DNA from: Candidatus Micrarchaeota archaeon | Lineage (GTDB): Archaea > Micrarchaeota > Micrarchaeia > Burarchaeales > JACRGF01 | NCBI GenBank assembly: GCA_016212395.1 | Contig: JACRGF010000007.1 | Span: forward strand, 1,910-65,909 | Direction: 5' to 3' | DNA length: 64,000 nucleotides | Part shown: positions 1-64,000 of the stretch, in pieces | Position numbering within the stretch: position 1 is the first letter of the stretch | How the letters are laid out: each line of letters starts with the position of its first letter | Position numbers and translations under genes: made by a program | The notes under the pieces: model-generated | The model's input: only the letters and a program-made list of their open reading frames with translations | Databases searched by the model: none | Told to the model about the DNA's origin: nothing

Positions 1-1066
1 GGAGGGACGAGTGCGCTTTCTCCGGAGGCAAGCCAATAGCAGTGAGAACGTGGGAAGGCTTTAAGTCATGTGAAGAGCACGCAGAGCCTGTTGAAGCAGC
101 AATCCCGCGGTCGCTCAAGTAGAGCACAATGCCTTCGCCTTCAATAAAGTCAAATCCGAAGTTCGCGTTGTTCGGCAAGCGGTTTTCGCGCGAGCCATTC
201 AGCCAACTGCCTTCAACCTTCAAAACTCCGTGAATCAATTTATCACGCAGGCGTTTTTCGCGCTCTGCTTCCTTCTCGAGATTTTCCTGCGCGAGCCTGC
301 TCGCTTCTGCGAAGCCAACGATGCCGGAAATGTTTTCAGTTCCTGAACGCAATCCGCGCTCGTGCCCGCCACCGAAATTAATTGATTCGATGGGCGTGCC
401 CTTGCGCACGAAGAGCAGCCCGACTCCCTTCGGGCCGTACAGTTTGTGCGATGAAGCTGAAAGCAAGTCAACGTTCAAATCGTTCACGTTAGTTGAAAGC
501 TTGCCGAACGTCTGCACGGCATCAGTGTGAAAAAGAATGCTTTTCCTGCGCGCGAGTTCGCCGATTTGCTTTATTGGCTGGATGGAGCCGATTTCGTTGT
601 TCGCGTGCATTATTGAAATCAGGATTGTTTCCGGAGTAATTGCGTTCTCGACGCTTGAAACTGAAACGAAGCCGTCTTTGGAAACAGGCAAGTATGTTAC
701 AGAAAAGCCTTCTTTTCTTTCGAGATGCTGGATCGCATGCAGGACAGCGTGGTGCTCTATTTGAGTAGTAATAATGTGTTTGCCTTTCCCTTCGCGCTTG
801 AACCTGCGCACAGTGCCGAGGATAGCAAGGTTGTCGCTTTCTGTTCCTCCTGAAGTGAAGAAGACTTCTTCTTTAGTGCATGAAAGAGCCTGCGCGAGCT
901 TCTCCCGCGCTTCATCCAGGGCTTTTTCAGCTTCCAATCCGAACGAGTGCATGCTCGCAGAATTGCCGAACGTTTTGGTGAAGAAGGGAAGCATTGCTTT
1001 CAGCACTCGCTTGTCAACCGGAGTGGTCGCAGCGTGGTCAAGATAAATTCTAGTATCAGCATTCAT
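1..1066 (-). CDS. Cysteine desulfurase (NifS/IscS family), 3' end runs off the window
   Basis: Absent from the ORF track because it is open at the window edge. My minus-strand translation from the start codon (CAT at 1064-1066) gives MNADTRIYLDHAATTPVD...FTSGGTESDN...SASSHKLYGPKGVG...GGGHERGLRSGTEN...STGSACSS. This contains the PLP-lysine SxHK motif and the catalytic Cys loop. Confidence 0.85.
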   Translation of the reverse strand, partial: MNADTRIYLDHAATTPVDKRVLKAMLPFFTKTFGNSASMHSFGLEAEKALDEAREKLAQALSCTKEEVFFTSGGTESDNLAILGTVRRFKREGKGKHIITTQIEHHAVLHAIQHLERKEGFSVTYLPVSKDGFVSVSSVENAITPETILISIMHANNEIGSIQPIKQIGELARRKSILFHTDAVQTFGKLSTNVNDLNVDLLSASSHKLYGPKGVGLLFVRKGTPIESINFGGGHERGLRSGTENISGIVGFAEASRLAQENLEKEAEREKRLRDKLIHGVLKVEGSWLNGSRENRLPNNANFGFDFIEGEGIVLYLSDRGIAASTGSACSSHDLKPSHVLTAIGLPPEKAHSSL

Positions 1067-1433
1067 GTTTTCCACCTGTGCAGATGTCACAGTTTTTGCT
1101 CGCGTCGAATTCGCGTGAGTGTACTCCGCACGCGCTTCCGCTCTTGCGAATGCCTGAGCAGACGGAGCACACGCCCAGCACAACGCCGCACTCGGACAAG
1201 CGCCCGCGCTTTATTTCCAACGCGAGGCGCTTGACTTGCTGTTTCGCTTTTTTTGAAAGCGCGAGTTCAACGCCACGCTTTTTCGCCAAGTACTGCGAGA
1301 CAGCGGCAGGCGTCACGCCGAGAATGCCGGCGATTTCGCTTTGCTGAACGTTGAGCGTTTTCAGCTGCGCTGCAAGCTCGGCAGTAATCGCAGGGAGCAA
1401 ATGCCAGCGCGCGATTTGGCACGGAGTCTTCAT
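1056..1433 (-). CDS. HTH transcriptional regulator with a C-terminal Cys-rich (possible metal or Fe-S binding) tail
   Basis: 125-aa ORF with an HTH-like segment QSEIAGILGVTPAAVSQYL. The tail carries 7 Cys (CGVVLGVCSVCSG...ACGVH...CDIC). Its stop overlaps the nifS-like start by 11 nt. Confidence 0.6.
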   Translation of the reverse strand: MKTPCQIARWHLLPAITAELAAQLKTLNVQQSEIAGILGVTPAAVSQYLAKKRGVELALSKKAKQQVKRLALEIKRGRLSECGVVLGVCSVCSGIRKSGSACGVHSREFDASKNCDICTGGKHEC

Positions 1434-1443
1434 GGGTTAACGA

Positions 1444-2391
1444 TTGTTAACAAACATTAAAAAGAGTTGGCTTGAGCCCTTGGAAATCGTTAAAAAACGT
1501 GCATTTCACAACTGGTTTATGGAACTTGAACTTTTGCGTGTTGCTGTTGCAGTGGCTGGTTGCGCCGCTGCAGCGTGTTACGACGTGTTCAACAAGAGGA
1601 ACGTGCCGAACAATTTGACGTACGTGTTTGTCGCGATGGGCGTTTTGCTGAACTTTTGGCAGTTTGATTTAACGGTTTTTGCAGGAACGGCGGCAGTAGC
1701 GCTGGTTGTGGGTGTTTTGAGTTATTTGTTTTACAGGACTGGGCAGATTGGGGGCGCGGACGTGCTGATGTTCGTGGGTCTTGCATTTTTGCTGCCGGAA
1801 ACACGCGCAGGGCTGCTGCAAGGCGGGCAGGCGCAGGCGTTGTTCACTCTCCCATTCATAGTGTCGTTGTTTGTTTCAAGCGGTTTTCTTTTCATGCTTG
1901 GAATAACATTGCAGTTCGTGCCGAAGGCAGTGAGGGCAGTTTTGCAAAAAAAATCAGGGGTAAAACCGGCGAACGCAGCATACGCGGCAATAGTGTTGGT
2001 TGCATACGCGGCGCTTGCTTACGTTGCTAACGGAATGGGTTTTTCTCCGTCGTATTTCGCAATAGTTGGAGTGCTCGTGTTTTGCTCTGCGTTCATCGTA
2101 ACGTTCAGGGAGTTGATAGTCAACTCTATGATTGAAAACGTTGGCTTGAAGGAAATCGAGGAGGAGGACGTGCTTGCAATAGAAAAGATGGACGCAAAAG
2201 TAGTAAAAAAATACAGGTTGCAGAAGCTCATAACGCTTGAACAGTTGAAGAGGTTGAAGGAAACGCGGCTCAAAAAGTTTCCTGTGTTCAAGCACATGCC
2301 TGCGTTTCTTCCGTTCCTGCTAGGAGGATTGATTCTCAGCTTGCTGATTGGCGACGTGCTCGCGTTCCTCACTCAACTCGCGCTCTCGTGA
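1444..2391 (+). CDS. A24-family prepilin/preflagellin peptidase (PibD/FlaK-like) with a C-terminal extension
   Basis: Polytopic membrane ORF with both catalytic Asp motifs: YDVFNKRNVPN and IGGADVLMF (GxGD-type). The true start may be the internal MELELL. Confidence 0.75.
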   Translation: MLTNIKKSWLEPLEIVKKRAFHNWFMELELLRVAVAVAGCAAAACYDVFNKRNVPNNLTYVFVAMGVLLNFWQFDLTVFAGTAAVALVVGVLSYLFYRTGQIGGADVLMFVGLAFLLPETRAGLLQGGQAQALFTLPFIVSLFVSSGFLFMLGITLQFVPKAVRAVLQKKSGVKPANAAYAAIVLVAYAALAYVANGMGFSPSYFAIVGVLVFCSAFIVTFRELIVNSMIENVGLKEIEEEDVLAIEKMDAKVVKKYRLQKLITLEQLKRLKETRLKKFPVFKHMPAFLPFLLGGLILSLLIGDVLAFLTQLALS

Positions 2392-2649
2392 GGAAAAAAA
2401 GTTCAGTGTTTTAGACAGTGACCAGAAGAGGAAGATAGACGCGACGATTACTACTCCTAACGCCAAGTCCCAGAACAGGTTTTCGCTTATTAGGAAAAGC
2501 TGGCCGTTCCACACGTGGTCAACAACGCCGAAAACCGCTCCGCCCGCCAGCATTAGCTCGAGGTTCTTGTCGGAACTCTTGTTCTTGCCTGCAAAGTGAA
2601 CGAACAAAAATGCGGCCAAGGAAACAGCGTAACAAACCATGAGAACCAC
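2320..2649 (-). CDS. Small membrane protein, hypothetical
   Basis: 109-aa ORF with about 3 hydrophobic helices. Its tail overlaps the 3' end of the peptidase gene by 72 nt (convergent). Confidence 0.4.
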   Translation of the reverse strand: MVLMVCYAVSLAAFLFVHFAGKNKSSDKNLELMLAGGAVFGVVDHVWNGQLFLISENLFWDLALGVVIVASIFLFWSLSKTLNFFSSRERELSEEREHVANQQAENQSS

Positions 2650-2775
2650 CCCGAAAATAGAGTGGCAGGAAAAAAATTAATAATGCTCGCTTCGCTTTGA
2701 ATAGCTTGGCTTGAAAAAACAAGGGTTAAATAGAGTGAAAACTCTATAAAAATAGTTGAAGGAATAGCGTGAGAG

Positions 2776-5595
2776 TTGTTTGAAATGTTTTTGTTTCAGT
2801 CAGTTGTAGAGGGAGCTCTTCAAGCAGCAGCAGACGCGCTTGCGAAAGGGAAAAAAAAGCGGAACTGGGTAACGATAGCCGAGACTGCTGAAAAAAAATT
2901 GTTGGCAGCTTTGCTCGCCAAGTTTGAGAAAGACAAGAGGCTGCCGAGGCTGAACGCGCAGGAAGCAAAAGCAGCACGCGAAGCATTGGAAACAGCACTC
3001 AAAAGTAAGAAATTTGGAGAGAAAGAATTGATGGGGATAGCGCGAACACTGCAGGCAAGTGTGCCAGGAATGGGTGGGGAACGCGCAGGAGAAATAATGA
3101 AGATAGTTGAAAAATACGCGGTTGGAACAGAGTACAGGACAGTGCAAATCAGGGAATTGATGATGCAGACACGCGCGATTGCGAAGAGAGCAGCACGCGT
3201 TCCTGAACTGTTCAGGCTTCCTCTGCCTGCACTTGAAGGGCAGGCGTTGAGAAAGGTGCTTGAAGGATACGAGAAGCCGGGAGCAGTGCGCAACGTGGCA
3301 GAAGAAGCGCGCGCGATGGCAATCAGGGCAGGGCGCGTTGGAGCGCAAAGCAGGCCAGTGCAAGTGGTGGCAACAGCAGCAGCACTGGTTGCAATTGCAT
3401 CAATGGGAGTAGAGGAGTGCGCGGAATTCGCATCTAAAGTGTATGCGGCGTTAGCACCGGAAAAACAGCGGGTAGTTCCAAAGTCTGCTTCTGAAGAAGA
3501 GAGAATGACTCACTTGACAGTCAGAGTGTACAATGCGAGATCAGAATTGGAAAAATTGAAAAAAAAAGCCAATGGCTTGGAAGCAGAAGCAAAGCAGGGT
3601 GATTTCAAAAAACTAGCAGGGCAGTTGCCTGAGCTTGAAGGGAAGACTGAAGCGCTCGTGGATGATGCGATGAGGCAGGTAGGCATGGTGACAGCAGATG
3701 AAATTGCGGAGAGAGTTGGAGAGATTGAAAGAGAATTGCACACTCTGGAAAAACAAGTCGAAGCGTTGGAGAAAGACGCGGAATTCCGGCGCCCCATGGC
3801 AGAAGTCGTGAGTTCAGGAGCAGAGATTGCAGCTCAAACTCCTCCGAAGCCAATTACAGTGGAAGCCACTGTTTATGATATGGAGACGGCACGGCAGAGG
3901 TTTGCAAGCCTGCGCGGAGGAACAATCACGCGAGACGCGTACTTGGAAAGGCTTCACCGCTCGAGCGAAGGAAATTATTGCAGTGAATTCGTTTCAAATG
4001 TTTTTGACGTTGTGTACGGACCTGGAGCAAGCGTCGCGCTTGGAATACGCGGGAAAGACGCGTGGCAGATTGATGATGAAGTCAAAGTGCATGGAGGCTA
4101 TGTGCTGCCTGCTGCTACTCCGCTAGAAAAAATTCCTGAAGGCGCGATAGTAAGATTTAGAGTTCAAGGAAGCAGGTACCAGGGAGAAGCTGGAGACGAA
4201 CCGACGCACGCAGGCGTTTATTTAGGCGGAGGAAAATTTGTGCATATGGTTGGGGCGAACGTTAGGATAGAAAGATTGGAAGATTTTTTAGCAGAAGGAG
4301 GGCACATGAAGCTTGCGGACATTGTCGTCCCGCCGAAAGAAGTTATTCCTGAAACTCATAGGGAAACGCGCGTAGTCGTGAGGACTTTAAAGAAAGGGGA
4401 ATCTTTGCTGGCGCTAGTTACTGGAATGGCGAGGGAAGGAATTATTGAAAGGGAACAGGTCGCTTTTTACATGTCGCAAGCATGGAGGCACAACGAAGCA
4501 GTGCTTGCAAGAAAGAGAAATGGGGACGTTCAGTTGTCGTTTGAAGTGCCTGAAGATTTGAAGCAAGCAGTAGCCAAAATAGAGGGTACTCAGCCGTGGG
4601 TTTTAGATTATGAAACGCCTGCTTTCGAAACTCCGAAGCCATATACAGTGACAGTGGACAGGCGCAGTGACCCGAAAGAAAAAAGAACTCCTGAAAACCA
4701 AGTCGAGTTGGAGGTAAGTGAAGAAACTGCACAAGCGATACTCGAGTTGAATGCAGCAACTGACTTTGAAAAACACGTTCTCTTGGCGATAGCGACAAAA
4801 GAAAGAGGAGGAGGAGGCGCACGCGCTATAGCAAAAGAAGCTATGGACACAGTTCAAGATGTTGTTGGAAGCCACGCGCTCGTTCACAGGTACGGAGCGT
4901 TTCAAATAGATTACAGGGTTGCGATGGAGTATTGCCGAGAGGTTGAAAAAAAGAACGTTACTGAGGCTGAAGCTGAAGAGATATTGAGGGATGTTAACGC
5001 GTCTGCAAAAATAGCATTGTGGAATTTGAGGAACGGAGAACGGATTTTGTGGGTGATTGGAAAGCGTACAGGGGAAACTCTTTCTGAAGAACAGTCAGTG
5101 GTTGCGCTTGCAGTGTTCCATAACGGCGGGCTTGGTGGCGTGATTGGAGTAATGCAGCAAGTGGCGTTGCGAGAAATATCTGAAAAAATGGACGAGCGAG
5201 GAGAAAAAGCGTTTGAAGTCCATGCAGATATTGCAGAGGGGGAAGACTTGACTGCGAATGGCTACTTGCCCGTATTGGGAACAGCAGGCAAGAGCAATGG
5301 AGAACTTGCAGCCGGTTTGTTGTGGCTCGCAAGCGGGCGCAAAGGCCCTTCCAAAAGCCCTGGCGCTCCGGCGTTTAGAAAAGCCAGTGATGCACAAGAA
5401 GAGATGCTGATTGTTATAATATCGAAAGAAGATGAAGAAGCAGTTTTCCGGGAAACTGAAGCCGAATTTTCAAAGAGAGGGCGTAGCAGGACAGATTTTT
5501 TCACAACGCGAGCTTACGGAGTAATGGACAGGCTGCACTTGCACTACTGCGGAACAAGAATGAGCATGCCGACAGAAGAGGAACTGATGCAATAA
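2776..5595 (+). CDS. Large multidomain cell-wall-hydrolase-like protein: coiled-coil N-region, NlpC/P60, LysM-like segment, SLT (GH23)-like domain
   Basis: 939-aa ORF. NlpC/P60 signature: NYCSEFVSNVF (Cys about 402) ... EGAIVRF ... THAGVYLGGGKFVHM (His about 478). SLT-like pattern: LLAIATKERGG (Glu about 676) ... RYGAFQIDY ... DVNASAKIALWNLRNG ... AVFHNGGLGGV. The ATG at 2785 is a likely alternative start. Confidence 0.7.
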   Translation: MFEMFLFQSVVEGALQAAADALAKGKKKRNWVTIAETAEKKLLAALLAKFEKDKRLPRLNAQEAKAAREALETALKSKKFGEKELMGIARTLQASVPGMGGERAGEIMKIVEKYAVGTEYRTVQIRELMMQTRAIAKRAARVPELFRLPLPALEGQALRKVLEGYEKPGAVRNVAEEARAMAIRAGRVGAQSRPVQVVATAAALVAIASMGVEECAEFASKVYAALAPEKQRVVPKSASEEERMTHLTVRVYNARSELEKLKKKANGLEAEAKQGDFKKLAGQLPELEGKTEALVDDAMRQVGMVTADEIAERVGEIERELHTLEKQVEALEKDAEFRRPMAEVVSSGAEIAAQTPPKPITVEATVYDMETARQRFASLRGGTITRDAYLERLHRSSEGNYCSEFVSNVFDVVYGPGASVALGIRGKDAWQIDDEVKVHGGYVLPAATPLEKIPEGAIVRFRVQGSRYQGEAGDEPTHAGVYLGGGKFVHMVGANVRIERLEDFLAEGGHMKLADIVVPPKEVIPETHRETRVVVRTLKKGESLLALVTGMAREGIIEREQVAFYMSQAWRHNEAVLARKRNGDVQLSFEVPEDLKQAVAKIEGTQPWVLDYETPAFETPKPYTVTVDRRSDPKEKRTPENQVELEVSEETAQAILELNAATDFEKHVLLAIATKERGGGGARAIAKEAMDTVQDVVGSHALVHRYGAFQIDYRVAMEYCREVEKKNVTEAEAEEILRDVNASAKIALWNLRNGERILWVIGKRTGETLSEEQSVVALAVFHNGGLGGVIGVMQQVALREISEKMDERGEKAFEVHADIAEGEDLTANGYLPVLGTAGKSNGELAAGLLWLASGRKGPSKSPGAPAFRKASDAQEEMLIVIISKEDEEAVFRETEAEFSKRGRSRTDFFTTRAYGVMDRLHLHYCGTRMSMPTEEELMQ

Positions 5596-5762
5596 GGCAT
5601 TGGCGGAATCGCGCATTACGGAAGGGAAGCCATACAAATTTACAGGCAGTTCACCCAACCAGAAGCGTAAAACGCTGAAACTTCGAAGCTTCAAAACTGC
5701 TAAACCTCGAGACTCCGAAACCACCTGACGCTAGCAGAGGCAGGAAATAAAAAAAAAAGGTT

Positions 5763-5934
5763 TGCTCCCACCGGGATTTGAATTCCCGAACCATGATAAC
5801 GAAAAAGCCTTTTTTTCTTTCTTTTTTCGTTAACGTTTTTTCTTTCTTTTTCAGCGGGAAAAAGAAAGAAAAAAGGTTACCCGGGTCGCTGCCTCGAAAG
5901 GGCAGAATCCTTGACCGGGCTAGACGATAGGAGC
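5763..5934 (-). tRNA. tRNA-Glu (anticodon UUC) with a 97-nt intron (5783-5879) between positions 53 and 54
   Basis: Minus-strand read: GCTCCTA TC GTCT AGCCCGGTCAA GGAT T CTGCC CTTTCGA GGCAG CGAC CCGGG [intron] TTCAAAT CCCGG TGGGAGC A. The acceptor stem pairs 7/7 (one G-U) and the T stem is CCGGG/CCCGG. The joined exons total 75 nt. Confidence 0.75.
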
Positions 5935-5951
5935 AAAAATACCCGGCTTTC

Positions 5952-6596
5952 TTATTTTGTGGTAGAATGAATAAAAGCGTATATGTTTTCGTGAATTTGC
6001 CTTTTCTGCTGGAGCGCGTTGAAAACAGCCCAGCGCGCTGAGAATTGCTGGAGCGCGAGCTTCAAATAATTCTGGCGCACTTGCTCGAGGAAGGAAGAGT
6101 CTTTCTCGAAGGAATGAATTTGCTCTTTTGTCTTGGTTTTCTGCGCGTGTTTCCTCTTCAAGCCTTCCTCGGCAGGCAAGTCGAGGAGGATGACGGCGTC
6201 AGGTTGAGCGAGTTGAAGTGCTGTTGTTTCCTGTTTTGCTTGCTCGAGAGTGAATTGTTGTTTTTCAGCGCCTCCTGCGCGCGCAGACTGGTAGCATATG
6301 GTTGAGAAGATGAAACGGTCGCAGATTACGAGGTTGCGTTTCGAAACAAGCGCGTTTATTTCAAGAGTGTCTTTCGCAATGTCTTTCGCGAAAACATCGA
6401 ACTCCTGCGCTGGCGAAAGGTGCTGGTCTTTGCTGAGAATCGCGGACAGTTGTTCTCCGTACTCGCCTGCGAGGTCAGGGTAAGTGAAAAGAATTGCAGG
6501 AGTGCCTTGCTGTTCGAGTTTTTCGAGGAGCAGGCCTATTTGAGTCTGCTTGCCTGAACCGTCTATTCCCTCGAAAACGATTAGAGCGCCGCGCAT
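5952..6596 (-). CDS. tmk: Thymidylate kinase
   Basis: 214-aa ORF with the P-loop IVFEGIDGSGKQTQ and typical dTMP kinase length. Confidence 0.85.
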   Translation of the reverse strand: MRGALIVFEGIDGSGKQTQIGLLLEKLEQQGTPAILFTYPDLAGEYGEQLSAILSKDQHLSPAQEFDVFAKDIAKDTLEINALVSKRNLVICDRFIFSTICYQSARAGGAEKQQFTLEQAKQETTALQLAQPDAVILLDLPAEEGLKRKHAQKTKTKEQIHSFEKDSSFLEQVRQNYLKLALQQFSARWAVFNALQQKRQIHENIYAFIHSTTK

Positions 6597-6633
6597 ATTG
6601 AAAAGTTATATAAAGGTGTTTTAATAAAAATGA

Positions 6634-7557
6634 TTGTGGGTTTGCGTGAAAGTTGGCGACTTTATTTCTGTTAGGGACCTGGAAAAAAATGATATAGATT
6701 TTCTATTAGACAAAGCGGAAGCCACGGAAAAGAAAATGGCTGAAGGCTGCAGCGAACTCGACGGAAAAGTCGTCGCGACCTTGTTCTTCGAGCCTTCAAC
6801 GAGAACGCGCTTGTCATTCCAAACTGCAGCACAGCGCCTTGGCGCGAAAGTAATTGATTTCGGCAGCACGAGCGGGACGAGCATGGTGAAAGGAGAAACG
6901 TTCACGGACACGATAAAAATAGTGGACGGATACGCAGATTTGCTTGTGATAAGGCACTCTGTTGAAGGCGCTGCGAGGTACGCCGCGAAAGTTGCAGAGC
7001 ACCCGGTGATAAACGCCGGCGACGGGGGAAACCAGCACCCGACGCAAATGATGCTCGACTTGTACACCATAAGGAAATTGAAGAAAAAAATCGATGGCTT
7101 GAACGTGTGCCTTGTTGGCGACTTGAAGTACGGGCGCGTGATGCGCTCGCTCATGTACGGGCTCGCAATGTACAAGGCGAACGTCACGCTCATTTCGCCG
7201 AAAGGCTTGGAGATGGATGTTGAAGCTGTGAAGGAAGTGAAGCAAAAATTCAACGCTGAAATAATTGAAACGAACGAAATGAACCTGCGCGACGCAGACG
7301 TTTTGTACGTGTGCAGGATACAAAAAGAAAGGTTCACTGACGTTTACGAAGCAGAGAGAGTGCAGAAAGAATTCAGGGTGACGAAAGAACAAATAGACGG
7401 GTGCAAGAAAGACATGGTAATACTCCACCCGCTCCCGAAAATAGACGAAATCGATTTGGCGATAGACAAGAGCCCGCACGCGAAATACTTCGAGCAGGCG
7501 AAAAACGGCGTGCCAGTGAGAATGGCGATAATATCAGAACTGCTGAAGAAAAAATAG
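6634..7557 (+). CDS. pyrB: Aspartate carbamoyltransferase catalytic subunit
   Basis: Motifs FFEPSTRTRLSF, HPTQ and HPLP in a 307-aa ORF. The start is uncertain (TTG 6634 or GTG 6646). Confidence 0.95.
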   Translation: MWVCVKVGDFISVRDLEKNDIDFLLDKAEATEKKMAEGCSELDGKVVATLFFEPSTRTRLSFQTAAQRLGAKVIDFGSTSGTSMVKGETFTDTIKIVDGYADLLVIRHSVEGAARYAAKVAEHPVINAGDGGNQHPTQMMLDLYTIRKLKKKIDGLNVCLVGDLKYGRVMRSLMYGLAMYKANVTLISPKGLEMDVEAVKEVKQKFNAEIIETNEMNLRDADVLYVCRIQKERFTDVYEAERVQKEFRVTKEQIDGCKKDMVILHPLPKIDEIDLAIDKSPHAKYFEQAKNGVPVRMAIISELLKKK

Positions 7558-7739
7558 CTGCACGCGCAGAAAAAAAATCTAAAAAACACGAAGGCAAAAC
7601 TCGAGCATAAAAAAAACAGCTGCGCAAAAACAGAACGAAATGAAAGCAAGCAAAAAAAAACACGAACGACAAAAACAGGTGCGCATAGATATGAAAATGT
7701 TTTATTGCATGGCTTGAGCAGGTTAGCAGTTGGGGTAAC

Positions 7740-8204
7740 GTGGAGTTGTTGAAAATGCCGTTGAGCGTTGAAAAAATCGAGGACGGAAGCGTCATAGACC
7801 ATATCACTGCAGGCCACGGCTTGCATGTGCTCGCCATACTGAAAATAGACGAAAAATATGCAGGGCGAGTCGCGCTCGTGATGAACGTTCCATCGAAAAC
7901 AATGGGAAAAAAAGACATTGTGAAAATAGAAGGCAAAATCATTGACGAGAAGACTGCGGACAAAATCGCAGTAATAGCTCCGCACGCGACGCTCAACATA
8001 ATAAAAAAAGGCGAAGTAACGTCGAAAAACCAAGTTGAAATGCCTTCCAAGCTCGTGGGCGTGTTCAAGTGCCCGAACCCGAAATGTGTTACGACAACGG
8101 AAAAAATAGAAACGGATTTTGAAGTCGAAAAAAGAAGCGAAAACCCGAACATGCGCTGCGCCTATTGTGAAAGAACTTTCACTCCTGAAGAATTAAGGGA
8201 ATAA
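7740..8204 (+). CDS. pyrI: Aspartate carbamoyltransferase regulatory subunit
   Basis: Motif VEKIEDGSVIDHI plus the C-terminal Zn domain CPNPKC...CAYC. The ATG at 7755 is a plausible true start. Confidence 0.9.
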   Translation: MELLKMPLSVEKIEDGSVIDHITAGHGLHVLAILKIDEKYAGRVALVMNVPSKTMGKKDIVKIEGKIIDEKTADKIAVIAPHATLNIIKKGEVTSKNQVEMPSKLVGVFKCPNPKCVTTTEKIETDFEVEKRSENPNMRCAYCERTFTPEELRE

Positions 8205-8414
8205 AAAAAATAAGAACAAGCAATACGCGGGCAAAACAAACAGCCGAGACAAAAAACAGAAACGCGCAGGATTTGAATTTTTGTTTTTTTGCGTGGTTGC
8301 AGCAGTGTTTTTTGCTGAAGAAAAACAACCACATTTACCAACAAATATAAACCTTAAGGTAGTAAGAAGTATGAAAGAGTATTAGCATATTTGTTTTGTT
8401 GTGGGGTGTGTATA

Positions 8415-9530
8415 ATGGGAGAGAAGACGACTTTCAGCATAATAAAAGCCGACGTTGGCGGCTATCCCGGGCACGTGGGAATGCACCCGAAGCTCGAGGA
8501 GAAGGCACGAGAGTGCCTCGCGCAGGAGAAAGGCAAAACGCTTGTGGATTATTGCGTTTCGCACTGCGGGGACGACTTGGAGTTGATAATGACGCACGGG
8601 AACGGAGTTGACGCGAAGGAAGTGCACAAGCTCGCGTGGGACACGTTCAAAGACTGCACTGAAATAGCGAAAGAACTGCATTTGTACGGCGCTGGCCAGG
8701 ATTTGCTGAGCGACGCGTTCTCTGGGAACATTAAAGGCTTGGGCCCAGGCTGTGCTGAAATGGAGTTCACAGAGAGGAAGAGCGAGCCCATAGTCGCGTT
8801 CTTGATGGACAAGACAGAGCCAGGCGCGTTCAACATGCCCATCTACAAAATGTTTGCAGACCCGTTCAACACCATCGGGTTGGTGATTGACCCGAACGCG
8901 CAGGCAGGATTCAAGTTTGAAGTGTGGGACATTCAGGAACACAAGCGCGTGTACTTCAACATGCCTGAAGAAATGTACAAAATGCTCGTGCTCATTGGAG
9001 CGCAAAGCAGGTACGTCATAAAAAGAATTTACCCAAAGCCAGGCGGGAAACTGCCTGAAAACGAGCCTGTCGCGTGCATAAGCACAGACAAGCTGTTTGA
9101 AATCGCCGGCGAGTACGTAGGGAAAGACGACCCTGTCGCAGTAGTGCGAAGCCAGTCAGGCTTGCCTGCACTCGGAGAAGTGCTCGAGCCGTTCTCATTC
9201 CCGCACACTGTAGCCGGCTGGATGCGAGGCTCTCACCACGGGCCGCTCATGCCAGTAGCAGTTGAAGACGCGACGCCAACGCGTTTCGACGGGCCTCCGC
9301 GCGCAGTAGCGCTCGGATTCCAGTTGGCGAACGGAAAACTCGTCGGGCCAGTGGACTTGTTCAAAGACAAGTCATTCGACAGGGCGCGCTCGCAAGCTCT
9401 CGCAGCAGCAGACTACTACCGCAGGCACGGGCCGTTCGAACCCCACAGGCTCGGCTTGGAAGACATGGAGTACACGACGCTGCCGAAAGTAATGAAAGAA
9501 CTCGTCGGAAGATTCGAAAAACTCGAATAG
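8415..9530 (+). CDS. fbp: Fructose-1,6-bisphosphate aldolase/phosphatase (class V FBPase)
   Basis: The N-terminus MGEKTTFSIIKADVGGYPGH is characteristic, and the length (about 371 aa) fits. The track ORF starts 24 nt upstream. Confidence 0.93.
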   Translation: MGEKTTFSIIKADVGGYPGHVGMHPKLEEKARECLAQEKGKTLVDYCVSHCGDDLELIMTHGNGVDAKEVHKLAWDTFKDCTEIAKELHLYGAGQDLLSDAFSGNIKGLGPGCAEMEFTERKSEPIVAFLMDKTEPGAFNMPIYKMFADPFNTIGLVIDPNAQAGFKFEVWDIQEHKRVYFNMPEEMYKMLVLIGAQSRYVIKRIYPKPGGKLPENEPVACISTDKLFEIAGEYVGKDDPVAVVRSQSGLPALGEVLEPFSFPHTVAGWMRGSHHGPLMPVAVEDATPTRFDGPPRAVALGFQLANGKLVGPVDLFKDKSFDRARSQALAAADYYRRHGPFEPHRLGLEDMEYTTLPKVMKELVGRFEKLE

Positions 9531-9704
9531 AGTTTTTCAACTTTTCTTTATTTTTTTTTCTATTCCTGCTTCTTCCTATTCTGTTTTTTTTCTTCTTTGT
9601 TTTTTTCCTTCTTTTATTTCTCGTATTTTTCTTTCCTGTTTTTTTTTATTTTTTCCTATTGCGTTTCTTCTTTTTCTCTTTTTTTTCTTCCTGTTTTTTT
9701 CTTT

Positions 9705-10544
9705 TTATTTCTTGTACTTTTTCAGCACTGTCGGCAGGTTGTTTGCAACGTCTGTTGCGAGGAGAGAGTAGCCGAGTTTTTTGAATGCTTCACTGCCAGC
9801 AGCGCCGTTGAGGAATGCAGCCATGCACGCAGCTTCGAACAAGGAATGCTTCTGCGATACAAGCGCGCCGAGCACTCCTGCTAGAACGTCGCCAGTGCCG
9901 CCGACAGTCATGCCTGCATTGCCGGTGCTTGAATAAGCAGTCTGTTCGCCGTCTGAAATAACATCTGTAGGGCCTTTCAGCAACACAACGCAACCTAACT
10001 TTTTTGCTGTTTTTTCTGCTTGCGCGCAACGCTCGCGCAATGAAGTTGAAGGAAGAAAGCCCGACAGGCGCTTGAACTCGCCGGCGTGTGGAGTTAAAAC
10101 GCTGTTGGAAGGAAAACGCGTGCTTGCATTCAACGCGTCAGCATCAACAATAAGAGGAACGTCAACAGACTTGAAAAAATAGGAAACGCAGGACAACGCT
10201 TCTTCATTTTTGCCCAAGCCGCTTCCAACAACAAAACAATCAACGCTCGACCGCAAGTTTAAAGCAACGCTTAAGCCTTTCTCGTTGAATTCTTCTCCTT
10301 CAAAATCACGCACTATAAAATCAGGGGAATAGCCTGCAACAGTCCGAGAAATATAATTTGGAACTGTGAGGTAAGCCAAGTCAGCGCCTGAACGCAACGC
10401 GCCAAAACCAACAAGAGCAGGAGCGCCGAAAAACAGCCTGCAACCGCCGACAACACCAACCCTGCCGTTAACGCCTTTGTGACTCGCAGGGTCAACTCGC
10501 TTCAAGTGCTTCAACACAAACTTGCTGGAAACTTCAAAAACCAT
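9705..10544 (-). CDS. ADP-dependent NAD(P)H-hydrate dehydratase (YjeF C-terminal / carbohydrate kinase family)
   Basis: Motifs SHKGVNGRVGVVGG...GAPALVGFGALRSGADL ... LLKGPTDVI ... GGTGDVLAG. Confidence 0.8.
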   Translation of the reverse strand: MVFEVSSKFVLKHLKRVDPASHKGVNGRVGVVGGCRLFFGAPALVGFGALRSGADLAYLTVPNYISRTVAGYSPDFIVRDFEGEEFNEKGLSVALNLRSSVDCFVVGSGLGKNEEALSCVSYFFKSVDVPLIVDADALNASTRFPSNSVLTPHAGEFKRLSGFLPSTSLRERCAQAEKTAKKLGCVVLLKGPTDVISDGEQTAYSSTGNAGMTVGGTGDVLAGVLGALVSQKHSLFEAACMAAFLNGAAGSEAFKKLGYSLLATDVANNLPTVLKKYKK

Positions 10545-10576
10545 GAAGAGAGTTTAAAACGAGAAACATAAAAAAA

Positions 10577-11158
10577 CTAGTCTGCCTGCGGGCAACGGCG
10601 CGCAGACAGGGTATCGCAGAACGGTGCAAGCATTTGCTTTAACGCTTCCACATCATCGCAACGACGTACGGCACGCAAGAGAGTTGGAACGTCAGCGCCG
10701 GCGTTGAACGCGCTGAAAACAACCCGCCTTGCTTCACGCTTGTCTCCGTTGAATTTTTCAAAAGTTTCCCCGTTCAGCCTGCCATTGTCTGTTTTAGAAA
10801 AAGAAAGGCGTTCTTCAGGAGTGAGCGCGCCCCAAGCACGCACTTGCGCAGCACGCAACCCGCCGAATTTTCTTGAAACAACATTCAACGCAGCACGCTC
10901 ACCGCTTGCGAGCGCTTCAACCGTCGGCCACCTGCCGTGCGCTCTCCGGTACGCTGCAAAATACTCTGCCACGCTTTCAAACCTGCGGTATTTGTCACCG
11001 CGCTTGGCGTAAGTTATTGATTCAAGCCCGTGCGCGCGCAGTATCGTATTAATTCCACGAACGTGGTGTGCAACCGTGTTTTTGTCTAGGTGCAATGCTT
11101 GCACTGCTTGCCGTATAGTAGCTTTCGGGTTTTCTTTGAAAAACAAATATACCTCCAT
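10577..11158 (-). CDS. HTH-containing hypothetical protein
   Basis: I placed the start at the internal Met (MEVYLFFKENPKATIRQAVQALHLDKNTV) to remove a 154-nt overlap with the upstream ORF. It shares the motif LRAHGLE with the neighbouring 397-aa protein. The segment YRRAHGRWPTVEAL...VSRKFGGLRAA recalls homing-endonuclease-associated repeats (weak). Confidence 0.45.
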   Translation of the reverse strand: MEVYLFFKENPKATIRQAVQALHLDKNTVAHHVRGINTILRAHGLESITYAKRGDKYRRFESVAEYFAAYRRAHGRWPTVEALASGERAALNVVSRKFGGLRAAQVRAWGALTPEERLSFSKTDNGRLNGETFEKFNGDKREARRVVFSAFNAGADVPTLLRAVRRCDDVEALKQMLAPFCDTLSARRCPQAD

Positions 11159-11193
11159 TTTTTTCTTAGGAATAAAAGACTCTTCGTTTGGAG

Positions 11194-12387
11194 TTAAGAC
11201 AGGCAAGTCAAACAATTTAGCAAACGCCAGAGGGATAGAATATTTGGAGCCCCATAATTTAATCCGGGAAAATGGTTTTGGAAGCTTGTTTTTAGCGCGC
11301 CGGTTTCTACCTTCATCCATTTGCTTGGCAACGTTCCGCCAAAGCATGCGTATTCCGGAAACAGCGTCTGAAACCTCGCTGTGGGATGTAAAGCGAAAAA
11401 CCAGATGATTTGCTCTTGCCTTGGAGTAAAATACGCTGAAAGGCTTTGTTTTTCTGATGGTTTTTCCGCGACTGCCTCTGCAAATTCTTCTGAAAGCGAG
11501 AATCTGAACCCTTTGTTTTTCGAACGGGCGAATGCATCAACACCAAACAACGCGGCGCGTTCGCTTATCTCTAACACTATTTTTCTTGCTCGGGTCCTGG
11601 AGAAACCGCGTTGTTCAATCAACTCCGCATGCGAACTGCCGGGGTGTTCAGCAATAAAACGAATGGTTTTTTGTTTTTTTTCAGAAAAAACAGCCATGCT
11701 TAACGCGCTTGCCAACTCAATGCCAAAAAGCGTTGCAAGCTCTTCACGCACAAAAAATAAATGAGGGTCGCCCAACTCAACACCAAGCGCTTCAGGCAAG
11801 CCACAATCCCTGCACGCTCGGTTTATTCTGCTGCACATAGACTGAAACGCTTTTAGAGACGTTTTGGTTTTTTCAAGGCCGTGCGCTCTCAAAGAATAAT
11901 TGTGTTTTGCCAACCACCTGACGAAACGCGCGTCACGCCTGCTCATAACATCCTCCAAGCGATAATCTTTCCCTGGAACGAGAACACGCCGGGCAACATC
12001 AAACAAGGAGGGATTCAACTCTAAATAATAAAAATTACATTTTACGCTCTTTCCATTCAACGCCAGCGAGAGAACGCCGGGTTCACCAAACGCACGCAAA
12101 AACCGTTTATTCAAATAATGAATTGCTTGAGAACACGCCCGGTCCTTAAACAGGGGGTCTGACGGCAACACGACCCGCGCGAACAACGCGTTCAATACGT
12201 GTTTCTCTAACGGCATTAAACGAAACGGAAGAGATTGTAAAGAAAACAACGACAGCCTTGCTGCAACCGGCCGCGCGCCCGCGGACCCGCTAACCAAAAC
12301 ACCCCGAACCGCCAACCGCTCGGACACAGGCACGCTCGCTTGTCTGCCCAAAGCTGCACGCGAACCAACCCACCCATCTTTAAACAT
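11194..12387 (-). CDS. Hypothetical protein with HTH-like segments, partial paralog of the downstream gene
   Basis: 397-aa ORF with segments LAKHNYSLRAHGLE and KTIRFIAEHPGSSHAELIEQRGFSRTRARKIV. I recognise no catalytic motif. Confidence 0.45.
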   Translation of the reverse strand: MFKDGWVGSRAALGRQASVPVSERLAVRGVLVSGSAGARPVAARLSLFSLQSLPFRLMPLEKHVLNALFARVVLPSDPLFKDRACSQAIHYLNKRFLRAFGEPGVLSLALNGKSVKCNFYYLELNPSLFDVARRVLVPGKDYRLEDVMSRRDARFVRWLAKHNYSLRAHGLEKTKTSLKAFQSMCSRINRACRDCGLPEALGVELGDPHLFFVREELATLFGIELASALSMAVFSEKKQKTIRFIAEHPGSSHAELIEQRGFSRTRARKIVLEISERAALFGVDAFARSKNKGFRFSLSEEFAEAVAEKPSEKQSLSAYFTPRQEQIIWFFALHPTARFQTLFPEYACFGGTLPSKWMKVETGALKTSFQNHFPGLNYGAPNILSLWRLLNCLTCLS

Positions 12388-12480
12388 TTAGAATCAGAAA
12401 TAATGTTTGTATAAACTCCTTTAAAAACACCCGACAAAACAACCAAACAAAAACAAACCAAAACCCCCAAACAAACAACA

Positions 12481-12642
12481 CACAACCACCAAAAACAAAA
12501 ACGTTTCGACTTGTTCTTATTTGTTTCGACTCGTTTCGCAATACGAAGCAAAACCACTCAAAACAACTTCAAAACTTCCAAACCCCAAAACTACAAAACG
12601 CCTAAACCTCTAATTTGAAACTCACAACCCCAAAAACAAAAC
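12481..12642. repeat. 162-nt intergenic repeat, copy A (near-identical to 24089-24250)
   Basis: By-eye alignment: cacaaccaccaaaa(a/c)caaaaacgtttcgacttgttct..gtttcgactcgtttcgcaatacgaagcaaaaccactc(a/g)aaacaacttcaaaacttccaaaccccaaaactacaaaac..cctaaacctctaatttgaaactcacaaccccaaaaacaaaac, with about 6 mismatches. Confidence 0.85.
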
Positions 12643-12894
12643 CACCAAGACGACCCAACCACTCAAAACCATGAAACTACAAAACACATAAACAAAACTC
12701 AAAATCCTAAATCACACACACCCCAAAAACACCAAAACCAAAAACCTCCAACACCCCCCAAACTCAAAACCGGAAACTGAAAACTTCGCCTCCTACCCAC
12801 CCCACTTCCACTAATCAACATAATAATAAAATAAAAATACGGGTAAACTACTCTAAAACTCCTTTAAACAACCAAAAGAAGTATTAATAAATAT

Positions 12895-12916
12895 TAATGT
12901 AACTATGGTTACATTA
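12895..12916. promoter_or_regulatory. Perfect 9-bp inverted repeat (TAATGTAAC-tatg-GTTACATTA) abutting the start codon of the 78-aa ORF; candidate operator
   Basis: Read directly from the sequence: taatgtaac tatg gttacatta, followed by ATG at 12916. Confidence 0.4.
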
Positions 12917-13152
12917 TGTTATTATACACTTACGATTTGAAAATAAAAGGATTAAATAGTTACAATACGTTAAAGAGGCGTTTTTATTATGATTTAGGCA
13001 AATCTGAGTTGTCTGCGAGTCCTTGGAGGACTAAGAGTGTTTTATTGGTTAGTGAGGGGTTGGAGGAGAAGGCTGATGTTTTCTTTCGTCGTTTTGAGGG
13101 TTTTATTGAAGTTTATAAGGTTAGGTTTGATGAGTTGGTTAAAGTAGTTTGA
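12916..13152 (+). CDS. Small hypothetical protein (weak Cas2/VapD-like pattern)
   Basis: 78-aa ORF: LYTYDLKIKG...LKRRFYYDLGKS...TKSVLLVSEG...FIEVYKVR. The assignment is speculative. Confidence 0.4.
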   Translation: MLLYTYDLKIKGLNSYNTLKRRFYYDLGKSELSASPWRTKSVLLVSEGLEEKADVFFRRFEGFIEVYKVRFDELVKVV

Positions 13153-13199
13153 AAAAAGAAAGAAAAAAGTAGAGTATTGGAAGTGTAGGGTCTGTGTGT

Positions 13200-13523
13200 T
13201 TATCTTCTGGTGTTTAGGAAGCTTGGCCCGTCTCTTCCTGCTGGTGATGGCGTGTCTTCCATTGCTTCTGTTATTGCTGCGCTGCTTCCTGCTTTGCTTA
13301 CTACCATCACGTCTTCCACGCTTCGGACGCTTTTGTACATTATGCTTTTTTCGCGGAGCACTCTTTTTGCTTCGTCCCTGCTTACTCCTTGGAGCCCTTC
13401 AAGAGATATTCTTCCTACTTCGCCTCTCTCCAAGTCTACTATCAAGTCTTGGACTCGGCCGAGGAATTTTCCCGTGTCCGTGAACACGTCCATTCCGTAG
13501 AGTTTCGATATTCGCATGCTCAT
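13200..13523 (-). CDS. PRC-barrel domain protein
   Basis: Sequence MSMRISKLYGMDVFTDTGKFLGRVQDLIVDLERGEV is a typical PRC-barrel N-terminus. A GGTGA Shine-Dalgarno-like element lies 6 nt upstream of the ATG at 13523. Confidence 0.6.
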   Translation of the reverse strand: MSMRISKLYGMDVFTDTGKFLGRVQDLIVDLERGEVGRISLEGLQGVSRDEAKRVLREKSIMYKSVRSVEDVMVVSKAGSSAAITEAMEDTPSPAGRDGPSFLNTRR

Positions 13524-13683
13524 TGCTCTCACCTCTGAAAACAAAACTGGCGGAAATAGTATAATTCCTATTGTTTAAAATACTTTTCTCGAGTGGGTTT
13601 TTTTAGAGTTTTAAAGTTTTGAAAAGGGTGGTGTTTCTAAACTCCTAAACTCCAAAACTCAAAACAGTTTAAGGTGTGTTGTT

Positions 13684-14058
13684 GTGAGCATTGGTTTGTT
13701 TTTGCGTGATAAGCCTGTTAAGTTGTTTGTGTTGTTGCGTGATGGCAGCGTGCAGTGGCACGTGTCTGGCTTGGCTAAGGCGTCCGGCATGAGTTTTTTT
13801 CACGCGTCTAATTTGTTGGAGCAGTTGGCGAGCGATGGTTTTGTTGTTTTCGAGTTGAAGGGCAAGTTTAAGTTTGTGAAGTTGACTGAGAAGGGTTTGG
13901 TGCTTGCTAATTTGTTGAGTGAGTTGAACGCGAAGTTTAGGAAGGAGGTTAAGAAGGAAGTTGTTGTCGAGCAAAAACCAGAAGCACCTGTTGTTTTCCA
14001 ACCACCTCTACAAAAATCAGTTGAGTTGAAGCCTGAAGAGAAGCCTCCGTCGTCTTAG
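13684..14058 (+). CDS. Winged-helix DNA-binding protein with a Lys/Glu/Pro-rich tail
   Basis: 124-aa ORF with VSGLAKASGMSFFHASNLLEQLASDGFVVFELKGKFKFVKLTEKG. Confidence 0.55.
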   Translation: MSIGLFLRDKPVKLFVLLRDGSVQWHVSGLAKASGMSFFHASNLLEQLASDGFVVFELKGKFKFVKLTEKGLVLANLLSELNAKFRKEVKKEVVVEQKPEAPVVFQPPLQKSVELKPEEKPPSS

Positions 14059-15164
14059 AGTGTTGTTTGAATCGTTTTTTCCAATTCTTCTATTTTTACA
14101 GTGTTTCCGCCTGTTTCTTTCACGAATAGTTTGAGTTTTGCGAGTGCGTTTCCTTTGTCTATTGCTTCTTCTGCTTTTTGCGCTGCTTCCTTGAGTTCGT
14201 TGGCTTTCCCGCCAACTATCAACCCGAGCGCGGCGTTTGTCACTACCAAGTCTCTTTTTGCTCCGCGTTCTCCTTTGAATATTGCGATGATTGTTCGCGC
14301 GTTTTCTTTAGCGTCTCCGCCGAGCACGTCTTCTATTTTCGCGCGCGCCAGCCCGAAGTCTTCCGGTGTTACTTCCCTTTTTCTTATTCCTTTAGCGTTC
14401 ACTTCACACATGAGTGTTTTTCCTATTGTGCTTACTTCGTCGAGCCCGTCCAGCCCGTGCACTACAAACCCTCGTTCACATCCTAGTTCTTTCAATACTT
14501 TGCCTATTTTTTCCACTAACTCTGCTTCGTATACTCCTATCACTTGTTTTTTCGCTTCGAACGGGTTTGTGAGCGGGCCGAGCATGTTGAACACTGTCCT
14601 GATTTTTATTGCTTTTCTGACTGGCGCGGCGTGTTTCATTGCAGGGTGCCATATTGGCGCGAATAGGAACGTTATTCCTGTTTTTTCGAGCACGCGTGCT
14701 GCTTCTCTTGTTTGCATGTTTATGTTCACTCCGAGTTCTTCCAGCACGTCGGCGCTTCCTGCTTTGCTTGTTACTGCGCGGTTTCCGTGTTTTGCGACGT
14801 TTATTCCCGCGCCTGCGAGCACGAACGCGGTTGCAGTGCTTACGTTGAACGTTTTGATTTTGTCGCCTCCTGTTCCGCACGTGTCCAATAGGTTCGTCGC
14901 GTTCGTTTCTATCTTCAAGGCGTTTTCGCGCATTACTCGCGCGAACGCAGTTATTTCTTCAGCGCTTTCGCCTTTCATTCTTAGCGCTGTGAGGAAGCTT
15001 GCCGTCTGGGGTTCGCTTGCTTCGCCTTTCATTATCTCGTTCATTGCCGTGGTAGCTTCCTCACTAGTCAAGTCTCGGCGTTCAACCAGTTTGCTTATGC
15101 ATTCTACAATCACATTCAACACCCAATAATTTGCAACAAACACAAACAAGCATTTCCATTGCAA
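14055..15164 (-). CDS. trpD: Anthranilate phosphoribosyltransferase family protein
   Basis: Motif GTGGDKIKTFNVSTATAFVLAGAGINVAKHGNRAVTSKAGSADVLE. The true start is probably the GTG at about 15122 (MLNVIVECISKL). Confidence 0.85.
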   Translation of the reverse strand: MQWKCLFVFVANYWVLNVIVECISKLVERRDLTSEEATTAMNEIMKGEASEPQTASFLTALRMKGESAEEITAFARVMRENALKIETNATNLLDTCGTGGDKIKTFNVSTATAFVLAGAGINVAKHGNRAVTSKAGSADVLEELGVNINMQTREAARVLEKTGITFLFAPIWHPAMKHAAPVRKAIKIRTVFNMLGPLTNPFEAKKQVIGVYEAELVEKIGKVLKELGCERGFVVHGLDGLDEVSTIGKTLMCEVNAKGIRKREVTPEDFGLARAKIEDVLGGDAKENARTIIAIFKGERGAKRDLVVTNAALGLIVGGKANELKEAAQKAEEAIDKGNALAKLKLFVKETGGNTVKIEELEKTIQTTL

Positions 15165-15415
15165 GCATTGTCGTGCGTTGTTTTGTTCCTGTATTCGTTA
15201 TCTCCTGCTTGTTTTGCATTGTTTTTGTTCGCGTGTTGTTGTTTTTCACGCATTTTTTTTGTTTTTTTTTGTTTGTGTTTTTCGTTTTTTTCAGTTTTGT
15301 TCGTGCATTCCCTTTTCGTTTACTCTCCCATTGTTACTTTTCTCGTTCGCATACTCTTTATATTTTTTGTTTTTCCTTTATTTACCCATTGGTTTTCTTT
15401 TGAGGGTGGTGTGTT

Positions 15416-16336
15416 ATGCCGGTGAAGGCTGACTTTGTTTGGATGAATGGAAAAATGGTTCCTTTTGCTGATGCTAAAGTGCATGTGTTGACGCACGCGC
15501 TTCATTACGGCACGGGCGTGTTCGAGGGCATTCGTTGTTACGAGACCGTGAAAGGCTCGGCAGTGTTTCGCTTGAAGGAGCACGTGAAGCGCTTGTTTAA
15601 TTCAGCGAAGATTTACTCGATGAAAGTCCCTTACTCTGAAGAGGAAATCTGCAAGGCGATTAAGGAGACGATTAAGGCGAACAAGTTGAACGCGTGCTAC
15701 ATTCGGCCGATTATTTACTATGGCTTTAGCGAGATGGGCCTTAACCCGTTGAAGAACCCGATTGACGTTTCTATCGCCGTGTGGCCTTGGGGCACTTACC
15801 TTGGAGAAGAGGGTTTGAAGAAGGGCGTGCGTTGCAAGATTTCAAGTTGGTGCAGGATTGACTCTAGAATTCTTCCTCCGCAGGCTAAGGCTACTGCGAA
15901 TTACATGAATTCCGTGATCGCGAAGCTCGAGGCGCTGGACTGCAAGTACGACGAGGCGATTGTGACGAATTTGAACGGCTTGATTGCAGAAGGCCCAGGC
16001 GAGAACATTTTCATTGTCAAGGAAGGAAAGGTCATCACGCCTCCTGCTGGCGCTGGAATTCTTTTCGGAATTACGCGCGATTCCGCTATTAGCGTAGCGC
16101 GTGATTTGGGTTTTGAAGTGATAGAGCGTGACATTCCACGAGAGGAATTGTTCACTGCAGACGAAGCGTTCTTCACTGGCACTGCTGCAGAAGTTACGCC
16201 TATTCGGGAAGTGGACGGCAGAATTATCGGCTCTGGTTCGCGTGGCCCGATTACTGAAAAAATCCAGTCTACGTTCTTCGACCTAGTGAAAGGCAAGAAC
16301 AAAAAATATGAAAAATGGCTTGACTACGTGAAGTGA
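15416..16336 (+). CDS. ilvE: Branched-chain amino acid aminotransferase (class IV)
   Basis: Motif HVLTHALHYGTGVFEGIRCY ... EGPGENIF ... GITR, in a 306-aa ORF. Confidence 0.92.
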   Translation: MPVKADFVWMNGKMVPFADAKVHVLTHALHYGTGVFEGIRCYETVKGSAVFRLKEHVKRLFNSAKIYSMKVPYSEEEICKAIKETIKANKLNACYIRPIIYYGFSEMGLNPLKNPIDVSIAVWPWGTYLGEEGLKKGVRCKISSWCRIDSRILPPQAKATANYMNSVIAKLEALDCKYDEAIVTNLNGLIAEGPGENIFIVKEGKVITPPAGAGILFGITRDSAISVARDLGFEVIERDIPREELFTADEAFFTGTAAEVTPIREVDGRIIGSGSRGPITEKIQSTFFDLVKGKNKKYEKWLDYVK

Positions 16337-16437
16337 TTTAAACACTTCACAACAATTCGTATGTGGATGAACCAACGCTTCTGTGAATGAATTAAATCTG
16401 CTGCCAAGCGCCTGAGAAGCTGAGGGGGCCGGTTAAG

Positions 16438-16483
16438 AGTTTTGTAGTTTTGGGGTTTGGAAGTTTTGAAGTTGTTTCGAGTA
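16438..16483. repeat. Inverted 46-nt perfect copy of the core of the 162-nt repeat
   Basis: The sequence gagttttgtagttttggggtttggaagttttgaagttgtttcgagt is the reverse complement of 24164-24209. Confidence 0.85.
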
Positions 16484-16601
16484 GCTTGCGTGGAGTAAAA
16501 CGTTTAGAAGTTTCGAGGTTTTGGAGTTTAGCAGTTTTGAATAGCTTGTTCTAAGTTGTTTTGTTTGCATGCATTTTGACGAGAATGTTTTTGCTTTGAG
16601 T

Positions 16602-17552
16602 TTATTTTATTTCCTTCAACGCTTTAGCTGCTTGTTCTGGCGGGACTTGGTTGATTATTATGCCTGTCGAGTGTTCGAAGCCAGCCCATTTCGCGAGCTG
16701 GAGGCACACGTGCACGTGAAAATGAAAATCTATTTTGCTTGAAAAAGGTGCAGTGTGGAAGTAGTAATTGAACGGCGGGTTTCCGAGCAAGCAGTCGAGC
16801 TTTTGCAAGACAGCCCGCAAAGCAATAGCCAAGTCGCGCAACTCAGCCTCGTTGAAGTCAAGAAGGCTCTTTGCATGCCTCTTGCTTAGAATGGTGCACT
16901 CGAAGTAAAACGTTGAAGCGAACGGGCAAAAACAAATGAACGAAGCGTTCTCGAAAAAAATTCGTTCACGTTCAAGCTTTTTCAACGCGCAGAAACCGCA
17001 CTTTTTCTTTTTCCTCTTGAACTCCTTACAAGCGCCAATCTCCTCGCGAATTACAGGAGGAATCTTGTCAACTGCAATCAATTGAGTGTGCGTGTGCGCG
17101 ATGGACGCGCCAGCAGCCTCCCCCTCGTTCTTGAAAATGGAAACGTACTTTATGCGCTTGTTTTTTTTCAACGCGCTCAAGCGCTCGCAGTAAAGCTGAA
17201 TAAAGTTTTTTACTTGCCCGAGAGGAAGCTGGGAAAGCCTCTTGTTGTGATCCGGAGTTTCAACAATAACCTCATGCTTTCCGTACGCGCGCGAAAAGCC
17301 AGGGGAAGTAGCAGTGAACTTATTGGGAAAACAACGCGCAGACCAGTGAACTGAATTCACGTCGCACACTCGAGAAATTTCAGGAGGAGTCAAATGCTCG
17401 TTGCCAGGGCAGAAAAAACAATTCGAAGAATGCTGCTGAGGCTCGCACGGCGCGCACTTAAAATCATTCGGACGCTTGCCCCTATTCGCTGCAACCAACA
17501 CCCACTTGTCGAGAAGAAAGTCTTTCCGCAACTCGTTTTCAGCATTGCCCAT
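16602..17552 (-). CDS. galT: Galactose-1-phosphate uridylyltransferase family protein (HIT superfamily)
   Basis: Zn motif CFFCPGNE and active site HTHTQL. I placed the start at the internal MGNAENELRKD. Confidence 0.8.
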   Translation of the reverse strand: MGNAENELRKDFLLDKWVLVAANRGKRPNDFKCAPCEPQQHSSNCFFCPGNEHLTPPEISRVCDVNSVHWSARCFPNKFTATSPGFSRAYGKHEVIVETPDHNKRLSQLPLGQVKNFIQLYCERLSALKKNKRIKYVSIFKNEGEAAGASIAHTHTQLIAVDKIPPVIREEIGACKEFKRKKKKCGFCALKKLERERIFFENASFICFCPFASTFYFECTILSKRHAKSLLDFNEAELRDLAIALRAVLQKLDCLLGNPPFNYYFHTAPFSSKIDFHFHVHVCLQLAKWAGFEHSTGIIINQVPPEQAAKALKEIK

Positions 17553-17649
17553 GCTCAAACAATTTGATTGACAATTATAAAAATGTTCTGAAAATATTGC
17601 CGGCACAGAAGTAGTTTTGAATTTGCGCGCTGGCGCAGCCCAAGGCGAG

Positions 17650-17922
17650 TTAAACGTTCAACTTCCATTTTTCAATAATGCTGAAAATCTCGTTTTTCCT
17701 CTCGAAATTCAAGCGGACTTCCAAACCATAAGAAGTAGGTTTTCTTACAAGAAGGCCGTCTTTAATCAAACTCTCTCCAGCCCTGACTATTTTGTCTTTC
17801 AAATGTTTTGGCGCGCCTTTTGAAATATTGTCAAAACTTGTGTGCTTTGCATTCCACCAGCCATGGCGAACGAACTTGTCCAAAATCCAAGGAACGAAAT
17901 CGCTGTCTTTTAAATCAGGCAT
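17650..17922 (-). CDS. Hypothetical small protein
   Basis: The start was trimmed to MPDLKDSDFVP to avoid overlapping the divergent neighbour. I recognise no motif. Confidence 0.35.
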   Translation of the reverse strand: MPDLKDSDFVPWILDKFVRHGWWNAKHTSFDNISKGAPKHLKDKIVRAGESLIKDGLLVRKPTSYGLEVRLNFERKNEIFSIIEKWKLNV

Positions 17923-17986
17923 CGCTGTACACCTTAGGATACATTGAACGTATACGATTATAAACATGCTTTTTCTTAATAGACGC

Positions 17987-18310
17987 ATGGAAACATCGTT
18001 GTTCGTTGAATTTTTTGGAGACACGCCATTCATTCGAGTAGTTGATTTCCTAATTGAGAACAGCATTTTTGACTACACGAAAACAGAGATTGCCGAAAAC
18101 GCGGGAGTTTCCAGGGCATCTTTGTATAAAGTGTGGGCAGTGCTGGAAGGGTATGGGATAGTGAAAGAAAGCAGGCGAATTGGAAATACGACGTTGTATA
18201 AGTTGAATAGCGGGAACGCAGTAGTCAAAAAGTTGATTGAAGTGGATTTGAAAATAAACAAAGAGTTCGCTGAAACATTAGTGAACAAACAAATTGCAGT
18301 GCGGACGTGA
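17987..18310 (+). CDS. Winged-helix transcriptional regulator
   Basis: Sequence METSLFVEFFGDTPFIRVVDFLIEN...YTKTEIAENAGVSRASLYKVW. A TATA-like gattataaaca lies about 29 nt upstream. Confidence 0.5.
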   Translation: METSLFVEFFGDTPFIRVVDFLIENSIFDYTKTEIAENAGVSRASLYKVWAVLEGYGIVKESRRIGNTTLYKLNSGNAVVKKLIEVDLKINKEFAETLVNKQIAVRT

Positions 18311-18314
18311 AAAC

Positions 18315-19829
18315 TTATAAGAACGCTTCCACGTCCTGCTTTTTCTGTTCTTCCACTTGCTCGAATTTTTTCGCGAGTGATTCAAGCGTTTCAGATTTTG
18401 AAGCGTTGCGCGAGCGACGCGAGCGGATTTTCACGAAAATCGGGTAGGAAACAGCCTCGCCGAGAATAATCGCCTCGCCAACGCGCAGAGTGCTAATCGC
18501 GTTCGCCATGTTCTGGTCAATGCTCTCGCAACTCTCAGCAATATGCTTCACGTCGTAAGGGTTCGTAATGCGGAAGATAATATTGGAATTGCACTGGGAA
18601 AGCGCAGTAGTGGAAAGATACTTCGGGCGCTGGGAAATCAAGCATAAGCTCGCGCCGAACTTTCTCCCCTCTCGCGCAATCAAATTAATCACAGGCTTTG
18701 AAAGCGCTTCAAACTTAGACAACCGCTCTGGAGCAAAATTATGCGCTTCCTCAACAAGCAAAACGAACGGCGGGATTTTGCCTTTCTTTCTTGCCTTGAA
18801 CAGCCTGCGCGCAAAATAAGCGACAATCAACTGCTTGCGCTTCGGGTTGTCCAAATCACTCAAGTCCAACACGCACAGCCTGCCTGGAAGCGCGAGTTGC
18901 TTCAACGAAGGATTGTCCGCCTTGCCAAACAAATTAAGAGCCTTCAACTGGTGCAAGTGCGTGAGCAGAATAGGCTTTACGTTCTCCTTAATCTCGCTTT
19001 CAGCAACGCGCTGGATAACTTCAGGCAAGTCGAACGGCTCCTGCTTGTCCTTCATCTCGCGCTTCAAATCATAGAGGATGACTTCCAACTCCCTGCGCGC
19101 AGAACCAGAAAGCTCTGGAACGAATTCAGCAAGCGTCTGGGGGGAAAGCTTGTGCAACGCAATCTTGATTTTCTTGCCTTGAAAAACACTCGCCCTGTCC
19201 CCATACTGGCCTGACGCAAAACCAACGTACTCGCCGTGAATGTCCACGATGACAGACGCAATCCTGCCGTGCTCAGGCTTGCGCTCAAGCAACTCTTCAA
19301 TGAGGCAGGACATGAAATAAGATTTTCCACTTCCCGAAATTCCGAGTACGCTCAAGTGCTTCTGCAATAAATTATTCATTTTCACTTTCACTTCAACGTC
19401 GTGGTTTTGAAGCTTGCCCAAATTCAAGCCGTCATCAACAAAACCCAGGAACCTGCGCAACTGCTCCTCGTCAGCAGAAAAAACTTTCTCTCCCGGAGCA
19501 GCAGGGAAAGTGGAACGCAAAAGAAAATCGTTTTGAAACACGCCTAATGCTTTTACGCACGCGACAGTGTACTCCCAGTCAGTGGTTGGAAAGTTTTCAG
19601 CAATAGGCGCAGAACGCGAGTACTCTGCAACAGACTCGGCGCGCTCGAAATACCTGTTCGCGCGCGTAATGTCAGTAACAGCACCGAACAACAAGCCGTC
19701 GTCAGTGCGCGTCTGCACAAACTGGCCTTTGCGCACCCTGCTCGAATTAACAACAAAATGAAAAGCGCCAGTGCTCGGATCCTCGAAAGTAGAAATAACA
19801 GTGCCCAACTCTATTTGACTGGAAGCCAT
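18315..19829 (-). CDS. herA: HerA-type hexameric DNA helicase/translocase (FtsK-HerA superfamily)
   Basis: 504-aa ORF with Walker A LGISGSGKSYF and Walker B FVLLVEEAHNF, plus a HAS-barrel-like N-terminus. Confidence 0.85.
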   Translation of the reverse strand: MASSQIELGTVISTFEDPSTGAFHFVVNSSRVRKGQFVQTRTDDGLLFGAVTDITRANRYFERAESVAEYSRSAPIAENFPTTDWEYTVACVKALGVFQNDFLLRSTFPAAPGEKVFSADEEQLRRFLGFVDDGLNLGKLQNHDVEVKVKMNNLLQKHLSVLGISGSGKSYFMSCLIEELLERKPEHGRIASVIVDIHGEYVGFASGQYGDRASVFQGKKIKIALHKLSPQTLAEFVPELSGSARRELEVILYDLKREMKDKQEPFDLPEVIQRVAESEIKENVKPILLTHLHQLKALNLFGKADNPSLKQLALPGRLCVLDLSDLDNPKRKQLIVAYFARRLFKARKKGKIPPFVLLVEEAHNFAPERLSKFEALSKPVINLIAREGRKFGASLCLISQRPKYLSTTALSQCNSNIIFRITNPYDVKHIAESCESIDQNMANAISTLRVGEAIILGEAVSYPIFVKIRSRRSRNASKSETLESLAKKFEQVEEQKKQDVEAFL

Positions 19830-19907
19830 GAGAAAAAAATGGTTTTAAGAGTATAAAAATGTTGTGAGGGGAGACAGCCAGTGGGAAAAAAGGAAAAAAA
19901 ACAACTA

Positions 19908-19965
19908 TAGCAAACCACGAAAGTAATGCGACACGAGTATAGTAACTCCTTCTCGTGGTTTGCTA
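19908..19965. other. 13-bp perfect inverted repeat (TAGCAAACCACGA ... TCGTGGTTTGCTA) with a 32-nt loop
   Basis: Read directly from the sequence. On the minus strand it is followed by the T-tract tagttgttttttttcctttttt. This is a candidate terminator or the 3' end of an ncRNA between the kinase gene and herA. Confidence 0.4.
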
Positions 19966-20138
19966 GACGCAGAGTCGAACACGACGAAGTCGGGTAAACA
20001 AAATTACTTTTCGGCTCTGCTGTAAACGAATGCACTCTAAAAAATGAATGCGGCTCATGCCACGTTTTTTAGGTTTTTTTGCGATTCTCTTCGTGCAGTG
20101 AAATGAGTGGGCATGCGAGGAATTCTTGCCTTCAACAA

Positions 20139-21353
20139 CTACAATTTTTCCACAACGCTTTTCTTTTCATGCAAAACAGGCAAAGCAAATTTGAATTGCT
20201 TGCCTTGAAGGAATTGCGTTAGTTCAGAGAGTGTTGGGAAACATTTTTTTTCTGCTTCCAAGCGAAAGCATGTTGAAGCAGTGCTGAACAACAGGCATTC
20301 TTCAACGCTTAACTGGATTGGCGCTTCAACGTCGAGCAGCCTCTTGCGCACTGCCAAAGCCAATGCGAGCGCTCCGCACAATGTATCACCAGCGCCAACT
20401 GTCCGCCTTGCCTTCACTTCAACAGAAGGAATCCTTCGAGAAGAAGTGTGAGAAATGATTTGAGAGAAATTCTTGGTGTGGAGAAGAATGGGGCAACGCA
20501 AACGCTCGAAAACAAACAAAGCAGCCTCTTCAACCTTCCTTTCCTTCCAGCCGAGCAGCTCGGCAAACCTTTTCGCTTCAACCTCGTTCATTGAAAGCAA
20601 GCCAATCAACGAACGCGCGCCAATGCGGGCGCTTTCAAGCAATTCCAGCATTTGCTTTTCAATTTTAGAATCGCTTCCACTCGTGCAATCCACCATCATC
20701 AAACCTGAGAAACTGGCTTGCCCTTGCTTCACTGCCTCAACCAACCCTTTCAACGCAGGAGAACGCAAGGAAAGAAAACCAAGCACGCCCGCAGTTTCGA
20801 GTTTTTTTCCTGCAGTTGAAGCAAGCTCTTCAAAAGAATGCTCTCGAGGCTGAGGTCCGCGGAGAATAGTGTTGTCGCCAGCCTGCTCTACCACTAAATT
20901 GAAAGACTGGTTGTCGCTCTCGTCGAATAAAACAAAGTCTGTTCGCACTCCGTTCGCTTCTTTTGCTTCAACGTCTCTCACCAAATTTCGTTCAATCAAA
21001 TCGCGTTCATCATTCCGAAAAACTCGAGTGGCGAGAAACGTTTTCAAGCAGGATTTGCCAGCAAGAGTCGCGCATGCTTTCGAAGCAATGCCTCCGTGGC
21101 CCCCGAACCTGACGCTCAAGCAAAAGCCATCCAAACGCTTTTTTTCAGCAACAGGACCGAACGCCTTTGAAGCATCAGCATTAGGAGGAATGGCGACAAC
21201 GCCATCGCGCACTACGTTGGAAGCGAACAAAACTTCCAAAAAATTGTTTGTTGAACTGAGGTGCACTAGAGCGTTGGCCATCTTTTCAACTACTTCAACT
21301 GCCTTATCAGCATCGCTCACGCAGAACAAGAACAGAAAGCAGTATTTAAACAA
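20139..21353 (-). CDS. ADP-dependent sugar kinase family (glucokinase/phosphofructokinase-like, ribokinase fold)
   Basis: The motifs SMNEVEA (NExE) and the C-terminal RTVGAGDTL (GxGD) have the spacing expected for ADP-PFK/GK. The start is uncertain. Confidence 0.55.
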   Translation of the reverse strand: MFKYCFLFLFCVSDADKAVEVVEKMANALVHLSSTNNFLEVLFASNVVRDGVVAIPPNADASKAFGPVAEKKRLDGFCLSVRFGGHGGIASKACATLAGKSCLKTFLATRVFRNDERDLIERNLVRDVEAKEANGVRTDFVLFDESDNQSFNLVVEQAGDNTILRGPQPREHSFEELASTAGKKLETAGVLGFLSLRSPALKGLVEAVKQGQASFSGLMMVDCTSGSDSKIEKQMLELLESARIGARSLIGLLSMNEVEAKRFAELLGWKERKVEEAALFVFERLRCPILLHTKNFSQIISHTSSRRIPSVEVKARRTVGAGDTLCGALALALAVRKRLLDVEAPIQLSVEECLLFSTASTCFRLEAEKKCFPTLSELTQFLQGKQFKFALPVLHEKKSVVEKL

Positions 21354-21417
21354 CTGTAATTAGCGAGTATATAAAAGAAAACAAGAACAGGCTTGCCAAA
21401 CAAAAAGATTATCGTAA

Positions 21418-21888
21418 TTACAGCCCGGCTTGTTCTGCTTCAGAAGCAGGCACAACAGCACCATGCGCGTTCAACGCAGCATAAATCGCGTGGCATGCTG
21501 CTTTGTCTGCGTCGCGCATTTTCTCGTTTTTCATTCCGTAAAAAGCAATCACCAAAACATGCACGCCGCGATCACGGCAGTTCGCATCAGCACCGTCGCA
21601 AAGCATGCGTTCAACGCCATCAACATTCATTTTTTTGACTGCGTCAATCAAGCGAGCGTTCAACTTGAGTTTACGCTGAGCATCTTCAGCCACGCCAGCT
21701 CCAGCGGAAAGAAGCAGGCCCACTAGAGGAGCATCAGTGTTTCGTATTGCTTTGGAAAGCGCGCGTTCAGGATCAAACTCTGCCTCTTTTCCAAGCGCAC
21801 GCGCGAACCAAGCAGGAGTTCCGCCAGCTGAAGCTATTGCCTGAAATTGTTTTAACTTTGCAGGAAGTATGCGCTGTTGAATGCTCAT
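21418..21888 (-). CDS. Ankyrin-repeat-like protein
   Basis: 156-aa ORF: AIRNTDAPLVGLLLSAGAGV ... LIDAVKKMNVDGVERMLCDGADANCRD. Confidence 0.5.
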   Translation of the reverse strand: MSIQQRILPAKLKQFQAIASAGGTPAWFARALGKEAEFDPERALSKAIRNTDAPLVGLLLSAGAGVAEDAQRKLKLNARLIDAVKKMNVDGVERMLCDGADANCRDRGVHVLVIAFYGMKNEKMRDADKAACHAIYAALNAHGAVVPASEAEQAGL

Positions 21889-21950
21889 AAACTCACAAGA
21901 TAATTAACGCGTTTCTGCAATATAAATGTATGCGCGTGCAAACCGTCCAT

Positions 21951-22994
21951 TCACCTGAACGGCCTGTTGTTTCTCCTCAACTTGAGCGAGCTTGGGCTCA
22001 AGCCAGTGTGCATGCTCAACTCTCGGTAAGCACGCTCTAACTCCATTGGCTCGAGCGCAGCGCGCAAGTCTGCTTCAATCAACACTGCAGGGTAAGCATA
22101 CTTCTTGTTTATCGCCGAGAGAGACTGGACGACGGAAGCGACTTTTCCGATTTCAGCGTTGGAAAAAAATTCTATGCGCACGGGCTGGTCTTCAACAGCA
22201 GGCTTCAAGTAACAAACGCACAGTTTCTCCCCTATTCCCCCAAAGTCTTTCAACACTTGGTGCTCGCGCGGAGAACGAGAATAACGAAAAGCAAAACTCC
22301 TCTCTCCCTGCTTCAGCAGGAAATTAAGAAAAATAGTGTCATTCGAACGATCGAGCACGCTATTATTGCCGGCAATTCTTGAAACCAGTTCGATGAAGCG
22401 CTTGCCCCTGCTGTCCTTAATCACGCCGACAATCGCGCACTTGCTTTCCTCGCAGGTGGAATAGAGCTGCTTGTGCAAAGAAACAACTTCACAGTAATAG
22501 TCGTAGAGCGGATTGTCTTCGCTCGGCTTGTCTGAAATCTGGGGAACGAGCGAACCGTCAACAAACAAAAAACCAGGCGCCCATTTTTTCACGCACTCAA
22601 TCGAACACTCTACTTCCTTCTTCAACCGGAACAAAGACTTGTGCAAATTAAACTCGTGCGCTTCCAAAGAAAAAAGAGTGTCAGTATCAACCTGCGGGAG
22701 AGCGTTCGGATGGTACTTGTGCGAAGAGAGCTTGCCTTTCTCGTAAGAAAACAAAACACCGACAGCACGCGAAAGCACGAGGTCAAAGCCTTGGTACTCC
22801 TGCGCGAGCAACCCCCCGTCAACAGCGCAAACGCTCCCAGAAAACTGGAGGGGGGAAACAGAGTGAATTAGGTTTTTCTCCAATGCATCCTGAAAACTAG
22901 TCTCGCCAGTGCCGCGCAGGCTCTCTGCAAGCACGCGCCTGTCGCTTTCAAGCTGCTTGATGTTCTCGGCAATCTCGGCAATGCGTTCACGCAT
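21951..22994 (-). CDS. nurA: NurA 5'-3' nuclease
   Basis: Sequence VCAVDGG...FVDGSL... with NurA-like length. The start was set at MRERIAEIAE (the track ORF starts at 23036 and would overlap pth2). Confidence 0.7.
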   Translation of the reverse strand: MRERIAEIAENIKQLESDRRVLAESLRGTGETSFQDALEKNLIHSVSPLQFSGSVCAVDGGLLAQEYQGFDLVLSRAVGVLFSYEKGKLSSHKYHPNALPQVDTDTLFSLEAHEFNLHKSLFRLKKEVECSIECVKKWAPGFLFVDGSLVPQISDKPSEDNPLYDYYCEVVSLHKQLYSTCEESKCAIVGVIKDSRGKRFIELVSRIAGNNSVLDRSNDTIFLNFLLKQGERSFAFRYSRSPREHQVLKDFGGIGEKLCVCYLKPAVEDQPVRIEFFSNAEIGKVASVVQSLSAINKKYAYPAVLIEADLRAALEPMELERAYRELSMHTGLSPSSLKLRRNNRPFR

Positions 22995-23026
22995 GAATTT
23001 AAATGAGTGGGTGAAAAGATAAAAAC

Positions 23027-23389
23027 ATGCATTCAAATGAAGAAGTCAAGCAAGTCATCGTAGTGCGCAAAGACTTGAAAATAGGCAAGGGAAAGCTTGC
23101 AGCGCACGCTGCACACGCGAGCCTCGAAGCATACAAGAAAGCAAAAGCGAAAGACGAGGCGGCAGTTGAAGAATGGGAAGCGGGTGGGTGCAAAAAAATA
23201 GTGGTAAGCGTGGAGAATGAAAAAGAATTAGTAGAATTGTTCGAGAGAGTGAAGAAAGAAATCCCTTCAGCACTCATCAAAGACGCCGGGCACACGCAAA
23301 TAGAGCCGGGAACAATAACAGCGCTGGGAATAGGCCCGTGGAAAGAAGGGAAAATAAACGAGTACACTGGAAAACTGAAGCTGCTGTAG
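23027..23389 (+). CDS. pth2: Peptidyl-tRNA hydrolase, archaeal type
   Basis: Sequence KQVIVVRKDLKIGKGKLAAHAAHAS...IKDAGHTQIEPGTITALGIGP. Confidence 0.9.
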   Translation: MHSNEEVKQVIVVRKDLKIGKGKLAAHAAHASLEAYKKAKAKDEAAVEEWEAGGCKKIVVSVENEKELVELFERVKKEIPSALIKDAGHTQIEPGTITALGIGPWKEGKINEYTGKLKLL

Positions 23390-23439
23390 AAAGAAAAAAC
23401 AATTTTGAATTCGCATTTTCACGCGTGGAATTGCCGAAG

Positions 23440-24087
23440 TTATTTTTTTAGTTCTTCATCTATCGCTTGTTTCAGTTGCTCGTACGAAGCAGGCGTTTGC
23501 TTTCCGTTCACGAAAACAGTTGGCGTAGCGCTTATGCCAATCTTGTTTCCCTCCTCAATGTCCTTCAACACTCGCGCGAACGCTTCCTGGCCGTTCAAGT
23601 CCCGCTGAAATTTCTCGACATCCAAGCCCAACTGCCCGGCGTAAGAAGAAAGCGACGCGTCGTCAAACACGCCTTGGTTTGCGAACAGCAAATCATGGTA
23701 CTCGAAAAACTTTCCCTGCGCGCCAGCAGCCTCTGAAGCAACAGCAGCCCTTCCCGAGGACGGGTGAATCTGGTAAGGCAAGAGAGGATTGTAATTCTTG
23801 TCAAGAGGAAAATGCTTGAAGTAAACTTTCACTTTAGTGCCGTACTCCTTCTCTATTTGTTGAAGAGTAGCCGCAGAACGCGCGCAGTAAGGGCACTGAA
23901 AATCGCTAAACTCAACGAGAGTGACTTTCGCGTTTTCTCCCCCAACAAACGGCTTGCCCTCCAAATCAAAAGAAGAGACAACAAGAGGACTGCCCGTGCT
24001 TCCTCCTAAACCAAGGCAACCGAACAAAAACAAGCCGAGCACTACGCACGAGAAAACAAGAAACGAAAAACGCGAATCAAAAACCAT
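23440..24087 (-). CDS. Membrane-anchored/secreted DsbA-family thiol:disulfide oxidoreductase
   Basis: N-terminal hydrophobic helix and the thioredoxin motif FSDFQCPYCARS. Confidence 0.8.
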   Translation of the reverse strand: MVFDSRFSFLVFSCVVLGLFLFGCLGLGGSTGSPLVVSSFDLEGKPFVGGENAKVTLVEFSDFQCPYCARSAATLQQIEKEYGTKVKVYFKHFPLDKNYNPLLPYQIHPSSGRAAVASEAAGAQGKFFEYHDLLFANQGVFDDASLSSYAGQLGLDVEKFQRDLNGQEAFARVLKDIEEGNKIGISATPTVFVNGKQTPASYEQLKQAIDEELKK

Positions 24088-24088
24088 T

Positions 24089-24250
24089 CACAACCACCAA
24101 AACCAAAAACGTTTCGACTTGTTCTCAGTTGTTTCGACTCGTTTCGCAATACGAAGCAAAACCACTCGAAACAACTTCAAAACTTCCAAACCCCAAAACT
24201 ACAAAACTCCTAAACCTCTAATTTGAAACTCACAACCCCAAAAACAAAAC
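24089..24250. repeat. 162-nt intergenic repeat, copy B
   Basis: Near-identical to 12481-12642 and in the same orientation. It starts 2 nt upstream of the dsbA-like start codon. Confidence 0.85.
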
Positions 24251-24276
24251 TTCAAAACTCCTAAACTGAAAACTTT

Positions 24277-25563
24277 TTACTCTAAACACGCGAGAATCGT
24301 GCATTCCCATCCTTCTTCTTCTCCTTTGCAAATGTCCCTGACGCAGTTTTCGTCGAACGCGCTCACTGTCCCAGCGAATGGTGCAACGTCGTAATCGCAT
24401 TCGTCTATCTGCCTGTATGAAGCTTCAACTCCTGGCGTGGCTACTACTTGCACTGGGTTGCCTTCCGCGTCTGTCCGCGTTTCAGTCACTTCGACAACCT
24501 CTGCTACAAAGCATTTTTCCAGCCACAAGTTCACGTCGTCAGGGTTTAGTTTCCTGTCGTTGTTCAAGTCGTACTCGCACGGGTTTGGCTCGCAAATTCT
24601 TTCCGGCACTCTGCCCGTGCCTCCTCCGTCATCATAACAAACTCCTCCTGATTGGCAGCATTGCACGCTTCCAGACGCGCCCCAGCTGAAGCCCGGAGCA
24701 CAGCAGCCGTTCGTGCAGCCTCCTGACCTCCCGCTGCATCCTCTGCCTGCTGCAACGCATGCTGCGGGTGCAGTTCCCTCAACGCACACGCCGTTCACAG
24801 CGCAACAGCCTTCCCCGCCGTTCGCATCACAATCCCAAGTGCCTTCATCACAATCCTGCTCGCAGCATGCTCTTCCATTAATGCAGACTACTCTCGCGCA
24901 CTCTCCGAAAGAGCGCCCGCTCGCGTCCCTGCACGCAAAATCATTCGCGCCTACCGTGCTTTCCTTCCACGTCAAGCAAGCAGGGCAAGCTTGAACGCAC
25001 TGGCCTCCTGAATCTTTACAGCATTCTCTTCCACTATCCCACGTTAGCCCTTCCCCGCAACAGCCTCCCCATTCTCTGCAAGCTGCTGCGCCAGCATCGC
25101 ACGCGCGTTGTTCAGGGCAGAAGGCTATGCACGCTCCGTTTTCCACGCAGCACTTTTCAGCATCACTCCACGTTCCGCGCGGACAGCACCCGCTCGCAGG
25201 GCAGTACTCTTCTGCTGCAGGGCATTCCCCCGTCCTGCACAATCTCCCTGAATTAACGCATTCCCTCCCGCCGTCGATGTTCCTGCAGCAATCATTTATG
25301 CTGCTGTCCCACTCGTAACCCGAAGGGCAAGAGCACGCGCTTTCAATTCCTCCTTCTCGTTGCGCTTCAGCGCTGCAACACCCGCAACTGCTCGCGCTAA
25401 CGTCGCATTCCACTGTTCCAGCCCCGCATTTTTCAGGCTTTCCAGTAGTCGCGCACATTGTTGCAATCAACGCGAGGAGAATAATGCCTCCTACTATAAT
25501 GCCGAGTTTTTCTCCTGCTTGGCTAATGTCAAAGTCTCCTTTCAGAAAACGTTTTTCTTTCAT
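24277..25563 (-). CDS. Extremely Cys-rich surface protein (N-terminal TM anchor, CC-x-G-x-W-x-CC repeats, dockerin/EF-hand-like loop)
   Basis: 428-aa ORF with the anchor LGIIVGGIILLALIATM. Repeats include GCCPRGTWSDAEKCCVENGAC, GCCGEGLTWDSGRECCKDSGGQC and GCCAPGFSWGASGSVQCCQSGGVC. There is a Ca-loop-like DLNNDRKLNPDD. Confidence 0.6.
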   Translation of the reverse strand: MKEKRFLKGDFDISQAGEKLGIIVGGIILLALIATMCATTGKPEKCGAGTVECDVSASSCGCCSAEAQREGGIESACSCPSGYEWDSSINDCCRNIDGGRECVNSGRLCRTGECPAAEEYCPASGCCPRGTWSDAEKCCVENGACIAFCPEQRACDAGAAACREWGGCCGEGLTWDSGRECCKDSGGQCVQACPACLTWKESTVGANDFACRDASGRSFGECARVVCINGRACCEQDCDEGTWDCDANGGEGCCAVNGVCVEGTAPAACVAAGRGCSGRSGGCTNGCCAPGFSWGASGSVQCCQSGGVCYDDGGGTGRVPERICEPNPCEYDLNNDRKLNPDDVNLWLEKCFVAEVVEVTETRTDAEGNPVQVVATPGVEASYRQIDECDYDVAPFAGTVSAFDENCVRDICKGEEEGWECTILACLE

Positions 25564-25670
25564 TGAGAAAATTCTTCTCGCGCTTTATTTATTAAACATT
25601 CTTCTCTTCCAGCCTGCAATTCACCAAAAAACGTGTTTATTCTTTAATCTCTTGCATCAAAACAATTCTC

Positions 25671-26474
25671 ATGCGCGCGACAATAATTTACTCTTCCCAA
25701 GACATCGCCGGAGTCAATATAGCAAAAAAGCTAGTTTCAGATTATTCTTTCCAGCAGGCTTCTTCAGTGAACGATTTTCCTGCTTTCAAGAATGGAGGCA
25801 CGCTTCTAGTTGAAATTCCTTCGCGAACTGTCCACAGTGAAAACCTGTCGCTTCCAGGAGATTACTATATTTTTGCTTCAAGGCACGCGAGCGAGACTGG
25901 CAGGCCTTGCTTTACCGTGCACCCGATTGGCAACTGGGGCAAGGCAGAGTTAGGCGGGAGGGAAAAAACTATAGTCACTGCTTTTGCTTCGAAAATGAAA
26001 GTTGCTTTGCTGGAGTTGAACCGCTTGGCGGGTTTGAACAATTTTACTGGCCGGCTTGTTTGCTTTGAGGTTACACACCACGGCCCGTTCTTGGAAAAGC
26101 CTACTTTGTTCGTTGAAGTCGGCTCGAGCGAGCGAGAGTGGGTTGAAGAGCGGGCATGTTCAGTTGTTGCAGGCGCGATAATGAAGACAGTTGACTCTAA
26201 TGAAGAGTTCGATGCTTTTTTCGGGGCAGGTGGAGGGCATTACTCTCCTACTTTCACTAAAATAGGTTTGCTGAGCGAGTTTTCTTTCGGGCACATGATT
26301 CCCAAGCACGCTGTTGGCAATCTAGAGCAAGAAGTGTTCGCGCAGGCAATAGAAAAAAACGTCGAGCAAATTTCCACGTTGCTGTTCGACTGGAAAGGCT
26401 TGGTTGTCGAGCAACGTGAAAAACTCATGGGGTTCTGCAAAGAATTCGGGATAGACTGGGAAAAAGGGAAGTGA
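25671..26474 (+). CDS. dtdA: D-aminoacyl-tRNA deacylase, archaeal DTD2 type
   Basis: Sequence FTVHPIGNWG...FEVTHHGP...LFVEVGSSEREW, in a 267-aa ORF. Confidence 0.8.
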   Translation: MRATIIYSSQDIAGVNIAKKLVSDYSFQQASSVNDFPAFKNGGTLLVEIPSRTVHSENLSLPGDYYIFASRHASETGRPCFTVHPIGNWGKAELGGREKTIVTAFASKMKVALLELNRLAGLNNFTGRLVCFEVTHHGPFLEKPTLFVEVGSSEREWVEERACSVVAGAIMKTVDSNEEFDAFFGAGGGHYSPTFTKIGLLSEFSFGHMIPKHAVGNLEQEVFAQAIEKNVEQISTLLFDWKGLVVEQREKLMGFCKEFGIDWEKGK

Positions 26475-26567
26475 ATTAAGGCGCATTTCAATTCGCTCTC
26501 ATTAAACACACTTTTTTAAACGTTTTCTTCGACGTTATTGCGCTATTCGTTTTTGTTGGTGGTTTTT

Positions 26568-29492
26568 ATGAAAAAAGTTTTTTTGCGGAATGCGTGTTTA
26601 CTGCCTGTTTTTTTGTTGGCGTTAGCGTCTGTTGCCTTCGCGCAAGTGGGCCAGTGTTTTGACAACGACGAGGCGAACAGTGTTTATGTTAAAGGCGAGC
26701 TGGCGCTCTCAAGTTCTTTTGCAATAGACTACTACACGGACGCGTGCGTGAATGTTGGTTCAGTGCGCGAGTATTTTTGTTCAGGCTATACTTTTGAAAC
26801 TGTGGACAAGCCGTGCCCGTCTGGCTATTCTTGCTCGAGTGGCGCGTGCGTGAGCAGTGGAACGTCGTCCGGCTCGTCCAGTGCTTCTGCTTCATGCATT
26901 GATTCTGACTCTGGCCAGGACGTGAGCGTTAAAGGAATCACTGTTGGTTCTGGAAGCGCTTCTTCCGACTCGTGCATTGACGCTTCCTCTTTAACTGAAT
27001 ACTTTTGCATGGCTGTTGGTTCTACTTCTGTAAAAACAAGCATTACAAAAACGTGCCCTGCTGGCTCTGCGTGCTCTGACGGCGCGTGCGTTGAAACGTG
27101 CACTGATTCTGACGGGGGTACTGACATTGCAGTGAAAGGCACTACTATAACGGGAAGTGATTCTTCAACTGACTCTTGCGTTTCAGGTAAAGTGCGCGAG
27201 TATTACTGCGACATGCGAGCGTCGAGCGCTGGCGCGAAGCGTTCCGTTGACCGTTCGTGTTCTTCAGGGCAAGAGTGCAAAGACGGTGCGTGCGTTGCAG
27301 TGGAAACTGCCCCGGCTGCGCCAACGTGCAGGGATAGTGACAATGGTGAAGACATTTACACTTTCGGGACTGCGACGCGTTATTCTGCTGACGGGAGCGT
27401 GCTTGCTTCAGTGAGCGACCGTTGTTATTCTTCTGAAAAACTTTTTGAAGAAACGTGCCTTTCTGACGGCGCGTTGAACAGCGTTGACAAAACGTGCCCG
27501 TCCGGCTACGTGTGTGATGGAGGCGCTTGCATTGCGAGGGCGCAGTCAACAACTTGCCTTGAAACTGACGGTGGCGTGCAGGCTTACGTTAAGGGAAGCG
27601 TGACGCTTGGAAGCGAGGTGAAAACTGACTATTGCCCTGATGCTTCTACTATAATCGAGTACTACTGCACTTCAGTTGAAAACGGAAGAATAGAGTCCCG
27701 TCAGTATCCTGTTCCTTCAGGCTACTCGTGTGTTGACGGCGCATTTTCGCAGCAGTCTGGTTCTTCTGGCGGGACTGGCACTGAAACTCCTGCTGCTTCA
27801 ACTTCAACATGCAAAGACTCCGACAATGGAATAAACGTTTATACGCCTGGGCGAGTGGAAGCAAGCCTGTCCGTCGCGCGCGATTCGTGCGTCACTTCAA
27901 CAACTGTGAAAGAATATTATTGCAGGGACGGAAAACTCGATTCAATAGACTCGGAGTGCCCGAGCGGTTATTCGTGTGATGGTGGCGCTTGTGTTTCTTT
28001 AGGCACTTCAACACAGTCATCGTGCGTTGATTCTGAAAACGGAATTGACATCTACTCTTTCGGGACTGCCCGCGACGCTGCAACTACCGCCAGCGATTCG
28101 TGTGATGGGGAATTCACTGTGAGAGATTATTATTGTTATCAAGGGCAGATTGGTTTTGTAGTGCAAGATTGTCCTAGTGGTTATTCGTGCTCAAGTGGCG
28201 CGTGCGTTGCCCCGTCTTCAGGTTCTTCAAGCACTCCAACTGCAGAAACAGTTGCTTGCCGTGACTCTGATTCAGGCACGGACATTTACGTTGCTGGAAA
28301 GGTTTCTTACAAGAACGAAGTTTTTGCTGACGAGTGCGTTGACTCGAGCTTGCTGCGTGAATACTACTGTGATTCGCGGATGGTGAATCGAGGAGGTAGC
28401 GCTGTAATGAGGCGCGTTGATCGAAACTGTCCCGACGATTTCGTTTGCAGGGATGGCGCGTGCGTCAAGTTCGCCGAGCAAAAACCGAAGAGTGATTGCA
28501 GGGAGACTGACGGCGGTGACGACGTTTCAAAGAAAGGCACAAGTTGGTCGAGCAGCGAAAAAGGCGAGGATTATTGCTTGGGCGACGATTCGCTCATTGA
28601 ATACTTCTGCGCCAAGAGCGACTCCGGCGTTGCGGTGAGGAAGGACAAGCGCGGTTGCGAACGCGGTTTTGTTTGCAGGGATGGCGCGTGCGTTTCGCCT
28701 TCTGCTTCAGGAGAGCGTTCCTGCAAGGACAGTGACGGCGGTTACGTTAAAGAATTGAAGGGAGAAACCATCGTATACAATTCCGACCAAACTATTGTGG
28801 AGCGCAAGGAAGACTATTGTTATTCCGAAAGCCAAGTAGTCGAATACTTCTGTGAGAAAGATTCAGTAAAGGCAAAGCACGAGGCGTGCTTAGACGGTTA
28901 TTCGTGTGTTGACGGCGCGTGCGTTTCTTCTTCAACCACTCCACAATCTGCAACTGGTTCAACTGCAACGCCTGCCCCAACTCCATCAACCTCGACAGCA
29001 ACAACTGCAACAGTGCCTCCTATTGCCGCCACTCTTTTCACTGCCCGCTTGGCTGCTGGCTGGAACATGTTCAGCGTTCCGTTCGACAGCGTGAGCGTTG
29101 ACTCTGACTGCGAAAACTTTGCTGCAGAGCGAGCGTGGACTTACGATGCAGTGCAAAAGAATTACGTTCGGCCTTCTTCGTTCGAGCCAGGGCAAGGCTA
29201 CTGGTTCAAGGCAACAAGCGCGTGTTCAGTGAAAATTGCTGGAAGGAAAACTTTTGAAATGAGTGGCAAAAAGCTTCGCGCTGGCTGGAACCAGATTGGC
29301 TCGCAGTCCCGCAACATTAACATCAGGGAGTTGATGGGCGACTGCGTGTTGTTGAAAGGCCCGTGGCAGTGGAATGAAGAGTCCCAAAAATGGCAGAAAG
29401 CTGCCGAGATGCAGCCTGGCGAAGCGTACTTCGTGAAAGTCGAAAGCGAGTGCACGCTCGGAGGGAGCGAGATTCCTCCGCTTCCCGAATAA
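26568..29492 (+). CDS. Secreted surface protein with ten ~70-80-aa six-Cys repeats, a Thr/Pro/Ser linker and a C-terminal beta-rich domain
   Basis: Signal peptide MKKVFLRNACLLPVFLLALASVAFAQ. Repeat consensus: C-x-DSD-x-G-x-D...KG...D-x-C...EY(Y/F)C...CPSGYxCxxGACV, ten copies. The tail contains LAAGWNMFSVPF...GQGYWFKA...LRAGWNQIGS. Confidence 0.75.
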   Translation: MKKVFLRNACLLPVFLLALASVAFAQVGQCFDNDEANSVYVKGELALSSSFAIDYYTDACVNVGSVREYFCSGYTFETVDKPCPSGYSCSSGACVSSGTSSGSSSASASCIDSDSGQDVSVKGITVGSGSASSDSCIDASSLTEYFCMAVGSTSVKTSITKTCPAGSACSDGACVETCTDSDGGTDIAVKGTTITGSDSSTDSCVSGKVREYYCDMRASSAGAKRSVDRSCSSGQECKDGACVAVETAPAAPTCRDSDNGEDIYTFGTATRYSADGSVLASVSDRCYSSEKLFEETCLSDGALNSVDKTCPSGYVCDGGACIARAQSTTCLETDGGVQAYVKGSVTLGSEVKTDYCPDASTIIEYYCTSVENGRIESRQYPVPSGYSCVDGAFSQQSGSSGGTGTETPAASTSTCKDSDNGINVYTPGRVEASLSVARDSCVTSTTVKEYYCRDGKLDSIDSECPSGYSCDGGACVSLGTSTQSSCVDSENGIDIYSFGTARDAATTASDSCDGEFTVRDYYCYQGQIGFVVQDCPSGYSCSSGACVAPSSGSSSTPTAETVACRDSDSGTDIYVAGKVSYKNEVFADECVDSSLLREYYCDSRMVNRGGSAVMRRVDRNCPDDFVCRDGACVKFAEQKPKSDCRETDGGDDVSKKGTSWSSSEKGEDYCLGDDSLIEYFCAKSDSGVAVRKDKRGCERGFVCRDGACVSPSASGERSCKDSDGGYVKELKGETIVYNSDQTIVERKEDYCYSESQVVEYFCEKDSVKAKHEACLDGYSCVDGACVSSSTTPQSATGSTATPAPTPSTSTATTATVPPIAATLFTARLAAGWNMFSVPFDSVSVDSDCENFAAERAWTYDAVQKNYVRPSSFEPGQGYWFKATSACSVKIAGRKTFEMSGKKLRAGWNQIGSQSRNINIRELMGDCVLLKGPWQWNEESQKWQKAAEMQPGEAYFVKVESECTLGGSEIPPLPE

Positions 29493-29550
29493 GCAAAACG
29501 TGATTTGGCGTGAACAAAAATCTTTGCTTGCAGCCAAAAGGTGAATTAAC

Positions 29551-29832
29551 ATGGATAAAAAAATTTGCTTGCTCGTTGCTTTGGCAGTGTTTTCGCTTTT
29601 GTTTTCAGGCTGCGCCAGGCAGTTTGACACTGCACTGAAGAACGCGAACGAAACGCCGTCGCTCGGTCCGCTCGACTTTTTCAAAACAAGCACTTCCCAG
29701 CCTCTGGCTAGCCTTGAATCAGACAGGCCTCCCCCTCCTCCTGAAGACGAAGAAATTGATGAGGCAACGCAAAATAAAGAAGTTCCGCCGCTTCCTGAAG
29801 ACGATGAAATCCCGCCTTTGCCAAGCGAATGA
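29551..29832 (+). CDS. Small lipoprotein-like protein with an acidic Pro-rich tail
   Basis: Sequence MDKKICLLVALAVFSLLFSGC (lipobox-like), then PPPPPEDEEIDE...PPLPEDDEIPPLPSE. Confidence 0.5.
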   Translation: MDKKICLLVALAVFSLLFSGCARQFDTALKNANETPSLGPLDFFKTSTSQPLASLESDRPPPPPEDEEIDEATQNKEVPPLPEDDEIPPLPSE

Positions 29833-29839
29833 TTTTTTT

Positions 29840-30814
29840 TCACTTCGTCAATATTATTGCCCCGCCTTTTTCCACTATCACTGTTTTCTCTGCTTGCGCG
29901 ACTAATCCTTTCTCCACTTCCTTTAGCACTGGGTACGGGTGGAAGCATCCTGCGCTCACGAGTTCTTTCAATGCCGCCTGCACTAATAGTTTCGACTTGA
30001 ATTCTTTGTAGAGCCATCGTTCAGCAAAAGGAAGAGTGTGAAAGTTTTCCGCAACGTACTCTATCAACTGCCTGCTTTGCTTCATTCGCACAGGCACTAC
30101 TCCAAATAGGGAAAATATTTCTACTATGCTTCCCTCTCCTATTCTTCCCCTGCCATTAGTAGCAAACGGCTCGATTGCAAGCACGTCTCCTTCCTGGAGT
30201 TCTGTTCCGCTTGTTGTTGCAATGTTCGGAATTTCCAATCCAGCATGCAACACGTAAGGAGCAAGAGAATGCCCAGTCAGGTTTTCTATTGGCTTGAACC
30301 CTCGTGAAGTTATTTCCTTTTGCACTGCAGCGCCGACTTCATTCGTTTTCACTCCTGCTTTCACTGTTGCAATTGCTGCTTCCAACCCTGCTTCTGCTGC
30401 TTCCACCAGCTTTCCATTCTCGTCGCTAAAATCCAGCGTGAATGCAGTGTCTCCAATGCAACCGTCAACGTGCGCGCCCAAATCTATTTTCACAACGTCC
30501 TTCTCCCCAATAAGCAAAACGTCGTCTCTCTCTGGAGTATAGTGCGCTGCTGCTTCGTTCAAGCTCACGTTCACTGGAAAAGCGTTTTTCGCGCCAGCGT
30601 CCTCAATCATTTTCTCAATAGTTTCAGCGATTTCCAGGACGCTCTCGCCCGGGCGCACGAGCTTGCGCGCTTCTCTCGAAGCTTCAAAAGCAATCTTTCC
30701 CGCTTTCTCGTAATTCTTTAATTGCTCTTCGAAGCTCTGCTCGCCTTCCTCCTGCTCGCCTGCTTCTTCAACTCGTTTTCCTTCCTCGCCTTTTTCCTCA
30801 ATAGCATTAACCAC
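29840..30814 (-). CDS. map: Methionine aminopeptidase, type 2
   Basis: Sequence AAHYTP...DLGAHVDGCIGDTA...HSLAPY...EPF, with an acidic N-terminal extension. Confidence 0.9.
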   Translation of the reverse strand: MVNAIEEKGEEGKRVEEAGEQEEGEQSFEEQLKNYEKAGKIAFEASREARKLVRPGESVLEIAETIEKMIEDAGAKNAFPVNVSLNEAAAHYTPERDDVLLIGEKDVVKIDLGAHVDGCIGDTAFTLDFSDENGKLVEAAEAGLEAAIATVKAGVKTNEVGAAVQKEITSRGFKPIENLTGHSLAPYVLHAGLEIPNIATTSGTELQEGDVLAIEPFATNGRGRIGEGSIVEIFSLFGVVPVRMKQSRQLIEYVAENFHTLPFAERWLYKEFKSKLLVQAALKELVSAGCFHPYPVLKEVEKGLVAQAEKTVIVEKGGAIILTK

Positions 30815-30933
30815 TCAACACCATCTCCACACGAATAAAAACTAGGGGTTGAAAACAATATATTCCTTCTCATTTCCAGTTCAGAGTCTTCTGTCCGGAG
30901 TCTCGGGCTCGTTTGAAAACAGCATGTCCACTT

Positions 30934-31857
30934 TCATTCATGCGGATTCTGTTTCCATTTTTCAAACAGCATGAGCGTGAACGAGTCGCCTGCGCACAAG
31001 TGCGTTTTCTTTTTCACTAGCTTGAACGGCTTGAACAACTCTTCATACTCTTCAGCAGTTCGCAGTATGGAATAGCGCGAGATTGGAAACGCTTCTCCTT
31101 CGAACGTGTGCTCGCAAATGAAAATCCTGTTGCTCAACTCCTGCATTCTCGCGATAGTCGCGCGCAGTTCTTCAGGGTCCAGAATGTGAAGCAGCACTAT
31201 GGACTCGAACACCAAGTCAAAAGATTTTGCAGGCAAGCGCAAGTCAAATATTTTTCCCAAGTAGAGGCGAACATTCGTTGGCATGTACCCTCTACCTCCG
31301 AATGCTACTGCTCTCGCGCGCAGTTTATTTTCAACATCGTTTTTCGCGTTGAGCACGAGCGGGTTGAATTTGCGCAGGTTTTCAGCAGCGCGTGCGAGCA
31401 TTTCACTAGAAAAATCACAGCCAGCAACTTTCCTCGCGCGTTTTGCCAATTCCACAGTCATTCTCCCAATTCCTACCCCAAGTTCGAATACTTTTTTTCC
31501 TTCAATCTGCCCGCGCAAGAAATCAAAAACATCCACCTGCAGTTTTCGAGTCGCTTCCTCATTTTCTTCAGGAGTGTGGCGTGCTGACATTACGCTTTGC
31601 ACTCCCGCGCGTTGGGCGCGGGCATTCCAATGCTCTAAAACTTCGCTTGCCGGAATTCGTTCTTTCTCCTCTCTCTCCGCCGGCTCATATGTTCTCTTTT
31701 CAGCATTGCTAGTTGCAAAAGATTGAACTGCTGGAGTTGCACCTGAACTTTTATTTCGGATTGCAGTTATCCCCCCGTCAAGCAGTTTCCTCTCGAACAC
31801 TCGCGTTCCCCTTTGCGTTGCGCCCTCTACATTTCCCTGCGCTATTCTTGTTTTCAT
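30934..31857 (-). CDS. Class I SAM-dependent methyltransferase
   Basis: Motif I VFELGVGIGRMTVELAKRARKVAGCDFS, with an N-terminal extension of about 100 aa. Confidence 0.7.
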   Translation of the reverse strand: MKTRIAQGNVEGATQRGTRVFERKLLDGGITAIRNKSSGATPAVQSFATSNAEKRTYEPAEREEKERIPASEVLEHWNARAQRAGVQSVMSARHTPEENEEATRKLQVDVFDFLRGQIEGKKVFELGVGIGRMTVELAKRARKVAGCDFSSEMLARAAENLRKFNPLVLNAKNDVENKLRARAVAFGGRGYMPTNVRLYLGKIFDLRLPAKSFDLVFESIVLLHILDPEELRATIARMQELSNRIFICEHTFEGEAFPISRYSILRTAEEYEELFKPFKLVKKKTHLCAGDSFTLMLFEKWKQNPHE

Positions 31858-31953
31858 GTAATACGTTGGCGTGAAAGTTGAATAAAAAGGGTGAACGCTT
31901 GTTTTTGCGTGAAAACAGGAGAATTTAATTAATTATTTCGTTAATATCTCTTT

Positions 31954-32943
31954 ATGGCATTAAATAACCCATTAAAACTTGATTCTATTGACAGGAAAAT
32001 TTTGCTCGAGCTTGAGACGAACGCGCGCCAGAGCAATGCTGCTATTGCCCGGAAGGCGAAGGTTTCTGAAGAGTCTGTGAAGTATCGAATCAGCAGGCTC
32101 GTCAAGAGCGGAGTCATCACGAAATTTTTCGTAACTCCCAACTTCAATCGGCTTGGGCTTACTACTTTCCGGCTTTACCTGCAGTTTCAGCACACGACTC
32201 CTGAAGACGAGCAGGAAGTTATCGATTACATTTGCAATGAAATGCCGTGCCAGTGGCTCGGCGTGTGCGACGGGCGCTGGGACGTCATCGCGCGAATAAA
32301 TGCCAAAGACCACTTCGAGTTCAACAACTTGCTGAAAGAATTTTTCGAGAAGTATGGAGATTTTGTGCGCCAGCAGAATGTTGCCGTTCAACTGATGCAC
32401 ACGTGGTGGCCGTCTATTTATTCACTCGCGAAAGAGTCCAAGAAAAAGCGCAGTATTCACGTTATTCCCAAACAGCCTGAAACTGTAAAATTCGATGATG
32501 TTGACTTGAGGATTTTGAGCATTCTGGTTGAAAACTCCCGCGCGCCGAGCGTTGAAATAGCAAAAAAGATAGGCAAAACTCCTGACATTGTCGCCTACCG
32601 CATTAAAAAACTCGTGAAAGACAGTGTTATTACTGCCTTCAAATCCTACCTCAACCGCGATTTGCTGGGCTACCAGCACAACCACGTGTTCCTGCGCTTT
32701 TATCAGCAGCCTGAAAAAATCACGCAGTTGTTCCAGTTTCTCTCTTCTTTCGAGAGCGTGTTCTTCATTTCAAGCGTTGTCGGCGCGTGGGACGCGGAAA
32801 TAGGGATAGACGCGAAAAACAGCGTCGAATACCACGAGTTGTTCGGTGAAATAAAAAAACAATTCGGCGACGCCATCCGGGACTACGAGTCGCTCATCGT
32901 CTATAAAGAATACGCGCCTAACCCGTTCAAAAAAATGCTTTAA
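31954..32943 (+). CDS. Lrp/AsnC-family regulator, tandem duplicated (two HTH + RAM units)
   Basis: Contains LDSIDRKILLELETNARQSNAAIARKAKVSEESVKYRISRL and DVDLRILSILVENSRAPSVEIAKKIGKTPDIVAYRIKKL. Confidence 0.8.
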   Translation: MALNNPLKLDSIDRKILLELETNARQSNAAIARKAKVSEESVKYRISRLVKSGVITKFFVTPNFNRLGLTTFRLYLQFQHTTPEDEQEVIDYICNEMPCQWLGVCDGRWDVIARINAKDHFEFNNLLKEFFEKYGDFVRQQNVAVQLMHTWWPSIYSLAKESKKKRSIHVIPKQPETVKFDDVDLRILSILVENSRAPSVEIAKKIGKTPDIVAYRIKKLVKDSVITAFKSYLNRDLLGYQHNHVFLRFYQQPEKITQLFQFLSSFESVFFISSVVGAWDAEIGIDAKNSVEYHELFGEIKKQFGDAIRDYESLIVYKEYAPNPFKKML

Positions 32944-32948
32944 ATTTT

Positions 32949-33629
32949 TCACACGAGCTTGCTCAAGACGCGAGTTAGTTCGCTCATTTTCCTTATTTTA
33001 TAATCTGCTTCGGGCCCTGTCGTTTTCGCGAACGCTCCAGCAACAATGCGCACTGTGTGCATGCCTGCTTCCCTCGCAGGCACAATATCCTTGTCTTTTC
33101 TGTCTCCCACCATTACGAGCTCGCTTGGCTTGAGCTTCAGCTTGCGTGCGATGCGCGAGTAAAACTTTTTGCTTTTCATGCACTCCAAGTCTTCGCTCAC
33201 GAACACGTCGTCAAAAAAATGCGCCAGTCCCAAGCGTATCAGCTTGTCCCATTGCTTGAGCGTCCTGCCTTCAGACGCAACGTACAATTCGTATCCCGCG
33301 TCGCGTAGGCGCACTAGAGTTTCAGGCACTTCAGGGAACGGCTGGATGGAGTGCTTTGCGTTGTGGTAAGCAGCAACTCCTGCAGCAATAATTCTTGCTT
33401 TCAGCCTTTTCTCTACTTTCAGCTCGTGCACGAGCACGTTCAAGTGCCCGGGGTAATTCGAGCCGTGCTTTTCAACTATTTTTTGAAGCAACGCGAAAAT
33501 TTTTTTCGTGTCCTGCTTCAAGCCCATGCGCTTCATCGCGTGAACAGCTTGCATTCTCGCCAATTCAGAAAACTCGCTGCTCGCAAACAACGTGTCATCA
33601 ATATCCAGCAACACTGCCTTAATTCCCAT
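32949..33629 (-). CDS. HAD-superfamily hydrolase
   Basis: Sequence MGIKAVLLDIDDTLF (DxDxT) ... MVGDRKDKDI. Confidence 0.8.
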   Translation of the reverse strand: MGIKAVLLDIDDTLFASSEFSELARMQAVHAMKRMGLKQDTKKIFALLQKIVEKHGSNYPGHLNVLVHELKVEKRLKARIIAAGVAAYHNAKHSIQPFPEVPETLVRLRDAGYELYVASEGRTLKQWDKLIRLGLAHFFDDVFVSEDLECMKSKKFYSRIARKLKLKPSELVMVGDRKDKDIVPAREAGMHTVRIVAGAFAKTTGPEADYKIRKMSELTRVLSKLV

Positions 33630-33901
33630 ACGCGCACCTTCAAGCAAAACTTAAACGTTTCGAATCGTTTTGACTTGTTTTGCAGTAGTTTCGACCACTT
33701 GAAGCAATTCAAAACTGCATAAGCAATACAGCTGCAAAACAACTTAAACAACAATTCACACAAGCAATCAAAACTTCTCGAAACAAACCAAAGCAATTCC
33801 TGCAAATCATACACGCAAAACAATCCAGCAATGCTATAGCAAATTCTCTCGAACAAACTATAAAACTGTATCTTTTAAATAGCCTGATGCATACTCCTCG
33901 C

Positions 33902-34489
33902 ATGCAAGCAATGCGTGGGATAGAAGGCAGGCAAAGTCCTGTGCAGGCACAAGCAACAAGTCCACCTCGTTTTAAGCATTCTGCGAGCATAGCTGGCGCT
34001 TGCTTCAAGTCTTTAATGCAGCACGCGCGGCAGCACGCGAGCATGCCTAAGTCTGCAAGAAAAAACAGGGGTGTTGAGGCTGGAACTACTTATGCGCTAA
34101 CAATGCTCCCATCCATGTCTTACTTGCTTGTGCGTAGTTGGCAGCTTGCAGTTAACAGAGTGAATATTTTTACTTTTTTCGACTCAGGCGTGTTTATTGG
34201 TGCAAGCGCATGCTCACTCGCATTAACCGGCGCAGAAGAATTGAGAACCAGAATCAGGCAAGCAGAGTCATTTGCTTCAAGCACTTTTCGCACGCTCGCT
34301 ACTGCAGCAATAGGCGGTGCTGCCAGCATTCTCAGTTTAACTATTCTGAAGAACCCTGCTAACGACTTTGAAATCGACCGTTTTATACTCAGCACAAGCG
34401 TTGGCGCGTTCGTGATTGCCATTATCGCTACTTTCGCTGAAGCGTTCAGAGGCGTAAAAAAGAAGATAACTGGAACCGTTACACAGTAA
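33902..34489 (+). CDS. Hypothetical membrane protein
   Basis: About 3 hydrophobic helices in the C-terminal half. The TATA box ttttaaatag (33873-33882) sits about 24 nt upstream of the ATG at 33902. Confidence 0.4.
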   Translation: MQAMRGIEGRQSPVQAQATSPPRFKHSASIAGACFKSLMQHARQHASMPKSARKNRGVEAGTTYALTMLPSMSYLLVRSWQLAVNRVNIFTFFDSGVFIGASACSLALTGAEELRTRIRQAESFASSTFRTLATAAIGGAASILSLTILKNPANDFEIDRFILSTSVGAFVIAIIATFAEAFRGVKKKITGTVTQ

Positions 34490-34496
34490 ATTTTTT

Positions 34497-34528
34497 CTAC
34501 CATCCGCCGAATGTTGCTTGTTTTCTCC
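34497..34528. repeat. Direct repeat, left copy, flanking the TA cassette (relic copy of the polB 3' end)
   Basis: ctaccatccgccgaATgttgcttgttttcTcc here versus ctaccatccgccgaGCgttgcttgttttcCca at 35109-35140. Its reverse complement encodes EKQATFGGW*, compared with the polB end GKQATLGGW*. Confidence 0.8.
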
Positions 34529-34601
34529 TGGCAGAATTCACGAGGCTAAAGATGCAAACGCTTATTAACTTGTTATTAACAATTATTAACAAGGTGTTAA
34601 T

Positions 34602-34838
34602 ATGGTGTATGCAGTGATTGATATTTCCGAGCATGCGAACAGGCTTTTGAACATCGTGAAAGCCAAGCATGGCTTGTCTAACAAGTCTGAAGCAATAGAC
34701 TTGGTGATGAACGTTTACGAGGAGGAGGTTCTCGAGCCTGAGCTTCGGCCTGAGTACGTGAAAAAACTCGCGCGCGCGGGAAAAGAGAAGAGCGTTAAAG
34801 TAAAGAATTTCGCGAAAGAGTTCAAGCTAGAGGGATAA
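34602..34838 (+). CDS. Antitoxin of a RelE-type TA pair (archaeal small antitoxin)
   Basis: 78-aa ORF immediately upstream of the RelE-like gene (1-nt gap). The direct repeat ttattaaca-a-ttattaaca lies in its promoter region at about 34572-34590. Confidence 0.6.
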   Translation: MVYAVIDISEHANRLLNIVKAKHGLSNKSEAIDLVMNVYEEEVLEPELRPEYVKKLARAGKEKSVKVKNFAKEFKLEG

Positions 34839-34839
34839 C

Positions 34840-35106
34840 GTGTATTCATTAGAGCTCAAGCAAGGCGTTTACGTAACGTTCAAGAAACTCGAAAAGAAGG
34901 GCAAGAAGAAACTTGAGATAATCAATAACAAGATTCAAGAGATTCTCGAAAATCCAAAACGCTTCAAGCCATTGCGCGCGCCAATGCAGAACCTGCGCAG
35001 GGTGCACATCGACAAATCTTTCGTGCTTGTCTATGAAATAAACGAGCAGGCAAAAACAGTAGTTGTTTTAGACTACGACCACCATGACAACGTCTATAAG
35101 CACTAA
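34840..35106 (+). CDS. RelE/ParE-family toxin
   Basis: 88-aa ORF with a GTG start: KPLRAPMQNLRRVHIDKSFVLVYEINEQAKTVVVLDYDHHDNVYK. Confidence 0.75.
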   Translation: MYSLELKQGVYVTFKKLEKKGKKKLEIINNKIQEILENPKRFKPLRAPMQNLRRVHIDKSFVLVYEINEQAKTVVVLDYDHHDNVYKH

Positions 35107-35108
35107 GC

Positions 35109-38100
35109 CTACCATCCGCCGAGCGTTGCTTGTTTTCCCAGTCCTTTCAACTCGTGCTCGTCCACTCCTAATTCGCTTAGTATTTTCATTACTGACGGGA
35201 GAATTTGGTTTTCAATGTAGTAATTCGGGTCGTAGTCTTTCGCTAATTCCACTACTATTGACCTGTCGCTCACTCGTTCTCCTCCGCTTTTTCCAACAAC
35301 GTAGTCTATTACTGCTCCTTCTTCTATTCGAATTCCTTTTTCTTTCGCCCTGATTGCTGCAGTTACTTCAGGGCTTAGAATTTCATACTTTCCAATCTTC
35401 TTTCTCAACTGCGTGTGTATTACCAGCTTCTCGAGAGGCACTTTCCCTTCCTTCAATTCTTTAATCACTTTCTTGACTATCTCGACTGCTTTTTCCTTGC
35501 TTCCTTTTTTCAGGATGCTTTCAAGCACTGCCGACTGCGTTTCTTTCGCTAAGTCGCTCCAGTCCCTGCGCACCAGTTCGAAACCGCGGATTTTTATTTT
35601 CCCGTCCTCGCGCAACAGCGCATATTTCTTTTTAGCGCCTTTCTCCCCGTCCCCGCTCGCTCCAGTCTTTTTCCCCACAAACACTCCGCGCGGGTAGAAT
35701 GCTTCCAGCTCCAGCTCCATTCCCTTCGGCAGTTCAGCGTTCACTTTCCGCATGAACTCTAACGCTTGCTCGCGTGTTTTTTTTCCCAATTGCAAGAATA
35801 CAGAATCAGTATTATGAAGCAGGATTTGCCCGCACGAGTCAACGAAATTGTGCGTGCCTTCGACGTTCAAGTCATAAACAAAACCATCGTACTCTTGTTC
35901 TTCGATTTGTGCATGCAGTTTGGGAGTGTGTTTCGAGCAAGTGGTGATAATATACGTCTGCTTATCTTGCCTAAACCTCATCGAATATTTTTTTCCAAGC
36001 ATTGGCAGCAGCAGCGTGAGCCCGCAAGCGAGTTGAAGCGATTTTGTTTCCAGCGTGAAGTTGTTTTGCTTGTATTCTTCAGTGTAGCGTGGGTCTTTAG
36101 TGATCGAGCCGTCGCCTTTGAGAAAGTTTTCCAAAATTATTTTCCGGTATTTTTCAGGAACATGAAAAGCAAATCCAGGAAGCTTTTTTCCAGAGCTTTT
36201 CTGCCCGCACAACTGCTTGAAGAAAACCGCTGAAAGCGCGTTCATCATCTGCAGTTTTAGCGTCTTGTCCACGTAAGTCACGCTATTCTTTTTTCCCTTC
36301 ATCGTAGTGTAATTAAGTTGCCTTTGTTTTTTCATTGATTGGATTATGCTTGCCTTCACGTTTGAAAAAAGTGAGTGGTAATCCTTCTTGAGCTGTTCCA
36401 GCCACGCTTTGTCACTTGCAGAAATGCTTGCGCCTAGCCTGCTCGTTGTAGTTTCCGGAGTGGAAGCGCTTCCTTCTGCAATGTAAGCGCCGAGAAGCCT
36501 GCAAAGCGCTTCAAATTCCTTGCTCTCAACTTGGATAAACCGCTTTAGCAGCACTGTGGATTTTTTTCGCATCCAGCCGAAAAACACATGTTCTCCATTC
36601 GGAGTGAGCTGGACTCTGCGCGTTTTGCTTCTATTCTTGTAAACAAATGCATTCTCATATCGTTTAAGCAATTCATAGAAATCTATTTTCTGCATTTGTT
36701 TGAGGGGTGGAATTCGTTCGACTCGCACCATCGCGTTTTCAAGCATTTCTCGAGGTTTTGCTTCGACGAGCTGATTATTTTTTTCTATCATAAACGAGTG
36801 GTCTTCAGTTACCCTCGTTTCCCCGTATTTCTGGCTGACTTTGAAAACCCGCTTGTTCGCCTTGTGCCTAATCGCTTCTTTTACGTTTCCCCACGTTGTT
36901 TTGCCAGTCAGCTGGTCAACGCCAAGCGCTTTAAATCCTTTCAAGCTTGCAACTTCTTTTTCTCCGACTTTTTCAGAGCGCTCGGAATTTTCTTCAAACA
37001 ATTCGCTTATCCTCTTGATTTCAACCATTCCTTGCGGGTTGAGCAGCGTCACGAACCTGTCGCCAGTTACGCTATCCCCATACGTTACCTCAAACCCTTC
37101 TTTCCCTGCTTTTTCAATCACGTCATTAATATAATGCCTGCCCCACGCTGTAATCGCTTCCCCGCACTCGCGCGAGTACCACCTGGCGCGCGCGAAGCGG
37201 AACATTCCGTACACGGAGTTTGAAAGAATTTTCAACGCTTGAGAGCGCGCTTCAAGCATCTTCAATTTCCCTTCGTCCTTGCATTCTCTTATTTCTCCCT
37301 TCAGTTTTTTTCTCCTCTCAACCAACTCCTCGAGCGTGTTTGGAATCAATCCTTTCTTTTTCGAGCAGAACGCGTGCCCGTTCGGCGAAACGAACGCTTC
37401 CTTTTTCGAACAGCACGAGCAATTGAGCGTCGCGTTATCCACGTTGTGCGACGTGATGATTGAAGGGTACAGCGATCGGAAGTCGAACACTGCCAAATTC
37501 TCGTAAATTCCAGGCGTAGGCATTTTCACGAACGCTCCTTCAATTACTGCATCCCTTCTCCCTTCAGCCTCGTCGCCTCCGGGCTTGTTCGGCGCAATCA
37601 TTCCCGCATTGTGCGCCTTGTTTAGCAAAAGCATTTCAACAAGCTGTCCGCTCGTCATTCCCGCCACATCAAACAAAGGAAGCTTCACCAACTTGCACAA
37701 CTCGTACTGTAAAGGCATGATTTTCAACGCGATTTCGCGCGTTGCCTGCGCGTCTTTCAGCGAATACTCCGCTAATTTCGGCAGTTGCTTTTCGTCGTCC
37801 CACATGCGCCAAATCTCGCGTTTTTCCACTTCCTCCTTCCACCCTTCCTTTTCTCCTGCAACCAACTCCGAGTACGCTTCCCCGAGCGTGTACCTGAAGC
37901 CCTTCAACGCTCCTATCATTCCCATAAACCGAATGACGGGGTACAAGTCAACGTGAATCCTCCCCGTAATCTTTGCCGTATTCACCATTCCTCTTCTTCT
38001 CAAAAGAATTCCGCTCCCATCTCTTCCAAAGCTCAAGCTTTTTCCAAGCGCTTTCGCTCGCGCCTTCAAGTAAGAAAAGTCAAACGCTGCTGAATTATAG

Positions 38101-38801
38101 CCCACAAGCAACTCAACGTCTTTTTCTTTCAACAGCCTGCAAAACTCTGCAAGCATCGCCTTCTCGTCCGCAAGAATTTTCACGAACTTCCGTGCGATGG
38201 GCTTCCACGAGAGCACTCCGCTCTCCTCGTCGGCAAAACTCACCATCACCACTGGGTCTATATTCTCGCGTGGCATTCCGCTCGGGTTGTACGTTTCAAT
38301 GTCAAAAGACATCAAGCGAAGGCTTGGAACAACTTCCTTCTCCTCTCCAATGCTCACGACGTTCTTTCCTTTTCTCTTTACTTCATACTCGTTGAACGGC
38401 GTGAGCTTTTTGTCAATCAAGTACCTTCTTCCGAACAAAATGTTGTCTTCATACGTTGCGCCGAACTCGCGCGCCTTCTCGCGCAAAAGCACGACGTGCG
38501 AAGGGTGCACGCACACTGCCCGCAGAACTTTCTTTTTCTCTCCAAGCAACTCCTTTTCAACTTCCTCTATCCTCTCAAACTTCACTTCATTTCCCTGGTT
38601 GTCCTTCACGCTTATTTTTTCAAGCTCTTTCCTCGCGTGCTCTAGTTCTCCCTTCTTGTTCACGTCAACAAAAAAATAGGGCTCGAACTTCTCGTCGTAG
38701 AGCCTGAAGAAACGCTTGCGCTTGAACACTAACCTAATCACTGCCCTTCCTGCCTTCGTAATGTAATCTGCATCAATAAGCATTGCCCGCAAGCTCTTCA
38801 T
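35109..38801 (-). CDS. polB: Family B DNA polymerase (intein-containing precursor, 1230 aa; extein about 809 aa)
   Basis: Exo I FDIETYN, Pol A DFRSLYPSII and Pol B KILSNSVYG are present. Pol C is split as YGD | intein | TDSVF. There is a C-terminal PIP-like KQATLGGW. Confidence 0.95.
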   Translation of the reverse strand: MKSLRAMLIDADYITKAGRAVIRLVFKRKRFFRLYDEKFEPYFFVDVNKKGELEHARKELEKISVKDNQGNEVKFERIEEVEKELLGEKKKVLRAVCVHPSHVVLLREKAREFGATYEDNILFGRRYLIDKKLTPFNEYEVKRKGKNVVSIGEEKEVVPSLRLMSFDIETYNPSGMPRENIDPVVMVSFADEESGVLSWKPIARKFVKILADEKAMLAEFCRLLKEKDVELLVGYNSAAFDFSYLKARAKALGKSLSFGRDGSGILLRRRGMVNTAKITGRIHVDLYPVIRFMGMIGALKGFRYTLGEAYSELVAGEKEGWKEEVEKREIWRMWDDEKQLPKLAEYSLKDAQATREIALKIMPLQYELCKLVKLPLFDVAGMTSGQLVEMLLLNKAHNAGMIAPNKPGGDEAEGRRDAVIEGAFVKMPTPGIYENLAVFDFRSLYPSIITSHNVDNATLNCSCCSKKEAFVSPNGHAFCSKKKGLIPNTLEELVERRKKLKGEIRECKDEGKLKMLEARSQALKILSNSVYGMFRFARARWYSRECGEAITAWGRHYINDVIEKAGKEGFEVTYGDSVTGDRFVTLLNPQGMVEIKRISELFEENSERSEKVGEKEVASLKGFKALGVDQLTGKTTWGNVKEAIRHKANKRVFKVSQKYGETRVTEDHSFMIEKNNQLVEAKPREMLENAMVRVERIPPLKQMQKIDFYELLKRYENAFVYKNRSKTRRVQLTPNGEHVFFGWMRKKSTVLLKRFIQVESKEFEALCRLLGAYIAEGSASTPETTTSRLGASISASDKAWLEQLKKDYHSLFSNVKASIIQSMKKQRQLNYTTMKGKKNSVTYVDKTLKLQMMNALSAVFFKQLCGQKSSGKKLPGFAFHVPEKYRKIILENFLKGDGSITKDPRYTEEYKQNNFTLETKSLQLACGLTLLLPMLGKKYSMRFRQDKQTYIITTCSKHTPKLHAQIEEQEYDGFVYDLNVEGTHNFVDSCGQILLHNTDSVFLQLGKKTREQALEFMRKVNAELPKGMELELEAFYPRGVFVGKKTGASGDGEKGAKKKYALLREDGKIKIRGFELVRRDWSDLAKETQSAVLESILKKGSKEKAVEIVKKVIKELKEGKVPLEKLVIHTQLRKKIGKYEILSPEVTAAIRAKEKGIRIEEGAVIDYVVGKSGGERVSDRSIVVELAKDYDPNYYIENQILPSVMKILSELGVDEHELKGLGKQATLGGW
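35811..37073 (-). mobile_element. Intein (421 aa) with a LAGLIDADG homing-endonuclease domain, inserted in polymerase motif C
   Basis: It begins with Ser (SVTGDRFVTLL) directly after YGD and ends LLHN, followed by a +1 Thr (TDSVF). Internal motifs LLGAYIAEGSAS and ENFLKGDGS are present. Confidence 0.85.
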
Positions 38802-38823
38802 GCTAAAAAAAGCGCTCCCAACG

Positions 38824-38832
38824 CTTAAATAC
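38824..38832 (-). promoter_or_regulatory. TATA box for leaderless polB
   Basis: gtatttaag on the minus strand, centred about 27 nt upstream of the polB ATG (38801). Confidence 0.5.
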
Positions 38833-38839
38833 TATTCCA

Positions 38840-38847
38840 TTAAATAC
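38840..38847 (+). promoter_or_regulatory. TATA box for coiled-coil paralog 1
   Basis: Upstream sequence ccaTTAAATACtcGAAAAGCCa with the ATG 23 nt downstream. It shares the module with 40266 and 41112. Confidence 0.55.
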
Positions 38848-38869
38848 TCGAAAAGCCATAATCTATTCA

Positions 38870-40252
38870 ATGGCTCTGGCAAGCAAGAGCGCTAGTGGGA
38901 GAACGCGCGCCGAAAGCAGTAATCAACCTACTGCGCCTAGAACCCGCGCCGTAACTGTTAGAAACAGGCCAGGCGCGCTCGCCCAAACGCCTCCTCGCGC
39001 TTCCGATGCTTCAACTGCTTCTGCTGGAAGAACAGCAACGAAAAAAACAGTGCAGCCTCGCGCAAGCAGAGTAAAAAAACCAGTCAAAACCACTGCTTCT
39101 GTTTCTTCTTCTAATTCGAGGAAACAGCTTGCTGTAGCGCGCAGGGAGTTGAAAGAAAAAACGCGTGCTGCTGAAGAGTTGTCTTCGCGCTTGGACGCTC
39201 TTTCCGCTTCTGTGGCTGTTTTGACGCAAGCTCGCGCTGAAGCAGTAAGGCAAGCGACGTTCGCTGCTGAAGACGCGTTCGCCGCGCAGGCGAAAAACAA
39301 GCGTTTGGAAGAAAAACTCGCTGTATTAGAAAGCACGAGCAGAAAACTGGAGGACACTGAAAAGCGTTTGAATGAAGCGCTTGCAAAACTTTCTTCAGCT
39401 GCTAGACTCACTCGACTAATGGCTGACGCGAACCGCGCTGCATTGAAGGAAAATGATGGTTTGAAAGCGAAAAATGCGCGTGTTGAAAGCGAAGCAGCCC
39501 GAGATAATGCTTCGTTTGAAAATCTTTGCTCTTCACTCCGCGAAGCAGACAGGGACGCGCAACGTTTGCGCAAGAGCGTGGAAGCGCTCTCGAAAGAACG
39601 CATTGAGCTCAAGAAACAGCAGCTCCGAGCGCTCAGGCAGATTGAATCAATGCGCCACGACCGCCAGGAATTATTGCTGGCGCAAACAAAACTTCGAGCT
39701 GTTGAAAAGCAAGTGGATGATTTGGCTGGAGAATTGACTAAAGCGTGCACTGAACTTCAGGCAAAAACGCGTGCAATGGAACTTCTTGAAAAAAACCTTG
39801 CAAATTCAGAGTCTGAACGACAACGCAGCACTGCAAAGAAAGAAGCAGCAGCTTACCTCGTGGCAGAGTTAAAAACGCAACTTGCCAACGCAAAAGATGA
39901 AATCGCGCGCCTCAAGCAGGCTAATCAAGACCTCGCCACTGAAATAGACGCGTTAAGAGACAGCAGCATGCGCGAAAGAGACGCGCGCGGTTTTACAACC
40001 GTAGAAACCAACAGGGCTTTCGAAGGAAGAATACTCGCGCTCGAACAACAATTGGAAGCTTCAAGAACGCAAGTACAAGAGCTTCTAAGACAACTAAGCA
40101 CTGCACAAACAGGCAAAACACGAACCAGGCAACTGGAACTGCAACTCGAAGAAGCACGCCACCAACTCACGCTCGCCTTGGAACAAAACACTGGACGAGC
40201 AAGTCCATTAACTGCCTCTGCAAAAACAGGCGAACCTGAAAAGCTAGACTAG
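38870..40252 (+). CDS. Coiled-coil protein with a basic Arg/Thr/Ala/Ser-rich N-tail (paralog 1, no TM)
   Basis: 460-aa ORF. About 80 aa of low-complexity basic tail (GRTRAESSNQPTAPRTRAVTVRNRPG...RTATKKTVQPRASRVKKP), followed by long heptad-like Ala/Glu/Leu/Lys/Arg sequence. Confidence 0.6.
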   Translation: MALASKSASGRTRAESSNQPTAPRTRAVTVRNRPGALAQTPPRASDASTASAGRTATKKTVQPRASRVKKPVKTTASVSSSNSRKQLAVARRELKEKTRAAEELSSRLDALSASVAVLTQARAEAVRQATFAAEDAFAAQAKNKRLEEKLAVLESTSRKLEDTEKRLNEALAKLSSAARLTRLMADANRAALKENDGLKAKNARVESEAARDNASFENLCSSLREADRDAQRLRKSVEALSKERIELKKQQLRALRQIESMRHDRQELLLAQTKLRAVEKQVDDLAGELTKACTELQAKTRAMELLEKNLANSESERQRSTAKKEAAAYLVAELKTQLANAKDEIARLKQANQDLATEIDALRDSSMRERDARGFTTVETNRAFEGRILALEQQLEASRTQVQELLRQLSTAQTGKTRTRQLELQLEEARHQLTLALEQNTGRASPLTASAKTGEPEKLD

Positions 40253-40265
40253 CAAACTCGCGCCT

Positions 40266-40274
40266 TTAAATACG
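40266..40274 (+). promoter_or_regulatory. TATA box for coiled-coil paralog 2
   Basis: Upstream sequence ccTTTAAATACgaGAAAAGCCa, with the ATG at 40295. Confidence 0.55.
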
Positions 40275-40294
40275 AGAAAAGCCAACACTTTACT

Positions 40295-41101
40295 ATGCCT
40301 AAGCAAGCAAGAACTCCAGCTAGAACTGGCGGAACACTTGAACAAGCAACTGCCATTGGAATACGCAAACAAGCATCTACCTCCAGAAAGCCTGCTGCAA
40401 CTGGAAGGCAACGTGCTCCAGCGTCCACTGCTTCCCGCGCAACTGCTTCTGCAGAAAGAACTGCTGCTAAAAGAACTGCACGGCCTCGCGCAAGCAAAGC
40501 AAGTGCTCCAGCGTCTTCAGCCTCTCTCGAACAATTCCAAAAAGAGCGCGCTGAGCTCGAACGCAGAATTGAAGACTTGAAAGCAGAAGTTGGCGCTTTA
40601 AGGGAATACATTCGAACTAAAGTTGAAGGCGGGAATGCAGGAGTTAGTGAAATGATTGTTAGAATGAAAGAGGATTTAACACGCGTTTCCAGAGAACTCG
40701 AGCTTTCGAACGCTCGCCTCTCGCTGTTGAATGATGCTTCAAGCAAACTAACTTCAAGGCGTGATGCTGCTGTAGAGAAAGAAGAAACTGCTTTAGCTGA
40801 AGCATCACGCCTGCGCGGACAAGTTTCTTTCTTAACTCAACAACTCGAGGAAGCGCGAGTGCAAATAGCTTTAATGCAGCCTGAACTCGAACAACTGCGC
40901 AAAGCCAGAGAAATAGTTGAAAAACAAGCTGAACTCGAGAAATTCGAGCAGAGCAAGAACAAAGCACGCGCTCTCTTTAACACTGCTGTTTTCCTCGCAA
41001 TACTCTCCGGCTTGGTTTTCGCAGGCTCGGTTATCTACGCTCGCCTTGCAACAATGCACGCGACTCAAAACGCTTGCGAGCAAACGACAAATCCACAATA
41101 A
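40295..41101 (+). CDS. Coiled-coil protein with a basic N-tail and C-terminal TM anchor (paralog 2)
   Basis: 268-aa ORF. Tail ARTPARTGG...RKPAATGRQRAP...RTAAKRTARPRASKASAP and C-terminal helix ALFNTAVFLAILSGLVFAGSVIY. Confidence 0.6.
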   Translation: MPKQARTPARTGGTLEQATAIGIRKQASTSRKPAATGRQRAPASTASRATASAERTAAKRTARPRASKASAPASSASLEQFQKERAELERRIEDLKAEVGALREYIRTKVEGGNAGVSEMIVRMKEDLTRVSRELELSNARLSLLNDASSKLTSRRDAAVEKEETALAEASRLRGQVSFLTQQLEEARVQIALMQPELEQLRKAREIVEKQAELEKFEQSKNKARALFNTAVFLAILSGLVFAGSVIYARLATMHATQNACEQTTNPQ

Positions 41102-41111
41102 AACTACTCCC

Positions 41112-41120
41112 TTTAAATAC
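41112..41120 (+). promoter_or_regulatory. TATA box for coiled-coil paralog 3
   Basis: Upstream sequence ccTTTAAATACttGAAAACGCa, with the ATG at 41143. Confidence 0.55.
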
Positions 41121-41142
41121 TTGAAAACGCATAACTCTACTT

Positions 41143-42666
41143 ATGACTGCACAGCGTGGGGGAAGCCGAACACCCAGAAGGGAAGCTATTCTTAACGCTC
41201 CAGCTCGAGCAAGCAGAACTGCTCGCGCCAGTGCGGAAAGCGTTGAAACCGCGCGTGCCGGGCAATCTAAAACAACTGCAGCTGGTTCTCGCGCTGCTAA
41301 AAAAGCTGCCAAGCCCAAGCCTGTTTCAGTGAAAACAACTCGAACGCGCTTGAACAAGCAAATCGATTTACTCAAACAATCATTGCAAGAAAAGCAAAAG
41401 CAATTGGAAGGCATCAACAAGAGAATTGTTGAAGCGAAGAAAGGAAAGAAAATTCCTGCGCAACTCTCTCGCGAAAAGACTGCTGCAGACGCTGAAATTC
41501 AAGTTATTCAAGGACAATTGACTGTTGCGCGCGAGCAATTAAATGCTACTTACAAGCGAAAGCCGGCAAAAAGCAGGGAACAAACACAGGCACAGCTGAA
41601 AGCGCAATCGCCTTTAACTGTTGTTGCGGTTGATGGAGACTTGCTTGGAGCTGCGAAAACAGAGGCGAAACTCGAACTGTCGCGTGCGAATGGCGAGTTT
41701 GAACGCGTGTCCAAGGAATTAGAAGACGCGCTAAAGCGCGTGGAGAAAGTGGTTGCTGAACGCAACTCGCTCGCTGAAGCGAAAACAGCTGCTGAACTGC
41801 TCATAACTAAAACTGCTCAAGACCTCGAGGCAGTAAGGAAAGAATTAGACGAGTTGAAAGCACGCAAGCCACTTCAAATCGAGAAAATCGTGTTCGACCA
41901 TAATGAATTAACTGAAGCTCGAGCAAGAATTCGGGAATTGGAAGGAAGATTAGATTCTACTGGAGACAGTGATTCAACGTCTGCGCCTTCAACTTCTTCT
42001 AGAACGTCGAAGAAAGCGAGGATTGAACAGCTTGAAGCGCAGTTGCAAGAGAGGGAACAGCGGTTGGAGCGGGCTGAAAAAACGCTTCAAGAAATTTCAT
42101 TGAAAATGAGCGATTTTCTGAAGGGCTTCCGCGGGGACTCTGACAGTGAAAAAACTGAAGTTGTAAACGTTAGAAAGCAAATCTCCACGCTGTTTGCAAT
42201 AATCAGGAGGCAACGCGAGATTATAGAAACATTAAGGAAACGCGTTGAAACTGTTAATGCTGAATTTGCAGAGCTTAAAGCAAAAACCACTCCTCCAAGC
42301 ATATCTGAAGTTGTTGGCTTGAGAAAGCACGCGGGCAGGATGGAGTGGCTTGCCATCGGGCTGTTTATCGCGCTTGGGGCGAGCAACGTTGGCTGGATGG
42401 CTTACAACAAGTTCTACAAGCCTGCAGCGCAAGAGCAGACTCTTGGCTATAACGATGCGTACAGTGATTCAGCGCCTAGTGGTTTGCGTGCAGAACCTGA
42501 AACAGCTCGTGGGGCAGCATACGAATTGTTTGATACTACTCCTGAAGAAGTGAGGCAGACGTTGGCTAACGCAGGCAAAAAAACGTTCAGCATTGTAGGC
42601 GGCGTGCTTTTGCTGGCTGGTGCAGTGTGGTCGTGGCTTCGTTTCAGGGGCAAGCCTTCTCACTAA
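41143..42666 (+). CDS. Coiled-coil protein with a basic N-tail and two C-terminal TM helices (paralog 3)
   Basis: 507-aa ORF. Tail GGSRTPRREA...ARASRTARASAE...SRAAKKAAKPKP. TM helices WLAIGLFIALGASNVGWMAY and FSIVGGVLLLAGAVWSWL. Confidence 0.6.
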   Translation: MTAQRGGSRTPRREAILNAPARASRTARASAESVETARAGQSKTTAAGSRAAKKAAKPKPVSVKTTRTRLNKQIDLLKQSLQEKQKQLEGINKRIVEAKKGKKIPAQLSREKTAADAEIQVIQGQLTVAREQLNATYKRKPAKSREQTQAQLKAQSPLTVVAVDGDLLGAAKTEAKLELSRANGEFERVSKELEDALKRVEKVVAERNSLAEAKTAAELLITKTAQDLEAVRKELDELKARKPLQIEKIVFDHNELTEARARIRELEGRLDSTGDSDSTSAPSTSSRTSKKARIEQLEAQLQEREQRLERAEKTLQEISLKMSDFLKGFRGDSDSEKTEVVNVRKQISTLFAIIRRQREIIETLRKRVETVNAEFAELKAKTTPPSISEVVGLRKHAGRMEWLAIGLFIALGASNVGWMAYNKFYKPAAQEQTLGYNDAYSDSAPSGLRAEPETARGAAYELFDTTPEEVRQTLANAGKKTFSIVGGVLLLAGAVWSWLRFRGKPSH

Positions 42667-42718
42667 AGCTTGTAGAACGAGTTTTCAAGAGTTTTTATTA
42701 CGTGGCTGTTTTTTTGTT

Positions 42719-43300
42719 TCAAACGCCTTTCTTTTTTATTACCGCGATTTCTCCGAGGCTGACTTCTCCTTCTATTGGCTTGTCGTTTATTCCCAAGTCT
42801 TCCATCATTTTCACTCGTTTTTCTTCGAGTTCTTTGCGTTTGCGTTCCCTGCGCGTTGCTTCGCGTGCTTCAGCATCCTTCTCGTTCAATTCGTCGCGGT
42901 ATGATTTTGCTTCTGCTTTCAACTGCTGTATTTCCTTCTCCAGCAAGTTCCTTTCGTCCGTCAATTGCCGAACGTCTCCTTCTACTAGGAATAGTTTGCG
43001 TCGTTTCCGTTCTATTTCGCCTGCTTTTTCGAGTTTTGCTTGAATGTCGCGGATTTCCTTCATCATTTTGCGTTCTGCCTGGAGGTTCGTGGACTCTGTC
43101 GCAATCCTGAACTCTATTTCGTTAAGCGTTCTTTTCAAGCGCCTGTACTCGTCAGTGTTTTCCCTCGACAGTATTTCCTTCAAGGCTTTCGCTTCGTAGT
43201 TCTTGTAGTTGAGCCTCGAATCGAGTTCTTTCGCCTTGCTTATCAGTTCAAACTTTCGTTTTTCCAAAGCGTCTATGCGTTGTTGTGCGTCTGTTTCCAA
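42719..43300 (-). CDS. Archaeal coiled-coil protein (COG1340-like)
   Basis: 193-aa highly charged heptad sequence. TTG start with a GAGGGG Shine-Dalgarno-like element upstream. Confidence 0.55.
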   Translation of the reverse strand: METDAQQRIDALEKRKFELISKAKELDSRLNYKNYEAKALKEILSRENTDEYRRLKRTLNEIEFRIATESTNLQAERKMMKEIRDIQAKLEKAGEIERKRRKLFLVEGDVRQLTDERNLLEKEIQQLKAEAKSYRDELNEKDAEAREATRRERKRKELEEKRVKMMEDLGINDKPIEGEVSLGEIAVIKKKGV

Positions 43301-43358
43301 AAAAAGCCCCTCATTCGAAACGTTTTTAACCCTTGTTTTTCATAATAGTTTGCTTTAT

Positions 43359-43490
43359 CGGCAAGCTATTTTGGCTTGCCGAGCATTCGACGTCAGTCGA
43401 ATTTTATGCTCGACTTCTTCGATCTGCCTTCGGGCAGCAAAACTGGTCGCCTTGCCAGCGCTTTCGAGCGCTGGCCTAATTTTCACGACC
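43359..43490. ncRNA. Candidate structured RNA or palindromic-element cluster (four consecutive perfect hairpins); identity and strand unknown
   Basis: Hairpins: cggcaagc/gcttgccg (43359-43381); gagcat[tcgac-gtca-gtcga]..atgctc (43381-43411); ctgcc-TTCG-ggcag (43424-43437); ggtcg..[gccagcgc-tttcga-gcgctggc]..cgacc (43445-43490). They lie in a 366-nt gap with no credible ORF. Confidence 0.3.
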
Positions 43491-43666
43491 CCTAAAATCC
43501 TTCATAACCGTTTTCCCAAATCCACTGGTTTTATTGCTTACTCTCAGTGTTTTAGTTCTTCACTCTCGTTGTTTATCTCAAGCATTTGCAATTCATCAAC
43601 TGAAGTAACTTTTTGAAGGTTTTCATTAGCAGTTCAAGTTTTATAAACAAATCGCTGGATGCAATC

Positions 43667-44038
43667 TCACTCGTGTGCTAGTTCGACTAATGGTTGCGGG
43701 ACTTCAAGAATTCTTATTGCTTCAAGCGCGAGCTGCGCGTGTACGTCTTTATTATGTGCTTTCTGCAATATTCTTTTAAGTTCTGCCAGCTCTCTCTGGC
43801 TGCCTTCACTCGTGAGCGTGTAATCTCTAATGTCCAACGAACCTGTTTGCTTGCCTTTGCGGAGTCGCAGGCTAAAGCACGAGGTAGCGCATGAACCAAA
43901 CATGTTCTCGCAAGAGTTGTCTCTTTCAATCCAAAATCGCAGTACGCGCCCTTTCGTTGTTAAACTGACTGCATTTGTCGTTGTTACGCCGCGTCTGACG
44001 TGTACTCCGGACGCAATGCATTGAGCTTGAGCAGCCAT
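43667..44038 (-). CDS. Hypothetical protein
   Basis: The start was trimmed to MAAQAQC at 44038. This is 28 nt from the shared palindromic TATA box and removes the overlap with rtcA. Confidence 0.35.
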   Translation of the reverse strand: MAAQAQCIASGVHVRRGVTTTNAVSLTTKGRVLRFWIERDNSCENMFGSCATSCFSLRLRKGKQTGSLDIRDYTLTSEGSQRELAELKRILQKAHNKDVHAQLALEAIRILEVPQPLVELAHE

Positions 44039-44061
44039 GCTCTTTTTTACGTCTTTTCCAG

Positions 44062-44069
44062 TATTTAAA
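44062..44069. promoter_or_regulatory. Single TATTTAAA/TTTAAATA box equidistant from two divergent leaderless start codons
   Basis: The box centre is about 28 nt from the ATG at 44038 (minus strand) and about 29 nt from the ATG at 44095 (plus strand). Confidence 0.5.
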
Positions 44070-44094
44070 CGTTCGCGTGTTAATCTCGTGTTGT

Positions 44095-45123
44095 ATGCTT
44101 GAAATTGACGGCAGTACGAGTGAGGGTGGAGGGCAGATTCTTCGCGTTGCTTTAGCGCTTGCAAGCGTTTTGAAAACTCCTTTGAAAATTTCAAGCATTC
44201 GCGCGAACAGGAGGAATCCGGGCTTGCAGGCTCAGCATTTGGCTGGCGTGAGAATACTGCAGAAAATATGCAACGCGAAAGTTGAAGGCGCTGAACTGCA
44301 TTCCACTCAATTGTCTTTCGAACCGAACAACATTGCAGGCGGAGTTTATTCTTTTGATGTCGGCACTGCCGGAGCGGTTTCGCTCGTGTTGCAAGCAGTT
44401 CTCCCAGTGCTCGCGTTCGCCCCCCGGAAAACCAGCATCACTCTAACTGGCGGTACGCACGTGAACTGGTCTCCTACTATTGATTATATTGAGAACGTGT
44501 TCAAGCCTCTTGTTGCGAGAACTGGTTTCGATTTTGACTTAAGCGTTGAAAAATACGGTTTTTACCCTAAGGGTGGCGGGAGGGTTGTCGTTGAAGCAAC
44601 TCCAGCGCGAGAGTTGAATGGAATAACTTTGGTGGGCAAGGGCGAGTTGTTGGGAGTAAATGGAATTTCTGTTGCTGGAAGCCTGCCTGAGCACGTTGCA
44701 AAACGCCAACGCGAGGGCGTTTCAAGCGTTTTTTCTTCTGCTGAAGTTCGGTTGGTTAACGCTGAAACTGCTTGCCCTGGAACTGCTGTTACGTTGTGGG
44801 CTGAGTTTGAGAATGGCTTGCTTGGCGCGAGCGCGTTGGGAGAGAAAGGAAAGCCTGCAGAGCAAGTTGGCAGGGAAGCTGGAGAGTTGCTGAAGAAAGA
44901 GTTAAGCTCGAGTGCGTGTGTTGATGTGCATGCTGCTGACCAGTTGATGGTGTTCGCTGCATTAGCAAAAGGCGACACTGTTTACAGAACGTCTGAAGTT
45001 TCAAGCCATGCTAAGACTAACGCGTGGCTTATAGAGAAAATTTGCGGAAGCAAAATCGTTTTAAACGAAGGCGAAAAAACAATTTCTATTAAAGGACTTG
45101 GAATTGAAGGGTTGGAAAAATGA
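44095..45123 (+). CDS. rtcA: RNA 3'-terminal phosphate cyclase
   Basis: Sequence MLEIDGSTSEGGGQILRVALALAS...IRANRRNPGLQAQHL. Confidence 0.9.
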   Translation: MLEIDGSTSEGGGQILRVALALASVLKTPLKISSIRANRRNPGLQAQHLAGVRILQKICNAKVEGAELHSTQLSFEPNNIAGGVYSFDVGTAGAVSLVLQAVLPVLAFAPRKTSITLTGGTHVNWSPTIDYIENVFKPLVARTGFDFDLSVEKYGFYPKGGGRVVVEATPARELNGITLVGKGELLGVNGISVAGSLPEHVAKRQREGVSSVFSSAEVRLVNAETACPGTAVTLWAEFENGLLGASALGEKGKPAEQVGREAGELLKKELSSSACVDVHAADQLMVFAALAKGDTVYRTSEVSSHAKTNAWLIEKICGSKIVLNEGEKTISIKGLGIEGLEK

Positions 45124-45761
45124 AGTTTCTCTTGCTTGATTTGCCTGGCTTGATTTCAACTGTAGTAATAGGCGGGCTTATTTACTATTTCGGCGGTTTG
45201 TTTGCATTGCAGTTTCTCGCGTTGATGATAGTTTTCCTCTTGGCTGGAGTTTTTGTTACGAAGTATGATTATGAGCGGAAGCGCGAGCTGGCGGTGTTCG
45301 AGCATGAGCGGAGTTGGGAGAATGTTTTGGCGAACGGAATTGTTCCTGCATTGTGCGTTGTGGCGTTTGCTTTCGACGCGAGGTTTTTCGGCGCGTTCAT
45401 CGGAGCTGTTGCGGCAATAATGGCTGACAAGTTCGGCTCTGAGCTTGGAGTGCTTGGAGGCGAGCCGTTTTCTTTGCTGAACTTGAAGAAAGTAAAGCCT
45501 GGAATTTCCGGTGCAGTCAGCTTGCTGGGCTTGTTCGTTTCGTTCGACGGCGCAGCGTTCATTGGCTTTGCTTCCTACTTTTTATTCCCAAGCCACTTTA
45601 CTCTAGTCCACGTCTTGATTATCGCGTTAGTTGGTTTTGCAGGCTCGATTGCAGACAGCTTGGCTGGAGTTCCTGAAAGCAAAGGAATAGGCAGCAAGAG
45701 CACGACGAACATTATCTGCGCGTTGGCTGGAGCTGCAATAGGTTATTTCGTCATTCAATAG
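45120..45761 (+). CDS. DUF92/TMEM19-family integral membrane protein
   Basis: 213-aa polytopic ORF whose start overlaps the rtcA stop (ATGA). Confidence 0.6.
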   Translation: MKFLLLDLPGLISTVVIGGLIYYFGGLFALQFLALMIVFLLAGVFVTKYDYERKRELAVFEHERSWENVLANGIVPALCVVAFAFDARFFGAFIGAVAAIMADKFGSELGVLGGEPFSLLNLKKVKPGISGAVSLLGLFVSFDGAAFIGFASYFLFPSHFTLVHVLIIALVGFAGSIADSLAGVPESKGIGSKSTTNIICALAGAAIGYFVIQ

Positions 45762-45957
45762 ATGGAAAAAACGCTCGTGTTTTCTATTCATTTTTTCTCC
45801 TCATGCTTTTTCCATACTGCTTCCTTGATTTTTGCAGAAAGCTGTTCGATATCCTTGCCAGTAGCTTTGCTTTTTGACGTTAGTTTCTTCAGCAATTTCA
45901 ATGGCACTGGCACGGTTATACATCCTGTTCAGCATACTGTATCCTACGTAAAAACTT

Positions 45958-46677
45958 TTATCTTGTTCTTGCTGCAGTTTTTCTTGCAACGTGCCTGGCG
46001 TATTCTTTCAATCCTGTTTCAGCGTCTGCTGTAAACAAGCCTTCAACTGTTTGCACTATCTCTTTTCGTATCTGCACGTCTCCCACTTTTATTTTGTTTA
46101 ACGCGAGAAGGCACGCTGCTCTTACTGTCCCGCGCGAGTCCCTGCGCATTGTTTTGATAAGTGCTGCGACCGCGTTTTCATTCCCGTATTTCACGAGGCA
46201 CAAGGCAGCGTCAACGCGCAACCCGCTGTTCGTGTGCGCGACAAGCACGTTGCCTGCAAGCTCGCTTATTCTCGCGCGCAGGCTTTTTCTTTTCACTTTC
46301 AAGTAAACGAGTGTTTCAAAAACTCTTTTCAGCACGTTCACGTTCTCGCTTTTTTCAAGCACGCTGGCGAGCACTGGAACAGCTTTTCCGCCGAACGAAA
46401 CAAGGCAGTCTATCGCGTCTATCTGCTCGCGAGGCTTTTCTCCTCTAATTGCTGTTCGCGTGAGCCTCACAAAATGCCTTTTCTGAGCAACGCCTGCTTC
46501 CCTTGCTTCAGCGAATACTCTCGTTGCGTCAATAACCGTTTTTCCATTCAGCAAAAGCCTGGGGGGAATAACGCGCCCATTAGGCCTTCTGCCTCCTGCC
46601 TCCAGTGCAGCAGCACGTTCGCTCAACGAAACAAGTTTCCCCACAACAACTCCCCCACTCTTAAGATACGCCTGCAA
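45958..46677 (-). CDS. HEAT-repeat protein
   Basis: Repeated helical units (NAVAALIKTMRRDSRGTVRAACLLALNKI and others). It overlaps the upstream 574-aa gene by 17 nt. Confidence 0.6.
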   Translation of the reverse strand: MQAYLKSGGVVVGKLVSLSERAAALEAGGRRPNGRVIPPRLLLNGKTVIDATRVFAEAREAGVAQKRHFVRLTRTAIRGEKPREQIDAIDCLVSFGGKAVPVLASVLEKSENVNVLKRVFETLVYLKVKRKSLRARISELAGNVLVAHTNSGLRVDAALCLVKYGNENAVAALIKTMRRDSRGTVRAACLLALNKIKVGDVQIRKEIVQTVEGLFTADAETGLKEYARHVARKTAARTR

Positions 46678-48385
46678 ACCTGTAAATTTTTATTACTTCC
46701 TCGAAACCCAAGCCCGTCAAAGCTTTCCGCGCTATTTCATCAGTAACCACGTTTTCCTTCTTGTGTCCCCTCAACATTTCGCCTGCGTTTCTTCCACTCA
46801 TCTGTGCCAATAGTTTCAGCACTGGTTCAGCGTGTTGCTCGTAAATAACATCCACCAAACTTGCGTTGAACATTAAGGCAGCCATTTCAACGTCTTGCAT
46901 TACATCCACCCACGAGTCGTATTTCGCGTAGTTTGCAGCGATTTCTGCTTCAACCCTGCGCGTTTCTTCCCTCAACTTGGCTTTGTCCGTTCTTTCAAAT
47001 GTTTTCATGCCTGCAAGCGTTTTCTTGTAATACACTATTCTTGGAACTGCGGAAATCCTCTCGTATCCTGCTTCGAACGCTTTTCGCGCCAATCCGTTCG
47101 GAAGCTCGTACATCCTGTCTATTGTCCCGTCTTCAAGCGCGCGCACTATTTCCACGCTCATCTCTCTGCAAACTTTTTCTTTTTCAGGCTCTGGTGAAGT
47201 TGCAATATCTTCGCCAATAATTCCGGCTTTCTTCATTCTTTCGATATTCTCTTTTTGCATGTCTGCCATTTTCCTGAACCCAAGCATTTCCCCAATGTGC
47301 GTGAGCACTTCTACTTGCAGTGTATGCCTATTGACTCTTTTGAACCCTGAGTAATGCCGTCTCTTCAAGTAGCCGTGCACGAGCCTGCGCATAAGCCCGT
47401 TGAGCACGCACAATTCCAAGTCAAGCTCGCGCATTGTTTTCATTTTCAAGCCTTCCGCGTTCGCTTCTGTCGCTATTCCGCGCGAGAGCACTCCCTCCTC
47501 GTGTTCTTCCCCCTTGCATTTCCGCACTTCCACTTTCACTACTCTTGCTGCAGCGTGCAGTTCATGAACTTCTTGAATAAAATGCTGGGCAACTAATCTG
47601 ATTTCAGGCCGAATAGTAAAACTTGCTCTGTCTTCCCCTCTTTCGTTTCCTCCGCTTTCCCCTCCTTCTTTTTTTCCTTCTCCGAGCACGTCCCAGATTG
47701 CGCGCATTACTCCCTGCCTGATTGCAACGTAGAGTTTGTAGCTTTCTTCAAACTTTTGTGAAGAAGCGAGTTGAAGCAATCCGGGCGCTATTCCCGAAAG
47801 CGCGTCGAATACTTTCTTGAATTCTCTCGGAGCAAGCGTTACTCCGCCAAGCCATCCTCGCAGTATGTGTTCACCGCTTACTATAGGGTTGCCTGCGCGT
47901 GCTTGTTGCGCTGTGAGCGTTTCGTGCACGAACAATGCAGTTAGTTCTAGCGGTTTTTCTTCGATTTGGTTTACGTTTCTTTGCGTTACGATTAGTTTGA
48001 CGTTTTCCCTGCGCACTGCTTCAGGCCACAACAGCGTGCTTTGAGGCGCTGCAATTCCACCTAACAACTCGTTCTTGAATGCTGTAGTAGTTGAACCGTC
48101 TGGGCATTGCACGAACAATTCCGCGAGCGCGTGCCTGTACCTTCCGCTTTGCTTTAGCACTGCGTCAACGTCTTCTAGCGTTATTGCCGTGCCTCCGCCT
48201 CGCAGTGCTTGTTTTACGAACAATACGCTGTCGCCTTCCTGCACGTCGCGCGCGAGCTTTCCGAAAAACTCTCCTCCTAATGGAACTATCACGCGCGTGT
48301 TCGGGTGGAAAACAGAAGTTCCTAGCGTAGTAGTTACGAAAATCTTGCGGGCATCTGGCTTTTGCTGCCTCCCCACGTGCGACAT
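46661..48385 (-). CDS. Large hypothetical protein (574 aa)
   Basis: Long uninterrupted ORF with the TATA box tttaaata about 28 nt upstream of the ATG (leaderless). I recognise no motif. Confidence 0.55.
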   Translation of the reverse strand: MSHVGRQQKPDARKIFVTTTLGTSVFHPNTRVIVPLGGEFFGKLARDVQEGDSVLFVKQALRGGGTAITLEDVDAVLKQSGRYRHALAELFVQCPDGSTTTAFKNELLGGIAAPQSTLLWPEAVRRENVKLIVTQRNVNQIEEKPLELTALFVHETLTAQQARAGNPIVSGEHILRGWLGGVTLAPREFKKVFDALSGIAPGLLQLASSQKFEESYKLYVAIRQGVMRAIWDVLGEGKKEGGESGGNERGEDRASFTIRPEIRLVAQHFIQEVHELHAAARVVKVEVRKCKGEEHEEGVLSRGIATEANAEGLKMKTMRELDLELCVLNGLMRRLVHGYLKRRHYSGFKRVNRHTLQVEVLTHIGEMLGFRKMADMQKENIERMKKAGIIGEDIATSPEPEKEKVCREMSVEIVRALEDGTIDRMYELPNGLARKAFEAGYERISAVPRIVYYKKTLAGMKTFERTDKAKLREETRRVEAEIAANYAKYDSWVDVMQDVEMAALMFNASLVDVIYEQHAEPVLKLLAQMSGRNAGEMLRGHKKENVVTDEIARKALTGLGFEEVIKIYRFAGVS

Positions 48386-48409
48386 AACTCAATTTTATGC
48401 ATTAAGGCG

Positions 48410-48417
48410 TATTTAAA
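48410..48417 (-). promoter_or_regulatory. TATA box for the 574-aa gene
   Basis: tggTTTAAATAcgcc on the minus strand, about 28 nt upstream of the ATG at 48385. Confidence 0.5.
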
Positions 48418-48479
48418 CCATGGCGAAATAGCGTTTTTGCTTTGTTTTTTCGCGCGTTCTGTTGAGTTTGGCTTTAAAA

Positions 48480-48974
48480 ATGTTTTCGTCGAATAAGTTG
48501 TTTCAGGTGGCCTGCCTGCAACAATTGCAATCTGTTCGCGAGGTTGATCCCTCGTTCATGCCGTTCGACGAGATAGAGCGGAGGCTGCGCGCTGATTTTG
48601 ACAAATTGTCTAAGCAGAAGAACACTCGGCAAGTGGAGCATGCTGACAAGCTGTTGATGTGCGAGCTTGCGATAGACCATTTGAATGCTTACAAGGAAAG
48701 CGCTGAAGAACTCGAACGCCTAGTTGCGTGTTACAAGCGCGCGAGCGCTTCCTCTAAACAACACAGTGCTACTCTCAAGAGGAGAGTTGCTGCGTACAAG
48801 CGTGCTCTCTCGTTGCTGAACATTGCTTTGAATGTCCACTTCTCGCGCAGGCAAAAATTGCGCGCGCAAAAGAAAAGAATTCGGCTCCAGCTTTCCGCTT
48901 GCTCTGAGTCCATCGCGCAATTCAAGAACGCAGTCAGAGGCATCTCGTTCTCGCTGAAAAAAAGAAAAGACTGA
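48480..48974 (+). CDS. Hypothetical helical/coiled-coil protein
   Basis: About 164-aa ORF starting at the ATG at 48480, basic and helical. No motif recognised. Confidence 0.4.
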   Translation: MFSSNKLFQVACLQQLQSVREVDPSFMPFDEIERRLRADFDKLSKQKNTRQVEHADKLLMCELAIDHLNAYKESAEELERLVACYKRASASSKQHSATLKRRVAAYKRALSLLNIALNVHFSRRQKLRAQKKRIRLQLSACSESIAQFKNAVRGISFSLKKRKD

Positions 48975-49018
48975 CCGAAACTACTCAAGACTGGAAACCC
49001 AAAACTGAAAACTGTTTA

Positions 49019-49167
49019 CGGGCCCGACGGGAGTTTCAGGGTTTAGAAGTTTTGATGTTTTGCAGTTTCGCTTGTTTTGAAAATTCTGCCTGAACTTCTA
49101 AACTCTTTCGAACCCGCGACTTCTTGGTCCGAAGCCAAGCGCTCTATCCAAGCTGAGCTACGGGCCC
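49019..49167 (-). tRNA. tRNA-Arg (anticodon UCG) with a 74-nt intron (49033-49106) between positions 59 and 60
   Basis: Minus-strand read: GGGCCCG TA GCTC AGCTTGGATA GAGC G CTTGG CTTCGGA CCAAG AAGTC GCGGG TTCGAA [intron] T CCCGT CGGGCCC G. The acceptor stem is a perfect 7 bp. The intron ends pair as GTTTAGAAGTT/AACTTCTAAAC (11 bp). Confidence 0.75.
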
Positions 49168-49264
49168 GCAAGATTTGTCTTGAATGGTTTTGTCTGGTTG
49201 GTTTTGACTGGTTCTGTCTTATTTTGCTGTTTTCGTTCTTTTCGAGAAGTATTTTGTGCTGAAC

Positions 49265-49276
49265 TTATATAAATAC
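49265..49276 (+). promoter_or_regulatory. TATA box for the small pilin-like gene
   Basis: ttatataaatac, centred about 25 nt upstream of the ATG at 49296. Confidence 0.5.
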
Positions 49277-49295
49277 TGGGAAGTATAACCTGCTC

Positions 49296-49490
49296 ATGTC
49301 GTTTTGGGAGTTTGCTGGAAAGAACAGCGGGAAAGGATTGATCGTCGGCGGTGTTGCTGTCGGAGTTGCTACTGCAGCGCCTGTGCTTGGAAACCAGATT
49401 GCTTCAGCGTTGCCGCCTGGCGCTGGGTTGGCTGCAGGAGTCGGCATGATCGCGGTAGGCACTGGGCTGGAATTAATAGGCGGCCTTTAA
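49296..49490 (+). CDS. Small Gly/Ala-rich two-helix membrane protein (candidate VirB2/CedA1/TedC-like pilin)
   Basis: 64-aa ORF MSFWEFAGKNSGKG|LIVGGVAVGVATAAPVLG-NQIASALPPG-AGLAAGVGMIAVGTGLELIGGL. It has a strong TATA box and sits first in the VirB4 module. Confidence 0.5.
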   Translation: MSFWEFAGKNSGKGLIVGGVAVGVATAAPVLGNQIASALPPGAGLAAGVGMIAVGTGLELIGGL

Positions 49491-49500
49491 CCTGCCATTA

Positions 49501-49552
49501 ACGCGCAAAAAAATAAAACGCAACATCAACAGCATCTTTTTTTTCTGCGCGT
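49501..49552 (+). terminator. Hairpin plus T8 tract immediately after the pilin-like gene
   Basis: acgcgcaaaaaaa (49501-49513) pairs with ttttttctgcgcgt (49539-49552). A run of 8 T residues lies at 49537-49544. Confidence 0.4.
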
Positions 49553-49773
49553 GTTTTTTCTCGTTCAGTTTTGTGTGTTGTCCTGTTTTTTTCTTTTTTT
49601 CTCTACACTTTTTTTCTGTTTTGTTCTTTTTGTCGTTTTTTTTTCTGCGCGTGTTTTTTCTGTTTTGTTCGTTTTTTTTAGGGTTTTTTCTTTTTTTCTG
49701 TTTGTTTCTCTTTTTTCCTGCGTTCAGCAAGTTTTTTATACGGTTGAACGCTTATTCTTTCGGGAGGTTGTTC

Positions 49774-50652
49774 GTGGCTTACAAGACGCCTAAGGAAATC
49801 GAGCAGTACCGGCAGAAATTCTTGTTTGGAAAGACGCAGTCCGAGGCAGCGATTTTCTTGGGCGCGTTCACCGCAGGCTTTATCACAGCTTACGCTTACT
49901 CTTTTTCTTTTGCTTCAGTCCTTGCAGGCGCAGGCATTGCTTTGTTCGGCTATTTGTGGGTGTTTCATGATTTCGGAAAGCGTTTGCTTGACTTGCATGC
50001 TTACCAGTCGAGCGTGAAGAAAGCGAATTTTACTGACTTGAGTTCAGCGAAATTTCTCGGGGTTAAGGACGTGCGCGACGACGCTATTTTTTTGAACGAC
50101 AATTCGCTTGTTTCGCTCATTCAAGTAATCCCGCTGGATTTTGATGTTCTCGAGCCTGAGAGAAAGCAGGCTATAATCGCGAATTATAAAAAGTTTCTCG
50201 ACGGGTTGGATTATCCGATTGAGATTGTGTGCAGGACTGTGGACTTGAATTTAGAGGAGTATTTCAAGGCGCACAGGCGTTCTACTGAAGCGTTGAACAA
50301 TCCTGCTTTGTTGAAGCGTTTCGAGAAGCTTGAAAAATTCCTGCGCGGGTACATTAAGGAGAACGAGGTGAAGGACCGTGTTTTCATTGTTGCGTTGAGC
50401 GAGCGGATGCGCCCGCTTTCGAGTGCTGCGAAGTTCGACAAGCGCATAGAACAGGAAGTGTTCGCAGAGGCGCGAAAGTCTTTGGACGTGAAGACCGAGA
50501 CTACGTTGAACGCGTTGAAGCAGTGCATGCTTCAGTGCAGGCGCTTGAAGTCAAGCGAGCTTGTCGCGATGCTCTCTTCGATTTTCACTGGAAGCGTGAA
50601 CGTGAGTGAAGATTACTTGTTTCCGATAACTGACTGCAACGGAGAAAAATGA
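49774..50652 (+). CDS. PrgI/VirB3-like two-TM protein fused to a VirB4 N-domain-like region
   Basis: GTG start with GGAGG 7 nt upstream. The sequence AYKTPKEIEQYRQKFLFGKTQSEAAIFLGAFTAGFI... fits the PrgI-family N-terminal pattern. Then LGVKDVRDDAIFLNDNSLVSLIQVIPLDFDVLEPERKQAIIANYKKFLDGLDYPIEIV follows. Confidence 0.6.
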   Translation: MAYKTPKEIEQYRQKFLFGKTQSEAAIFLGAFTAGFITAYAYSFSFASVLAGAGIALFGYLWVFHDFGKRLLDLHAYQSSVKKANFTDLSSAKFLGVKDVRDDAIFLNDNSLVSLIQVIPLDFDVLEPERKQAIIANYKKFLDGLDYPIEIVCRTVDLNLEEYFKAHRRSTEALNNPALLKRFEKLEKFLRGYIKENEVKDRVFIVALSERMRPLSSAAKFDKRIEQEVFAEARKSLDVKTETTLNALKQCMLQCRRLKSSELVAMLSSIFTGSVNVSEDYLFPITDCNGEK

Positions 50653-50795
50653 AGGCAGAGAAAAAACGTAAAACGCGTTGTTCACGCGTGAATTGTTTTG
50701 GAGTTTTGTGGTTTTGTAGTGTCGTGGTTTTTTGTGTGAATTCGAAACTTCGAAACTGCAAAACTCGAAACTTGCAATTGTTTTGGCTGGTGTTC

Positions 50796-53519
50796 ATGGT
50801 GGGAAGCGTTCAGGTCAGCGACACGTTTGTTCAGACGGGCGATTTGCTTAACCGCCAGCTTGGCATAGTTGGCGTCTCGCGCGAGTTGAAGCGCAATGCT
50901 TTCCCTAACTTGTTCGAGTCTGCTTCAAGCATTGACTTCAAGTTGAGCGTGTCTCCTTCAAATGCTGACAGCGAGTTAAGCGAATTGTCGCAGATTGCAA
51001 AGCTTGATGCCGACGATTCGAGGCAGTCTGCTGCTGTGCGCACTCTGCAAAAGCTTCAGGCAGGAGAGCGGGTTTTCGAAGTGTCAGCTTACTTGAACGT
51101 GAAGCGAAGAAAGTCTGGCGACGCGAACTGTGATGTTGAAGAGCTTGACAAGACGTTTGCTGCAGTACACAATACTGTTGCAGAGAACGGCATGGTGTGC
51201 AAGCCTTTGTTTGCCACTGGCTTGAACGGTTTTTTGTGCACGCTTCCATTCTTTTCCAACAAAGTCCAATGCAGCAGGAAATTCACTTCCTCTGCCGCTG
51301 CCTCTGCTTTTCCATTCATAAAATCTCGCAACGGAACATCGCGCGAGGCGTTTGAGGCGCTGCAAGGCATTCAAAAATTGTCTCCTCGGAAAAAAGAGGA
51401 AAAGCCGGACTTGAAAATTTTGCAGGCTCAAGTTGCAGCGCACAGGCAGGCGATAGACGCGCTTGCGAATTCTGGAACGCTTGCAAGCAGCGTTTCGAAA
51501 CTGCTTTCTTTTTTTTCATTCAGCAAGCAAGGTGGCAGGCAGCAGGCGAAGCAAAGCGCGAGCCTGCTTCACACCCTCATCACTCCTTCTTTCATTGACA
51601 ATAAGCCGGGTGAAATTCGGATTGACGAGTACCACGAGAAAATGCTTGTTGCTGCTGATTATCCTGACTCGATGGAGGAAGGATGGCTGACTGACTTGGT
51701 GAAGCTGAACAAGAAATTCGATTTTGCAATGCACGTTTCACCGCACGACGCGGCAGTGATTGAAACAATGCTTACGTTCAAGCTCGCTAAAATGAAGGCA
51801 GAGGAAATTTCAGCGCGCAGGCACCTTGTTTCCCAGCTTGGGCAAATGGGCCAGACGCTTGACACTCCTGACCTTATTCGCTTGAAAGCGCAAATCTCTG
51901 ATTTGGAGGCGACGCTTGCAAACATTCGCAGCGGGAAAAACAAAGTGTACGATTTTGGCTTGTATTTCGTCGTGAAAGACACGCGCGCGAGGGAGCTTCA
52001 GCTCAACAACGAGACTATTCGAAGAAAACTAAATTCCATTAAAATTCGGCCTGCGCAGCTTGCGCACAGGCTCGAGCAGGGAATAAAAACAATGCTTCCA
52101 TTCTGTTCAGACAAGCTGAAGAGCGTGTTCAAGCTTCCGACTGACAATGTTGCAGCGTGCTTTCCGTTCACTTCCTCCTTCCTCGTGCTCGACAGCGACG
52201 ACTCCGTCCTGCTCGGGTTCAACAAGGACACGCGCGCCCCAATCATTCTCGACTTGTTCGGGGAGCGGATGCATAACTTCAACAGTGTTATTGTCGCGAA
52301 AAGCGGGAGCGGAAAATCCACTTTCACGAAGCTCCTCATCTCGCGCCTCGTGCTGCGCGGAGCGCGCGTTTACGTTATCGACCCTACGAGAATGCCTGGC
52401 TTTGATTTTTCGGAGTATGCGCCAGTATGCCTTGCGTCTGGAGGCGAAGTGATTGGCTTGTCTCCTGACAGCGAGTGTTCGCTCAACTTGTTTGACTTGA
52501 TGGGTTTTGACTTGGATTCAAAGCTTCAAAGCCTTGAAATAGTTTTCTCCAAACTGCTCGGGCAAATGACTGACGATCAAATGCGCGTTCTAAGAAAGGC
52601 ATTGCGCCTCGCGTACGCGAACAAGAAAATAACTCACGATGACGCAACCACGCTGGCGCGCGAGCCGCCTAAATTCTCTGACTTGTACGACTCAGCAAAG
52701 CAAATAGCTTTTTCAGCATCAAAGCGAAAGAAGCCGTCGAAGCGATCTGCATTCGTCGATGTCGTGCCGCAGGACAAGGCGCCTGCAGAGTGGCTTCAAA
52801 GCAGCCTTGAAGAATACGTGTTCGGCTCCCGCCGCTACCTAAACAAGCACTCAAACATCAACGTGCAAAGCCCGTTCATCGTCTTCGACGTTTCAGGCCT
52901 GCCTGAAAACCCCGGGCAAAGCGATTCAGGAGTGCGCGCTGCCTACATGTACGCAATTCTTTCATTCGTGAACAAGCTCATGATGGAAGAGGAAAAAATG
53001 GGCTTGAAGAAAACGCGCAAGCTCCTGGTAGTGGATGAGGCTTGGAGAATGCTTGCAAGCGAGGCTGAAAGCAAGTACTTGTTCAACTTTGCGCGCGTGT
53101 GCAGAAAATACCATTTGTCGCTCGTGCTCATCACACAGTCGCTTCTCGACATGCAGGACGCGCGCGTTCGCAACGCAATTGTCCAGAATACCGACTGGAA
53201 GCTGTTCCTGCGCCAGGACACTACTGCGATAGACGCGACTGCCGACATGGTAAAGCTCACGCAAGAAGAAAAAAACATTCTCACCACTTCAGATAAAGGG
53301 GAAGGAATCCTGCTGCTTGGAGGAGAGCACATTCCGTTCAAAAGCGTTTTCTCGCAAGAGGAAAAAGCGCTCGTTACAACAGCTCCGAAAGACCTTATCG
53401 CGTTCGAACAGAGCCTGAAAACCCTGGCGAACAGCAAGTCGCGGAAGAAGCAGTCAAAGAAAGAAGCGTTGGACGAACTCCGCAAGCTACAGAAAAAACT
53501 GGCAGGTGAACGAACGTGA
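50796..53519 (+). CDS. VirB4/TraC/TrbE-like type IV secretion ATPase
   Basis: Walker A VIVAKSGSGKSTF and Walker B KLLVVDEAWRML, plus LVLITQSL. A VirB4 mid-domain pattern IRIDEYHEKMLVAADYPDSMEEGWLTDL is present. An alternative start at 50649 overlaps the upstream stop (ATGA) but reads through a repeat element. Confidence 0.85.
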   Translation: MVGSVQVSDTFVQTGDLLNRQLGIVGVSRELKRNAFPNLFESASSIDFKLSVSPSNADSELSELSQIAKLDADDSRQSAAVRTLQKLQAGERVFEVSAYLNVKRRKSGDANCDVEELDKTFAAVHNTVAENGMVCKPLFATGLNGFLCTLPFFSNKVQCSRKFTSSAAASAFPFIKSRNGTSREAFEALQGIQKLSPRKKEEKPDLKILQAQVAAHRQAIDALANSGTLASSVSKLLSFFSFSKQGGRQQAKQSASLLHTLITPSFIDNKPGEIRIDEYHEKMLVAADYPDSMEEGWLTDLVKLNKKFDFAMHVSPHDAAVIETMLTFKLAKMKAEEISARRHLVSQLGQMGQTLDTPDLIRLKAQISDLEATLANIRSGKNKVYDFGLYFVVKDTRARELQLNNETIRRKLNSIKIRPAQLAHRLEQGIKTMLPFCSDKLKSVFKLPTDNVAACFPFTSSFLVLDSDDSVLLGFNKDTRAPIILDLFGERMHNFNSVIVAKSGSGKSTFTKLLISRLVLRGARVYVIDPTRMPGFDFSEYAPVCLASGGEVIGLSPDSECSLNLFDLMGFDLDSKLQSLEIVFSKLLGQMTDDQMRVLRKALRLAYANKKITHDDATTLAREPPKFSDLYDSAKQIAFSASKRKKPSKRSAFVDVVPQDKAPAEWLQSSLEEYVFGSRRYLNKHSNINVQSPFIVFDVSGLPENPGQSDSGVRAAYMYAILSFVNKLMMEEEKMGLKKTRKLLVVDEAWRMLASEAESKYLFNFARVCRKYHLSLVLITQSLLDMQDARVRNAIVQNTDWKLFLRQDTTAIDATADMVKLTQEEKNILTTSDKGEGILLLGGEHIPFKSVFSQEEKALVTTAPKDLIAFEQSLKTLANSKSRKKQSKKEALDELRKLQKKLAGERT

Positions 53520-55408
53520 ACAACAAAAAAAACAAGCTGCTTGAAAGCATCGAGCTTGAAATGCATAAGGCAAGTGAAGCACAGCGCGCTCAGGAAGAAC
53601 TTCAAGCGAAAAAAGAAGCTGAAGGCAACTCTTCAGAACAATCTCCTCCCTCCACTGGTTTTATTTCTTCCCTGCTCGCTCGCATTCCCTCGTTCGGAAA
53701 CTGGAACGGAGGCGAAGCAATTCAGACAGAAGAAGCGCGCACTTCACATCCCCCAGAACTTTCTTCCCAAGCTAAAAATGATTTTAAAAAAACCCAGAAG
53801 AAAATAGCGCGTCTCGAGAATTCCCTCGCGCGCGAAACCGTCTGCCAAGCCAAGCTCGCTGTTGAGCAGAAGGAAGCTGAACGCCAAGTCCTTGAACTCC
53901 AATCCTCCTTAAAGTCAGCTCGCGATGTAAGCGCGCGTGCGTATGAAGAGCTTCACAGCAAGCAGGCAGAAGCAGACTCATTTATTTCACAGCTTGAATT
54001 TGAGGTGAACAACCCTCAGCTTTCAACTGCGCGCGCGGAGTTCGAAGAAAAAAAACGCGAGCTTTCAGAGCTCGCGAAACAGCTTGTGCAGGCTAAAAGC
54101 AAGGACAAGCAGTCAAAAGCCTTGCTTGCTTCAACTCAAGGCAGAATTTCCGAAAAGAAAAAAAGCATTTCAACTCTAGAACAGTCTATTTCCTCCAGTG
54201 GCGAAAAAGTCGCGTTGCTTGGCAAAACGATTTACGACTTGGAGGAAACGTTGCGCAATGGAAGGGAACAAGTGCAAGCACTCGAGCAAAAACTTTCTGA
54301 AAAACAGCAAGCAATTCAAGCGCTTCAGCATTCCAAGCTTGAACTTGAAAAAAACTTTTCAGAAGCAAGCGTTCTCCTCGCGCAATCTGAAGCTGATGAA
54401 GCTTCTCTTCAAACGCAAGCGCGCCGGCTTCGAAGCAGGCTTGCTTCGAGGAAAAGAAAGCTTTCAGCCTGCCAGCAGTCGCTTCAATCAATAACCGAAC
54501 AGCTTTCTTCCATGGAACAGCGCGTTCCTTCAACTGAACGCGTTTTGAGCGAGTTGTTGCGCCAGCTTCACGAGTTCGAGCAGAAAACTTCTGAAAAACA
54601 GGCTGTGCTCTCCCATCTTGAAGAAAACAAAAAAACGTTAAGCGAGCAAGTGAAAGAAAAGCGCAAAGCTTCGCAATCTGCGGCAAATCGCGTTGAAGAG
54701 CTCGAGAACGAAACTGCCAGCCTCACCCGCTCTATAAAGCGGTTCGATGAAAAAGAAAAGCATTTGAAGGCGAAAGCAGAATCTCTTTTGCAACAGCAAA
54801 AGTCTTTAGGGCAACTCGCTGTTGAAGCAGAGAAAAAATCTGCACACGCTGAACGCTCGCTTGAACCGCTTGCTGTTGAAGCGGAGAAAAAATCACTTCA
54901 ACAAGAACGAGAAGAGTTGGCAGATCTTCCAACGAAACCAAAATCAATTCCTCAAGGCGCGCAGCAGCTCGAGCAGTTGACTCAAAATATTTCTTCAGAT
55001 TCTTTCACGCGAGAGTTCATCAACTCCTGCCAGTTCGGCGAGCGTTTTACTGAAAAACACTCTGCTTCCTTGCACTCTCGCGGATTCAAGAAAACAAGCT
55101 CTTCAAACCCTCTCGTTCGCCTGCTTCTCTCCAAACTCGTAGGGCAACACGAGAATCTTTCATTTTTCATGAAGCCGAGCAGGAAATCTTCTTCGGTTGA
55201 AAAAGAGTTTGCCGTGTGGCTTTCAGTAATGCTTTTGGGGAAAAAACACGGGGCAGTAAAGATTCACGAGCGCGGGCCTCACGACGTTACTTTCAGCGAA
55301 GGAAAGCTTGCAATCAATCTTTCAAAACAAGAAAACACTGTCGTGCTGGCTGATTCCAATTCTGAAAAACTGCTTTCAAGGGAAGAACTTGACCAGTTGT
55401 TCGACTAG
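53516..55408 (+). CDS. Long coiled-coil protein (about 450 aa) with a C-terminal globular domain, translationally coupled to the VirB4-like gene
   Basis: GTG start overlapping the VirB4 stop (GTGA). Contains an internal duplication LAVEAEKKS...LAVEAEKKS. Confidence 0.6.
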   Translation: MNNKKNKLLESIELEMHKASEAQRAQEELQAKKEAEGNSSEQSPPSTGFISSLLARIPSFGNWNGGEAIQTEEARTSHPPELSSQAKNDFKKTQKKIARLENSLARETVCQAKLAVEQKEAERQVLELQSSLKSARDVSARAYEELHSKQAEADSFISQLEFEVNNPQLSTARAEFEEKKRELSELAKQLVQAKSKDKQSKALLASTQGRISEKKKSISTLEQSISSSGEKVALLGKTIYDLEETLRNGREQVQALEQKLSEKQQAIQALQHSKLELEKNFSEASVLLAQSEADEASLQTQARRLRSRLASRKRKLSACQQSLQSITEQLSSMEQRVPSTERVLSELLRQLHEFEQKTSEKQAVLSHLEENKKTLSEQVKEKRKASQSAANRVEELENETASLTRSIKRFDEKEKHLKAKAESLLQQQKSLGQLAVEAEKKSAHAERSLEPLAVEAEKKSLQQEREELADLPTKPKSIPQGAQQLEQLTQNISSDSFTREFINSCQFGERFTEKHSASLHSRGFKKTSSSNPLVRLLLSKLVGQHENLSFFMKPSRKSSSVEKEFAVWLSVMLLGKKHGAVKIHERGPHDVTFSEGKLAINLSKQENTVVLADSNSEKLLSREELDQLFD

Positions 55409-58362
55409 CTGCGTATGAGCGTGTCGTGGAGCACTCTTGCCAGGCTCACTGCCCTCCTGTCTTTGCCTTCTTCTTTGAATGCCCTCCCTAAGTTGAACGC
55501 GCACATTGGGCAGTCAGTCACAACCGTCCTCACATTTCTTTCTGCAATCGCCTTCATTCTTTTTTCCCTAATTCTCCTCATCTGATTTCCATTAAACAAT
55601 CCAGTTGTCCCGCCCATTCCACAGCACTCGCTTGGCAAGCCTTGAAGCGCAAGCTCTGCATTCACTGGGTTCAGCTGGTGGCATGGCTGGTGGTACGCTG
55701 CATTCCGCACTTTCAACCCATTCACTCCCATTGATACTGCGTATGCGCCTAAGCCCATTACTCTCGCGCCTATTTCTTCAATTCCCTGCTTCGGATACAA
55801 GTGCGTTAATGCATGCTCGCAAGATGAACACGCTGTTACTATTGCTTCCACTCTGTCATCGCCGGCATATCTCTTCAGCATTTCAACAGTTCCTCTCGCT
55901 TTCTCTTCAAACTTTCCTCTCGCTCCATTCGCAAGGAACGGAAGCCCGCAGCAATCCACTTGCATTGGAACAACAACTTTTTTTCCAAGCATTTCCAAAA
56001 CTCCCATTGTTTCCCGCACGTCTATGCCTGTAGCTGCAGCAAAACACCCCGGGAAATAAACAACTGTCCCGCTTGCATGCACTTTCCCGCCTCTCTTTCT
56101 CGCTTCTTCAAACAATTTTTGCCCGTCAGAATCTATTCCTAATGCAAAATCTCCAAACACTACGCTGAAAACGCGTGCAATTTGAGAGCTAGCTAAAGCA
56201 TCAAGCCCTGCCAGCATTACTCTTTTTACTGCATTAGGGCCGCCAGCTTTCTCCCGCAATTCCCACACTAAATCTCTCGGCGAAACTCCTGCGTCGCATA
56301 TTGTTTCGCACTTCCCGCACCCCAAGCAATCCCGAATTTTTTCTTTCAACTCGCGCACGCTCAATTCGCCTAATTCCACTGCGCGCGCCCACAACGGAAC
56401 ACTGCTTGGCTCTAGCCCAGCAGGGCACGCTCCATCACATTTTCTGTCCGACGTGCATTTCGCTGCAATTCTCGCAGGCCGTTCGCGCACTCCAGCATAC
56501 CTTCCCGCGTCAACTATTCTATTCGGAAACATGCATCCGTCATTCAGCCAGCTCGCTTGAAACACATAATCCCTAATTGCTCTCATCAACTCGTAGCGCA
56601 ACTTTCCTTCTTCCTTTACCCAAAATTCTCTCCTGTAAGAAGAGCCGATTCCGTGTTCTGCAGTGCACGTTCCTCCCAACTCTACTGCTTTCGCGTAAAC
56701 AATGCCCGCAATTTTCTTCAAATCCAATTCTCTTGCTTGCTCAACGCTCATCGGAACATTCGCGTGCAGATTAACATCCTTTCTTTCAACATGCCCAAAC
56801 GTTATGACTCCCAAGCCAAGTTCTGAAAAATATTTTTTCAAAAACGCGTGAAACTCTACAAGCTTTTCAGTTGGAATTGCAACGTCTTCAATGAACGCTG
56901 CAGAAAAACAGTCTTGTGCTCCGCTTCTTTGCGTCAAGCCGGCCATTGCCCTGCGCGCTTTCCACAACTCCTCGCGCTTTTTCGCGTCAAAACTAAAGCC
57001 TTCCCCAACATCAAAAGCAAGCGCGCGCATTGCTTCAACAATCTTTCTTCCTTCTCCGCCAACTGCGCCAATTTTTTCCCCGCTCAAATCAATTAGCAGC
57101 ATTGCTTTTGCTTTGCTTGGAATGCTGAACTTCCCGGCTTTTCTCACTACGTCAAGCGCTTCAGCATCCATGAACTCCACGCCTGCAGGCAAGCCAACTT
57201 CCCCACCCGCAACCATATTCCGCATCTTCAACACTGCTTCCTGCGCTTTCTCCACAGACTCAAAATACATTCTCGCTGTTGCAACGTGCTTTGACGCAGG
57301 AACAGTCTTCATCCTCACTCGCGTTATTCCTGCGAGCGTTCCCTCGCTTCCAACCATCAGCTTCGTCAAGCTCGGCTTTTCACTCCATGCACTCAACTCG
57401 CTCAAGTCATAACCGCACACGCTCTTCACAACATCACCAAAAGCCAAAATACTCTTGAGCGTTGTCGTTCTCCCAGCTTCAAAATCTTCGCGCACTTGAG
57501 TGCACAGCGCATCAAGCAACTTCCATCTGCCACGGAAAATTCCGTTTTGCTCAAATAATCTTTCAACTCCCCCTCTAAACGTTCCATTCTCACACTCATT
57601 CAAAAAATCTTGAACTCCATCCAGCAAGTGCTTCATTCTTTCATAAACTCCGGTTTCTTTAATCGCTTCAGCGTCATCACTCCACGATTCCTCCCCGCTT
57701 GGCAACACTGTTTTCACTGCATCCACCATGTCGCGCATCGTCCCGCCTTTCATTGCGCTCGCGCCTGAACTCATTGCTGCAGCTCCAACTACGTGGCAAA
57801 ACATTTTCGAGGAAGGCGGATAACCTTCAACATCACGAGGTCCGCTCGCGTCTATTGTTTTCAATGCTTCAAGAAAACGCTCGAACGTTACTCCCAACGG
57901 AACTTCAACCGTCCCACGCCTAACATCATAACTCTCTTCAACATTCCACTCTTCGTAATTCCTCGGCCTGACTACAACGTCTCCCAACGCTGCGCCTACC
58001 CTGTTGCTTCTCCCAGCAGCGAACACTAAAGAAAAAACGTTTCCATCTTCTCCAGCATTCACCTCGCGCATGCACTCCAGCACTTGCTTCACTTGCTCTT
58101 CCCTCTCGACAAAAACAACGACTCTCGGCTTCAACCCGAACAACTGGTTCGCATTATTCGCATGGGCAACAAGCGTAGCTTCATCCACACTCACGTTTTC
58201 TCTTCCAGCAATCCCGCGCAAGCCTGCAAGCAAAGCACTCAACTTTGCGCCAATTGCCCGCTCGCTTAAAACCCGCCTTGCTTGAAAGCCTCCGCTCCCA
58301 TTCTCATTTGCAACTCGCAAAACCGCATTCCCTGCGTTAGGCTTGCCCACAACGTCAGCCAC
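55405..58362 (-). CDS. FAD-linked oxidase (GlcD/D-lactate dehydrogenase-like) fused to an Fe-S/CCG-domain (GlcF-like) module
   Basis: 985-aa ORF with an N-terminal FAD-binding PCMH-type region. The motif CLGCGKCETIC is a 4Fe-4S signature, and the CCG motifs VDCCGLPF and SECCGMGG are present. Confidence 0.85.
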   Translation of the reverse strand: MADVVGKPNAGNAVLRVANENGSGGFQARRVLSERAIGAKLSALLAGLRGIAGRENVSVDEATLVAHANNANQLFGLKPRVVVFVEREEQVKQVLECMREVNAGEDGNVFSLVFAAGRSNRVGAALGDVVVRPRNYEEWNVEESYDVRRGTVEVPLGVTFERFLEALKTIDASGPRDVEGYPPSSKMFCHVVGAAAMSSGASAMKGGTMRDMVDAVKTVLPSGEESWSDDAEAIKETGVYERMKHLLDGVQDFLNECENGTFRGGVERLFEQNGIFRGRWKLLDALCTQVREDFEAGRTTTLKSILAFGDVVKSVCGYDLSELSAWSEKPSLTKLMVGSEGTLAGITRVRMKTVPASKHVATARMYFESVEKAQEAVLKMRNMVAGGEVGLPAGVEFMDAEALDVVRKAGKFSIPSKAKAMLLIDLSGEKIGAVGGEGRKIVEAMRALAFDVGEGFSFDAKKREELWKARRAMAGLTQRSGAQDCFSAAFIEDVAIPTEKLVEFHAFLKKYFSELGLGVITFGHVERKDVNLHANVPMSVEQARELDLKKIAGIVYAKAVELGGTCTAEHGIGSSYRREFWVKEEGKLRYELMRAIRDYVFQASWLNDGCMFPNRIVDAGRYAGVRERPARIAAKCTSDRKCDGACPAGLEPSSVPLWARAVELGELSVRELKEKIRDCLGCGKCETICDAGVSPRDLVWELREKAGGPNAVKRVMLAGLDALASSQIARVFSVVFGDFALGIDSDGQKLFEEARKRGGKVHASGTVVYFPGCFAAATGIDVRETMGVLEMLGKKVVVPMQVDCCGLPFLANGARGKFEEKARGTVEMLKRYAGDDRVEAIVTACSSCEHALTHLYPKQGIEEIGARVMGLGAYAVSMGVNGLKVRNAAYHQPCHQLNPVNAELALQGLPSECCGMGGTTGLFNGNQMRRIREKRMKAIAERNVRTVVTDCPMCAFNLGRAFKEEGKDRRAVSLARVLHDTLIRS

Positions 58363-58468
58363 AAAAACCCCTGAATTTTAACCATTCCGAGCTATTTAAA
58401 CCAGCCAGTCTGCAAAAAGAAAACTTTTCTTCAAAACTCGCCCAACTCATTCAGCTTCAACTCTTGCT

Positions 58469-58507
58469 TTAAAACTCGCTTAATCGCCTCTGCTTCAGCG
58501 CAACGCG
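58469..58507. repeat. Tandem 39-nt duplicate of the nreA 3' terminus (PIP-box codons) just downstream of the stop
   Basis: ttaaaactcgcttaatcgcctctgcttcagcgcaacgcg here versus the genic ttaaaactcgcttaactttctctgcctcagcacaacgct (58508-58546). The duplicate encodes VALKQRRLSEF*, compared with VVLRQRKLSEF*. Confidence 0.8.
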
Positions 58508-59701
58508 TTAAAACTCGCTTAACTTTCTCTGCCTCAGCACAACGCTTTGCTTCGCGTACTCTTTCATTTCCAGCCTTAGTCTTCCGGCAATGTCTTTCAG
58601 CGCTTCCTCGCGAGTTGCAAATTTTCTCGCAGGCTTTTCAAACGCCTGCCTCACATTCTCGCGCACTTGCCACACCCCCAACGGCACTACGTACCCTTCG
58701 TACACTTCCCTGAACACTACCACTCGCGCCTGCTTTTTCATTTTCGCGAGCGCTTCGCATGCTGCAATTCTCGCGGCATAATAACCGCCTCCTTCTTTCT
58801 CCGCGTACTTCGTCCTTCCCCCAAACCCTTCGTATTCCTCCACTAGCTCGAATGCTTTCGCGCCTTCAGTCCACAAAGTTTTCGGAGCCCATGCTTCAAA
58901 ATTCTCGTACTCCCACGCTCCAGGCATGAGCAAAACTTCGAACCTGTTATGCAAGTACTCGTTCGAAAACACCATGAATTCCTTCACTTCCTCAAACTCC
59001 CTAATCTCCTGCATCAATTGCTTTGCCACAATATCATCACTGGCAGTAATGCTCCAGCGCGTTGGCACCATTTTCCTTTGGCCCTCTTTTCCGAGGATTC
59101 CTCCGCTTAATATTTTCGTTAAATAATAAACGTCGAACCCGGAATTCCACAGCAAGCCTGCTGCTTCCACTGCAAGCATTCTCTCTTCAACAACTTCATC
59201 CACTCTTTTCGGAATTACCGGGTTTTCGCACACGCGGAAGCTCTTCAAAGGCCCGCTTGGGCCCATTGGCTGGGTGATTGGGGAAAAGCTCACCTCCATT
59301 TTCGGCTTTCTCGAAAAAGTCACTTCAACATCAACAGGCTTTACGCTCAACACTGCTTCCTGCGCGTCGCACAACAGCTTGCTCGTCGAATTCACGTCCA
59401 GCGTGCTCTCGCTTCTTACTACATTAGAGCGAATAGAAATCAATTCACTGTACGACAAGTTCTTCCACGTTTTCGGGTCGTCGTTGCTGCAACTCGTTGT
59501 TGCAGTTTCCGAAACATCAACCATGGGCCCCCACGAAACTCTCGGGTACCCGTGCCTGCCCACGAACAAGTTCGGAGGGCAAGGCCCGAACACTTCCTCG
59601 CCAACACTCTTGGAAATAGGCGCTTGAATCTTCATCTTCTCGTAAAGCGGGCAGTAGCCTAACCCGCACAAATTCCTCCCGCCCTTGCATGTCAAGCACA
59701 T
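58508..59701 (-). CDS. nreA: NreA-family archaeal DNA repair protein with a C-terminal PIP box
   Basis: The N-terminus MCLTCKGGRNLCGLGYCPLYEK is typical of Nre, and the protein ends in QRKLSEF. The TATA box ttttatttat lies about 26 nt upstream of the ATG at 59701. Confidence 0.7.
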   Translation of the reverse strand: MCLTCKGGRNLCGLGYCPLYEKMKIQAPISKSVGEEVFGPCPPNLFVGRHGYPRVSWGPMVDVSETATTSCSNDDPKTWKNLSYSELISIRSNVVRSESTLDVNSTSKLLCDAQEAVLSVKPVDVEVTFSRKPKMEVSFSPITQPMGPSGPLKSFRVCENPVIPKRVDEVVEERMLAVEAAGLLWNSGFDVYYLTKILSGGILGKEGQRKMVPTRWSITASDDIVAKQLMQEIREFEEVKEFMVFSNEYLHNRFEVLLMPGAWEYENFEAWAPKTLWTEGAKAFELVEEYEGFGGRTKYAEKEGGGYYAARIAACEALAKMKKQARVVVFREVYEGYVVPLGVWQVRENVRQAFEKPARKFATREEALKDIAGRLRLEMKEYAKQSVVLRQRKLSEF

Positions 59702-59931
59702 TCTCGCTTCCGGATGCATAAATAAAAACAACGCTTCCAGCATTTAATTAGTTTTGTTCTAGGGTTTACGTTTCGTCTAGGGGGTTGTGAAGTCTTGTAG
59801 TTTAGGGGTTTTGGAGTTTCGAGCTTTGCAGTTGTTTTTGCCTATACAGTTGTTTCTTGAGTTTGATTCGTTTTGCAGTTGTTTTGTTCTTTGTGTGGGG
59901 TTTTTATTCCAGTTTTTGCATAACTTTTTTC

Positions 59932-61305
59932 ATGAGTCAAGCACAGCAGTCTTCTGCACCCACTCGTGCTCAAGCGCATTCAGCTCCGCGCCTTCCAATG
60001 CCTTTAAAGCATGAAGGCCTCGCTGGTTTCAGAAGATGGCGTGACTTGTTTTTCATTAACGCTGGATTGTTCAAAATAACTGATAAATGTTTCAAGAGTT
60101 TGCTGCCTGAATTTGCGAGGCAGGCTGCAGTTGCTCCCGGAGAGCTTGCGGAAATGGTTTGCGACAGGAGAAAAGAAGACGTTATAACCCTCACACTTCC
60201 CACAGTAGGCTCTACTGCAAAATCTTTAGTGCACGCAAAAGCTCTGGAGAAAATTTCTGATGGCACAATAGGCGAGTGGTACGATGCAGGCTTTATTCAA
60301 CCTGTTGTAAAATGGAAGCGCGTTGACCGCGGTGCAATAACTCGAAAATTCGTCGAATGCCTTGGAAAGCAAGTTACTGCAGTTTCAAGTGACGATCTTC
60401 GATTGAATGGCTTAGGAACAATGCTGCCTTACTGCCCGCACCCTCTTGGTTTGAAGCACTCTCATTTTTTTGCTTTAGTTGAAGCCGGCTTGGCTCACTC
60501 AATTAAAGCAACGCTTGAGCACGCTTCTTCAGGCGAATTCGACGCGAGCAAGCCTTATTTTTTCCAAATGAACGACGTGCCTAAAATTTACCACGTGAAA
60601 GCATGCAGGGTTGCTGCAGTAAAGTGGCTGTTGAACGAACTGAAGAACTCAACTCCTTCAAAAAATGCTACTGAACTTTCCCAGGACGACTTTCATGAAC
60701 GCGGCTGGGCTGGGTTGGTGAAGCACTATGCCTGCAACTTGTTTGAAGCGCTCGTTGAAGCTCAGCGAGGCTGGCCTTTGGACGAAACGCTCGAGCACTC
60801 TGCTGCAGGAAAATTTTCAGATGAAAAGCTTTACTTTTGGCAGATGAAGCGCTCTTCCCGGCTTTACAGCGAGCAAAAGTACAGGATTGCAGTAACTCGC
60901 TGGGTCGTGTCAAAAACCGGGAAGCTTGAAAACGTGATTGTAGACAGTTTTCAAAATTTGGGTGTAGCAGGACTGCTCGTGCATACTCAACACTCGCTTT
61001 ATCTTGCTTTGGTTGAAGCCGGTTTTGCCCATTCTTTAGAGGAAACTCTCGACCACGCTCGCACTGGAAAATTCGACGGCTCGAAAGTTTACCCTTGGCA
61101 AATGGCGCGCGTTCCAACCTCCTTTGATTACTCCAATGGAGAACACCGCGCTGCTGCTTACACGTGGCTGGCATGGAAGGCAAGCAAACCAGTTGACGCC
61201 ATAACAAAACAAGACTTTTTAGATCATGGTCTAGCTGGCTTATATGCTCACAAGGGCTTTGAAACCACGTGCATCGACGATTTCAGGAGTTTGGCTGCAA
61301 CTTGA
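59932..61305 (+). CDS. Hypothetical protein with three ~100-aa internal repeats
   Basis: The repeats share G(L/V)AGL..H......AL(V)EAG.AHS..(E/A)TL(E/D)HA..G(K/E)FD.SK.Y.(F/W)QM. The start was set at MSQAQQSS. Confidence 0.5.
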   Translation: MSQAQQSSAPTRAQAHSAPRLPMPLKHEGLAGFRRWRDLFFINAGLFKITDKCFKSLLPEFARQAAVAPGELAEMVCDRRKEDVITLTLPTVGSTAKSLVHAKALEKISDGTIGEWYDAGFIQPVVKWKRVDRGAITRKFVECLGKQVTAVSSDDLRLNGLGTMLPYCPHPLGLKHSHFFALVEAGLAHSIKATLEHASSGEFDASKPYFFQMNDVPKIYHVKACRVAAVKWLLNELKNSTPSKNATELSQDDFHERGWAGLVKHYACNLFEALVEAQRGWPLDETLEHSAAGKFSDEKLYFWQMKRSSRLYSEQKYRIAVTRWVVSKTGKLENVIVDSFQNLGVAGLLVHTQHSLYLALVEAGFAHSLEETLDHARTGKFDGSKVYPWQMARVPTSFDYSNGEHRAAAYTWLAWKASKPVDAITKQDFLDHGLAGLYAHKGFETTCIDDFRSLAAT

Positions 61306-61440
61306 CTGCTGAAACTGGAAACACTTTTTTTTGCTGTTCTTGCTTTCAAAAACTTTGCTTTTTTTCGCTGTTCGAAGCTGTTTTATTTTTCGTGCTTTCA
61401 CAAGCTTTTTTCTACCCCCCTGTTTTTTTCTTGTTTTTTT

Positions 61441-62151
61441 TCATGCTTTCAGGAACTTTGCTTTCTCCTTGCTTTTGTTTACTTTCAGCACGCTTCCATT
61501 CTTTACTGCGTGCTCAAACAGCCCGTCGACAACAAGCATCGCGTCTTGTTCGCATTCTATCTCTAGTTCGCTCTCGATTTTTTCATCAACAATTTCATAC
61601 TCGAATGTTCTCCTGTAAGGCGCTATTGCAACTATCTCGTAATTTCCGCTTCCTTCCTTCAATTCTTTCCCGCCTGCAGAGTAAGCGTATGCAGTAGAGC
61701 CTGTTGGAGTGGAGAAAATAATTCCGTCTGCCCGGAATTCAAACTCTTTCCCTCCCACTCTCAATTTAAACCTCAGCAGCCTGTGGCCTGTGCTGCGCAC
61801 GCAGTACTCGTTCAGGCACGGTTCTATTTCACGCTTATTAAGCTGTCCATCAAGCATTCCTTTCTCTTCGATTTTTCCTTTCTCCAGTGCGCTTGTTAGT
61901 TTCTCTCTCCAATTGTCTCCGATTGCTTGGCAGATGAAGCTGCGTTTGCTTCCTATTCCGAAGACAGGCACGCCTAGATTGTTATGTGTCTTGTACAATA
62001 CTGTTCCGTCCCCTCCTATTGCCACTATCAATTCCGCTTCCCTGGACAGTTTCACTCCTCTCTCCAGGAAGAAGTTTTCCACTTGCTTTTCCAGCTCTAG
62101 AGCTCGCGGCTTCTTCGGGTTCGCAGCAACAAGCACGCTTGAAAACTTCAT
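61441..62151 (-). CDS. nadK: NAD kinase
   Basis: Sequence LIVAIGGDGTVLY ... STPTGSTAYAYSAGG. The start was set at MKFSSVLVAAN. Confidence 0.85.
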   Translation of the reverse strand: MKFSSVLVAANPKKPRALELEKQVENFFLERGVKLSREAELIVAIGGDGTVLYKTHNNLGVPVFGIGSKRSFICQAIGDNWREKLTSALEKGKIEEKGMLDGQLNKREIEPCLNEYCVRSTGHRLLRFKLRVGGKEFEFRADGIIFSTPTGSTAYAYSAGGKELKEGSGNYEIVAIAPYRRTFEYEIVDEKIESELEIECEQDAMLVVDGLFEHAVKNGSVLKVNKSKEKAKFLKA

Positions 62152-62365
62152 GACGCGAATAAACTCCACCAATATTTTTAACTGCTTGCGCTCAGCGCGG
62201 AAGACAATCTTTCCTCCAACACGAAACACTCCAGGCTATACTAAATTCAGCAACAAAAACTTGCATGTTTAAATACGCGAACTCGCTTTTCCAGCAATCT
62301 TCTGCACAATATTTTTAAACTCGAATCTGCATATTTTTCTTCAATTTAGCGTTGGGGGGTTTTGA

Positions 62366-62806
62366 ATGGGCAATGGAGTAGTAGCTAACGGCAGTTTACG
62401 CCTTTCTCAGCCTAGAGCAAGCGTTCTTTCTACTCAAGCTGTTTTTTTCCGTTTTCTCAGGGCTAGTGGTTCTGCGAATAGCATTGCGCGCCAGCTTGCA
62501 GAGCATTACGCTTCGCTTGCTGAAGAGCACGGCTTGAAGACGCTTCAAAAAGCAGAGTTTCACGCGAAAAGCGCTGTTCGCTTCAAGCAAATAGGAGAGC
62601 ACGAGCCTGCAGCGCATCATTTTTCAGAAGCTGCTTTCCTCTCTCGCCAATGTTCAATGCCGAAAAGAGCAGCAATGCTTTTCCTGCTTGCTGCAAGCGA
62701 GTACGAGTTCGTCGCGTCTGATCATAAAAAGTCCAAATCTTCTGCCCGGGAGGCGCACCTTAAAGCAGCGCAATGCAATCTTTCTGCCGGGCGATTGAAA
62801 AACTAA
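62366..62806 (+). CDS. Hypothetical helical protein
   Basis: 146-aa ORF with a G-rich Shine-Dalgarno-like element (gggggg) 8 nt upstream. No motif recognised. Confidence 0.35.
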   Translation: MGNGVVANGSLRLSQPRASVLSTQAVFFRFLRASGSANSIARQLAEHYASLAEEHGLKTLQKAEFHAKSAVRFKQIGEHEPAAHHFSEAAFLSRQCSMPKRAAMLFLLAASEYEFVASDHKKSKSSAREAHLKAAQCNLSAGRLKN

Positions 62807-62816
62807 AACAATAATT

Positions 62817-63215
62817 TCATTTTCCTGTTACTTGCACTACTACTTTTCTATTCCTCGGCCCGTCCAGCTCGCACAATAAGATTCTCTGCCAAGTCCCAAG
62901 AACTAATTTTCCTTCAGAAATTGGAATCGTTTTTCCCTGCCCTAAGAACGCGCTCAAGAGGTGTGCTTCAGCATTATCATCAATCGCGTTGTGCTCCCAC
63001 TCTGCATTTTTCGGAGCGATTTTCTCGAAAAACTTTAAGTAATCCCTTGTAATGTTCGGCTCGAACTCGTTCACTATCACTCCAGCAGTCGCGTGAGGAA
63101 CAAACACAAGGCAAACTCCTTCCTTCAGTTTACTCTCGCGCACCAGTTCTTCCACTCGCTCGGTAATATTCAACACTTCCCGTTGCTTGCGCGTTTGCAC
63201 TTCAAAAAAATTCAT
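62817..63215 (-). CDS. YjbQ/UPF0047 family (secondary thiamine-phosphate synthase-like)
   Basis: Sequence MNFFEVQTRKQREVLNITERV...VPHATAGVIVNE...NAEAHLLSAF...GTWQRILLCELDGPR. The start overlaps the PHP gene stop (ATGA). Confidence 0.8.
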   Translation of the reverse strand: MNFFEVQTRKQREVLNITERVEELVRESKLKEGVCLVFVPHATAGVIVNEFEPNITRDYLKFFEKIAPKNAEWEHNAIDDNAEAHLLSAFLGQGKTIPISEGKLVLGTWQRILLCELDGPRNRKVVVQVTGK

Positions 63216-63826
63216 TTCAATACCTTGCGTATGTTGCGCGTTAGAATTCTTGCGTACACGCTTGGCCGCGGCGCCCATTTTGCTTTCATTCTCCCCTTGC
63301 GCACGCACTCTAGCACGCTTTCTTCGTTCAGCTCGCACTCTAATTCAGCAAAGCCAGTTCCCACTTCAAAGGAAGAGTGCGCGTCGCTTCCGCCAGTGCC
63401 TGTTTTCAGCGCGAGAGCTGAAACAATGTTGCTCACAAAATCAGAGCCGTTCACTTTCTCTGCGCTTGTCGGCTTTGCTTTCCAAATATTCTGCCACAGC
63501 GAGCTTTTTCTGACTGCGAACGGGTGAGTTGCTATCGTCACAGCGTTCTCGTCGTTCGCTTTCTCCACTAGTTCCACTGCGTCTATTCCTTTCTCGAAAA
63601 CTTTGTTCGTCCCGAGCACTGCAACATGCCCTTGCTTAGTGCTCGTTTCCTGCCCGTAAATAACCAGAAAGTCTTTGAACCTTTCTTTTTTCTTCGCTAT
63701 CGTGTTGTGGTCGCACACGCACAATCCGTTAAGCCCGCGCTTGCGCGCTGCTTCAACGAGTTTTTCCACGCCTTCAACTCCGTCATAGGAATAATTTGAA
63801 TGCGTGTGAAAATCTATTTTAATCAA
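63212..63826 (-). CDS. PHP-domain metal-dependent phosphoesterase
   Basis: Sequence MIKIDFHTHSNYSYDG ... CDHN ... ATHPF ... GGSDAHS. Confidence 0.8.
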   Translation of the reverse strand: MIKIDFHTHSNYSYDGVEGVEKLVEAARKRGLNGLCVCDHNTIAKKKERFKDFLVIYGQETSTKQGHVAVLGTNKVFEKGIDAVELVEKANDENAVTIATHPFAVRKSSLWQNIWKAKPTSAEKVNGSDFVSNIVSALALKTGTGGSDAHSSFEVGTGFAELECELNEESVLECVRKGRMKAKWAPRPSVYARILTRNIRKVLK

Positions 63827-63839
63827 TTCAACTCCCTTT

Positions 63840-64000
63840 CTATTTTTTCTTTTTCGGCAATTCCCCTATTCTTGAGAACTCATCTTGTTTTTTTTCGCCA
63901 GATTGTTCTCCGGAAATCCATTTTTCTGTTTCTTCAACGTCTGTTTTTCTTTTCGCGTACTTGTCGTAGACAAAGTATGCAATGCCTGCTGCGATTGCCA
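63840..64000 (-). CDS. C-terminal fragment of a membrane protein (5' end outside the window)
   Basis: My minus-strand translation gives ...AIAAGIAYFVYDKYAKRKTDVEETEKWISGEQSGEKKQDEFSRIGELPKKKK*, with the stop at 63840-63842. Confidence 0.35.
   Translation of the reverse strand, partial: AIAAGIAYFVYDKYAKRKTDVEETEKWISGEQSGEKKQDEFSRIGELPKKKK

What the first reader, a model, noticed from the sequence alone, without database searches (positions are those of the whole stretch)
2776..5595. CwlT/PrgK-like bifunctional cell-wall hydrolase (NlpC/P60 + LysM-like + SLT-like) in an archaeon, beside tRNA-Glu and an A24 peptidase
The 939-aa protein carries an NlpC/P60 Cys/His signature: NYCSEF ... THAGVYLGGGKFVHM. 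After a LysM-like segment it carries a lytic-transglycosylase-like pattern: KERGG ... YGAFQI ... NASAKIALWNL ... FHNGGLGG. This domain pairing is the hallmark of the peptidoglycan hydrolases that serve Gram-positive conjugative T4SSs (CwlT of ICEBs1, PrgK, TcpG). Archaea lack murein, so the target would be a bacterial partner or prey, pseudomurein, or something new. There is no signal peptide, only one internal hydrophobic helix, and a long coiled-coil N-region. Together with the VirB4 module about 45 kb away, this suggests a dispersed secretion or contact apparatus.
Basis: partly seen in the sequence, partly recalled or inferred. Interest (0 to 1): 0.75.

Follow-up and report, generated by a model that had tools for sequence, protein, structure and literature searches.

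The report
Divergent NlpC/P60 hydrolase, Micrarchaeota archaeon
A 936/939-residue orphan protein of a tiny symbiotic (DPANN, Micrarchaeota) archaeon carries a real but very divergent bacterial-type cell-wall peptidase domain, while the claimed sugar-cutting domain is only weakly supported and the LysM domain and link to a conjugation machine are not supported.

Summary
The protein is identical to NCBI MBI5158652.1, a hypothetical protein of a Candidatus Micrarchaeota MAG. Residues ~385-510 are a genuine NlpC/P60 (C40) cysteine-peptidase domain. Pfam misses it (14.9 bits against a cutoff of 23). A six-member family profile matches E. coli MepS/MepH/NlpC/YafL with 95% hhalign probability (E 2.4e-8), aligning Cys402, His478 and His490 to the MepS Cys and His motifs. 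An AF2 model (pLDDT 72) hits NlpC/P60 structures almost exclusively. The only relatives among 1.8 billion representative proteins are five DPANN archaeal proteins, some of them giant signal-peptide-bearing murein hydrolases. The SLT-like C-terminal region has no Pfam, PDB or hhalign support and an unusable fold model. Its ordered motifs are rare by chance, and a shuffle-calibrated HMM test gives p ~0.001-0.005, so it stays possible but unproven. The LysM-like segment is indistinguishable from noise. The gene sits among housekeeping genes, not in a T4SS cluster, so the CwlT/PrgK analogy fails on context. Best reading: a lineage-specific surface wall-peptide hydrolase aimed at a neighbouring cell. 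It is a new variant of a known kind, of moderate interest.

The parts
2776..5595 (+). Whole gene: 939 aa from TTG 2776. It more likely starts at ATG 2785 (936 aa), which makes it identical to NCBI MBI5158652.1, a hypothetical protein of a Candidatus Micrarchaeota archaeon.
2745..2752 (+). TATAAAAA, an archaeal TATA-box-like element ~33-40 nt upstream of ATG 2785. It implies a very short or absent leader (inference only).
   Evidence: read from sequence
2776..3354 (+). Residues 1-193: Ala/Lys/Arg-rich region with net charge +14 and no family match. Proposed to be the cytoplasmic part (inference).
3355..3411 (+). Residues 194-212, PVQVVATAAALVAIASMGV: the most hydrophobic 19-residue window by Kyte-Doolittle (mean 1.84); a second stretch inside the C-terminal domain (775-793) is comparable on the insertion-energy scale. 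It is Ala-rich and only a marginal membrane-anchor candidate (apparent insertion energy +4.5 for 19 residues, +2.6 for 17, against about -0.9 to +0.1 for the neighbouring A24 peptidase helices).
3460..3810 (+). Residues ~229-345: acidic, coiled-coil-like stretch. It has sub-threshold hits to FlaC_arch, XhlA, bZIP_2, DUF2730 and the SMC-related ASRP, and heptad periodicity with p ~0.05. Proposed to be a stalk.
3847..4335 (+). Residues 358-520: divergent NlpC/P60 (C40) papain-like cysteine-peptidase domain; the catalytic core is ~385-510.
3979..3981 (+). Codon of Cys402, the predicted nucleophile. It is invariant in the six-member family, aligns to the Cys of the MepS 'DCSGF' motif, and sits at the N-terminus of a helix in the model.
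4207..4209 (+). Codon of His478, the predicted general base. It is kept in 5 of 6 family members and aligns to the His of MepS 'RHVGIY'.
4243..4245 (+). Codon of His490, the predicted third triad residue. It is His in 5 of 6 members and Gln in one, and aligns to the His of MepS 'FVHA'.
4348..4605 (+). It has no LysM signal and is best treated as a linker or small domain of unknown fold. The relative P0005 has a true LysM at the equivalent position.
4720..5238 (+). Residues 649-821: region predicted to be all-alpha, carrying E676-R, G707-AFQI, D739-VNASAKIALWNL and H782-NGG. It is possibly a degenerate family-1 lytic-transglycosylase/DUF1615-like domain, but this is unproven.
4801..4803 (+). 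Codon of Glu676, the candidate catalytic acid of the putative lysozyme-like domain. It aligns to the SLT 'ES' Glu in the HMM alignment but is followed by Arg, not Ser.
5239..5592 (+). Residues 822-939: C-terminal tail with no match to anything.
5763..5934 (-). Context only: tRNA-Glu(UUC) with a ~97-nt intron (about 5782-5878) between the T-stem and T-loop.
1444..2391 (+). Context only: Peptidase_A24 (prepilin/preflagellin peptidase family) membrane protein. There is no evidence of a functional link.

Best explanation
The gene encodes a lineage-specific, multidomain cell-wall hydrolase of a Candidatus Micrarchaeota (DPANN) archaeon. Shown: residues ~385-510 form a divergent but catalytically complete NlpC/P60 (MEROPS C40) cysteine peptidase with the triad Cys402-His478-His490. 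It belongs to a tiny subfamily found so far only in DPANN archaea. In other members the same module sits inside signal-peptide-bearing giant proteins, together with Amidase_3, polysaccharide deacetylase, LysM and DUF1615 (SLT-like) domains. Inferred: like its nearest characterised structural relatives (YkfC, Acd24020, Trichomonas NlpC and MepS-type DL-endopeptidases), it cleaves a gamma-glutamyl/diamino-acid-type bond in a wall peptide stem. An archaeon has no murein of its own, so the target is the wall of a neighbouring cell, most likely bacterial peptidoglycan, during attachment, feeding or antagonism. Also inferred: the basic N-terminal 193 residues stay in the cytoplasm, the hydrophobic helix 194-212 acts as an N-in/C-out anchor, and the acidic coiled-coil-like stretch forms a stalk that presents the enzyme outside the cell. 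The all-alpha region 649-821 may be a degenerate lytic-transglycosylase-like partner domain that opens or binds glycan strands. This last step is the weakest.
For: NlpC/P60: Pfam gives a sub-threshold hit on the His motif, and PHROG 329 'minor tail protein' matches residues 387-504. Exhaustive phmmer finds five relatives, all aligned over residues ~366-535. In the family alignment C402 is invariant and H478 and H490 are each kept in 5 of 6 members. The family profile's best PDB matches are all C40 peptidases, best E 1.8e-4. The AF2 model has pLDDT 72 and pTM 0.72, with the Cys at a helix N-terminus and both His on adjacent strands. Foldseek against PDB returns NlpC/P60 structures for 19 of the top 20 hits, and BFVD returns phage NlpC/P60 proteins. 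hhalign against four E. coli paralogues gives 95.3% probability and E 2.4e-8 with all three triad residues aligned. Relatives are archaeal and extracytoplasmic. P0005 is labelled a Pacearchaeota DUF1615 protein. P0003 has a signal peptide plus Amidase_3, Polysacc_deac_2 and DUF1615, and lies beside Hef, PCNA and RNase J. P0006 lies in the archaeal RNAP/EF cluster. Published work reports large extracellular murein-hydrolase proteins in Pacearchaeota and Woesearchaeota (PMC8204110) and bactericidal archaeal PG hydrolases, only 32% of which have a recognised signal peptide (PMC12352652). Topology: net charge is +14 before the helix and -27 after it. SLT-like signal: the ordered motif pair occurs in 5 of 200,000 shuffles, and in 364,000 aa of background ORFs it otherwise occurs only in true LT domains. 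In the HMM shuffle tests the region ranks 7th to 27th of 5,001, with a co-linear alignment of all four motifs, while other segments of the protein are null. The gene looks native: GC 0.49 and codon-usage r 0.85.
Against: There is no recognisable signal peptide, and the hydrophobic helix is Ala-rich and marginal as a membrane anchor, so export is not established. The C-terminal domain has no Pfam or PDB hit even at E<=10. hhalign against DUF1615 and against SLT domains is non-significant. Its SLT HMM score (4 bits) is far below that of genuine DUF1615 domains (15.6-16.6 bits) and does not stand out among the window's 304 ORFs. The motif-I Ser is Arg, and the single-sequence AF2 model is unusable (pLDDT 41). 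Known Micrarchaeota hosts are wall-less or S-layer archaea (own knowledge), so a peptidoglycan target would be unexpected. There are no orthologues, so conservation under selection cannot be assessed. The substrate is inferred only from fold relatives, and NlpC/P60 enzymes also include non-wall amidases and acyltransferases.
Confidence: 0.55

Rival explanations
1. One reading: a CwlT/PrgK/TcpG-like bifunctional hydrolase that opens the wall for a conjugative type IV secretion system, working with the VirB4-like module 45 kb away as a dispersed apparatus.
For: An NlpC/P60 domain is present, with possibly a second, lysozyme-like domain. Tn916-type T4SS hydrolases (9ubf, 4hpe) appear among the weaker profile and fold hits. 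A TraG P-loop/AAA_10/DUF87 ATPase operon exists at 49573-55408.
Against: The gene is embedded in housekeeping genes: sufS/nifU upstream, then the A24 peptidase, tRNA-Glu, tmk, pyrBI and FBPase. About 45 kb of unrelated genes separate it from the ATPase. No relative has a T4SS context. The nearest structural and profile matches are YkfC, Acd24020, Trichomonas NlpC and MepS, not the T4SS hydrolases. The domain order is the reverse of CwlT. An archaeal conjugation-like system would have no murein of its own to cross.
Confidence: 0.05
2. An intracellular papain-like amidase, peptidase or acyltransferase acting on a non-wall substrate, for example a gamma-glutamyl or isopeptide-linked protein, metabolite or lipid. 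In this reading the helical N-terminal half is a scaffold, and the C-terminal region is unrelated to lysozymes.
For: There is no signal peptide and the membrane helix is marginal. The C-terminal and LysM-like regions lack significant matches. The NlpC/P60 superfamily includes cytoplasmic enzymes such as the LRAT/H-RAS-like and glutathionylspermidine-amidase/CHAP types (own knowledge).
Against: Every detectable relative of this subfamily is archaeal, and several are clearly extracytoplasmic murein-hydrolase fusions. The best fold and profile matches are wall DL-endopeptidases. The charge asymmetry across the helix fits N-in/C-out. The SLT-type motif pattern is unlikely by chance.
Confidence: 0.22
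3. The same enzyme architecture, but aimed at an archaeal host envelope. The target would be pseudomurein isopeptide bonds of Methanobacteriales or Methanopyrales, or another glutamyl-containing archaeal wall polymer, rather than bacterial murein.
For: DPANN archaea with known hosts parasitise archaea (own knowledge). The only single-sequence PDB hit was a pseudomurein endoisopeptidase, 8z4f, E 0.0012. Papain-like Cys peptidases (PeiW/PeiP) do cut pseudomurein (own knowledge).
Against: The 8z4f alignment runs across the NlpC/P60 beta-sheet core and the following linker, and looks compositional (EP..GGG..PP..PE). It does not reappear with the family profile, whose hits are all murein C40 enzymes. 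Relatives are fused to murein-specific modules: Amidase_3, LysM and SLT-like DUF1615.
Confidence: 0.12
4. A domesticated or remnant virion-associated lysin, of the tape-measure or tail-lysin type (long helical region, internal hydrophobic segment, no signal peptide, C-terminal hydrolase domains), inserted next to a tRNA gene.
For: There is a PHROG 'minor tail protein' hit, and BFVD fold hits include tail lysins and Tip attachment protein J. The gene is adjacent to a tRNA. The architecture resembles tape-measure proteins that carry lysin motifs (own knowledge).
Against: No other viral genes, integrase or att repeats lie nearby. GC content and codon usage are native. The closest sequence relatives are cellular DPANN proteins, not phage proteins.
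Confidence: 0.04

Closest known systems
NlpC/P60 (MEROPS C40, Pfam PF00877) DL-endopeptidases: E. coli MepS/Spr, MepH, NlpC and YafL; YkfC-type dipeptidyl-peptidase VI (3npf, 3pvq); C. difficile Acd24020 (7cfl); Trichomonas NlpC1/2 (6bim, 6biq)
   Same: It has a papain-like alpha+beta fold in the non-permuted order Cys, then His, then His. The motifs 'C-S-x-F' and 'H-x-G-(I/V)-Y-L-G-x-G-x-x-(I/V)-H' are present. The His-to-His spacing of 12 residues equals that of MepS. hhalign gives 95% probability, and the Foldseek top hits are these proteins.
   Different: It falls below the Pfam gathering score (14.9 bits against 23). About 75 residues separate the Cys from the His, including a subfamily-specific 'G.G.S..LG..GKDAW' segment. 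It is embedded in the middle of a 939-aa protein with no signal peptide or lipobox, and the host is an archaeon.
Giant extracellular murein-hydrolase proteins of Pacearchaeota and Woesearchaeota (fam00969 of Castelle et al. 2021, PMC8204110; e.g. MBL7059057.1 'DUF1615 family protein', P0005/P0011; and P0003)
   Same: These are the only detectable sequence relatives of the peptidase domain (27-36% identity, E 2e-5 to 7e-4 against 1.8 billion representative proteins). The module order is the same: peptidase domain, then a short domain (LysM in P0005), then a lysozyme-like region. All come from DPANN-type archaeal genomes.
   Different: Those proteins have N-terminal signal peptides, Pfam-significant LysM and DUF1615 domains, and extra Amidase_3 and deacetylase modules. 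Ours has none of these at significance. Instead it has a 350-residue basic and coiled-coil N-terminal half, and it comes from Micrarchaeota, a phylum where such proteins were reported as mostly absent.
CwlT (ICEBs1), PrgK (pCF10), TcpG (pCW3) and Tn916 Orf14-type T4SS-associated hydrolases
   Same: They combine an NlpC/P60 or CHAP peptidase with a glycan-cleaving domain in one polypeptide (own knowledge). Tn916-type structures 9ubf and 4hpe are among the weaker hits.
   Different: Our gene is not encoded in a conjugation cluster. The domain order is reversed relative to CwlT. The second catalytic domain is unproven, there is no N-terminal signal or anchor of the usual type, and the host is archaeal.
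Family-1 lytic transglycosylases (Slt70, MltC, MltD, EmtA, MltF; Pfam SLT PF01464) and DUF1615 (PF07759)
   Same: Four co-linear motifs have compatible spacing: LLAIATKE676R against ..AI..ES, G707AFQI against GLMQ(I/V), D739..N....A..NL against motif III, and FH782NGG against AYN.G. The region is predicted all-alpha, with E676 at a helix C-terminus.
   Different: Every motif is degenerate: E-R instead of E-S, F instead of M, H instead of Y. No significant profile or hhalign match exists. The HMM score of 4 bits compares with 15.6-16.6 for DUF1615. No fold model is available.
Modular archaeal peptidoglycan hydrolases that kill bacteria (Woldo and Danwoldo of Halogranum salarium; Strock et al. 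2025, PMC12352652)
   Same: These are archaeal proteins with a bacterial-type PG-hydrolase catalytic domain and a presumed extracellular anti-bacterial role. Many also lack a recognised signal peptide.
   Different: They have different catalytic families and hosts (haloarchaea), and were found by Pfam-significant catalytic plus binding domains. Our protein would be invisible to that screen.
Pseudomurein endoisopeptidases PeiW/PeiP (MEROPS C71; PDB 8z4f)
   Same: They are papain-like Cys peptidases acting on an archaeal wall peptide. There is a single weak sequence hit, E 0.0012.
   Different: The hit falls on the Pei N-terminal repeat region, not its catalytic domain. It overlaps our NlpC/P60 core and is not reproduced by the family profile.

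Membership tests
NlpC/P60 (Pfam PF00877, MEROPS C40) | Match to the curated family HMM at or above the gathering score | tested here: not met
   PF00877 gives E 0.027 and 14.9 bits against a cutoff of 23, covering only residues 473-502. None of the five relatives reaches E 0.01 either.
NlpC/P60 (Pfam PF00877, MEROPS C40) | Statistically supported homology to bona fide members (profile-profile or profile-sequence) | tested here: met
   hhalign of family alignment A1 against MepS, MepH, NlpC and YafL gives probability 95.3%, E 2.4e-8, over 83 columns. The A1 profile against PDB returns C40 enzymes as its top hits, best E 1.8e-4.
NlpC/P60 (Pfam PF00877, MEROPS C40) | Catalytic Cys in a 'C-S-G/x-F'-type motif at the N-terminus of a helix | tested here: met
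   C402 (NYCSEF) aligns to the Cys of MepS 'DCSGF'. It is invariant in 6 of 6 family members. Model helix 45-57 starts at residue 45, which is C402.
NlpC/P60 (Pfam PF00877, MEROPS C40) | Catalytic His plus a third polar residue (His/Asn/Gln/Glu) on adjacent beta-strands, about 12 residues apart | tested here: met
   H478 aligns to the His of MepS 'RHVGIY' and H490 to the His of 'FVHA'. Each is kept in 5 of 6 members. They lie on strands 121-127 and 130-135 of the model. Triad distances could not be measured because no coordinates are exposed.
NlpC/P60 (Pfam PF00877, MEROPS C40) | Papain-like alpha+beta fold | tested here: met
   The AF2 model has pLDDT 72.2 and pTM 0.72. In Foldseek against PDB, 19 of the top 20 hits are NlpC/P60 structures (best E 4.5e-3, probability 1.0, TM-score 0.55 normalised to the target). 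BFVD top hits are NlpC/P60 proteins. The E-values are modest.
NlpC/P60 (Pfam PF00877, MEROPS C40) | Hydrolysis of a wall peptide stem (e.g. the gamma-D-Glu-mDAP bond) | not testable with these tools
   This requires enzyme assays.
Family-1 lytic transglycosylase / GH23 (Pfam SLT PF01464) or DUF1615 (PF07759) | Significant match to the family HMM | tested here: not met
   No SLT, DUF1615 or other lysozyme-clan hit appears for residues 640-825 even at E<=10, and no PDB sequence hit. hhalign against DUF1615 gives E 0.59. hhalign against five E. coli SLT domains is no better than shuffles.
Family-1 lytic transglycosylase / GH23 (Pfam SLT PF01464) or DUF1615 (PF07759) | Four co-linear signature motifs (E-S; G-L-M-Q; motif III; A-Y-N-x-G) | tested here: inconclusive
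   Degenerate versions of all four are present in order. The motif pair occurs in 5 of 200,000 shuffles. In the HMM shuffle tests the region ranks 7th, 20th and 27th of 5,001, with all four motifs aligned. The score is only 4-7 bits, against 15.6-16.6 for true DUF1615. I widened the regex after the fact to admit F and H.
Family-1 lytic transglycosylase / GH23 (Pfam SLT PF01464) or DUF1615 (PF07759) | Catalytic Glu followed by Ser (or Thr) at the end of a helix | tested here: not met
   E676 is followed by Arg677. The low-confidence model ends helix 663-676 at E676. Conservation cannot be tested because the region has no homologues.
Family-1 lytic transglycosylase / GH23 (Pfam SLT PF01464) or DUF1615 (PF07759) | Lysozyme-like alpha-helical fold with an active-site cleft | tested here: inconclusive
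   The single-sequence AF2 model of residues 525-835 has pLDDT 41.2 and pTM 0.22. It is predicted all-alpha, but the fold cannot be interpreted.
LysM (Pfam PF01476) | Match to the LysM HMM or motif (Y.V..GDTL..IA ... N ... L..GQ.L.IP) | tested here: not met
   There is no Pfam hit at E<=10 for residues 520-649. Against a LysM HMM built from MltD and P0005/P0011, the segment ranks 865th of 5,003, p ~0.17.
CwlT/PrgK/TcpG-type T4SS-associated wall hydrolase | Encoded within the conjugation/T4SS gene cluster of a mobile element | tested here: not met
   The neighbours are sufS/nifU, an HTH protein, the A24 peptidase, tRNA-Glu, tmk, pyrB, pyrI and FBPase. The TraG/VirB4-like ATPase lies at 50649-53519, ~45 kb away. 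Codon usage is native.
CwlT/PrgK/TcpG-type T4SS-associated wall hydrolase | Two active peptidoglycan-hydrolase domains (a glycosidase plus a peptidase) | tested here: inconclusive
   The peptidase domain is supported. The glycosidase domain is unproven.
CwlT/PrgK/TcpG-type T4SS-associated wall hydrolase | N-terminal signal peptide or membrane anchor placing the enzyme outside the membrane | tested here: inconclusive
   No N-terminal signal peptide is evident by inspection. The internal helix 194-212 is marginal as an anchor (+4.5 on a Hessa-type scale), although the charge bias fits N-in/C-out. No dedicated predictor was available.
Modular archaeal peptidoglycan hydrolase (definition of Strock et al. 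2025) | A Pfam-significant PG-hydrolase catalytic domain plus a Pfam-significant PG-binding domain | tested here: not met
   No Pfam domain in the protein passes its threshold. The definition is taken from PMC12352652.

The most novel reading that the evidence does not exclude
This Micrarchaeota lineage, a phylum whose known hosts are wall-less or S-layer archaea, displays a stalked, signal-peptide-less, dual-activity (peptidase plus degenerate transglycosylase) wall-breaching enzyme on its surface. It would use this enzyme to attach to or feed on murein- or pseudomurein-walled cells. That would point to a bacterial (or methanogen) host or prey and to a non-classical export route. The enzyme would represent a DPANN-specific NlpC/P60 subfamily that Pfam-based surveys do not see.
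Probability: 0.2. Interest if true: 0.65.

Novelty: new variant of a known kind. Interest (0 to 1): 0.4.

Why it matters
Archaea lack murein, so a murein-type endopeptidase in a DPANN genome is a marker of interaction with other cells. Published surveys of archaeal peptidoglycan hydrolases rely on Pfam thresholds. This protein and its five relatives fall below those thresholds, so such enzymes may be under-counted in DPANN. Large murein-hydrolase proteins were reported for Pacearchaeota and Woesearchaeota as mostly absent elsewhere. This gene extends one of their modules to Micrarchaeota, in a different, orphan architecture. If the enzyme is active and exposed on the surface, it offers a concrete and cheap assay (recombinant domain on murein versus pseudomurein sacculi) for guessing the host or prey type of an uncultivated lineage. 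If it is intracellular, it is simply one more divergent papain-like hydrolase.

Tried and rejected
(1) Word-indexed homologue searches with the whole protein, with the six-sequence profile and with the P0003 two-domain region returned nothing beyond the protein itself.

The scan with the protein found no relative. The FBPase marker scan gave only 60-68% identity to mixed bacterial and archaeal MAGs and could not place the organism. Taxonomy came instead from the exact-match cluster look-up.

(3) The pseudomurein endoisopeptidase hit (8z4f, E 0.0012) was rejected. It overlaps the NlpC/P60 core, looks compositional and does not recur with the family profile.

(4) Using DUF1615 relatives as an MSA for AF2 of the C-terminal half was rejected. 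It would be circular, and unforced MAFFT did not align the motifs consistently. The unbiased single-sequence run then failed (pLDDT 41).

(5) hhalign of the C-terminal region against DUF1615 and against E. coli SLT domains gave no signal.

(6) The LysM test failed.

(7) A search for paralogues or partner hydrolase domains in all 304 ORFs of the window found none.

(8) Recent horizontal transfer or a prophage origin was rejected on codon usage and context.

(9) Triad geometry could not be measured because model coordinates are not exposed.

Full report
**Observation.** The ORF is real: 2776-5595 on the + strand, 939 aa from a TTG. Two independent gene calls (Logan and NCBI) start nine bases later at ATG 2785 and give 936 aa. 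A TATAAAAA element lies at 2745-2752, ~33-40 nt upstream of that ATG.

The upstream gene (1444-2391) is a Peptidase_A24 above Pfam's cutoff. The tRNA-Glu initially seemed absent, because ARAGORN and Rfam find nothing there. Reading the minus strand shows a tRNA-Glu(UUC) at 5934..5763, interrupted by a ~97-nt A/T-rich hairpin intron between the T-stem and T-loop. After in-silico excision ARAGORN calls tRNA-Glu(ttc).

**Organism.** The window carries archaeal hallmark genes: Nre, an intein-containing family B polymerase, class V FBP aldolase/phosphatase, NurA/HerA and PyrBI. The protein is identical to NCBI MBI5158652.1, 'hypothetical protein HY992_00880 [Candidatus Micrarchaeota archaeon]', on a 69.6-kb contig. 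No GTDB species representative encodes a relative, and a conserved marker gave no close genome.

**The NlpC/P60 domain is real.**
- Pfam alone gives only a sub-threshold hit on the His motif (E 0.027, 14.9 bits against 23). PHROGs gives a weak 'minor tail protein' hit over residues 387-504.
- An exhaustive phmmer search of 1.84 billion representative proteins with residues 350-939 found just five relatives (E 2e-5 to 7e-4). All align to residues ~366-535.
- In the six-sequence alignment, Cys402 is invariant and His478 and His490 are each kept in five of six.
- The profile's best matches among PDB sequences are all C40 peptidases: YkfC-type dipeptidyl-peptidase VI, Trichomonas NlpC1/2, Acd24020, LytE, Spr/MepS and Tn916-type hydrolases. 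The best E-value is 1.8e-4.
- hhalign of the family against four E. coli paralogues fetched for the purpose (MepS, MepH, NlpC, YafL) gives 95.3% probability and E 2.4e-8. It aligns C402, H478 and H490 to the Cys of 'DCSGF' and the His residues of 'RHVGIY' and 'FVHA' in MepS. From my own knowledge, not checked here, these form the MepS catalytic triad.
- An AF2 model built on the six-sequence alignment has pLDDT 72 and pTM 0.72. It puts C402 at a helix N-terminus and the two His on adjacent strands.
- Foldseek returns NlpC/P60 structures for 19 of the top 20 PDB hits and phage NlpC/P60 proteins from BFVD. E-values are modest (none <=0.001).
- Coordinates are not exposed, so triad distances could not be measured.

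**Who the relatives are.** P0005 is MBL7059057.1, 'DUF1615 family protein [Candidatus Pacearchaeota archaeon]'. Longer members of its cluster carry LysM and DUF1615. P0003 (1,702 aa) has a signal peptide plus Amidase_3, a polysaccharide deacetylase, the shared peptidase module and DUF1615. It lies beside Hef, PCNA and RNase J, which is an archaeal context. P0006 lies inside the archaeal RNA polymerase/S12/S7/EF-2/EF-1alpha cluster.

[quoted passage not shown] Bactericidal peptidoglycan hydrolases in archaea are now experimentally established, and only 32% of the predicted ones carry a recognised signal peptide (PMC12352652). The kind of enzyme is therefore known. What is new here is a Pfam-invisible subfamily and its presence in Micrarchaeota in a different architecture.

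**The SLT-like domain is unproven.**
- Residues 640-825 have no SLT, DUF1615 or other lysozyme-clan hit in Pfam even at E<=10, and none among PDB sequences.
- hhalign against the DPANN DUF1615 regions gives E 0.59.
- Against five E. coli SLT domains (fetched), hhalign does no better than shuffles.
- The single-sequence AF2 model of residues 525-835 is unusable (pLDDT 41). I avoided a DUF1615-based MSA because it would be circular and MAFFT did not align the motifs consistently.

Some evidence points the other way.
- The ordered pair G.[MF]Q[ILV] ... [YH]N[GAS]G occurs in 5 of 200,000 composition-preserving shuffles. In 364,000 aa of background ORFs it occurs only in Slt70, MltC, the DUF1615 of P0003 and this protein. 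I widened the pattern after the fact to admit F and H.
- In hmmsearch --max against 5,000 shuffles, the region ranks 7th with an SLT+DUF1615 HMM and 20th to 27th with an E. coli-only HMM.
- The SLT+DUF1615 alignment is a single co-linear match that puts E676 on the catalytic Glu, GAFQI on GLMQ, D739...NL on motif III and FHNGG on AYNxG.
- Four other segments of the protein behave as null in the same test.

The calibration is sobering. Genuine DUF1615 domains score 15.6-16.6 bits against the E. coli-only HMM, and ours scores 4.1. As a whole ORF the protein does not stand out among the window's 304 ORFs. The motif-I Ser is Arg. I put the probability of a lysozyme-like fold at roughly one half, and of catalytic competence lower.

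**LysM-like segment.** This is not supported. There is no Pfam hit, and the segment ranks 865th of 5,003 against a LysM HMM built from MltD and the relatives' verified LysM domains. The only argument left is positional: P0005 has a true LysM between its peptidase and DUF1615 modules.

**Context and the T4SS idea.** The gene is flanked by sufS/nifU, an HTH protein, the A24 peptidase, a small membrane ORF, tRNA-Glu, tmk, pyrB, pyrI and FBPase. The TraG P-loop/AAA_10/DUF87 ATPase operon (49573-55408) is ~45 kb away, with HerA, NurA, PolB, RtcA and others in between. No other wall-hydrolase domain occurs in the window. GC content (0.49) and codon usage (r 0.85) are native. The defining contextual feature of CwlT/PrgK/TcpG-type enzymes is therefore not met, and the domain order is the reverse of CwlT.

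**Mechanism proposed.**
- Shown: a complete Cys-His-His NlpC/P60 domain belonging to a DPANN-restricted subfamily whose other members are extracytoplasmic murein-hydrolase fusions.
- Inferred: it cleaves a gamma-glutamyl/diamino-acid-type bond in a foreign wall peptide.
- Inferred: the protein is N-in/C-out. Net charge is +14 before the helix 194-212 and -27 after it. The helix itself is Ala-rich and marginal as an anchor, at +4.5 on a Hessa-type scale, against about -0.9 to +0.1 for the A24 peptidase helices.
- Inferred: residues ~229-345 form a coiled-coil-like stalk. The evidence is weak: sub-threshold coiled-coil-type hits and heptad periodicity with p ~0.05.
- Speculative: the C-terminal all-alpha region is a degenerate glycan-binding or glycan-cleaving partner.

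The main rival is an intracellular papain-like amidase acting on a non-wall substrate. The lack of a signal peptide and the orphan C-terminus favour it. An archaeal (pseudomurein) target cannot be excluded, but the single weak PeiW/PeiP hit is not credible.

**Verdict.** The SLT-like call is a reasonable but unproven lead. The LysM and T4SS/CwlT interpretations are not supported. This is a new variant of a known kind: a divergent DPANN NlpC/P60 hydrolase in an orphan architecture, and the first indication of such a module in Micrarchaeota. Interest is moderate (0.4).

Noticed in passing
window 5763-5934 (-), intron about 5782-5878: tRNA-Glu(UUC) carries a ~97-nt A/T-rich hairpin-forming intron at a non-canonical position, between the T-stem and T-loop. 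ARAGORN and Rfam gathering thresholds miss the gene. Rfam's permissive scan reports only spurious Phe_leader and miRNA hairpin hits on the intron.
   Followed up: partly
window about 49020-49167 (-): The only tRNA that Rfam finds (59 nt, 34 bits) is the 5' part of a tRNA-Arg(UCG) that stops after the T-loop. The matching 3' end (CCCGTCGGGCCC) lies ~70 nt downstream. So this tRNA also has a long intron in the T-loop region, and both tRNAs in the window are interrupted there. It lies ~400 bp from the TraG/VirB4-like operon.
   Followed up: partly
window 49573-55408 (+): This is a three-gene operon with overlapping stops and starts. It encodes a 359-aa protein with no Pfam match, a 956-aa TraG P-loop/AAA_10/DUF87 (VirB4/HerA-like) ATPase, and a 630-aa protein with no Pfam match. 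It could be a DNA-transfer or uptake module next to a tRNA gene. No link to the hydrolase was found.
   Followed up: no
P0002-P0006 (loci L031, L032, L042, L043): This is a small DPANN-restricted subfamily of NlpC/P60-like domains with a characteristic 'G.G.S..LG..GKDAW' insert. None of its members reaches Pfam PF00877 at E 0.01. Pfam-based surveys of archaeal peptidoglycan hydrolases would therefore miss it.
   Followed up: partly
window 35109-38801 (-); L001 91-1611 (-): The family B DNA polymerase contains an intein. In the overlapping Logan contig, just upstream of the window start, the NifU-like scaffold protein carries a LAGLIDADG-type insertion.
   Followed up: no
window 26538-29492 (+), 41143-42666 (+), 46661-48385 (-), 24277-25563 (-), 38870-40252 (+): Several large ORFs (984, 507, 574, 428 and 460 aa) have no Pfam match at E<=0.001. 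Such orphans are typical of DPANN genomes and may repay the same profile and fold treatment.
   Followed up: no
protein residues 451-551 (window about 4126-4428): A single-sequence phmmer search against PDB gives a borderline hit (E 0.0012) to the N-terminal repeat region of a pseudomurein endoisopeptidase (8z4f). I judged it compositional, because it overlaps the NlpC/P60 core and disappears with the family profile. It is the only pointer to pseudomurein.
   Followed up: partly
window 2320-2649 (-): A 109-aa ORF (106 aa in the Logan call) with hydrophobic segments lies on the opposite strand between the A24 peptidase and the hydrolase gene, and overlaps the 3' end of the peptidase ORF. It has no family match.
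   Followed up: no

Follow-up and report, generated by a model that had tools for sequence, protein, structure and literature searches.

A toxin-antitoxin operon between two copies of the polB 3′ end in a Micrarchaeota archaeon: a candidate integrative cassette that encodes no recombinase

In a Micrarchaeota (DPANN) archaeon, a toxin-antitoxin (TA) operon of the RelE/DUF2683 type fills the space between two direct copies of the 3′ end of polB, the gene for the family-B replicative DNA polymerase. We put at about 0.55 the probability that the unit of one repeat plus the TA operon, 612 bp in length, is a miniature, recombinase-less integrative cassette that entered by Campbell-type recombination at the end of polB. 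Att-like integration at this site had been proposed in a first-pass annotation of the same DNA, and it is now supported by the statistics of the repeat, by the single polB tail of 140 of 141 relatives, and by two parallel cases, one at the polB of another lineage and one at a tRNA gene; mobility itself is something we infer. The same applies to the mechanism (circular intermediate, recombination step, enzyme), as the searches turned up neither a recombinase nor a true empty site nor an excised circle.

Results

The window, meaning the whole stretch of 64,000 nucleotides (64 kb) that was analyzed, carries polB on the minus strand (35109–38801; 1230 aa); within this host target gene lies a LAGLIDADG intein of 421 aa (nt 35811–37073). 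The proximal repeat copy, at 35109–35139 on the minus strand, comprises the last 10 codons and the stop of polB (GKQATLGGW*, within the reading ...GLGKQATLGGW*) and is the PIP-box tail and functional end of the gene. The distal copy, at 34497–34527 on the same strand, reads ...ARRKQATFGGW* and is a displaced pseudo-tail with no polB body attached. The two are direct repeats identical at 28 of 31 nt, the three mismatches being 34511/35123 (A/G), 34512/35124 (T/C) and 34526/35138 (T/C). The first-pass annotation had extended the repeat to 32 nt with three mismatches; this stands for 31 nt, while over 32 nt there are four, position 32 also differing, and a search for the 32-mer at ≤3 mismatches returned no match. 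Its reading of the distal copy as EKQATFGGW* needs correction to RKQATFGGW*, as the first residue is R. Chance pairs as good as the 31-nt repeat are expected ~6e-5 times in the whole window, so the similarity exceeds chance by a wide margin, which had been set as a test of the proposal. Homology ends abruptly on both sides, and its 3′ edge coincides exactly with the final base of the polB stop. The arrangement has the hallmark of an att scar, the insert lying between direct repeats of which one completes the target gene. A third, older copy of the tail was found neither near the downstream HAD hydrolase gene nor elsewhere in the window. The 31-nt repeat has no dyad symmetry, its region has no Rfam match, no inverted repeat pairs the ends of the cassette, and in the window the predicted folds of the repeats with their flanks are no better than those of shuffled sequence (z +0.6 to +0.8). 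The locus was unchanged in independent contigs from four groundwater runs, and its structure is therefore not an assembly artefact.

Between the repeats lie 580 nt (34529–35108) that contain only an antitoxin gene, a toxin gene and an operator. The earlier description of this interval as a TA operon with its promoter and a direct repeat was borne out, with the repeat, TTATTAAC, present three times, at 34562, 34573 and 34583 (spacing 11 and 10 nt), and nowhere else in the window. The promoter/operator region (34529–34601, plus strand) ends in TTAATATGG at the antitoxin start, and homologous cassettes have a similar TTAATA-rich leader. The antitoxin (34602–34838, plus strand; 78 aa) belongs to the DUF2683 family (Pfam 29.8 bits, cutoff 27). 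The toxin (34840–35106, plus strand; 88 aa), whose GTG start begins 1 nt past the antitoxin stop, belongs to the RelE/StbE (YafQ-like) mRNA-interferase family, matching NCBIfam TIGR02385 RelE_StbE at 34.5 bits (cutoff 27.9), Pfam ParE_toxin at 29.9 bits (cutoff 23) and the PHROG 'RelE-like toxin' with an E-value of 1e-12. With scores above the family cutoffs, the pair is predicted to be a type II toxin-antitoxin system composed of a RelE/StbE toxin and a DUF2683 antitoxin. Toxin and polB are convergent, their stop codons 2 nt apart. Codon usage and GC content of the TA genes are host-like (antitoxin codon score 0.33).

The proximal tail, Q-x-x-L-x-x-W, matches the tails of relatives, 95 of 105 of which have L, I or M at Q+3, and Phe at the PIP Leu position, the residue of the distal copy, occurs in 0 of 105. 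By way of the proximal copy, polB keeps an intact PCNA-binding tail. Beyond the distal copy lies ORF200 (33887–34489, plus strand; 200 aa), an ORFan convergent with polB whose stop is 7 nt from the repeat; it has no family and no homologue, and its codon score of 0.04 is ambiguous. An antisense frame, ORF127, considered against ORF200 as the candidate real gene, has its ATG inside the distal repeat and an equal, likewise ambiguous, codon score. One idea is that the duplication maintains this overlapping downstream start codon; it does not apply to the comparable polB locus of lineage L072, described below. The far edge of the variable region is formed by the HAD hydrolase gene (32949–33647, minus strand), the ancestral downstream neighbor of polB: polB followed by HAD on the same strand was seen in L001, L002, L013, L059, L065, L116 and L132. 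In this break of polB-HAD synteny, ORF200 may belong to the native flank or represent an older insertion.

Of the other Micrarchaeota polB lineages, numbering 141, all but one lack a TA cassette and have just one polB tail, and in none of these 140 was a second tail copy found within 6–10 kb of polB. No TA-less relative with both repeat copies, which the first-pass annotation had named as the counter-evidence to look for, appeared among them. The closest polB, whether in contigs of genomes and metagenomes or in the protein database, is 64–65% identical, and the 140 single-tailed lineages lie at ≤65%; neither the toxin nor the polB of the window had an exact match in public assemblies. Across ~2 Mb and ~1240 other genes, gene-end duplications that end on the stop codon occurred at polB only, and no small cassette bracketed by gene-end repeats was found at another gene, the repeats detected there being paralogues or chance matches. 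For polB specificity, drawn from two lineages, Fisher's p is ~0.01 including the discovery case and ~0.1 without it. That polB is a general TA hotspot was ruled out, because the small ORFs downstream of it, surveyed over all loci, are mostly a conserved non-TA gene pair.

The sole exception among the 141 lineages, L072, carries a TA-like pair of another kind, with the final 39 nt of its polB present on either side. The order is polB, a DUF4258-like and AbrB/MazE-like pair, and a tail copy identical at 35 of 39 nt, in a structure that is the same in >24 contigs. This duplication also ends exactly on the stop codon, its DNA sequence is unlike the repeat of the window, and both differences that fall inside the PIP core are synonymous. 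The pair scores below family thresholds for TA identity; PDB, PHROG and NCBIfam gave no further TA support, and an AlphaFold model of the toxin was unusable (pLDDT 39).

The second parallel came from the 287 toxin homologues found. The closest homologue of the TA pair, in L182 (toxin 70% and antitoxin 55% identical), lies in a 617-nt cassette whose flanking 20-nt repeats are identical and double the 3′ terminus of a tRNA gene, the classical integration target. The repeat consists of the last 12 nt of the intron-containing tRNA gene (Rfam 61 bits) and a further 8 nt. Topology is as in the window, and the gene order is permuted, toxin then antitoxin, as expected if a circle carries its att site at another position. 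DUF2683 is also paired with RelE/StbE in L164, L165, L182, L184, L185 and L186. In L164, L185 and L186 the homologous cassettes are discrete units in repeat-separated arrays, and the pair therefore behaves as a portable module; at the homologous cassettes in L161, L167, L180 and L184 no flanking repeats were found. The inter-cassette repeats of the three arrays were considered as attC sites and rejected, having no Rfam match and no clear end-to-end hairpin.

Searches for an enzyme or a partner element were negative. As the first-pass annotation had reported, no integrase is present: the inter-repeat space holds the TA operon only, and none of the 35 window ORFs scanned belongs to a recombinase, transposase or casposase family. 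Within 6–10 kb of polB in 160 loci, tyrosine-recombinase motifs appeared only in spurious antisense ORFs. No larger element with a polB-tail att site was found, nor an intact element at the polB tail of the 141 other lineages. Viral contigs contained no attP-like copy of any of the three repeats and, when scanned for both TA proteins, gave a single match, to the toxin at 35% identity. No cognate autonomous element or recombinase sharing the att site, by which a cis-mobilizable element (CIME) would be recognized, was detected in the window, the 160 polB loci or the viral contigs. Contigs of the four groundwater runs, which drop rare variants, yielded no skipped, excised or empty form and no related strain at 90% or 80% likeness.

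Discussion

We propose that the cassette consists of a self-regulated RelE/DUF2683 operon and a ~31-nt site that mimics the polB 3′ end. A circular form would recombine in Campbell fashion with the chromosomal polB tail, the enzyme being either a site-specific recombinase acting in trans or part of the host machinery for recombination at short homologies. polB would be left with a complete, functional PIP-box tail, the proximal copy, and the second copy would be pushed 612 nt downstream, where it would be non-coding and free to drift, as in the change from Leu to Phe in the PIP core. Addiction would keep the insert in place, deletion through the repeats costing the cell its labile antitoxin. 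The two parallels, in L072 and L182, favor an att-like origin, and the lack of terminal inverted repeats and of a hairpin argues against transposon or attC models.

The locus could instead be what is left of a larger, integrase-bearing plasmid or provirus for which the 3′ end of polB served as attB, internal deletions having spared only the TA genes and the att sites. This would explain at once why the repeat is att-like, why it ends at the stop codon and why an integrase is missing. As elements decay, TA modules typically outlast the rest, and archaeal elements do target 3′-distal regions of protein genes. We nevertheless regard a remnant as unlikely: the TA genes nearly fill the inter-repeat space in the window, in L072 and in L182, with flanks of 0–73 nt, so that each of the three cases needs deletions ending flush with the operon, and the 141 other lineages offered no intact element at the polB tail.

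A staggered cut of ~31–39 nt followed by fill-in, by a transposase, a casposase or a Cas1-like enzyme, would also place direct repeats immediately beside the insert, identical at first, the distal copy having drifted since. The non-synonymous changes are indeed derived in that copy (Phe at the PIP Leu, Arg for a conserved Gly), and Cas1-family integrases produce long duplications, of 14–15 bp for casposons and of repeat length in spacer integration. Such an origin is nonetheless quite improbable. The window has neither terminal inverted repeats nor a transposase or casposase, and a duplication of 31–39 nt is larger than known transposon target-site duplications (TSDs). For the boundary to coincide exactly with the stop codon in both of the independent lineages would have a chance of roughly 1/31 × 1/39, and both differences in the L072 PIP core being synonymous is unexpected under neutral decay.

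We attach a similarly low likelihood to homologous or homology-facilitated illegitimate exchange with a donor whose TA genes already stood beside polB, the far end being joined ~31 nt before the recipient stop. polB would offer a long conserved anchor, genes for the recombination proteins HerA and NurA are present in the window, the partly synonymous mismatches resemble two alleles of a functional tail, and the TA genes look host-like in codon usage and GC. Exchange requires, however, a donor with TA genes flush to the polB stop, an arrangement that would itself need explaining; the illegitimate join must fall at similar places in two lineages, and the duplicated tRNA end in L182 is left unexplained. 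Chance similarity, a local duplication by slippage that has nothing to do with the TA genes, or an artefact of assembly, with nothing in its favor except the shortness of the repeat, is effectively refuted by the expectation of ~6e-5 pairs, by the same structure in contigs of four runs, and by the parallels in L072 (>24 contigs) and L182.

Chromosomal TA modules are notoriously mobile, yet usually leave no recognizable insertion scars, and their movement is poorly understood. Here, three independent cassettes, each containing a TA-type pair and nothing else, are bracketed by duplicated host-gene ends, two by the PCNA-binding tail of polB and one by a tRNA gene, and similar cassettes elsewhere suggest that TA pairs can move as minimal integrating units. 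The integrative cassette reading offers a testable model, in which TA pairs could spread as minimal circles carrying an att site, mobilized in trans or by short-homology recombination. More tentatively, and as a possibility to which we give well under even odds, there may be an unrecognized class of mobile elements in DPANN or other archaea, made of a ~0.6-kb TA-operon circle with a 20–40-nt gene-end mimic and homing without a recombinase of its own. If true, this class would be an autonomous route for the spread of TA modules, tied to indispensable genes (the polB PIP tail or a tRNA). On the integrative cassette reading itself, a selfish element may supply the PCNA-interaction motif of an essential replication protein, encoded by its last ten codons, and polB would join the short list of archaeal protein-gene integration targets. 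The locus also gives a rare view of the Micrarchaeota mobilome.

Several known systems share part of this architecture. Casposons have terminal inverted repeats, a Cas1 casposase, their own PolB and 14–15-bp TSDs, and sit at the 3′ ends of EF-2 or tRNA genes. Like them, the cassette is an archaeal insertion at the 3′ end of an essential gene with flanking direct repeats; unlike them, it has none of those four features. A transposon or casposon with a 2–15-bp TSD was rejected on the absence of an end-pairing inverted repeat and of any such gene, and on the duplication of 31–39 nt. IMEX elements, which use Xer and a 28-bp dif site with inverted arms, were rejected as well, the repeat having no dyad and differing wholly between the two polB lineages.

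Like integron cassettes and archaeal CALINs (PMC9668308), the unit is a one-operon module of ~0.6 kb with its own recombination site, any recombinase being encoded elsewhere; like integron TA cassettes (PMC9668308), it has TA cargo with its own promoter and homologues in arrays (L164, L185, L186). Unlike integron cassettes, it has no attC-type hairpin, attI or IntI, and its site copies a host gene end. An integron gene cassette was rejected for having no attC folding above shuffled sequence, no Rfam match and no integrase.

In the consulted text on archaeal elements integrated at the distal 3′ parts of tRNA and protein genes, called cryptic integrated elements (PMC6563490), att lengths are 29–69 bp, 14 of 68 elements are integrated in 3′-distal regions of protein genes, the elements described all encode an integrase, the smallest being 2.6 kb, and polB is not named as a target. 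The cassette resembles these elements in a repeat length within the att range, in the gene 3′ end as target and in supplying that gene end itself. The repeats of our three cases (20–39 nt) fit these archaeal att lengths.

The closing comparison is with CIMEs and other non-autonomous att-flanked elements, for example the CIMEs that adjoin ICESt1 and ICESt3 at the fda 3′ end in Streptococcus thermophilus. These elements occur in bacteria, span kilobases and have a known cognate ICE that shares their att, whereas the unit in the window is 0.6 kb, holds a TA operon only, belongs to a DPANN archaeon and was found with neither partner nor integrase. It shares with CIMEs the flanking direct repeats that copy the 3′ end of a housekeeping protein gene, the lack of a recombinase gene and a target gene that is left intact.

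Results

The family-B DNA polymerase gene polB (1230 aa, minus strand, window 35109..38801) ends in a 31-nt sequence that recurs as a direct repeat with three mismatches (34497-34527 against 35109-35139). The proximal, right-hand copy (35109-35139, minus strand) is the end of polB and encodes ...ELKGLGKQATLGGW, and the distal, left-hand copy (34497-34527) reads ...ARRKQATFGGW. Similarity stops abruptly on both sides, with the 3' limit exactly on the last base of the polB stop codon. The mismatches comprise an adjacent pair at 34511-34512 and a single position at 34526; because the 32nd position is mismatched as well, a 32-mer search allowing up to three mismatches returned only itself. From base composition, about 6e-5 repeat pairs of such quality are expected in the whole window; the 28/31-nt match is far beyond chance, showing that the duplication of the polB tail reported by the first-pass annotation is real. 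Two small corrections apply to this otherwise confirmed observation: the three mismatches span 31 rather than 32 nt, the 32nd position also differing, and the residue given as E in the distal copy (EKQATFGGW*) should be R. The repeats have no hairpin potential. The distal copy carries Phe in place of the Leu of the PCNA-binding motif (PIP box), a position held by L, I or M in 95 of the 105 different tails of relatives and by F in none; judged by its encoded residues, the distal tail looks non-functional.

The 580-nt interval flanked by the repeats (34529-35108) is occupied by operator-type repeats, an antitoxin gene and a toxin gene. Three TTATTAAC repeats, the only copies in the 64 kb, start one helical turn apart at 34562, 34573 and 34583, followed by a 78-aa DUF2683 antitoxin (34602-34838; Pfam 29.8 bits, cutoff 27) and, after a single nucleotide, an 88-aa RelE/StbE toxin (34840-35106; NCBIfam 34.5 bits, cutoff 27.9; also Pfam ParE_toxin and PHROG RelE-like). 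This matches the antitoxin/RelE operon with a repeat-bearing promoter proposed earlier. Toxin and polB are convergent, with stop codons 2 nt apart. The insert has no terminal inverted repeats at its ends and no GC discontinuity, and the codon usage of the toxin-antitoxin (TA) genes is host-like. Cassette and repeats were unchanged in independently assembled contigs from four groundwater metagenome runs, among which, at the contig level, no cassette-less variant was found.

In seven relatives polB is followed on the same strand by a HAD hydrolase gene, and in some of them the stop codon of one gene overlaps the start codon of the next. In the window this gene (32949-33647) lies 1.46 kb from polB, separated from it by the TA cassette and a 200-aa ORFan (33887-34489) that has neither a family nor a homologue. 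A 127-aa ORF (34120-34503, minus strand) runs antisense to the ORFan, starting at an ATG formed within the distal tail copy by its ...GGATGGTAG; the codon scores of the two are equal and do not distinguish the coding strand. In several relatives the next ORF after polB, when taken from its earliest potential start codon, begins inside the last polB codons. The two closest relatives have a different, unrelated gene between polB and HAD (in L001 at 10690-11400, and in L002), so the junction is a variable spot in this clade. A search with the polB C-terminus matched Micrarchaeota (DPANN) only, and the protein database contained no polB closer than these relatives, at best 64-65% identical, leaving no same-genus empty site for comparison. 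In line with the first-pass annotation, which saw no integrase, a Pfam scan of 35 window ORFs found no integrase, transposase or Cas1-like protein. HerA (DUF87/HAS-barrel) and NurA genes (18315-23036), with a PfkB-like kinase and a small ORF between them, show that DNA end-resection machinery is present.

Other features of the window include a 421-aa intein in polB (35811-37073, minus strand), which splits the polymerase motif YGD|TDS (Ser1 ... His-Asn/Thr+1), with LAGLIDADG-type motifs (LLGAYIAEG) and a codon score of 0.14 against 0.36 for the exteins. Three consecutive ORFs of 460, 268 and 507 aa (38870-42666) belong to no Pfam family and have basic, Ala/Arg/Thr/Ser-rich N-termini and long coiled-coil-like regions. 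The only tRNA match in the 64 kb (59 nt, 49109-49167, minus strand; Rfam 34 bits, just above gathering, with no ARAGORN call) may be an atypical or truncated tRNA.

The polB stop was extracted in 159 loci, representing 141 lineages at 95% nucleotide identity, and each locus was searched for a second tail, either as a match to the final 30 nt with at most 8 mismatches or as a match to the final 9 residues plus stop. Apart from L072, every lineage has a single tail; two repeat copies in relatives lacking the TA genes, which would have spoken against an att-like duplication, were not seen. A blind scan of ~2 Mb for any repeat pair whose limit coincides with a long ORF's stop codon returned two polB cases only, the window and L072. 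Such repeats occur in 2/142 polB lineages and 0/~1240 other genes (Fisher p ~0.01, or ~0.1 once the discovery case is set aside). In many Micrarchaeota (L020, L026, L045, L051, L113, L129, L133 and others) two small genes, conserved as a pair, lie 0-900 nt downstream of polB; they are not TA-like, and the second has the motif ...THFINQVALSLSVWG...EGYRIKHGLP.

In L072, polB ends at 6308 and is followed by a cassette of two genes, beyond which the displaced tail copy lies at 6929-6967 (35/39 nt), its 3' limit again exactly on the stop codon. One cassette gene encodes a DUF4258-like protein of 89 aa (E 5e-4), the other a 98-aa protein with a Zn-ribbon and AbrB/MazE-like similarity (E 2e-3), both matches being below family threshold. 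The arrangement is identical in L137, L139 and L170-L179, on >24 contigs from many samples. Since the cassette belongs to a different family, has the opposite orientation and has unrelated repeat DNA, the L072 and window events are independent, and the unrelated repeats further indicate that the target site is not a conserved DNA motif. Both duplications have an adjacent double mismatch at nt 15-16 from the stop-codon end (window 35123-35124 / 34511-34512; L072 6293-6294 / 6952-6953), which fall on the first base of the PIP Leu codon and the wobble position just ahead of it; the chance of L072 matching these positions is ~0.008 by a post hoc test.

The window toxin has 287 homologues in many archaea and some bacteria. 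The closest, 70% identical, is decisive for the reading of the window cassette. At its locus, L182, the toxin (P0002, 175-459) and a DUF2683 antitoxin (491-727, 55% identical to that of the window) lie between exact 20-nt direct repeats (85-104 and 722-741; ~3e-7 such pairs expected), the second of which is made up of 8 nt and the final 12 nt of a tRNA gene with an intron (730-822, minus strand; Rfam 61 bits). The topology is that of the window: the 3' end of a host gene, a ~0.6-kb TA cassette antiparallel to it with its last gene flush with the host gene end, and a displaced copy of that end, with no recombinase between the repeats in either case. The order toxin-antitoxin is permuted relative to the window and all other homologues, as would result from a circular intermediate with its recombination site at another position. 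Within L182 1-839, the toxin has gained 6 aa at its N-terminus, and the stop codon of the antitoxin gene falls within the repeat overlapping the tRNA 3' end.

Homologues at L161, L167, L180 and L184 have no flanking repeats. At L164 (2093-4470), L185 (363-3249) and L186 (3271-4721), as well as L165, the pair belongs to arrays of TA cassettes (HicAB, PIN/VapBC-like, MNT-HEPN, DUF2683-RelE). Repeats of 90-200 nt, in L164, L185 and L186 77-95% alike, separate the units. The layout resembles that of cassette arrays, yet the repeats are not recognisable attC sites, with no Rfam match and no clear attC hairpin.

Discussion

We favour, at a probability of roughly 0.55, a minimal non-autonomous cassette, consisting of a TA operon and a mimic of the host gene end, integrated in Campbell fashion. 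A recombinase acting in trans, or short-homology recombination, would join the cassette to the host gene end, and the TA pair would keep the insert in place by addiction. The att-like interpretation of the first-pass annotation gains support from the finding that TA-less relatives carry no second tail and from two independent parallels; we infer the mechanism, as no empty site in a close relative, excised form or recombinase was found.

That the cassettes are remnants of a larger, decayed element is improbable, as flush deletions would be required in each of three separate instances, and an intact element was seen at none of the polB tails. Target duplication by a staggered cut is less probable still: it leaves unexplained the stop-codon boundary in two lineages and the absence of terminal inverted repeats, and the two differences within the PIP core of the L072 repeats are synonymous. 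Equally doubtful is homology-facilitated illegitimate recombination, which leaves the tRNA duplication at L182 unaccounted for. Chance or artefact is excluded.

We class the window element as an integrase-less, att-flanked element that consists of nothing but a TA cassette and targets the PCNA-binding tail of polB. Its layout is the one that integration into a gene 3' end is known to leave, sharing the boundary that coincides with the functional end of the target and the reconstitution of the target gene. Its repeats are in the att size range of archaeal integrated elements, quoted as 29-69 bp for crenarchaeal ones in PMC6563490, which also places 14/68 thaumarchaeal elements in 3'-distal regions of protein genes. 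What is unusual about these cassettes is their size and content: whereas the smallest element surveyed there (PMC6563490) is 2.6 kb and encodes an integrase, the three cases here are ~0.6 kb and filled by a TA-type pair.

Follow-up and report, generated by a model that had tools for sequence, protein, structure and literature searches.

Three lineage-specific genes for predicted coiled-coil proteins with basic N-terminal tails and graded membrane anchors: a possible membrane tether in a small archaeon

In the window analyzed here (the whole stretch of DNA, 64,000 nucleotides), three consecutive genes next to the gene for PolB, denoted P1, P2 and P3, are real genes and genus-level orphans. Their products are predicted helical rods with a polycationic N-terminal tail and zero, one or two C-terminal transmembrane (TM) helices, an architecture that, by analogy with bacterial systems, might serve to tether a polyanion to the membrane. 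The source of the genes is a small groundwater archaeon.

The gene block, its signals and its neighbors

The 460-, 268- and 507-aa frames recognized in a preliminary description of this DNA were recovered, all on the plus strand. Together with their signals and neighbors they are arranged as follows (coordinates of the window).

38823..38831, minus strand: TATA-like box upstream of PolB, read on the minus strand, ending 23 nt before the PolB ATG (38801)
38837..38855, plus strand: P1 promoter element CCATTAAATACTCGAAAAG, TATA heptamer ending 23 nt before the ATG
38870..40252, plus strand: P1, 460 aa; TM-free, with a disordered basic tail at about aa 1-83 and a helical body rich in heptads at aa 84-418
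40263..40281, plus strand: P2 promoter element CCTTTAAATACGAGAAAAG, beginning 11 nt past the P1 stop, TATA heptamer ending 22 nt before the ATG
40295..41101, plus strand: P2, 268 aa; tail-anchored architecture, with aa 1-72 as the disordered tail, a first helix at 73-111 and a long one at 118-265 that continues into the TM segment
41110..41128, plus strand: P3 promoter element CCTTTAAATACTTGAAAAC, TATA heptamer ending 23 nt before the ATG
41143..42666, plus strand: P3, 507 aa; aa 1-62 form the basic tail and aa 63-138 the conserved helical hairpin; segmented helices reach to aa 382 and are followed by TM1, about 60 aa of loop and TM2
42692..42737, plus strand: three oligo-T runs (T5, T7, T6) immediately after the P3 stop
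42719..43300, minus strand: CC4, a 193-aa coiled-coil gene kept in relatives and ancestrally adjoining PolB, outside the inserted block
43667..44068, minus strand: lineage-specific 123/124-aa ORF (43667-44041) with its promoter, the same variant, at 44054-44068

In support of the reality of the genes, the codon log-likelihood is positive in frame +1 only (0.095 for P1, 0.120 for P2 and 0.198 for P3; the five remaining frames give -0.27 to -1.05). The values for P1 and P2 are the lowest of the neighborhood, compared with 0.28-0.47 in the housekeeping neighbors. Long antisense ORFs overlap P1 and P2. The exact P1 and P2 sequences are absent from the public protein collection, in which P3, CC4 and the 123-aa ORF are present.

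The three genes had been thought to share a promoter module, and an exact copy of TTAAATACNNGAAAA indeed precedes each of them (at 38840, 40266 and 41113); however, this element is not private to the block and is mostly a generic TATA box for leaderless mRNAs. A TTAAATA box 22-24 nt before an ATG-initiated ORF is the genome-wide norm (37 of the 71 pairs of box and ORF), and the exact 15-mer has six copies in the 1.37 Mb genome, including the one at 44054-44068 (minus strand) ahead of the unrelated 123/124-aa ORF and those ahead of two more unrelated genes elsewhere. The GAAAA part alone is a minority variant that is also located before three unrelated genes. The position of the P1 heptamer, 23 nt before the ATG, implies a leaderless mRNA. 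Because its spacing fits the 22-24 nt rule, the box at 38823..38831 is probably the PolB promoter, situated in the 68-nt divergent intergenic region. Between 38800 and 42760, the only runs of five or more T on the plus strand are the three after P3; oligo-T acts as an archaeal terminator, and these runs are the likely terminator of the three-gene unit.

The fourth coiled-coil gene, noted earlier on the other strand and labeled COG1340-like there, corresponds to CC4, which is conserved in all four relatives searched and yields sub-threshold coiled-coil matches only against Pfam and NCBIfam. In genomes G001 and G002, the CC4 homologue is located 5-7 nt from PolB, with P1, P2 and P3 all absent between them, and the 123/124-aa ORF is missing from the matching gap. 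Judging from this gene order, the 3.9-kb P1-P2-P3 block is a lineage-specific insertion in antisense orientation, and the locus provides a clean example of such a block splitting a conserved gene pair, CC4-PolB.

Predicted architecture of the three proteins

Four elements of P2 and P3, all on the plus strand, are relevant to membrane anchoring and fold.

40976..41044: P2 TM helix (about aa 228-250), followed by 18 residues to the C-terminus
41329..41556: hairpin of helices in P3 (aa 63-138), modeled with pLDDT 84-95, 71% identity to the orthologue
42346..42402: P3 TM1 (aa 402-420), KD 1.54
42583..42639: P3 TM2 (aa 481-499), KD 1.76

Long coiled coils had been claimed for all three proteins, and heptad periodicity is far above that of shuffled sequences in each: 29%, 25% and 17% of the 28-residue windows of P1, P2 and P3, respectively, exceed the 99th percentile of shuffles, compared with 1% in the control protein RtcA. 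The described gradation of C-terminal TM helices is reproduced by the TM check, with none in P1, one in P2 and two in P3. The three proteins have no N-terminal hydrophobic segment and no signal peptide, and K/R residues just before the P2 TM helix form a positively charged flank; the rods are predicted to be located in the cytoplasm, with P2 and P3 in the N-in orientation. In the AlphaFold2 model of P2, pLDDT is 86-96 across helix 118-265, which is continuous with the TM segment; the P3 model is poor (mean pLDDT 57) and contains hairpins instead of a single long rod.

P2 alone has the features of a tail-anchored protein: it lacks a signal peptide, and its one TM helix is located in about the last 40 residues. 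Tail-anchored coiled-coil proteins include SNAREs and golgins, and P2 resembles them also in that its helix runs continuously from the coiled coil into the TM helix, with 18 residues beyond; P1, with no TM, and P3, with two, differ from this class. The Get3/ArsA-type ATPase family PF02374 was not found in G000, the genome studied here, which is 89% complete, whereas 14 of 14 control genomes matched. We rejected a SNARE identity given that no SNARE or synaptobrevin profile is among the Pfam hits at E<=0.1; at this threshold, P1-P3 match generic coiled-coil families only, all under cut-offs. Weak matches to the arm regions of SMC, Rad50 and LmuB (14-29 bits in NCBIfam, 12-19 bits in PADLOC) are generic coiled-coil similarity, and an SMC/Rad50 identity was dismissed in view of the lack of an ABC-type ATPase head and hinge and of curated cut-offs of 300-1000 bits, against the observed 14-29. 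In a comparison with ESCRT-III and PspA, residues 60-141 of P3, the hairpin, align with Z 11.1 to the hairpins of CHMP4B and Snf7, below the value of about 13 that is the tool's level for common helical folds; designed hairpins and the seryl-tRNA synthetase arm match the P3 hairpin just as well, likewise below about 13, and P3 has no Snf7 or PspA match in Pfam at E<=0.1.

The N-terminal tails are basic and of low complexity, as described previously. Residues 1-80 contain 16 K+R and 2 D+E in P1, 16 and 3 in P2, and 19 and 4 in P3; the first 70 residues carry a net charge of +13 to +14, whereas the mean for the genome is +1.9 (SD 4.6, over 1126 crude ORF models). All three tails are rich in S, T, A and P, and the RTRA, PRAS and KKAAKPKP motifs named earlier are readable in the translations. 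AlphaFold2 models the tails of P2 and P3 as disordered (pLDDT about 33-52, with about 50 for the P2 tail), and a Pfam search at E<=1 with the three tails alone returned 0 families, with no recognized DNA- or RNA-binding domain. Similar basic N-tails are also present on other orphan proteins of the same genome, so that the tail may be a lineage habit rather than the mark of a specific function. In G003, a genome of the same order, topoisomerase I has a similar tail rich in K, A, P and T at its end; thus, a genuine DNA enzyme of this group carries a tail of this kind. Basic tails rich in Lys, Ala and Pro are known from the C-terminal domain of histone H1 and from mycobacterial HupB, and the likeness to these tails of chromatin proteins and DNA enzymes consists in K/R accompanied by A, P, T and S, low complexity, disorder and, in P3, KKAAKPKP-type repeats. 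This resemblance is one of composition only, and the P1-P3 tails differ in being more Arg/Thr-rich, N-terminal and attached to coiled-coil membrane proteins.

Origin and conservation

Of the three genes described as paralogs, only P1 and P2 are shown to be so. A 63-nt segment in the tail of P1 (39012..39074, plus strand) is homologous to one in the tail of P2 (40440..40502, plus strand), with 79% identity, in the same frame and at ATG offsets of 142 and 145; the local DNA alignment score of 63 compares with 20.9+-2.8 for codon shuffles, none of 1000 of which scored as high. The similarity of P2 and P3 is marginal (2 of 1000 shuffles reach the score), and that of P1 and P3 is not significant (105 of 1000 codon shuffles). 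At the protein level, the best BLASTP match among the three is between the P1 and P2 tails (E=0.004, 17/34 identities), a phmmer search against all 9934 ORFs of the genome returned only self-hits, and similarity between the coiled-coil bodies is undetectable. The P1/P2 pair is best described as a promoter and 5' coding sequence duplicated together.

For P1 and P2, no homologue could be detected anywhere. P3 was not found in 40 relatives, including two genomes of the same family, which implies that any role is accessory and not a core segregation function. A set of 1.84 billion representative proteins contains a single homologue of P1-P3, the P3 orthologue P0002, which is 464 aa long and 46% identical to P3 (E 1.8e-91). 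Lack of conservation of the N-tail or the TM pattern had been named as one of the observations that would refute the earlier interpretation; for P3, this single orthologue retains both TM helices and the tail, with 39 of 62 residues identical (63%) and 13 K+R and 2 D+E in P0002. The hairpin shares 54 of 76 residues, TM1 with the juxtamembrane motif (aa 399-440) is the most conserved stretch (31/42, 74%), and the remainder is just 25-45% identical. The high identity of the tail against this background indicates that it is constrained and is not a drifting linker; its extreme N-terminus, MTAQRGG-RTP, is conserved.

A candidate membrane-to-polyanion tether

Based on the predicted domain order and on analogy, we tentatively propose, as the best explanation but one that falls short of being probable, that the rods of P2 and P3 tether a polyanion to the membrane through their basic tails. 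After insertion of the block into the ancestral CC4-PolB pair, each gene would be transcribed from its own consensus TATA promoter into a leaderless mRNA, with no oligo-T terminator before the end of P3. The products would be cytoplasmic alpha-helical rods whose first 60-85 or so residues form a disordered polycationic tail and whose C-end is free in P1, a one-TM tail anchor in P2 and a TM hairpin in P3. P2 and P3 would be inserted N-in in the cytoplasmic membrane, with the rods pointing inward; the tails would bind nucleoid DNA or RNA/ribosomes, which P2 and P3 would thereby hold at the membrane, and soluble P1 might be a bridging or competing form. We infer the topology, oligomerization, tail ligand and co-assembly of the three proteins. 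The architecture, a membrane-anchored cytoplasmic rod with a putative polyanion-binding head, fits the membrane-anchored tether suggested in the preliminary description. The alternative raised there, a cell-cell contact apparatus, is disfavored by the predicted cytoplasmic location of the rods, with only about 18 residues of P2 and the loop of about 60 residues of P3 outside the cell.

Counted against a tether, the ligand of the basic tails could just as well be acidic lipids or a partner protein. With acidic lipid head-groups as the ligand, the rods could lie along the inner membrane face as a cortical skeleton, P1 being peripheral and P2 and P3 integral, that stiffens or shapes the envelope of a very small cell. 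Such a skeleton, which we consider improbable, would have the same architecture of basic tails, rods and TM helices as the tether; disordered segments with many positive charges are known to bind membranes, a layer made of integral and peripheral members would accord with the 0/1/2-TM grading, and strong consensus promoters fit an abundant structural protein. Nothing in P1-P3 distinguishes lipid from nucleic-acid binding, but the MTAQRGG-RTP terminus of P3 has the look of a specific linear motif rather than of a generic patch of charge, and the relatives do without the three proteins. P1-P3 could also be rapidly evolving factors through which a symbiotic DPANN archaeon interacts with its host, for example, parts of a secretion route or cytoplasmic bridge to the host, or its cargo, with the N-tail as a recognition or export signal. 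In favor of this role are the extreme lineage restriction (one of 41 and one of 29 genomes; only two proteins among the 1.84 billion representatives), the location in an insertion with its own strong promoters and the similar tails on other orphans of the genome. Yet most of each protein is predicted to lie in the cytoplasm and no signal peptide is present, no sequence or conserved-neighborhood link to any secretion gene was found, PHROGs gave 0 matches and PADLOC gave weak coiled-coil-arm matches only, making this role highly unlikely.

P1 and P2 might also have no settled function, being young orphans that arose as recent partial duplicates (promoter and tail) fused to drifting or new helical sequence and are tolerated, with P3 alone clearly constrained. 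In line with this possibility, the two genes lack homologues, have just the 63-nt segment and the promoter in common, show the lowest codon scores of the neighborhood (0.095 and 0.120), are missing as exact sequences from the public protein collection and are overlapped by long antisense ORFs. Nevertheless, without selection it is unlikely that frames of 460 and 268 aa would stay uninterrupted, with strong heptads and, in P2, a TM helix in frame at the C-terminus; the promoters are intact consensus copies and P3 shows module-wise purifying selection; we regard this explanation as unlikely. Returning to the tether, a more elaborate form, in which a promoter-plus-tail module was duplicated in tandem to yield soluble, single-pass and hairpin-anchored rods that co-assemble under the membrane as a nucleoid- or ribosome-tethering set of an ultra-small archaeon, must be considered a rather remote prospect.

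To our knowledge, the organization of the chromosome and cytoplasm in DPANN-type archaea is almost uncharted, and a role has yet to be assigned to most of their lineage-specific genes. If correct, the proposal would be the first of a DNA/RNA-membrane tether in these archaea and would mean that a disordered polycationic tail can stand in for a folded DNA-binding domain in such a device. The predicted cytoplasmic rods fit a membrane-to-polyanion tether like RocS of Streptococcus pneumoniae, RacA of Bacillus subtilis and RicO of Staphylococcus aureus. RocS has its DNA-binding domain at the N-terminus and its membrane anchor at the C-terminus, with a coiled coil in between, and connects DNA with the membrane (PMC11500499; PMC13042908), RicO is described in the same terms (bioRxiv 10.64898/2026.03.06.710092), and in all three proteins the central coiled coil oligomerizes and the chromosome is linked to the membrane (PMC11500499; PMC13042908; bioRxiv 10.64898/2026.03.06.710092). 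P2 and P3 share the module order of these proteins, with a putative nucleic-acid-binding N-end, a central coiled coil (evident in the heptad test against shuffles and the long AlphaFold2 helices) and a C-terminal membrane element (one TM in P2 and two in P3, but none in P1). The DUF536 region, reported to be conserved in the RocS coiled-coil domain (PMC11500499), is absent from the Pfam scan of P1-P3 at E<=0.1. The three bacterial proteins bind DNA through a folded winged helix-turn-helix, whereas no such N-terminal domain was detected in P1-P3, with disordered tails in the models and 0 families in Pfam; the anchor of RocS and RicO is an amphipathic helix, in contrast to the none, one or two integral TM helices found here. 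The anchor of RacA is a partner protein. There is no sequence relation between these proteins and P1-P3. The proposed set, which is also reminiscent of the chromatin tethers of the inner nuclear membrane, would be an archaeal counterpart of RocS and RicO in which disordered tails replace the folded DNA-binding domains.

The inserted block and its genomic context

P1, P2 and P3 are a real, lineage-specific set of basic-tailed coiled-coil proteins that are partly paralogous. The genome that encodes them (1.37 Mb in 67 contigs, 47% G+C, 89% complete) contains the window as G000:C39:1910-65909. For all three genes, the codon log-likelihood is positive in the annotated frame only, with values below those of the neighboring housekeeping genes. 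A DUF92 membrane protein gene also belongs to the neighborhood, and the fourth coiled-coil gene that the preliminary description placed on the other strand after the trio is present as CC4.

Genes in and around the trio (window positions)
35109-38801, minus strand: family-B DNA polymerase (PolB), flanking the trio on the P1 side
38870-40252, plus strand: P1, ORF of 460 aa, head to tail with P2 and P3
40295-41101, plus strand: P2, ORF of 268 aa
41143-42666, plus strand: P3, ORF of 507 aa
42719-43300, minus strand: CC4, coiled-coil gene of 193 aa, flanking the trio on the P3 side
43667-44041, minus strand: ORF of 123/124 aa beyond CC4, no family match
44077-45123, plus strand: RtcA, beyond CC4

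In the two relatives from the same family (G001 and G002), the genes run from DUF92 through RtcA and, across a ~200-nt gap, to the CC4 homolog and then PolB, which starts 5-7 nt after CC4. Because CC4 and PolB adjoin in these genomes, the 3.9-kb stretch 38802-42718 is an insertion, in antisense orientation, into the CC4-PolB pair. The position of CC4 directly upstream of PolB in both relatives suggests a conserved operon; in the same-order relative G003, one 156-aa ORF lies between the two genes. CC4 was found in all four relatives searched, as a protein of ~175-220 aa with a conserved C-terminal ...LGEI(A/C)VIKKKG(E/V) motif. The 123/124-aa ORF is missing from the matching ~200-nt gap of G001 and G002 and is a second lineage-specific insertion, beside the first. 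An origin of the block from a mobile element or virus was rejected, given that no integrase, flanking repeat or viral match was seen.

CC4 homologs in relatives
L010, 3839-4366
L011, 3883-4404
L012 (from G003), 11458-12117

Two further features of this region were observed. PolB has 1230 aa in the window versus 797 aa in G001 and G002, where it lacks an intein, and 808 aa in G003; read from the translation, its additional central portion resembles an intein. Two small overlapping ORFs of 78 and 88 aa at 34602-35106 (plus strand) resemble, in translation, a type II antitoxin-toxin module akin to RelE/ParE.

Protein architecture and phyletic distribution

The basic low-complexity N-tails, the long coiled coils and the membrane anchoring graded from zero to two helices, all proposed in the preliminary description, were borne out. 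Residues 1-80 are mostly S, T, A and P, with K + R outnumbering D + E (16 vs 2 in P1, 16 vs 3 in P2 and 19 vs 4 in P3), and the first 70 residues carry a net charge of +13 to +14, against a genome mean of +1.9 (SD 4.6; 1126 crude ORF models); a combined charge and low-complexity filter was passed by 10 of these 1126 models, P1, P2 and P3 included. In a simple heptad test, 29%, 25% and 17% of the 28-residue windows of P1, P2 and P3, respectively, lie above the 99th percentile of shuffles, compared with 1% for the RtcA control. By hydropathy, P1 has no TM helix, P2 has one (~228-250) and P3 has two (402-420 and 481-499).

The AlphaFold2 model of P2 comprises a disordered tail (1-72), a helix (73-111) and a single helix (118-265) that continues into the TM, with pLDDT of 86-96. 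For P3 the model is weak (mean pLDDT 57): one hairpin, spanning 63-138, is confident, and another spans 285-382. When P2 residues 70-268 were modeled as a two-copy complex, the score was 0.18 against a mark of 0.32, and a structure search returned generic helical hairpins alone (Z 10-11.6, below the level that the tool labels 'common for helical folds'). No PF02374 (ArsA/Get3) match turned up in the genome, which is 89% complete, although 14 of 14 control genomes had one; if this absence holds, tail-anchored proteins such as P2 need another insertion route.

P3 has no match in 40 relatives, including the two same-family genomes (1 of 41 genomes, its own), and its profile hits 1 of the 29 genomes of the order, again its own. 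When 1.84 billion representatives were scanned in full with HMMER, the only hits were P3 itself and P0002, a protein of 464 aa encoded on a single 13.6-kb contig and 46% identical to P3 (BLASTP). The preliminary description had named conservation of the N-tail and TM pattern in homologs as a test, and P0002 retains the tail charge of P3 as well as both TM helices; conservation is modular, with identities of 39/62 in the tail, 54/76 in the hairpin, 31/42 in TM1 and the juxtamembrane region, and 25-45% elsewhere. A profile search with P3 and P0002 retrieved no protein beyond those two, and the same profile detected no locus when run over metagenome, genome and viral contigs.

Among 5.8 billion protein clusters, no homolog was detected for P1 at E<=0.001 or for P2 at E<=0.01; these searches scored the ~8000 candidates with most words in common and possibly missed weak relatives. 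Neither P1 nor P2 occurs as an exact sequence in a 15-billion-protein collection that does contain P3, CC4 and the 123-aa ORF from this contig, and the homolog searches likewise failed to return the two; they may have been overlooked, or called differently, in the public annotation. Nothing beyond sub-threshold coiled-coil hits came from Pfam, NCBIfam, PHROGs and PADLOC, a search of PDB sequences produced no match, and the best ESM Atlas scores (0.77-0.81) fall below the lead level of 0.9. Four DNA runs from a single groundwater study contain the stretch, two of which may be its source, and no RNA run is among the sequencing runs listed for it; the contigs compared with the window are identical to it and offer no variants for a selection test.

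Promoters and shared ancestry

Four exact copies of the 15-mer TTAAATACNNGAAAA lie in the window, preceding P1, P2, P3 and the unrelated 123/124-aa ORF; the whole genome has six, and the remaining two precede unrelated proteins. The 123/124-aa ORF (43667-44068 with its promoter, minus strand) carries the TTTAAATAC-NN-GAAAAG variant, as the trio does. The archaeal TATA box lies at about -26/-27. Of 223 TTAAATA sites genome-wide, 71 precede an ATG-ORF of 60 aa or more, and in 37 of these 71 pairs box and ATG are separated by 22-24 nt, the spacing that would be expected of a TATA box for leaderless transcripts. Among 39 other genome promoters of this type, T precedes the box in 27, C follows it in 22, and a CA(T/A)A element is often present ~17-20 nt past the start of the box, whereas GAAAA at the cluster position occurs in 4 of 39, compared with 4 of 4 cluster promoters. 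Given this spacing norm and the distribution of GAAAA, the shared promoter module proposed earlier is a minority variant, over-represented at the locus, of the standard promoter of this organism: the same 15-mer does precede all three genes but is not exclusive to them. The over-representation is consistent with the promoter and the 5' coding end having been duplicated as one piece. On the plus strand from 38800, there is no T5+ run until three just past the P3 stop, so P1, P2 and P3 may be co-transcribed as well.

The description of the genes as three paralogs holds in part. The best BLASTP match among the proteins is between the P1 and P2 tails (E=0.004, 17/34 identities), and in phmmer searches against all 9934 genome ORFs each protein matches only itself. 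At the DNA level, a 63-nt segment is 79% identical, in a common frame, between P1 (39012-39074) and P2 (40440-40502), starting 142 and 145 nt from the respective ATG; the copies are 1428 nt apart, almost equal to the 1426 nt between the promoters. The P1-P2 local alignment score of 63 (20.9+-2.8 for codon shuffles) was reached by 0 of 1000 shuffles. For P2-P3 the similarity is marginal (2/1000), and for P1-P3 it is not significant (105/1000). From these shuffle tests, P1 and P2 have promoters and tails of common ancestry, which those of P3 may share; among the helical bodies no relation is detectable.

Four more proteins of this genome start with similar T/R/A/K/P-rich basic tails, none with a Pfam family above threshold.

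Further basic-tailed proteins
C45, 5152-5850, minus strand
C29, 12698-13369, plus strand
C63, 7515-8531, plus strand: with TM segments, not found in 5 relatives
C47, 215-1828, plus strand: with TM segments, not found in 5 relatives

A tail module common to all basic-tailed orphans of the genome was rejected after comparison of 36 pairs, among which P1-P2 (z=16), C45-C29 (z=7, alike at the DNA level) and, marginally, P2-P3 (z=5) stood out.

A putative membrane tether

The N-termini of P1, P2 and P3 carry no hydrophobic segment; a cytoplasmic location is therefore expected for the rods, and just 18 P2 residues and a ~60-residue loop of P3 would lie outside the cell. This topology disfavors the earlier suggestion of a part in a cell-cell contact apparatus, and an external cell-contact rod was rejected on the same grounds. 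The tails might bind lipid, in which case the proteins would constitute a cortical skeleton; other explanations are a role in host interaction, or that these are young orphans without a settled function. We tentatively favor, with somewhat less than even confidence, a putative membrane-to-DNA/RNA tether, in which a polycationic disordered head would be followed by a coiled-coil rod and a C-terminal membrane anchor. Any such role would be accessory, because there are relatives without the genes.

Our preference for a tether derives from two analogies. The topoisomerase I of G003 (L012 3979-6132) has a K/A/P/T-rich C-terminal tail of ~45 residues similar in composition to the P3 tail, and the order of modules is the same as in RocS and RicO, bacterial DNA-membrane tethers (PMC11500499; PMC13042908; bioRxiv 10.64898/2026.03.06.710092). 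By analogy with these proteins a tethering role is plausible, although the head of RocS/RicO is a winged-HTH domain whereas that of P1-P3 is a disordered tail, and their anchor is an amphipathic helix as opposed to the integral helix found here.
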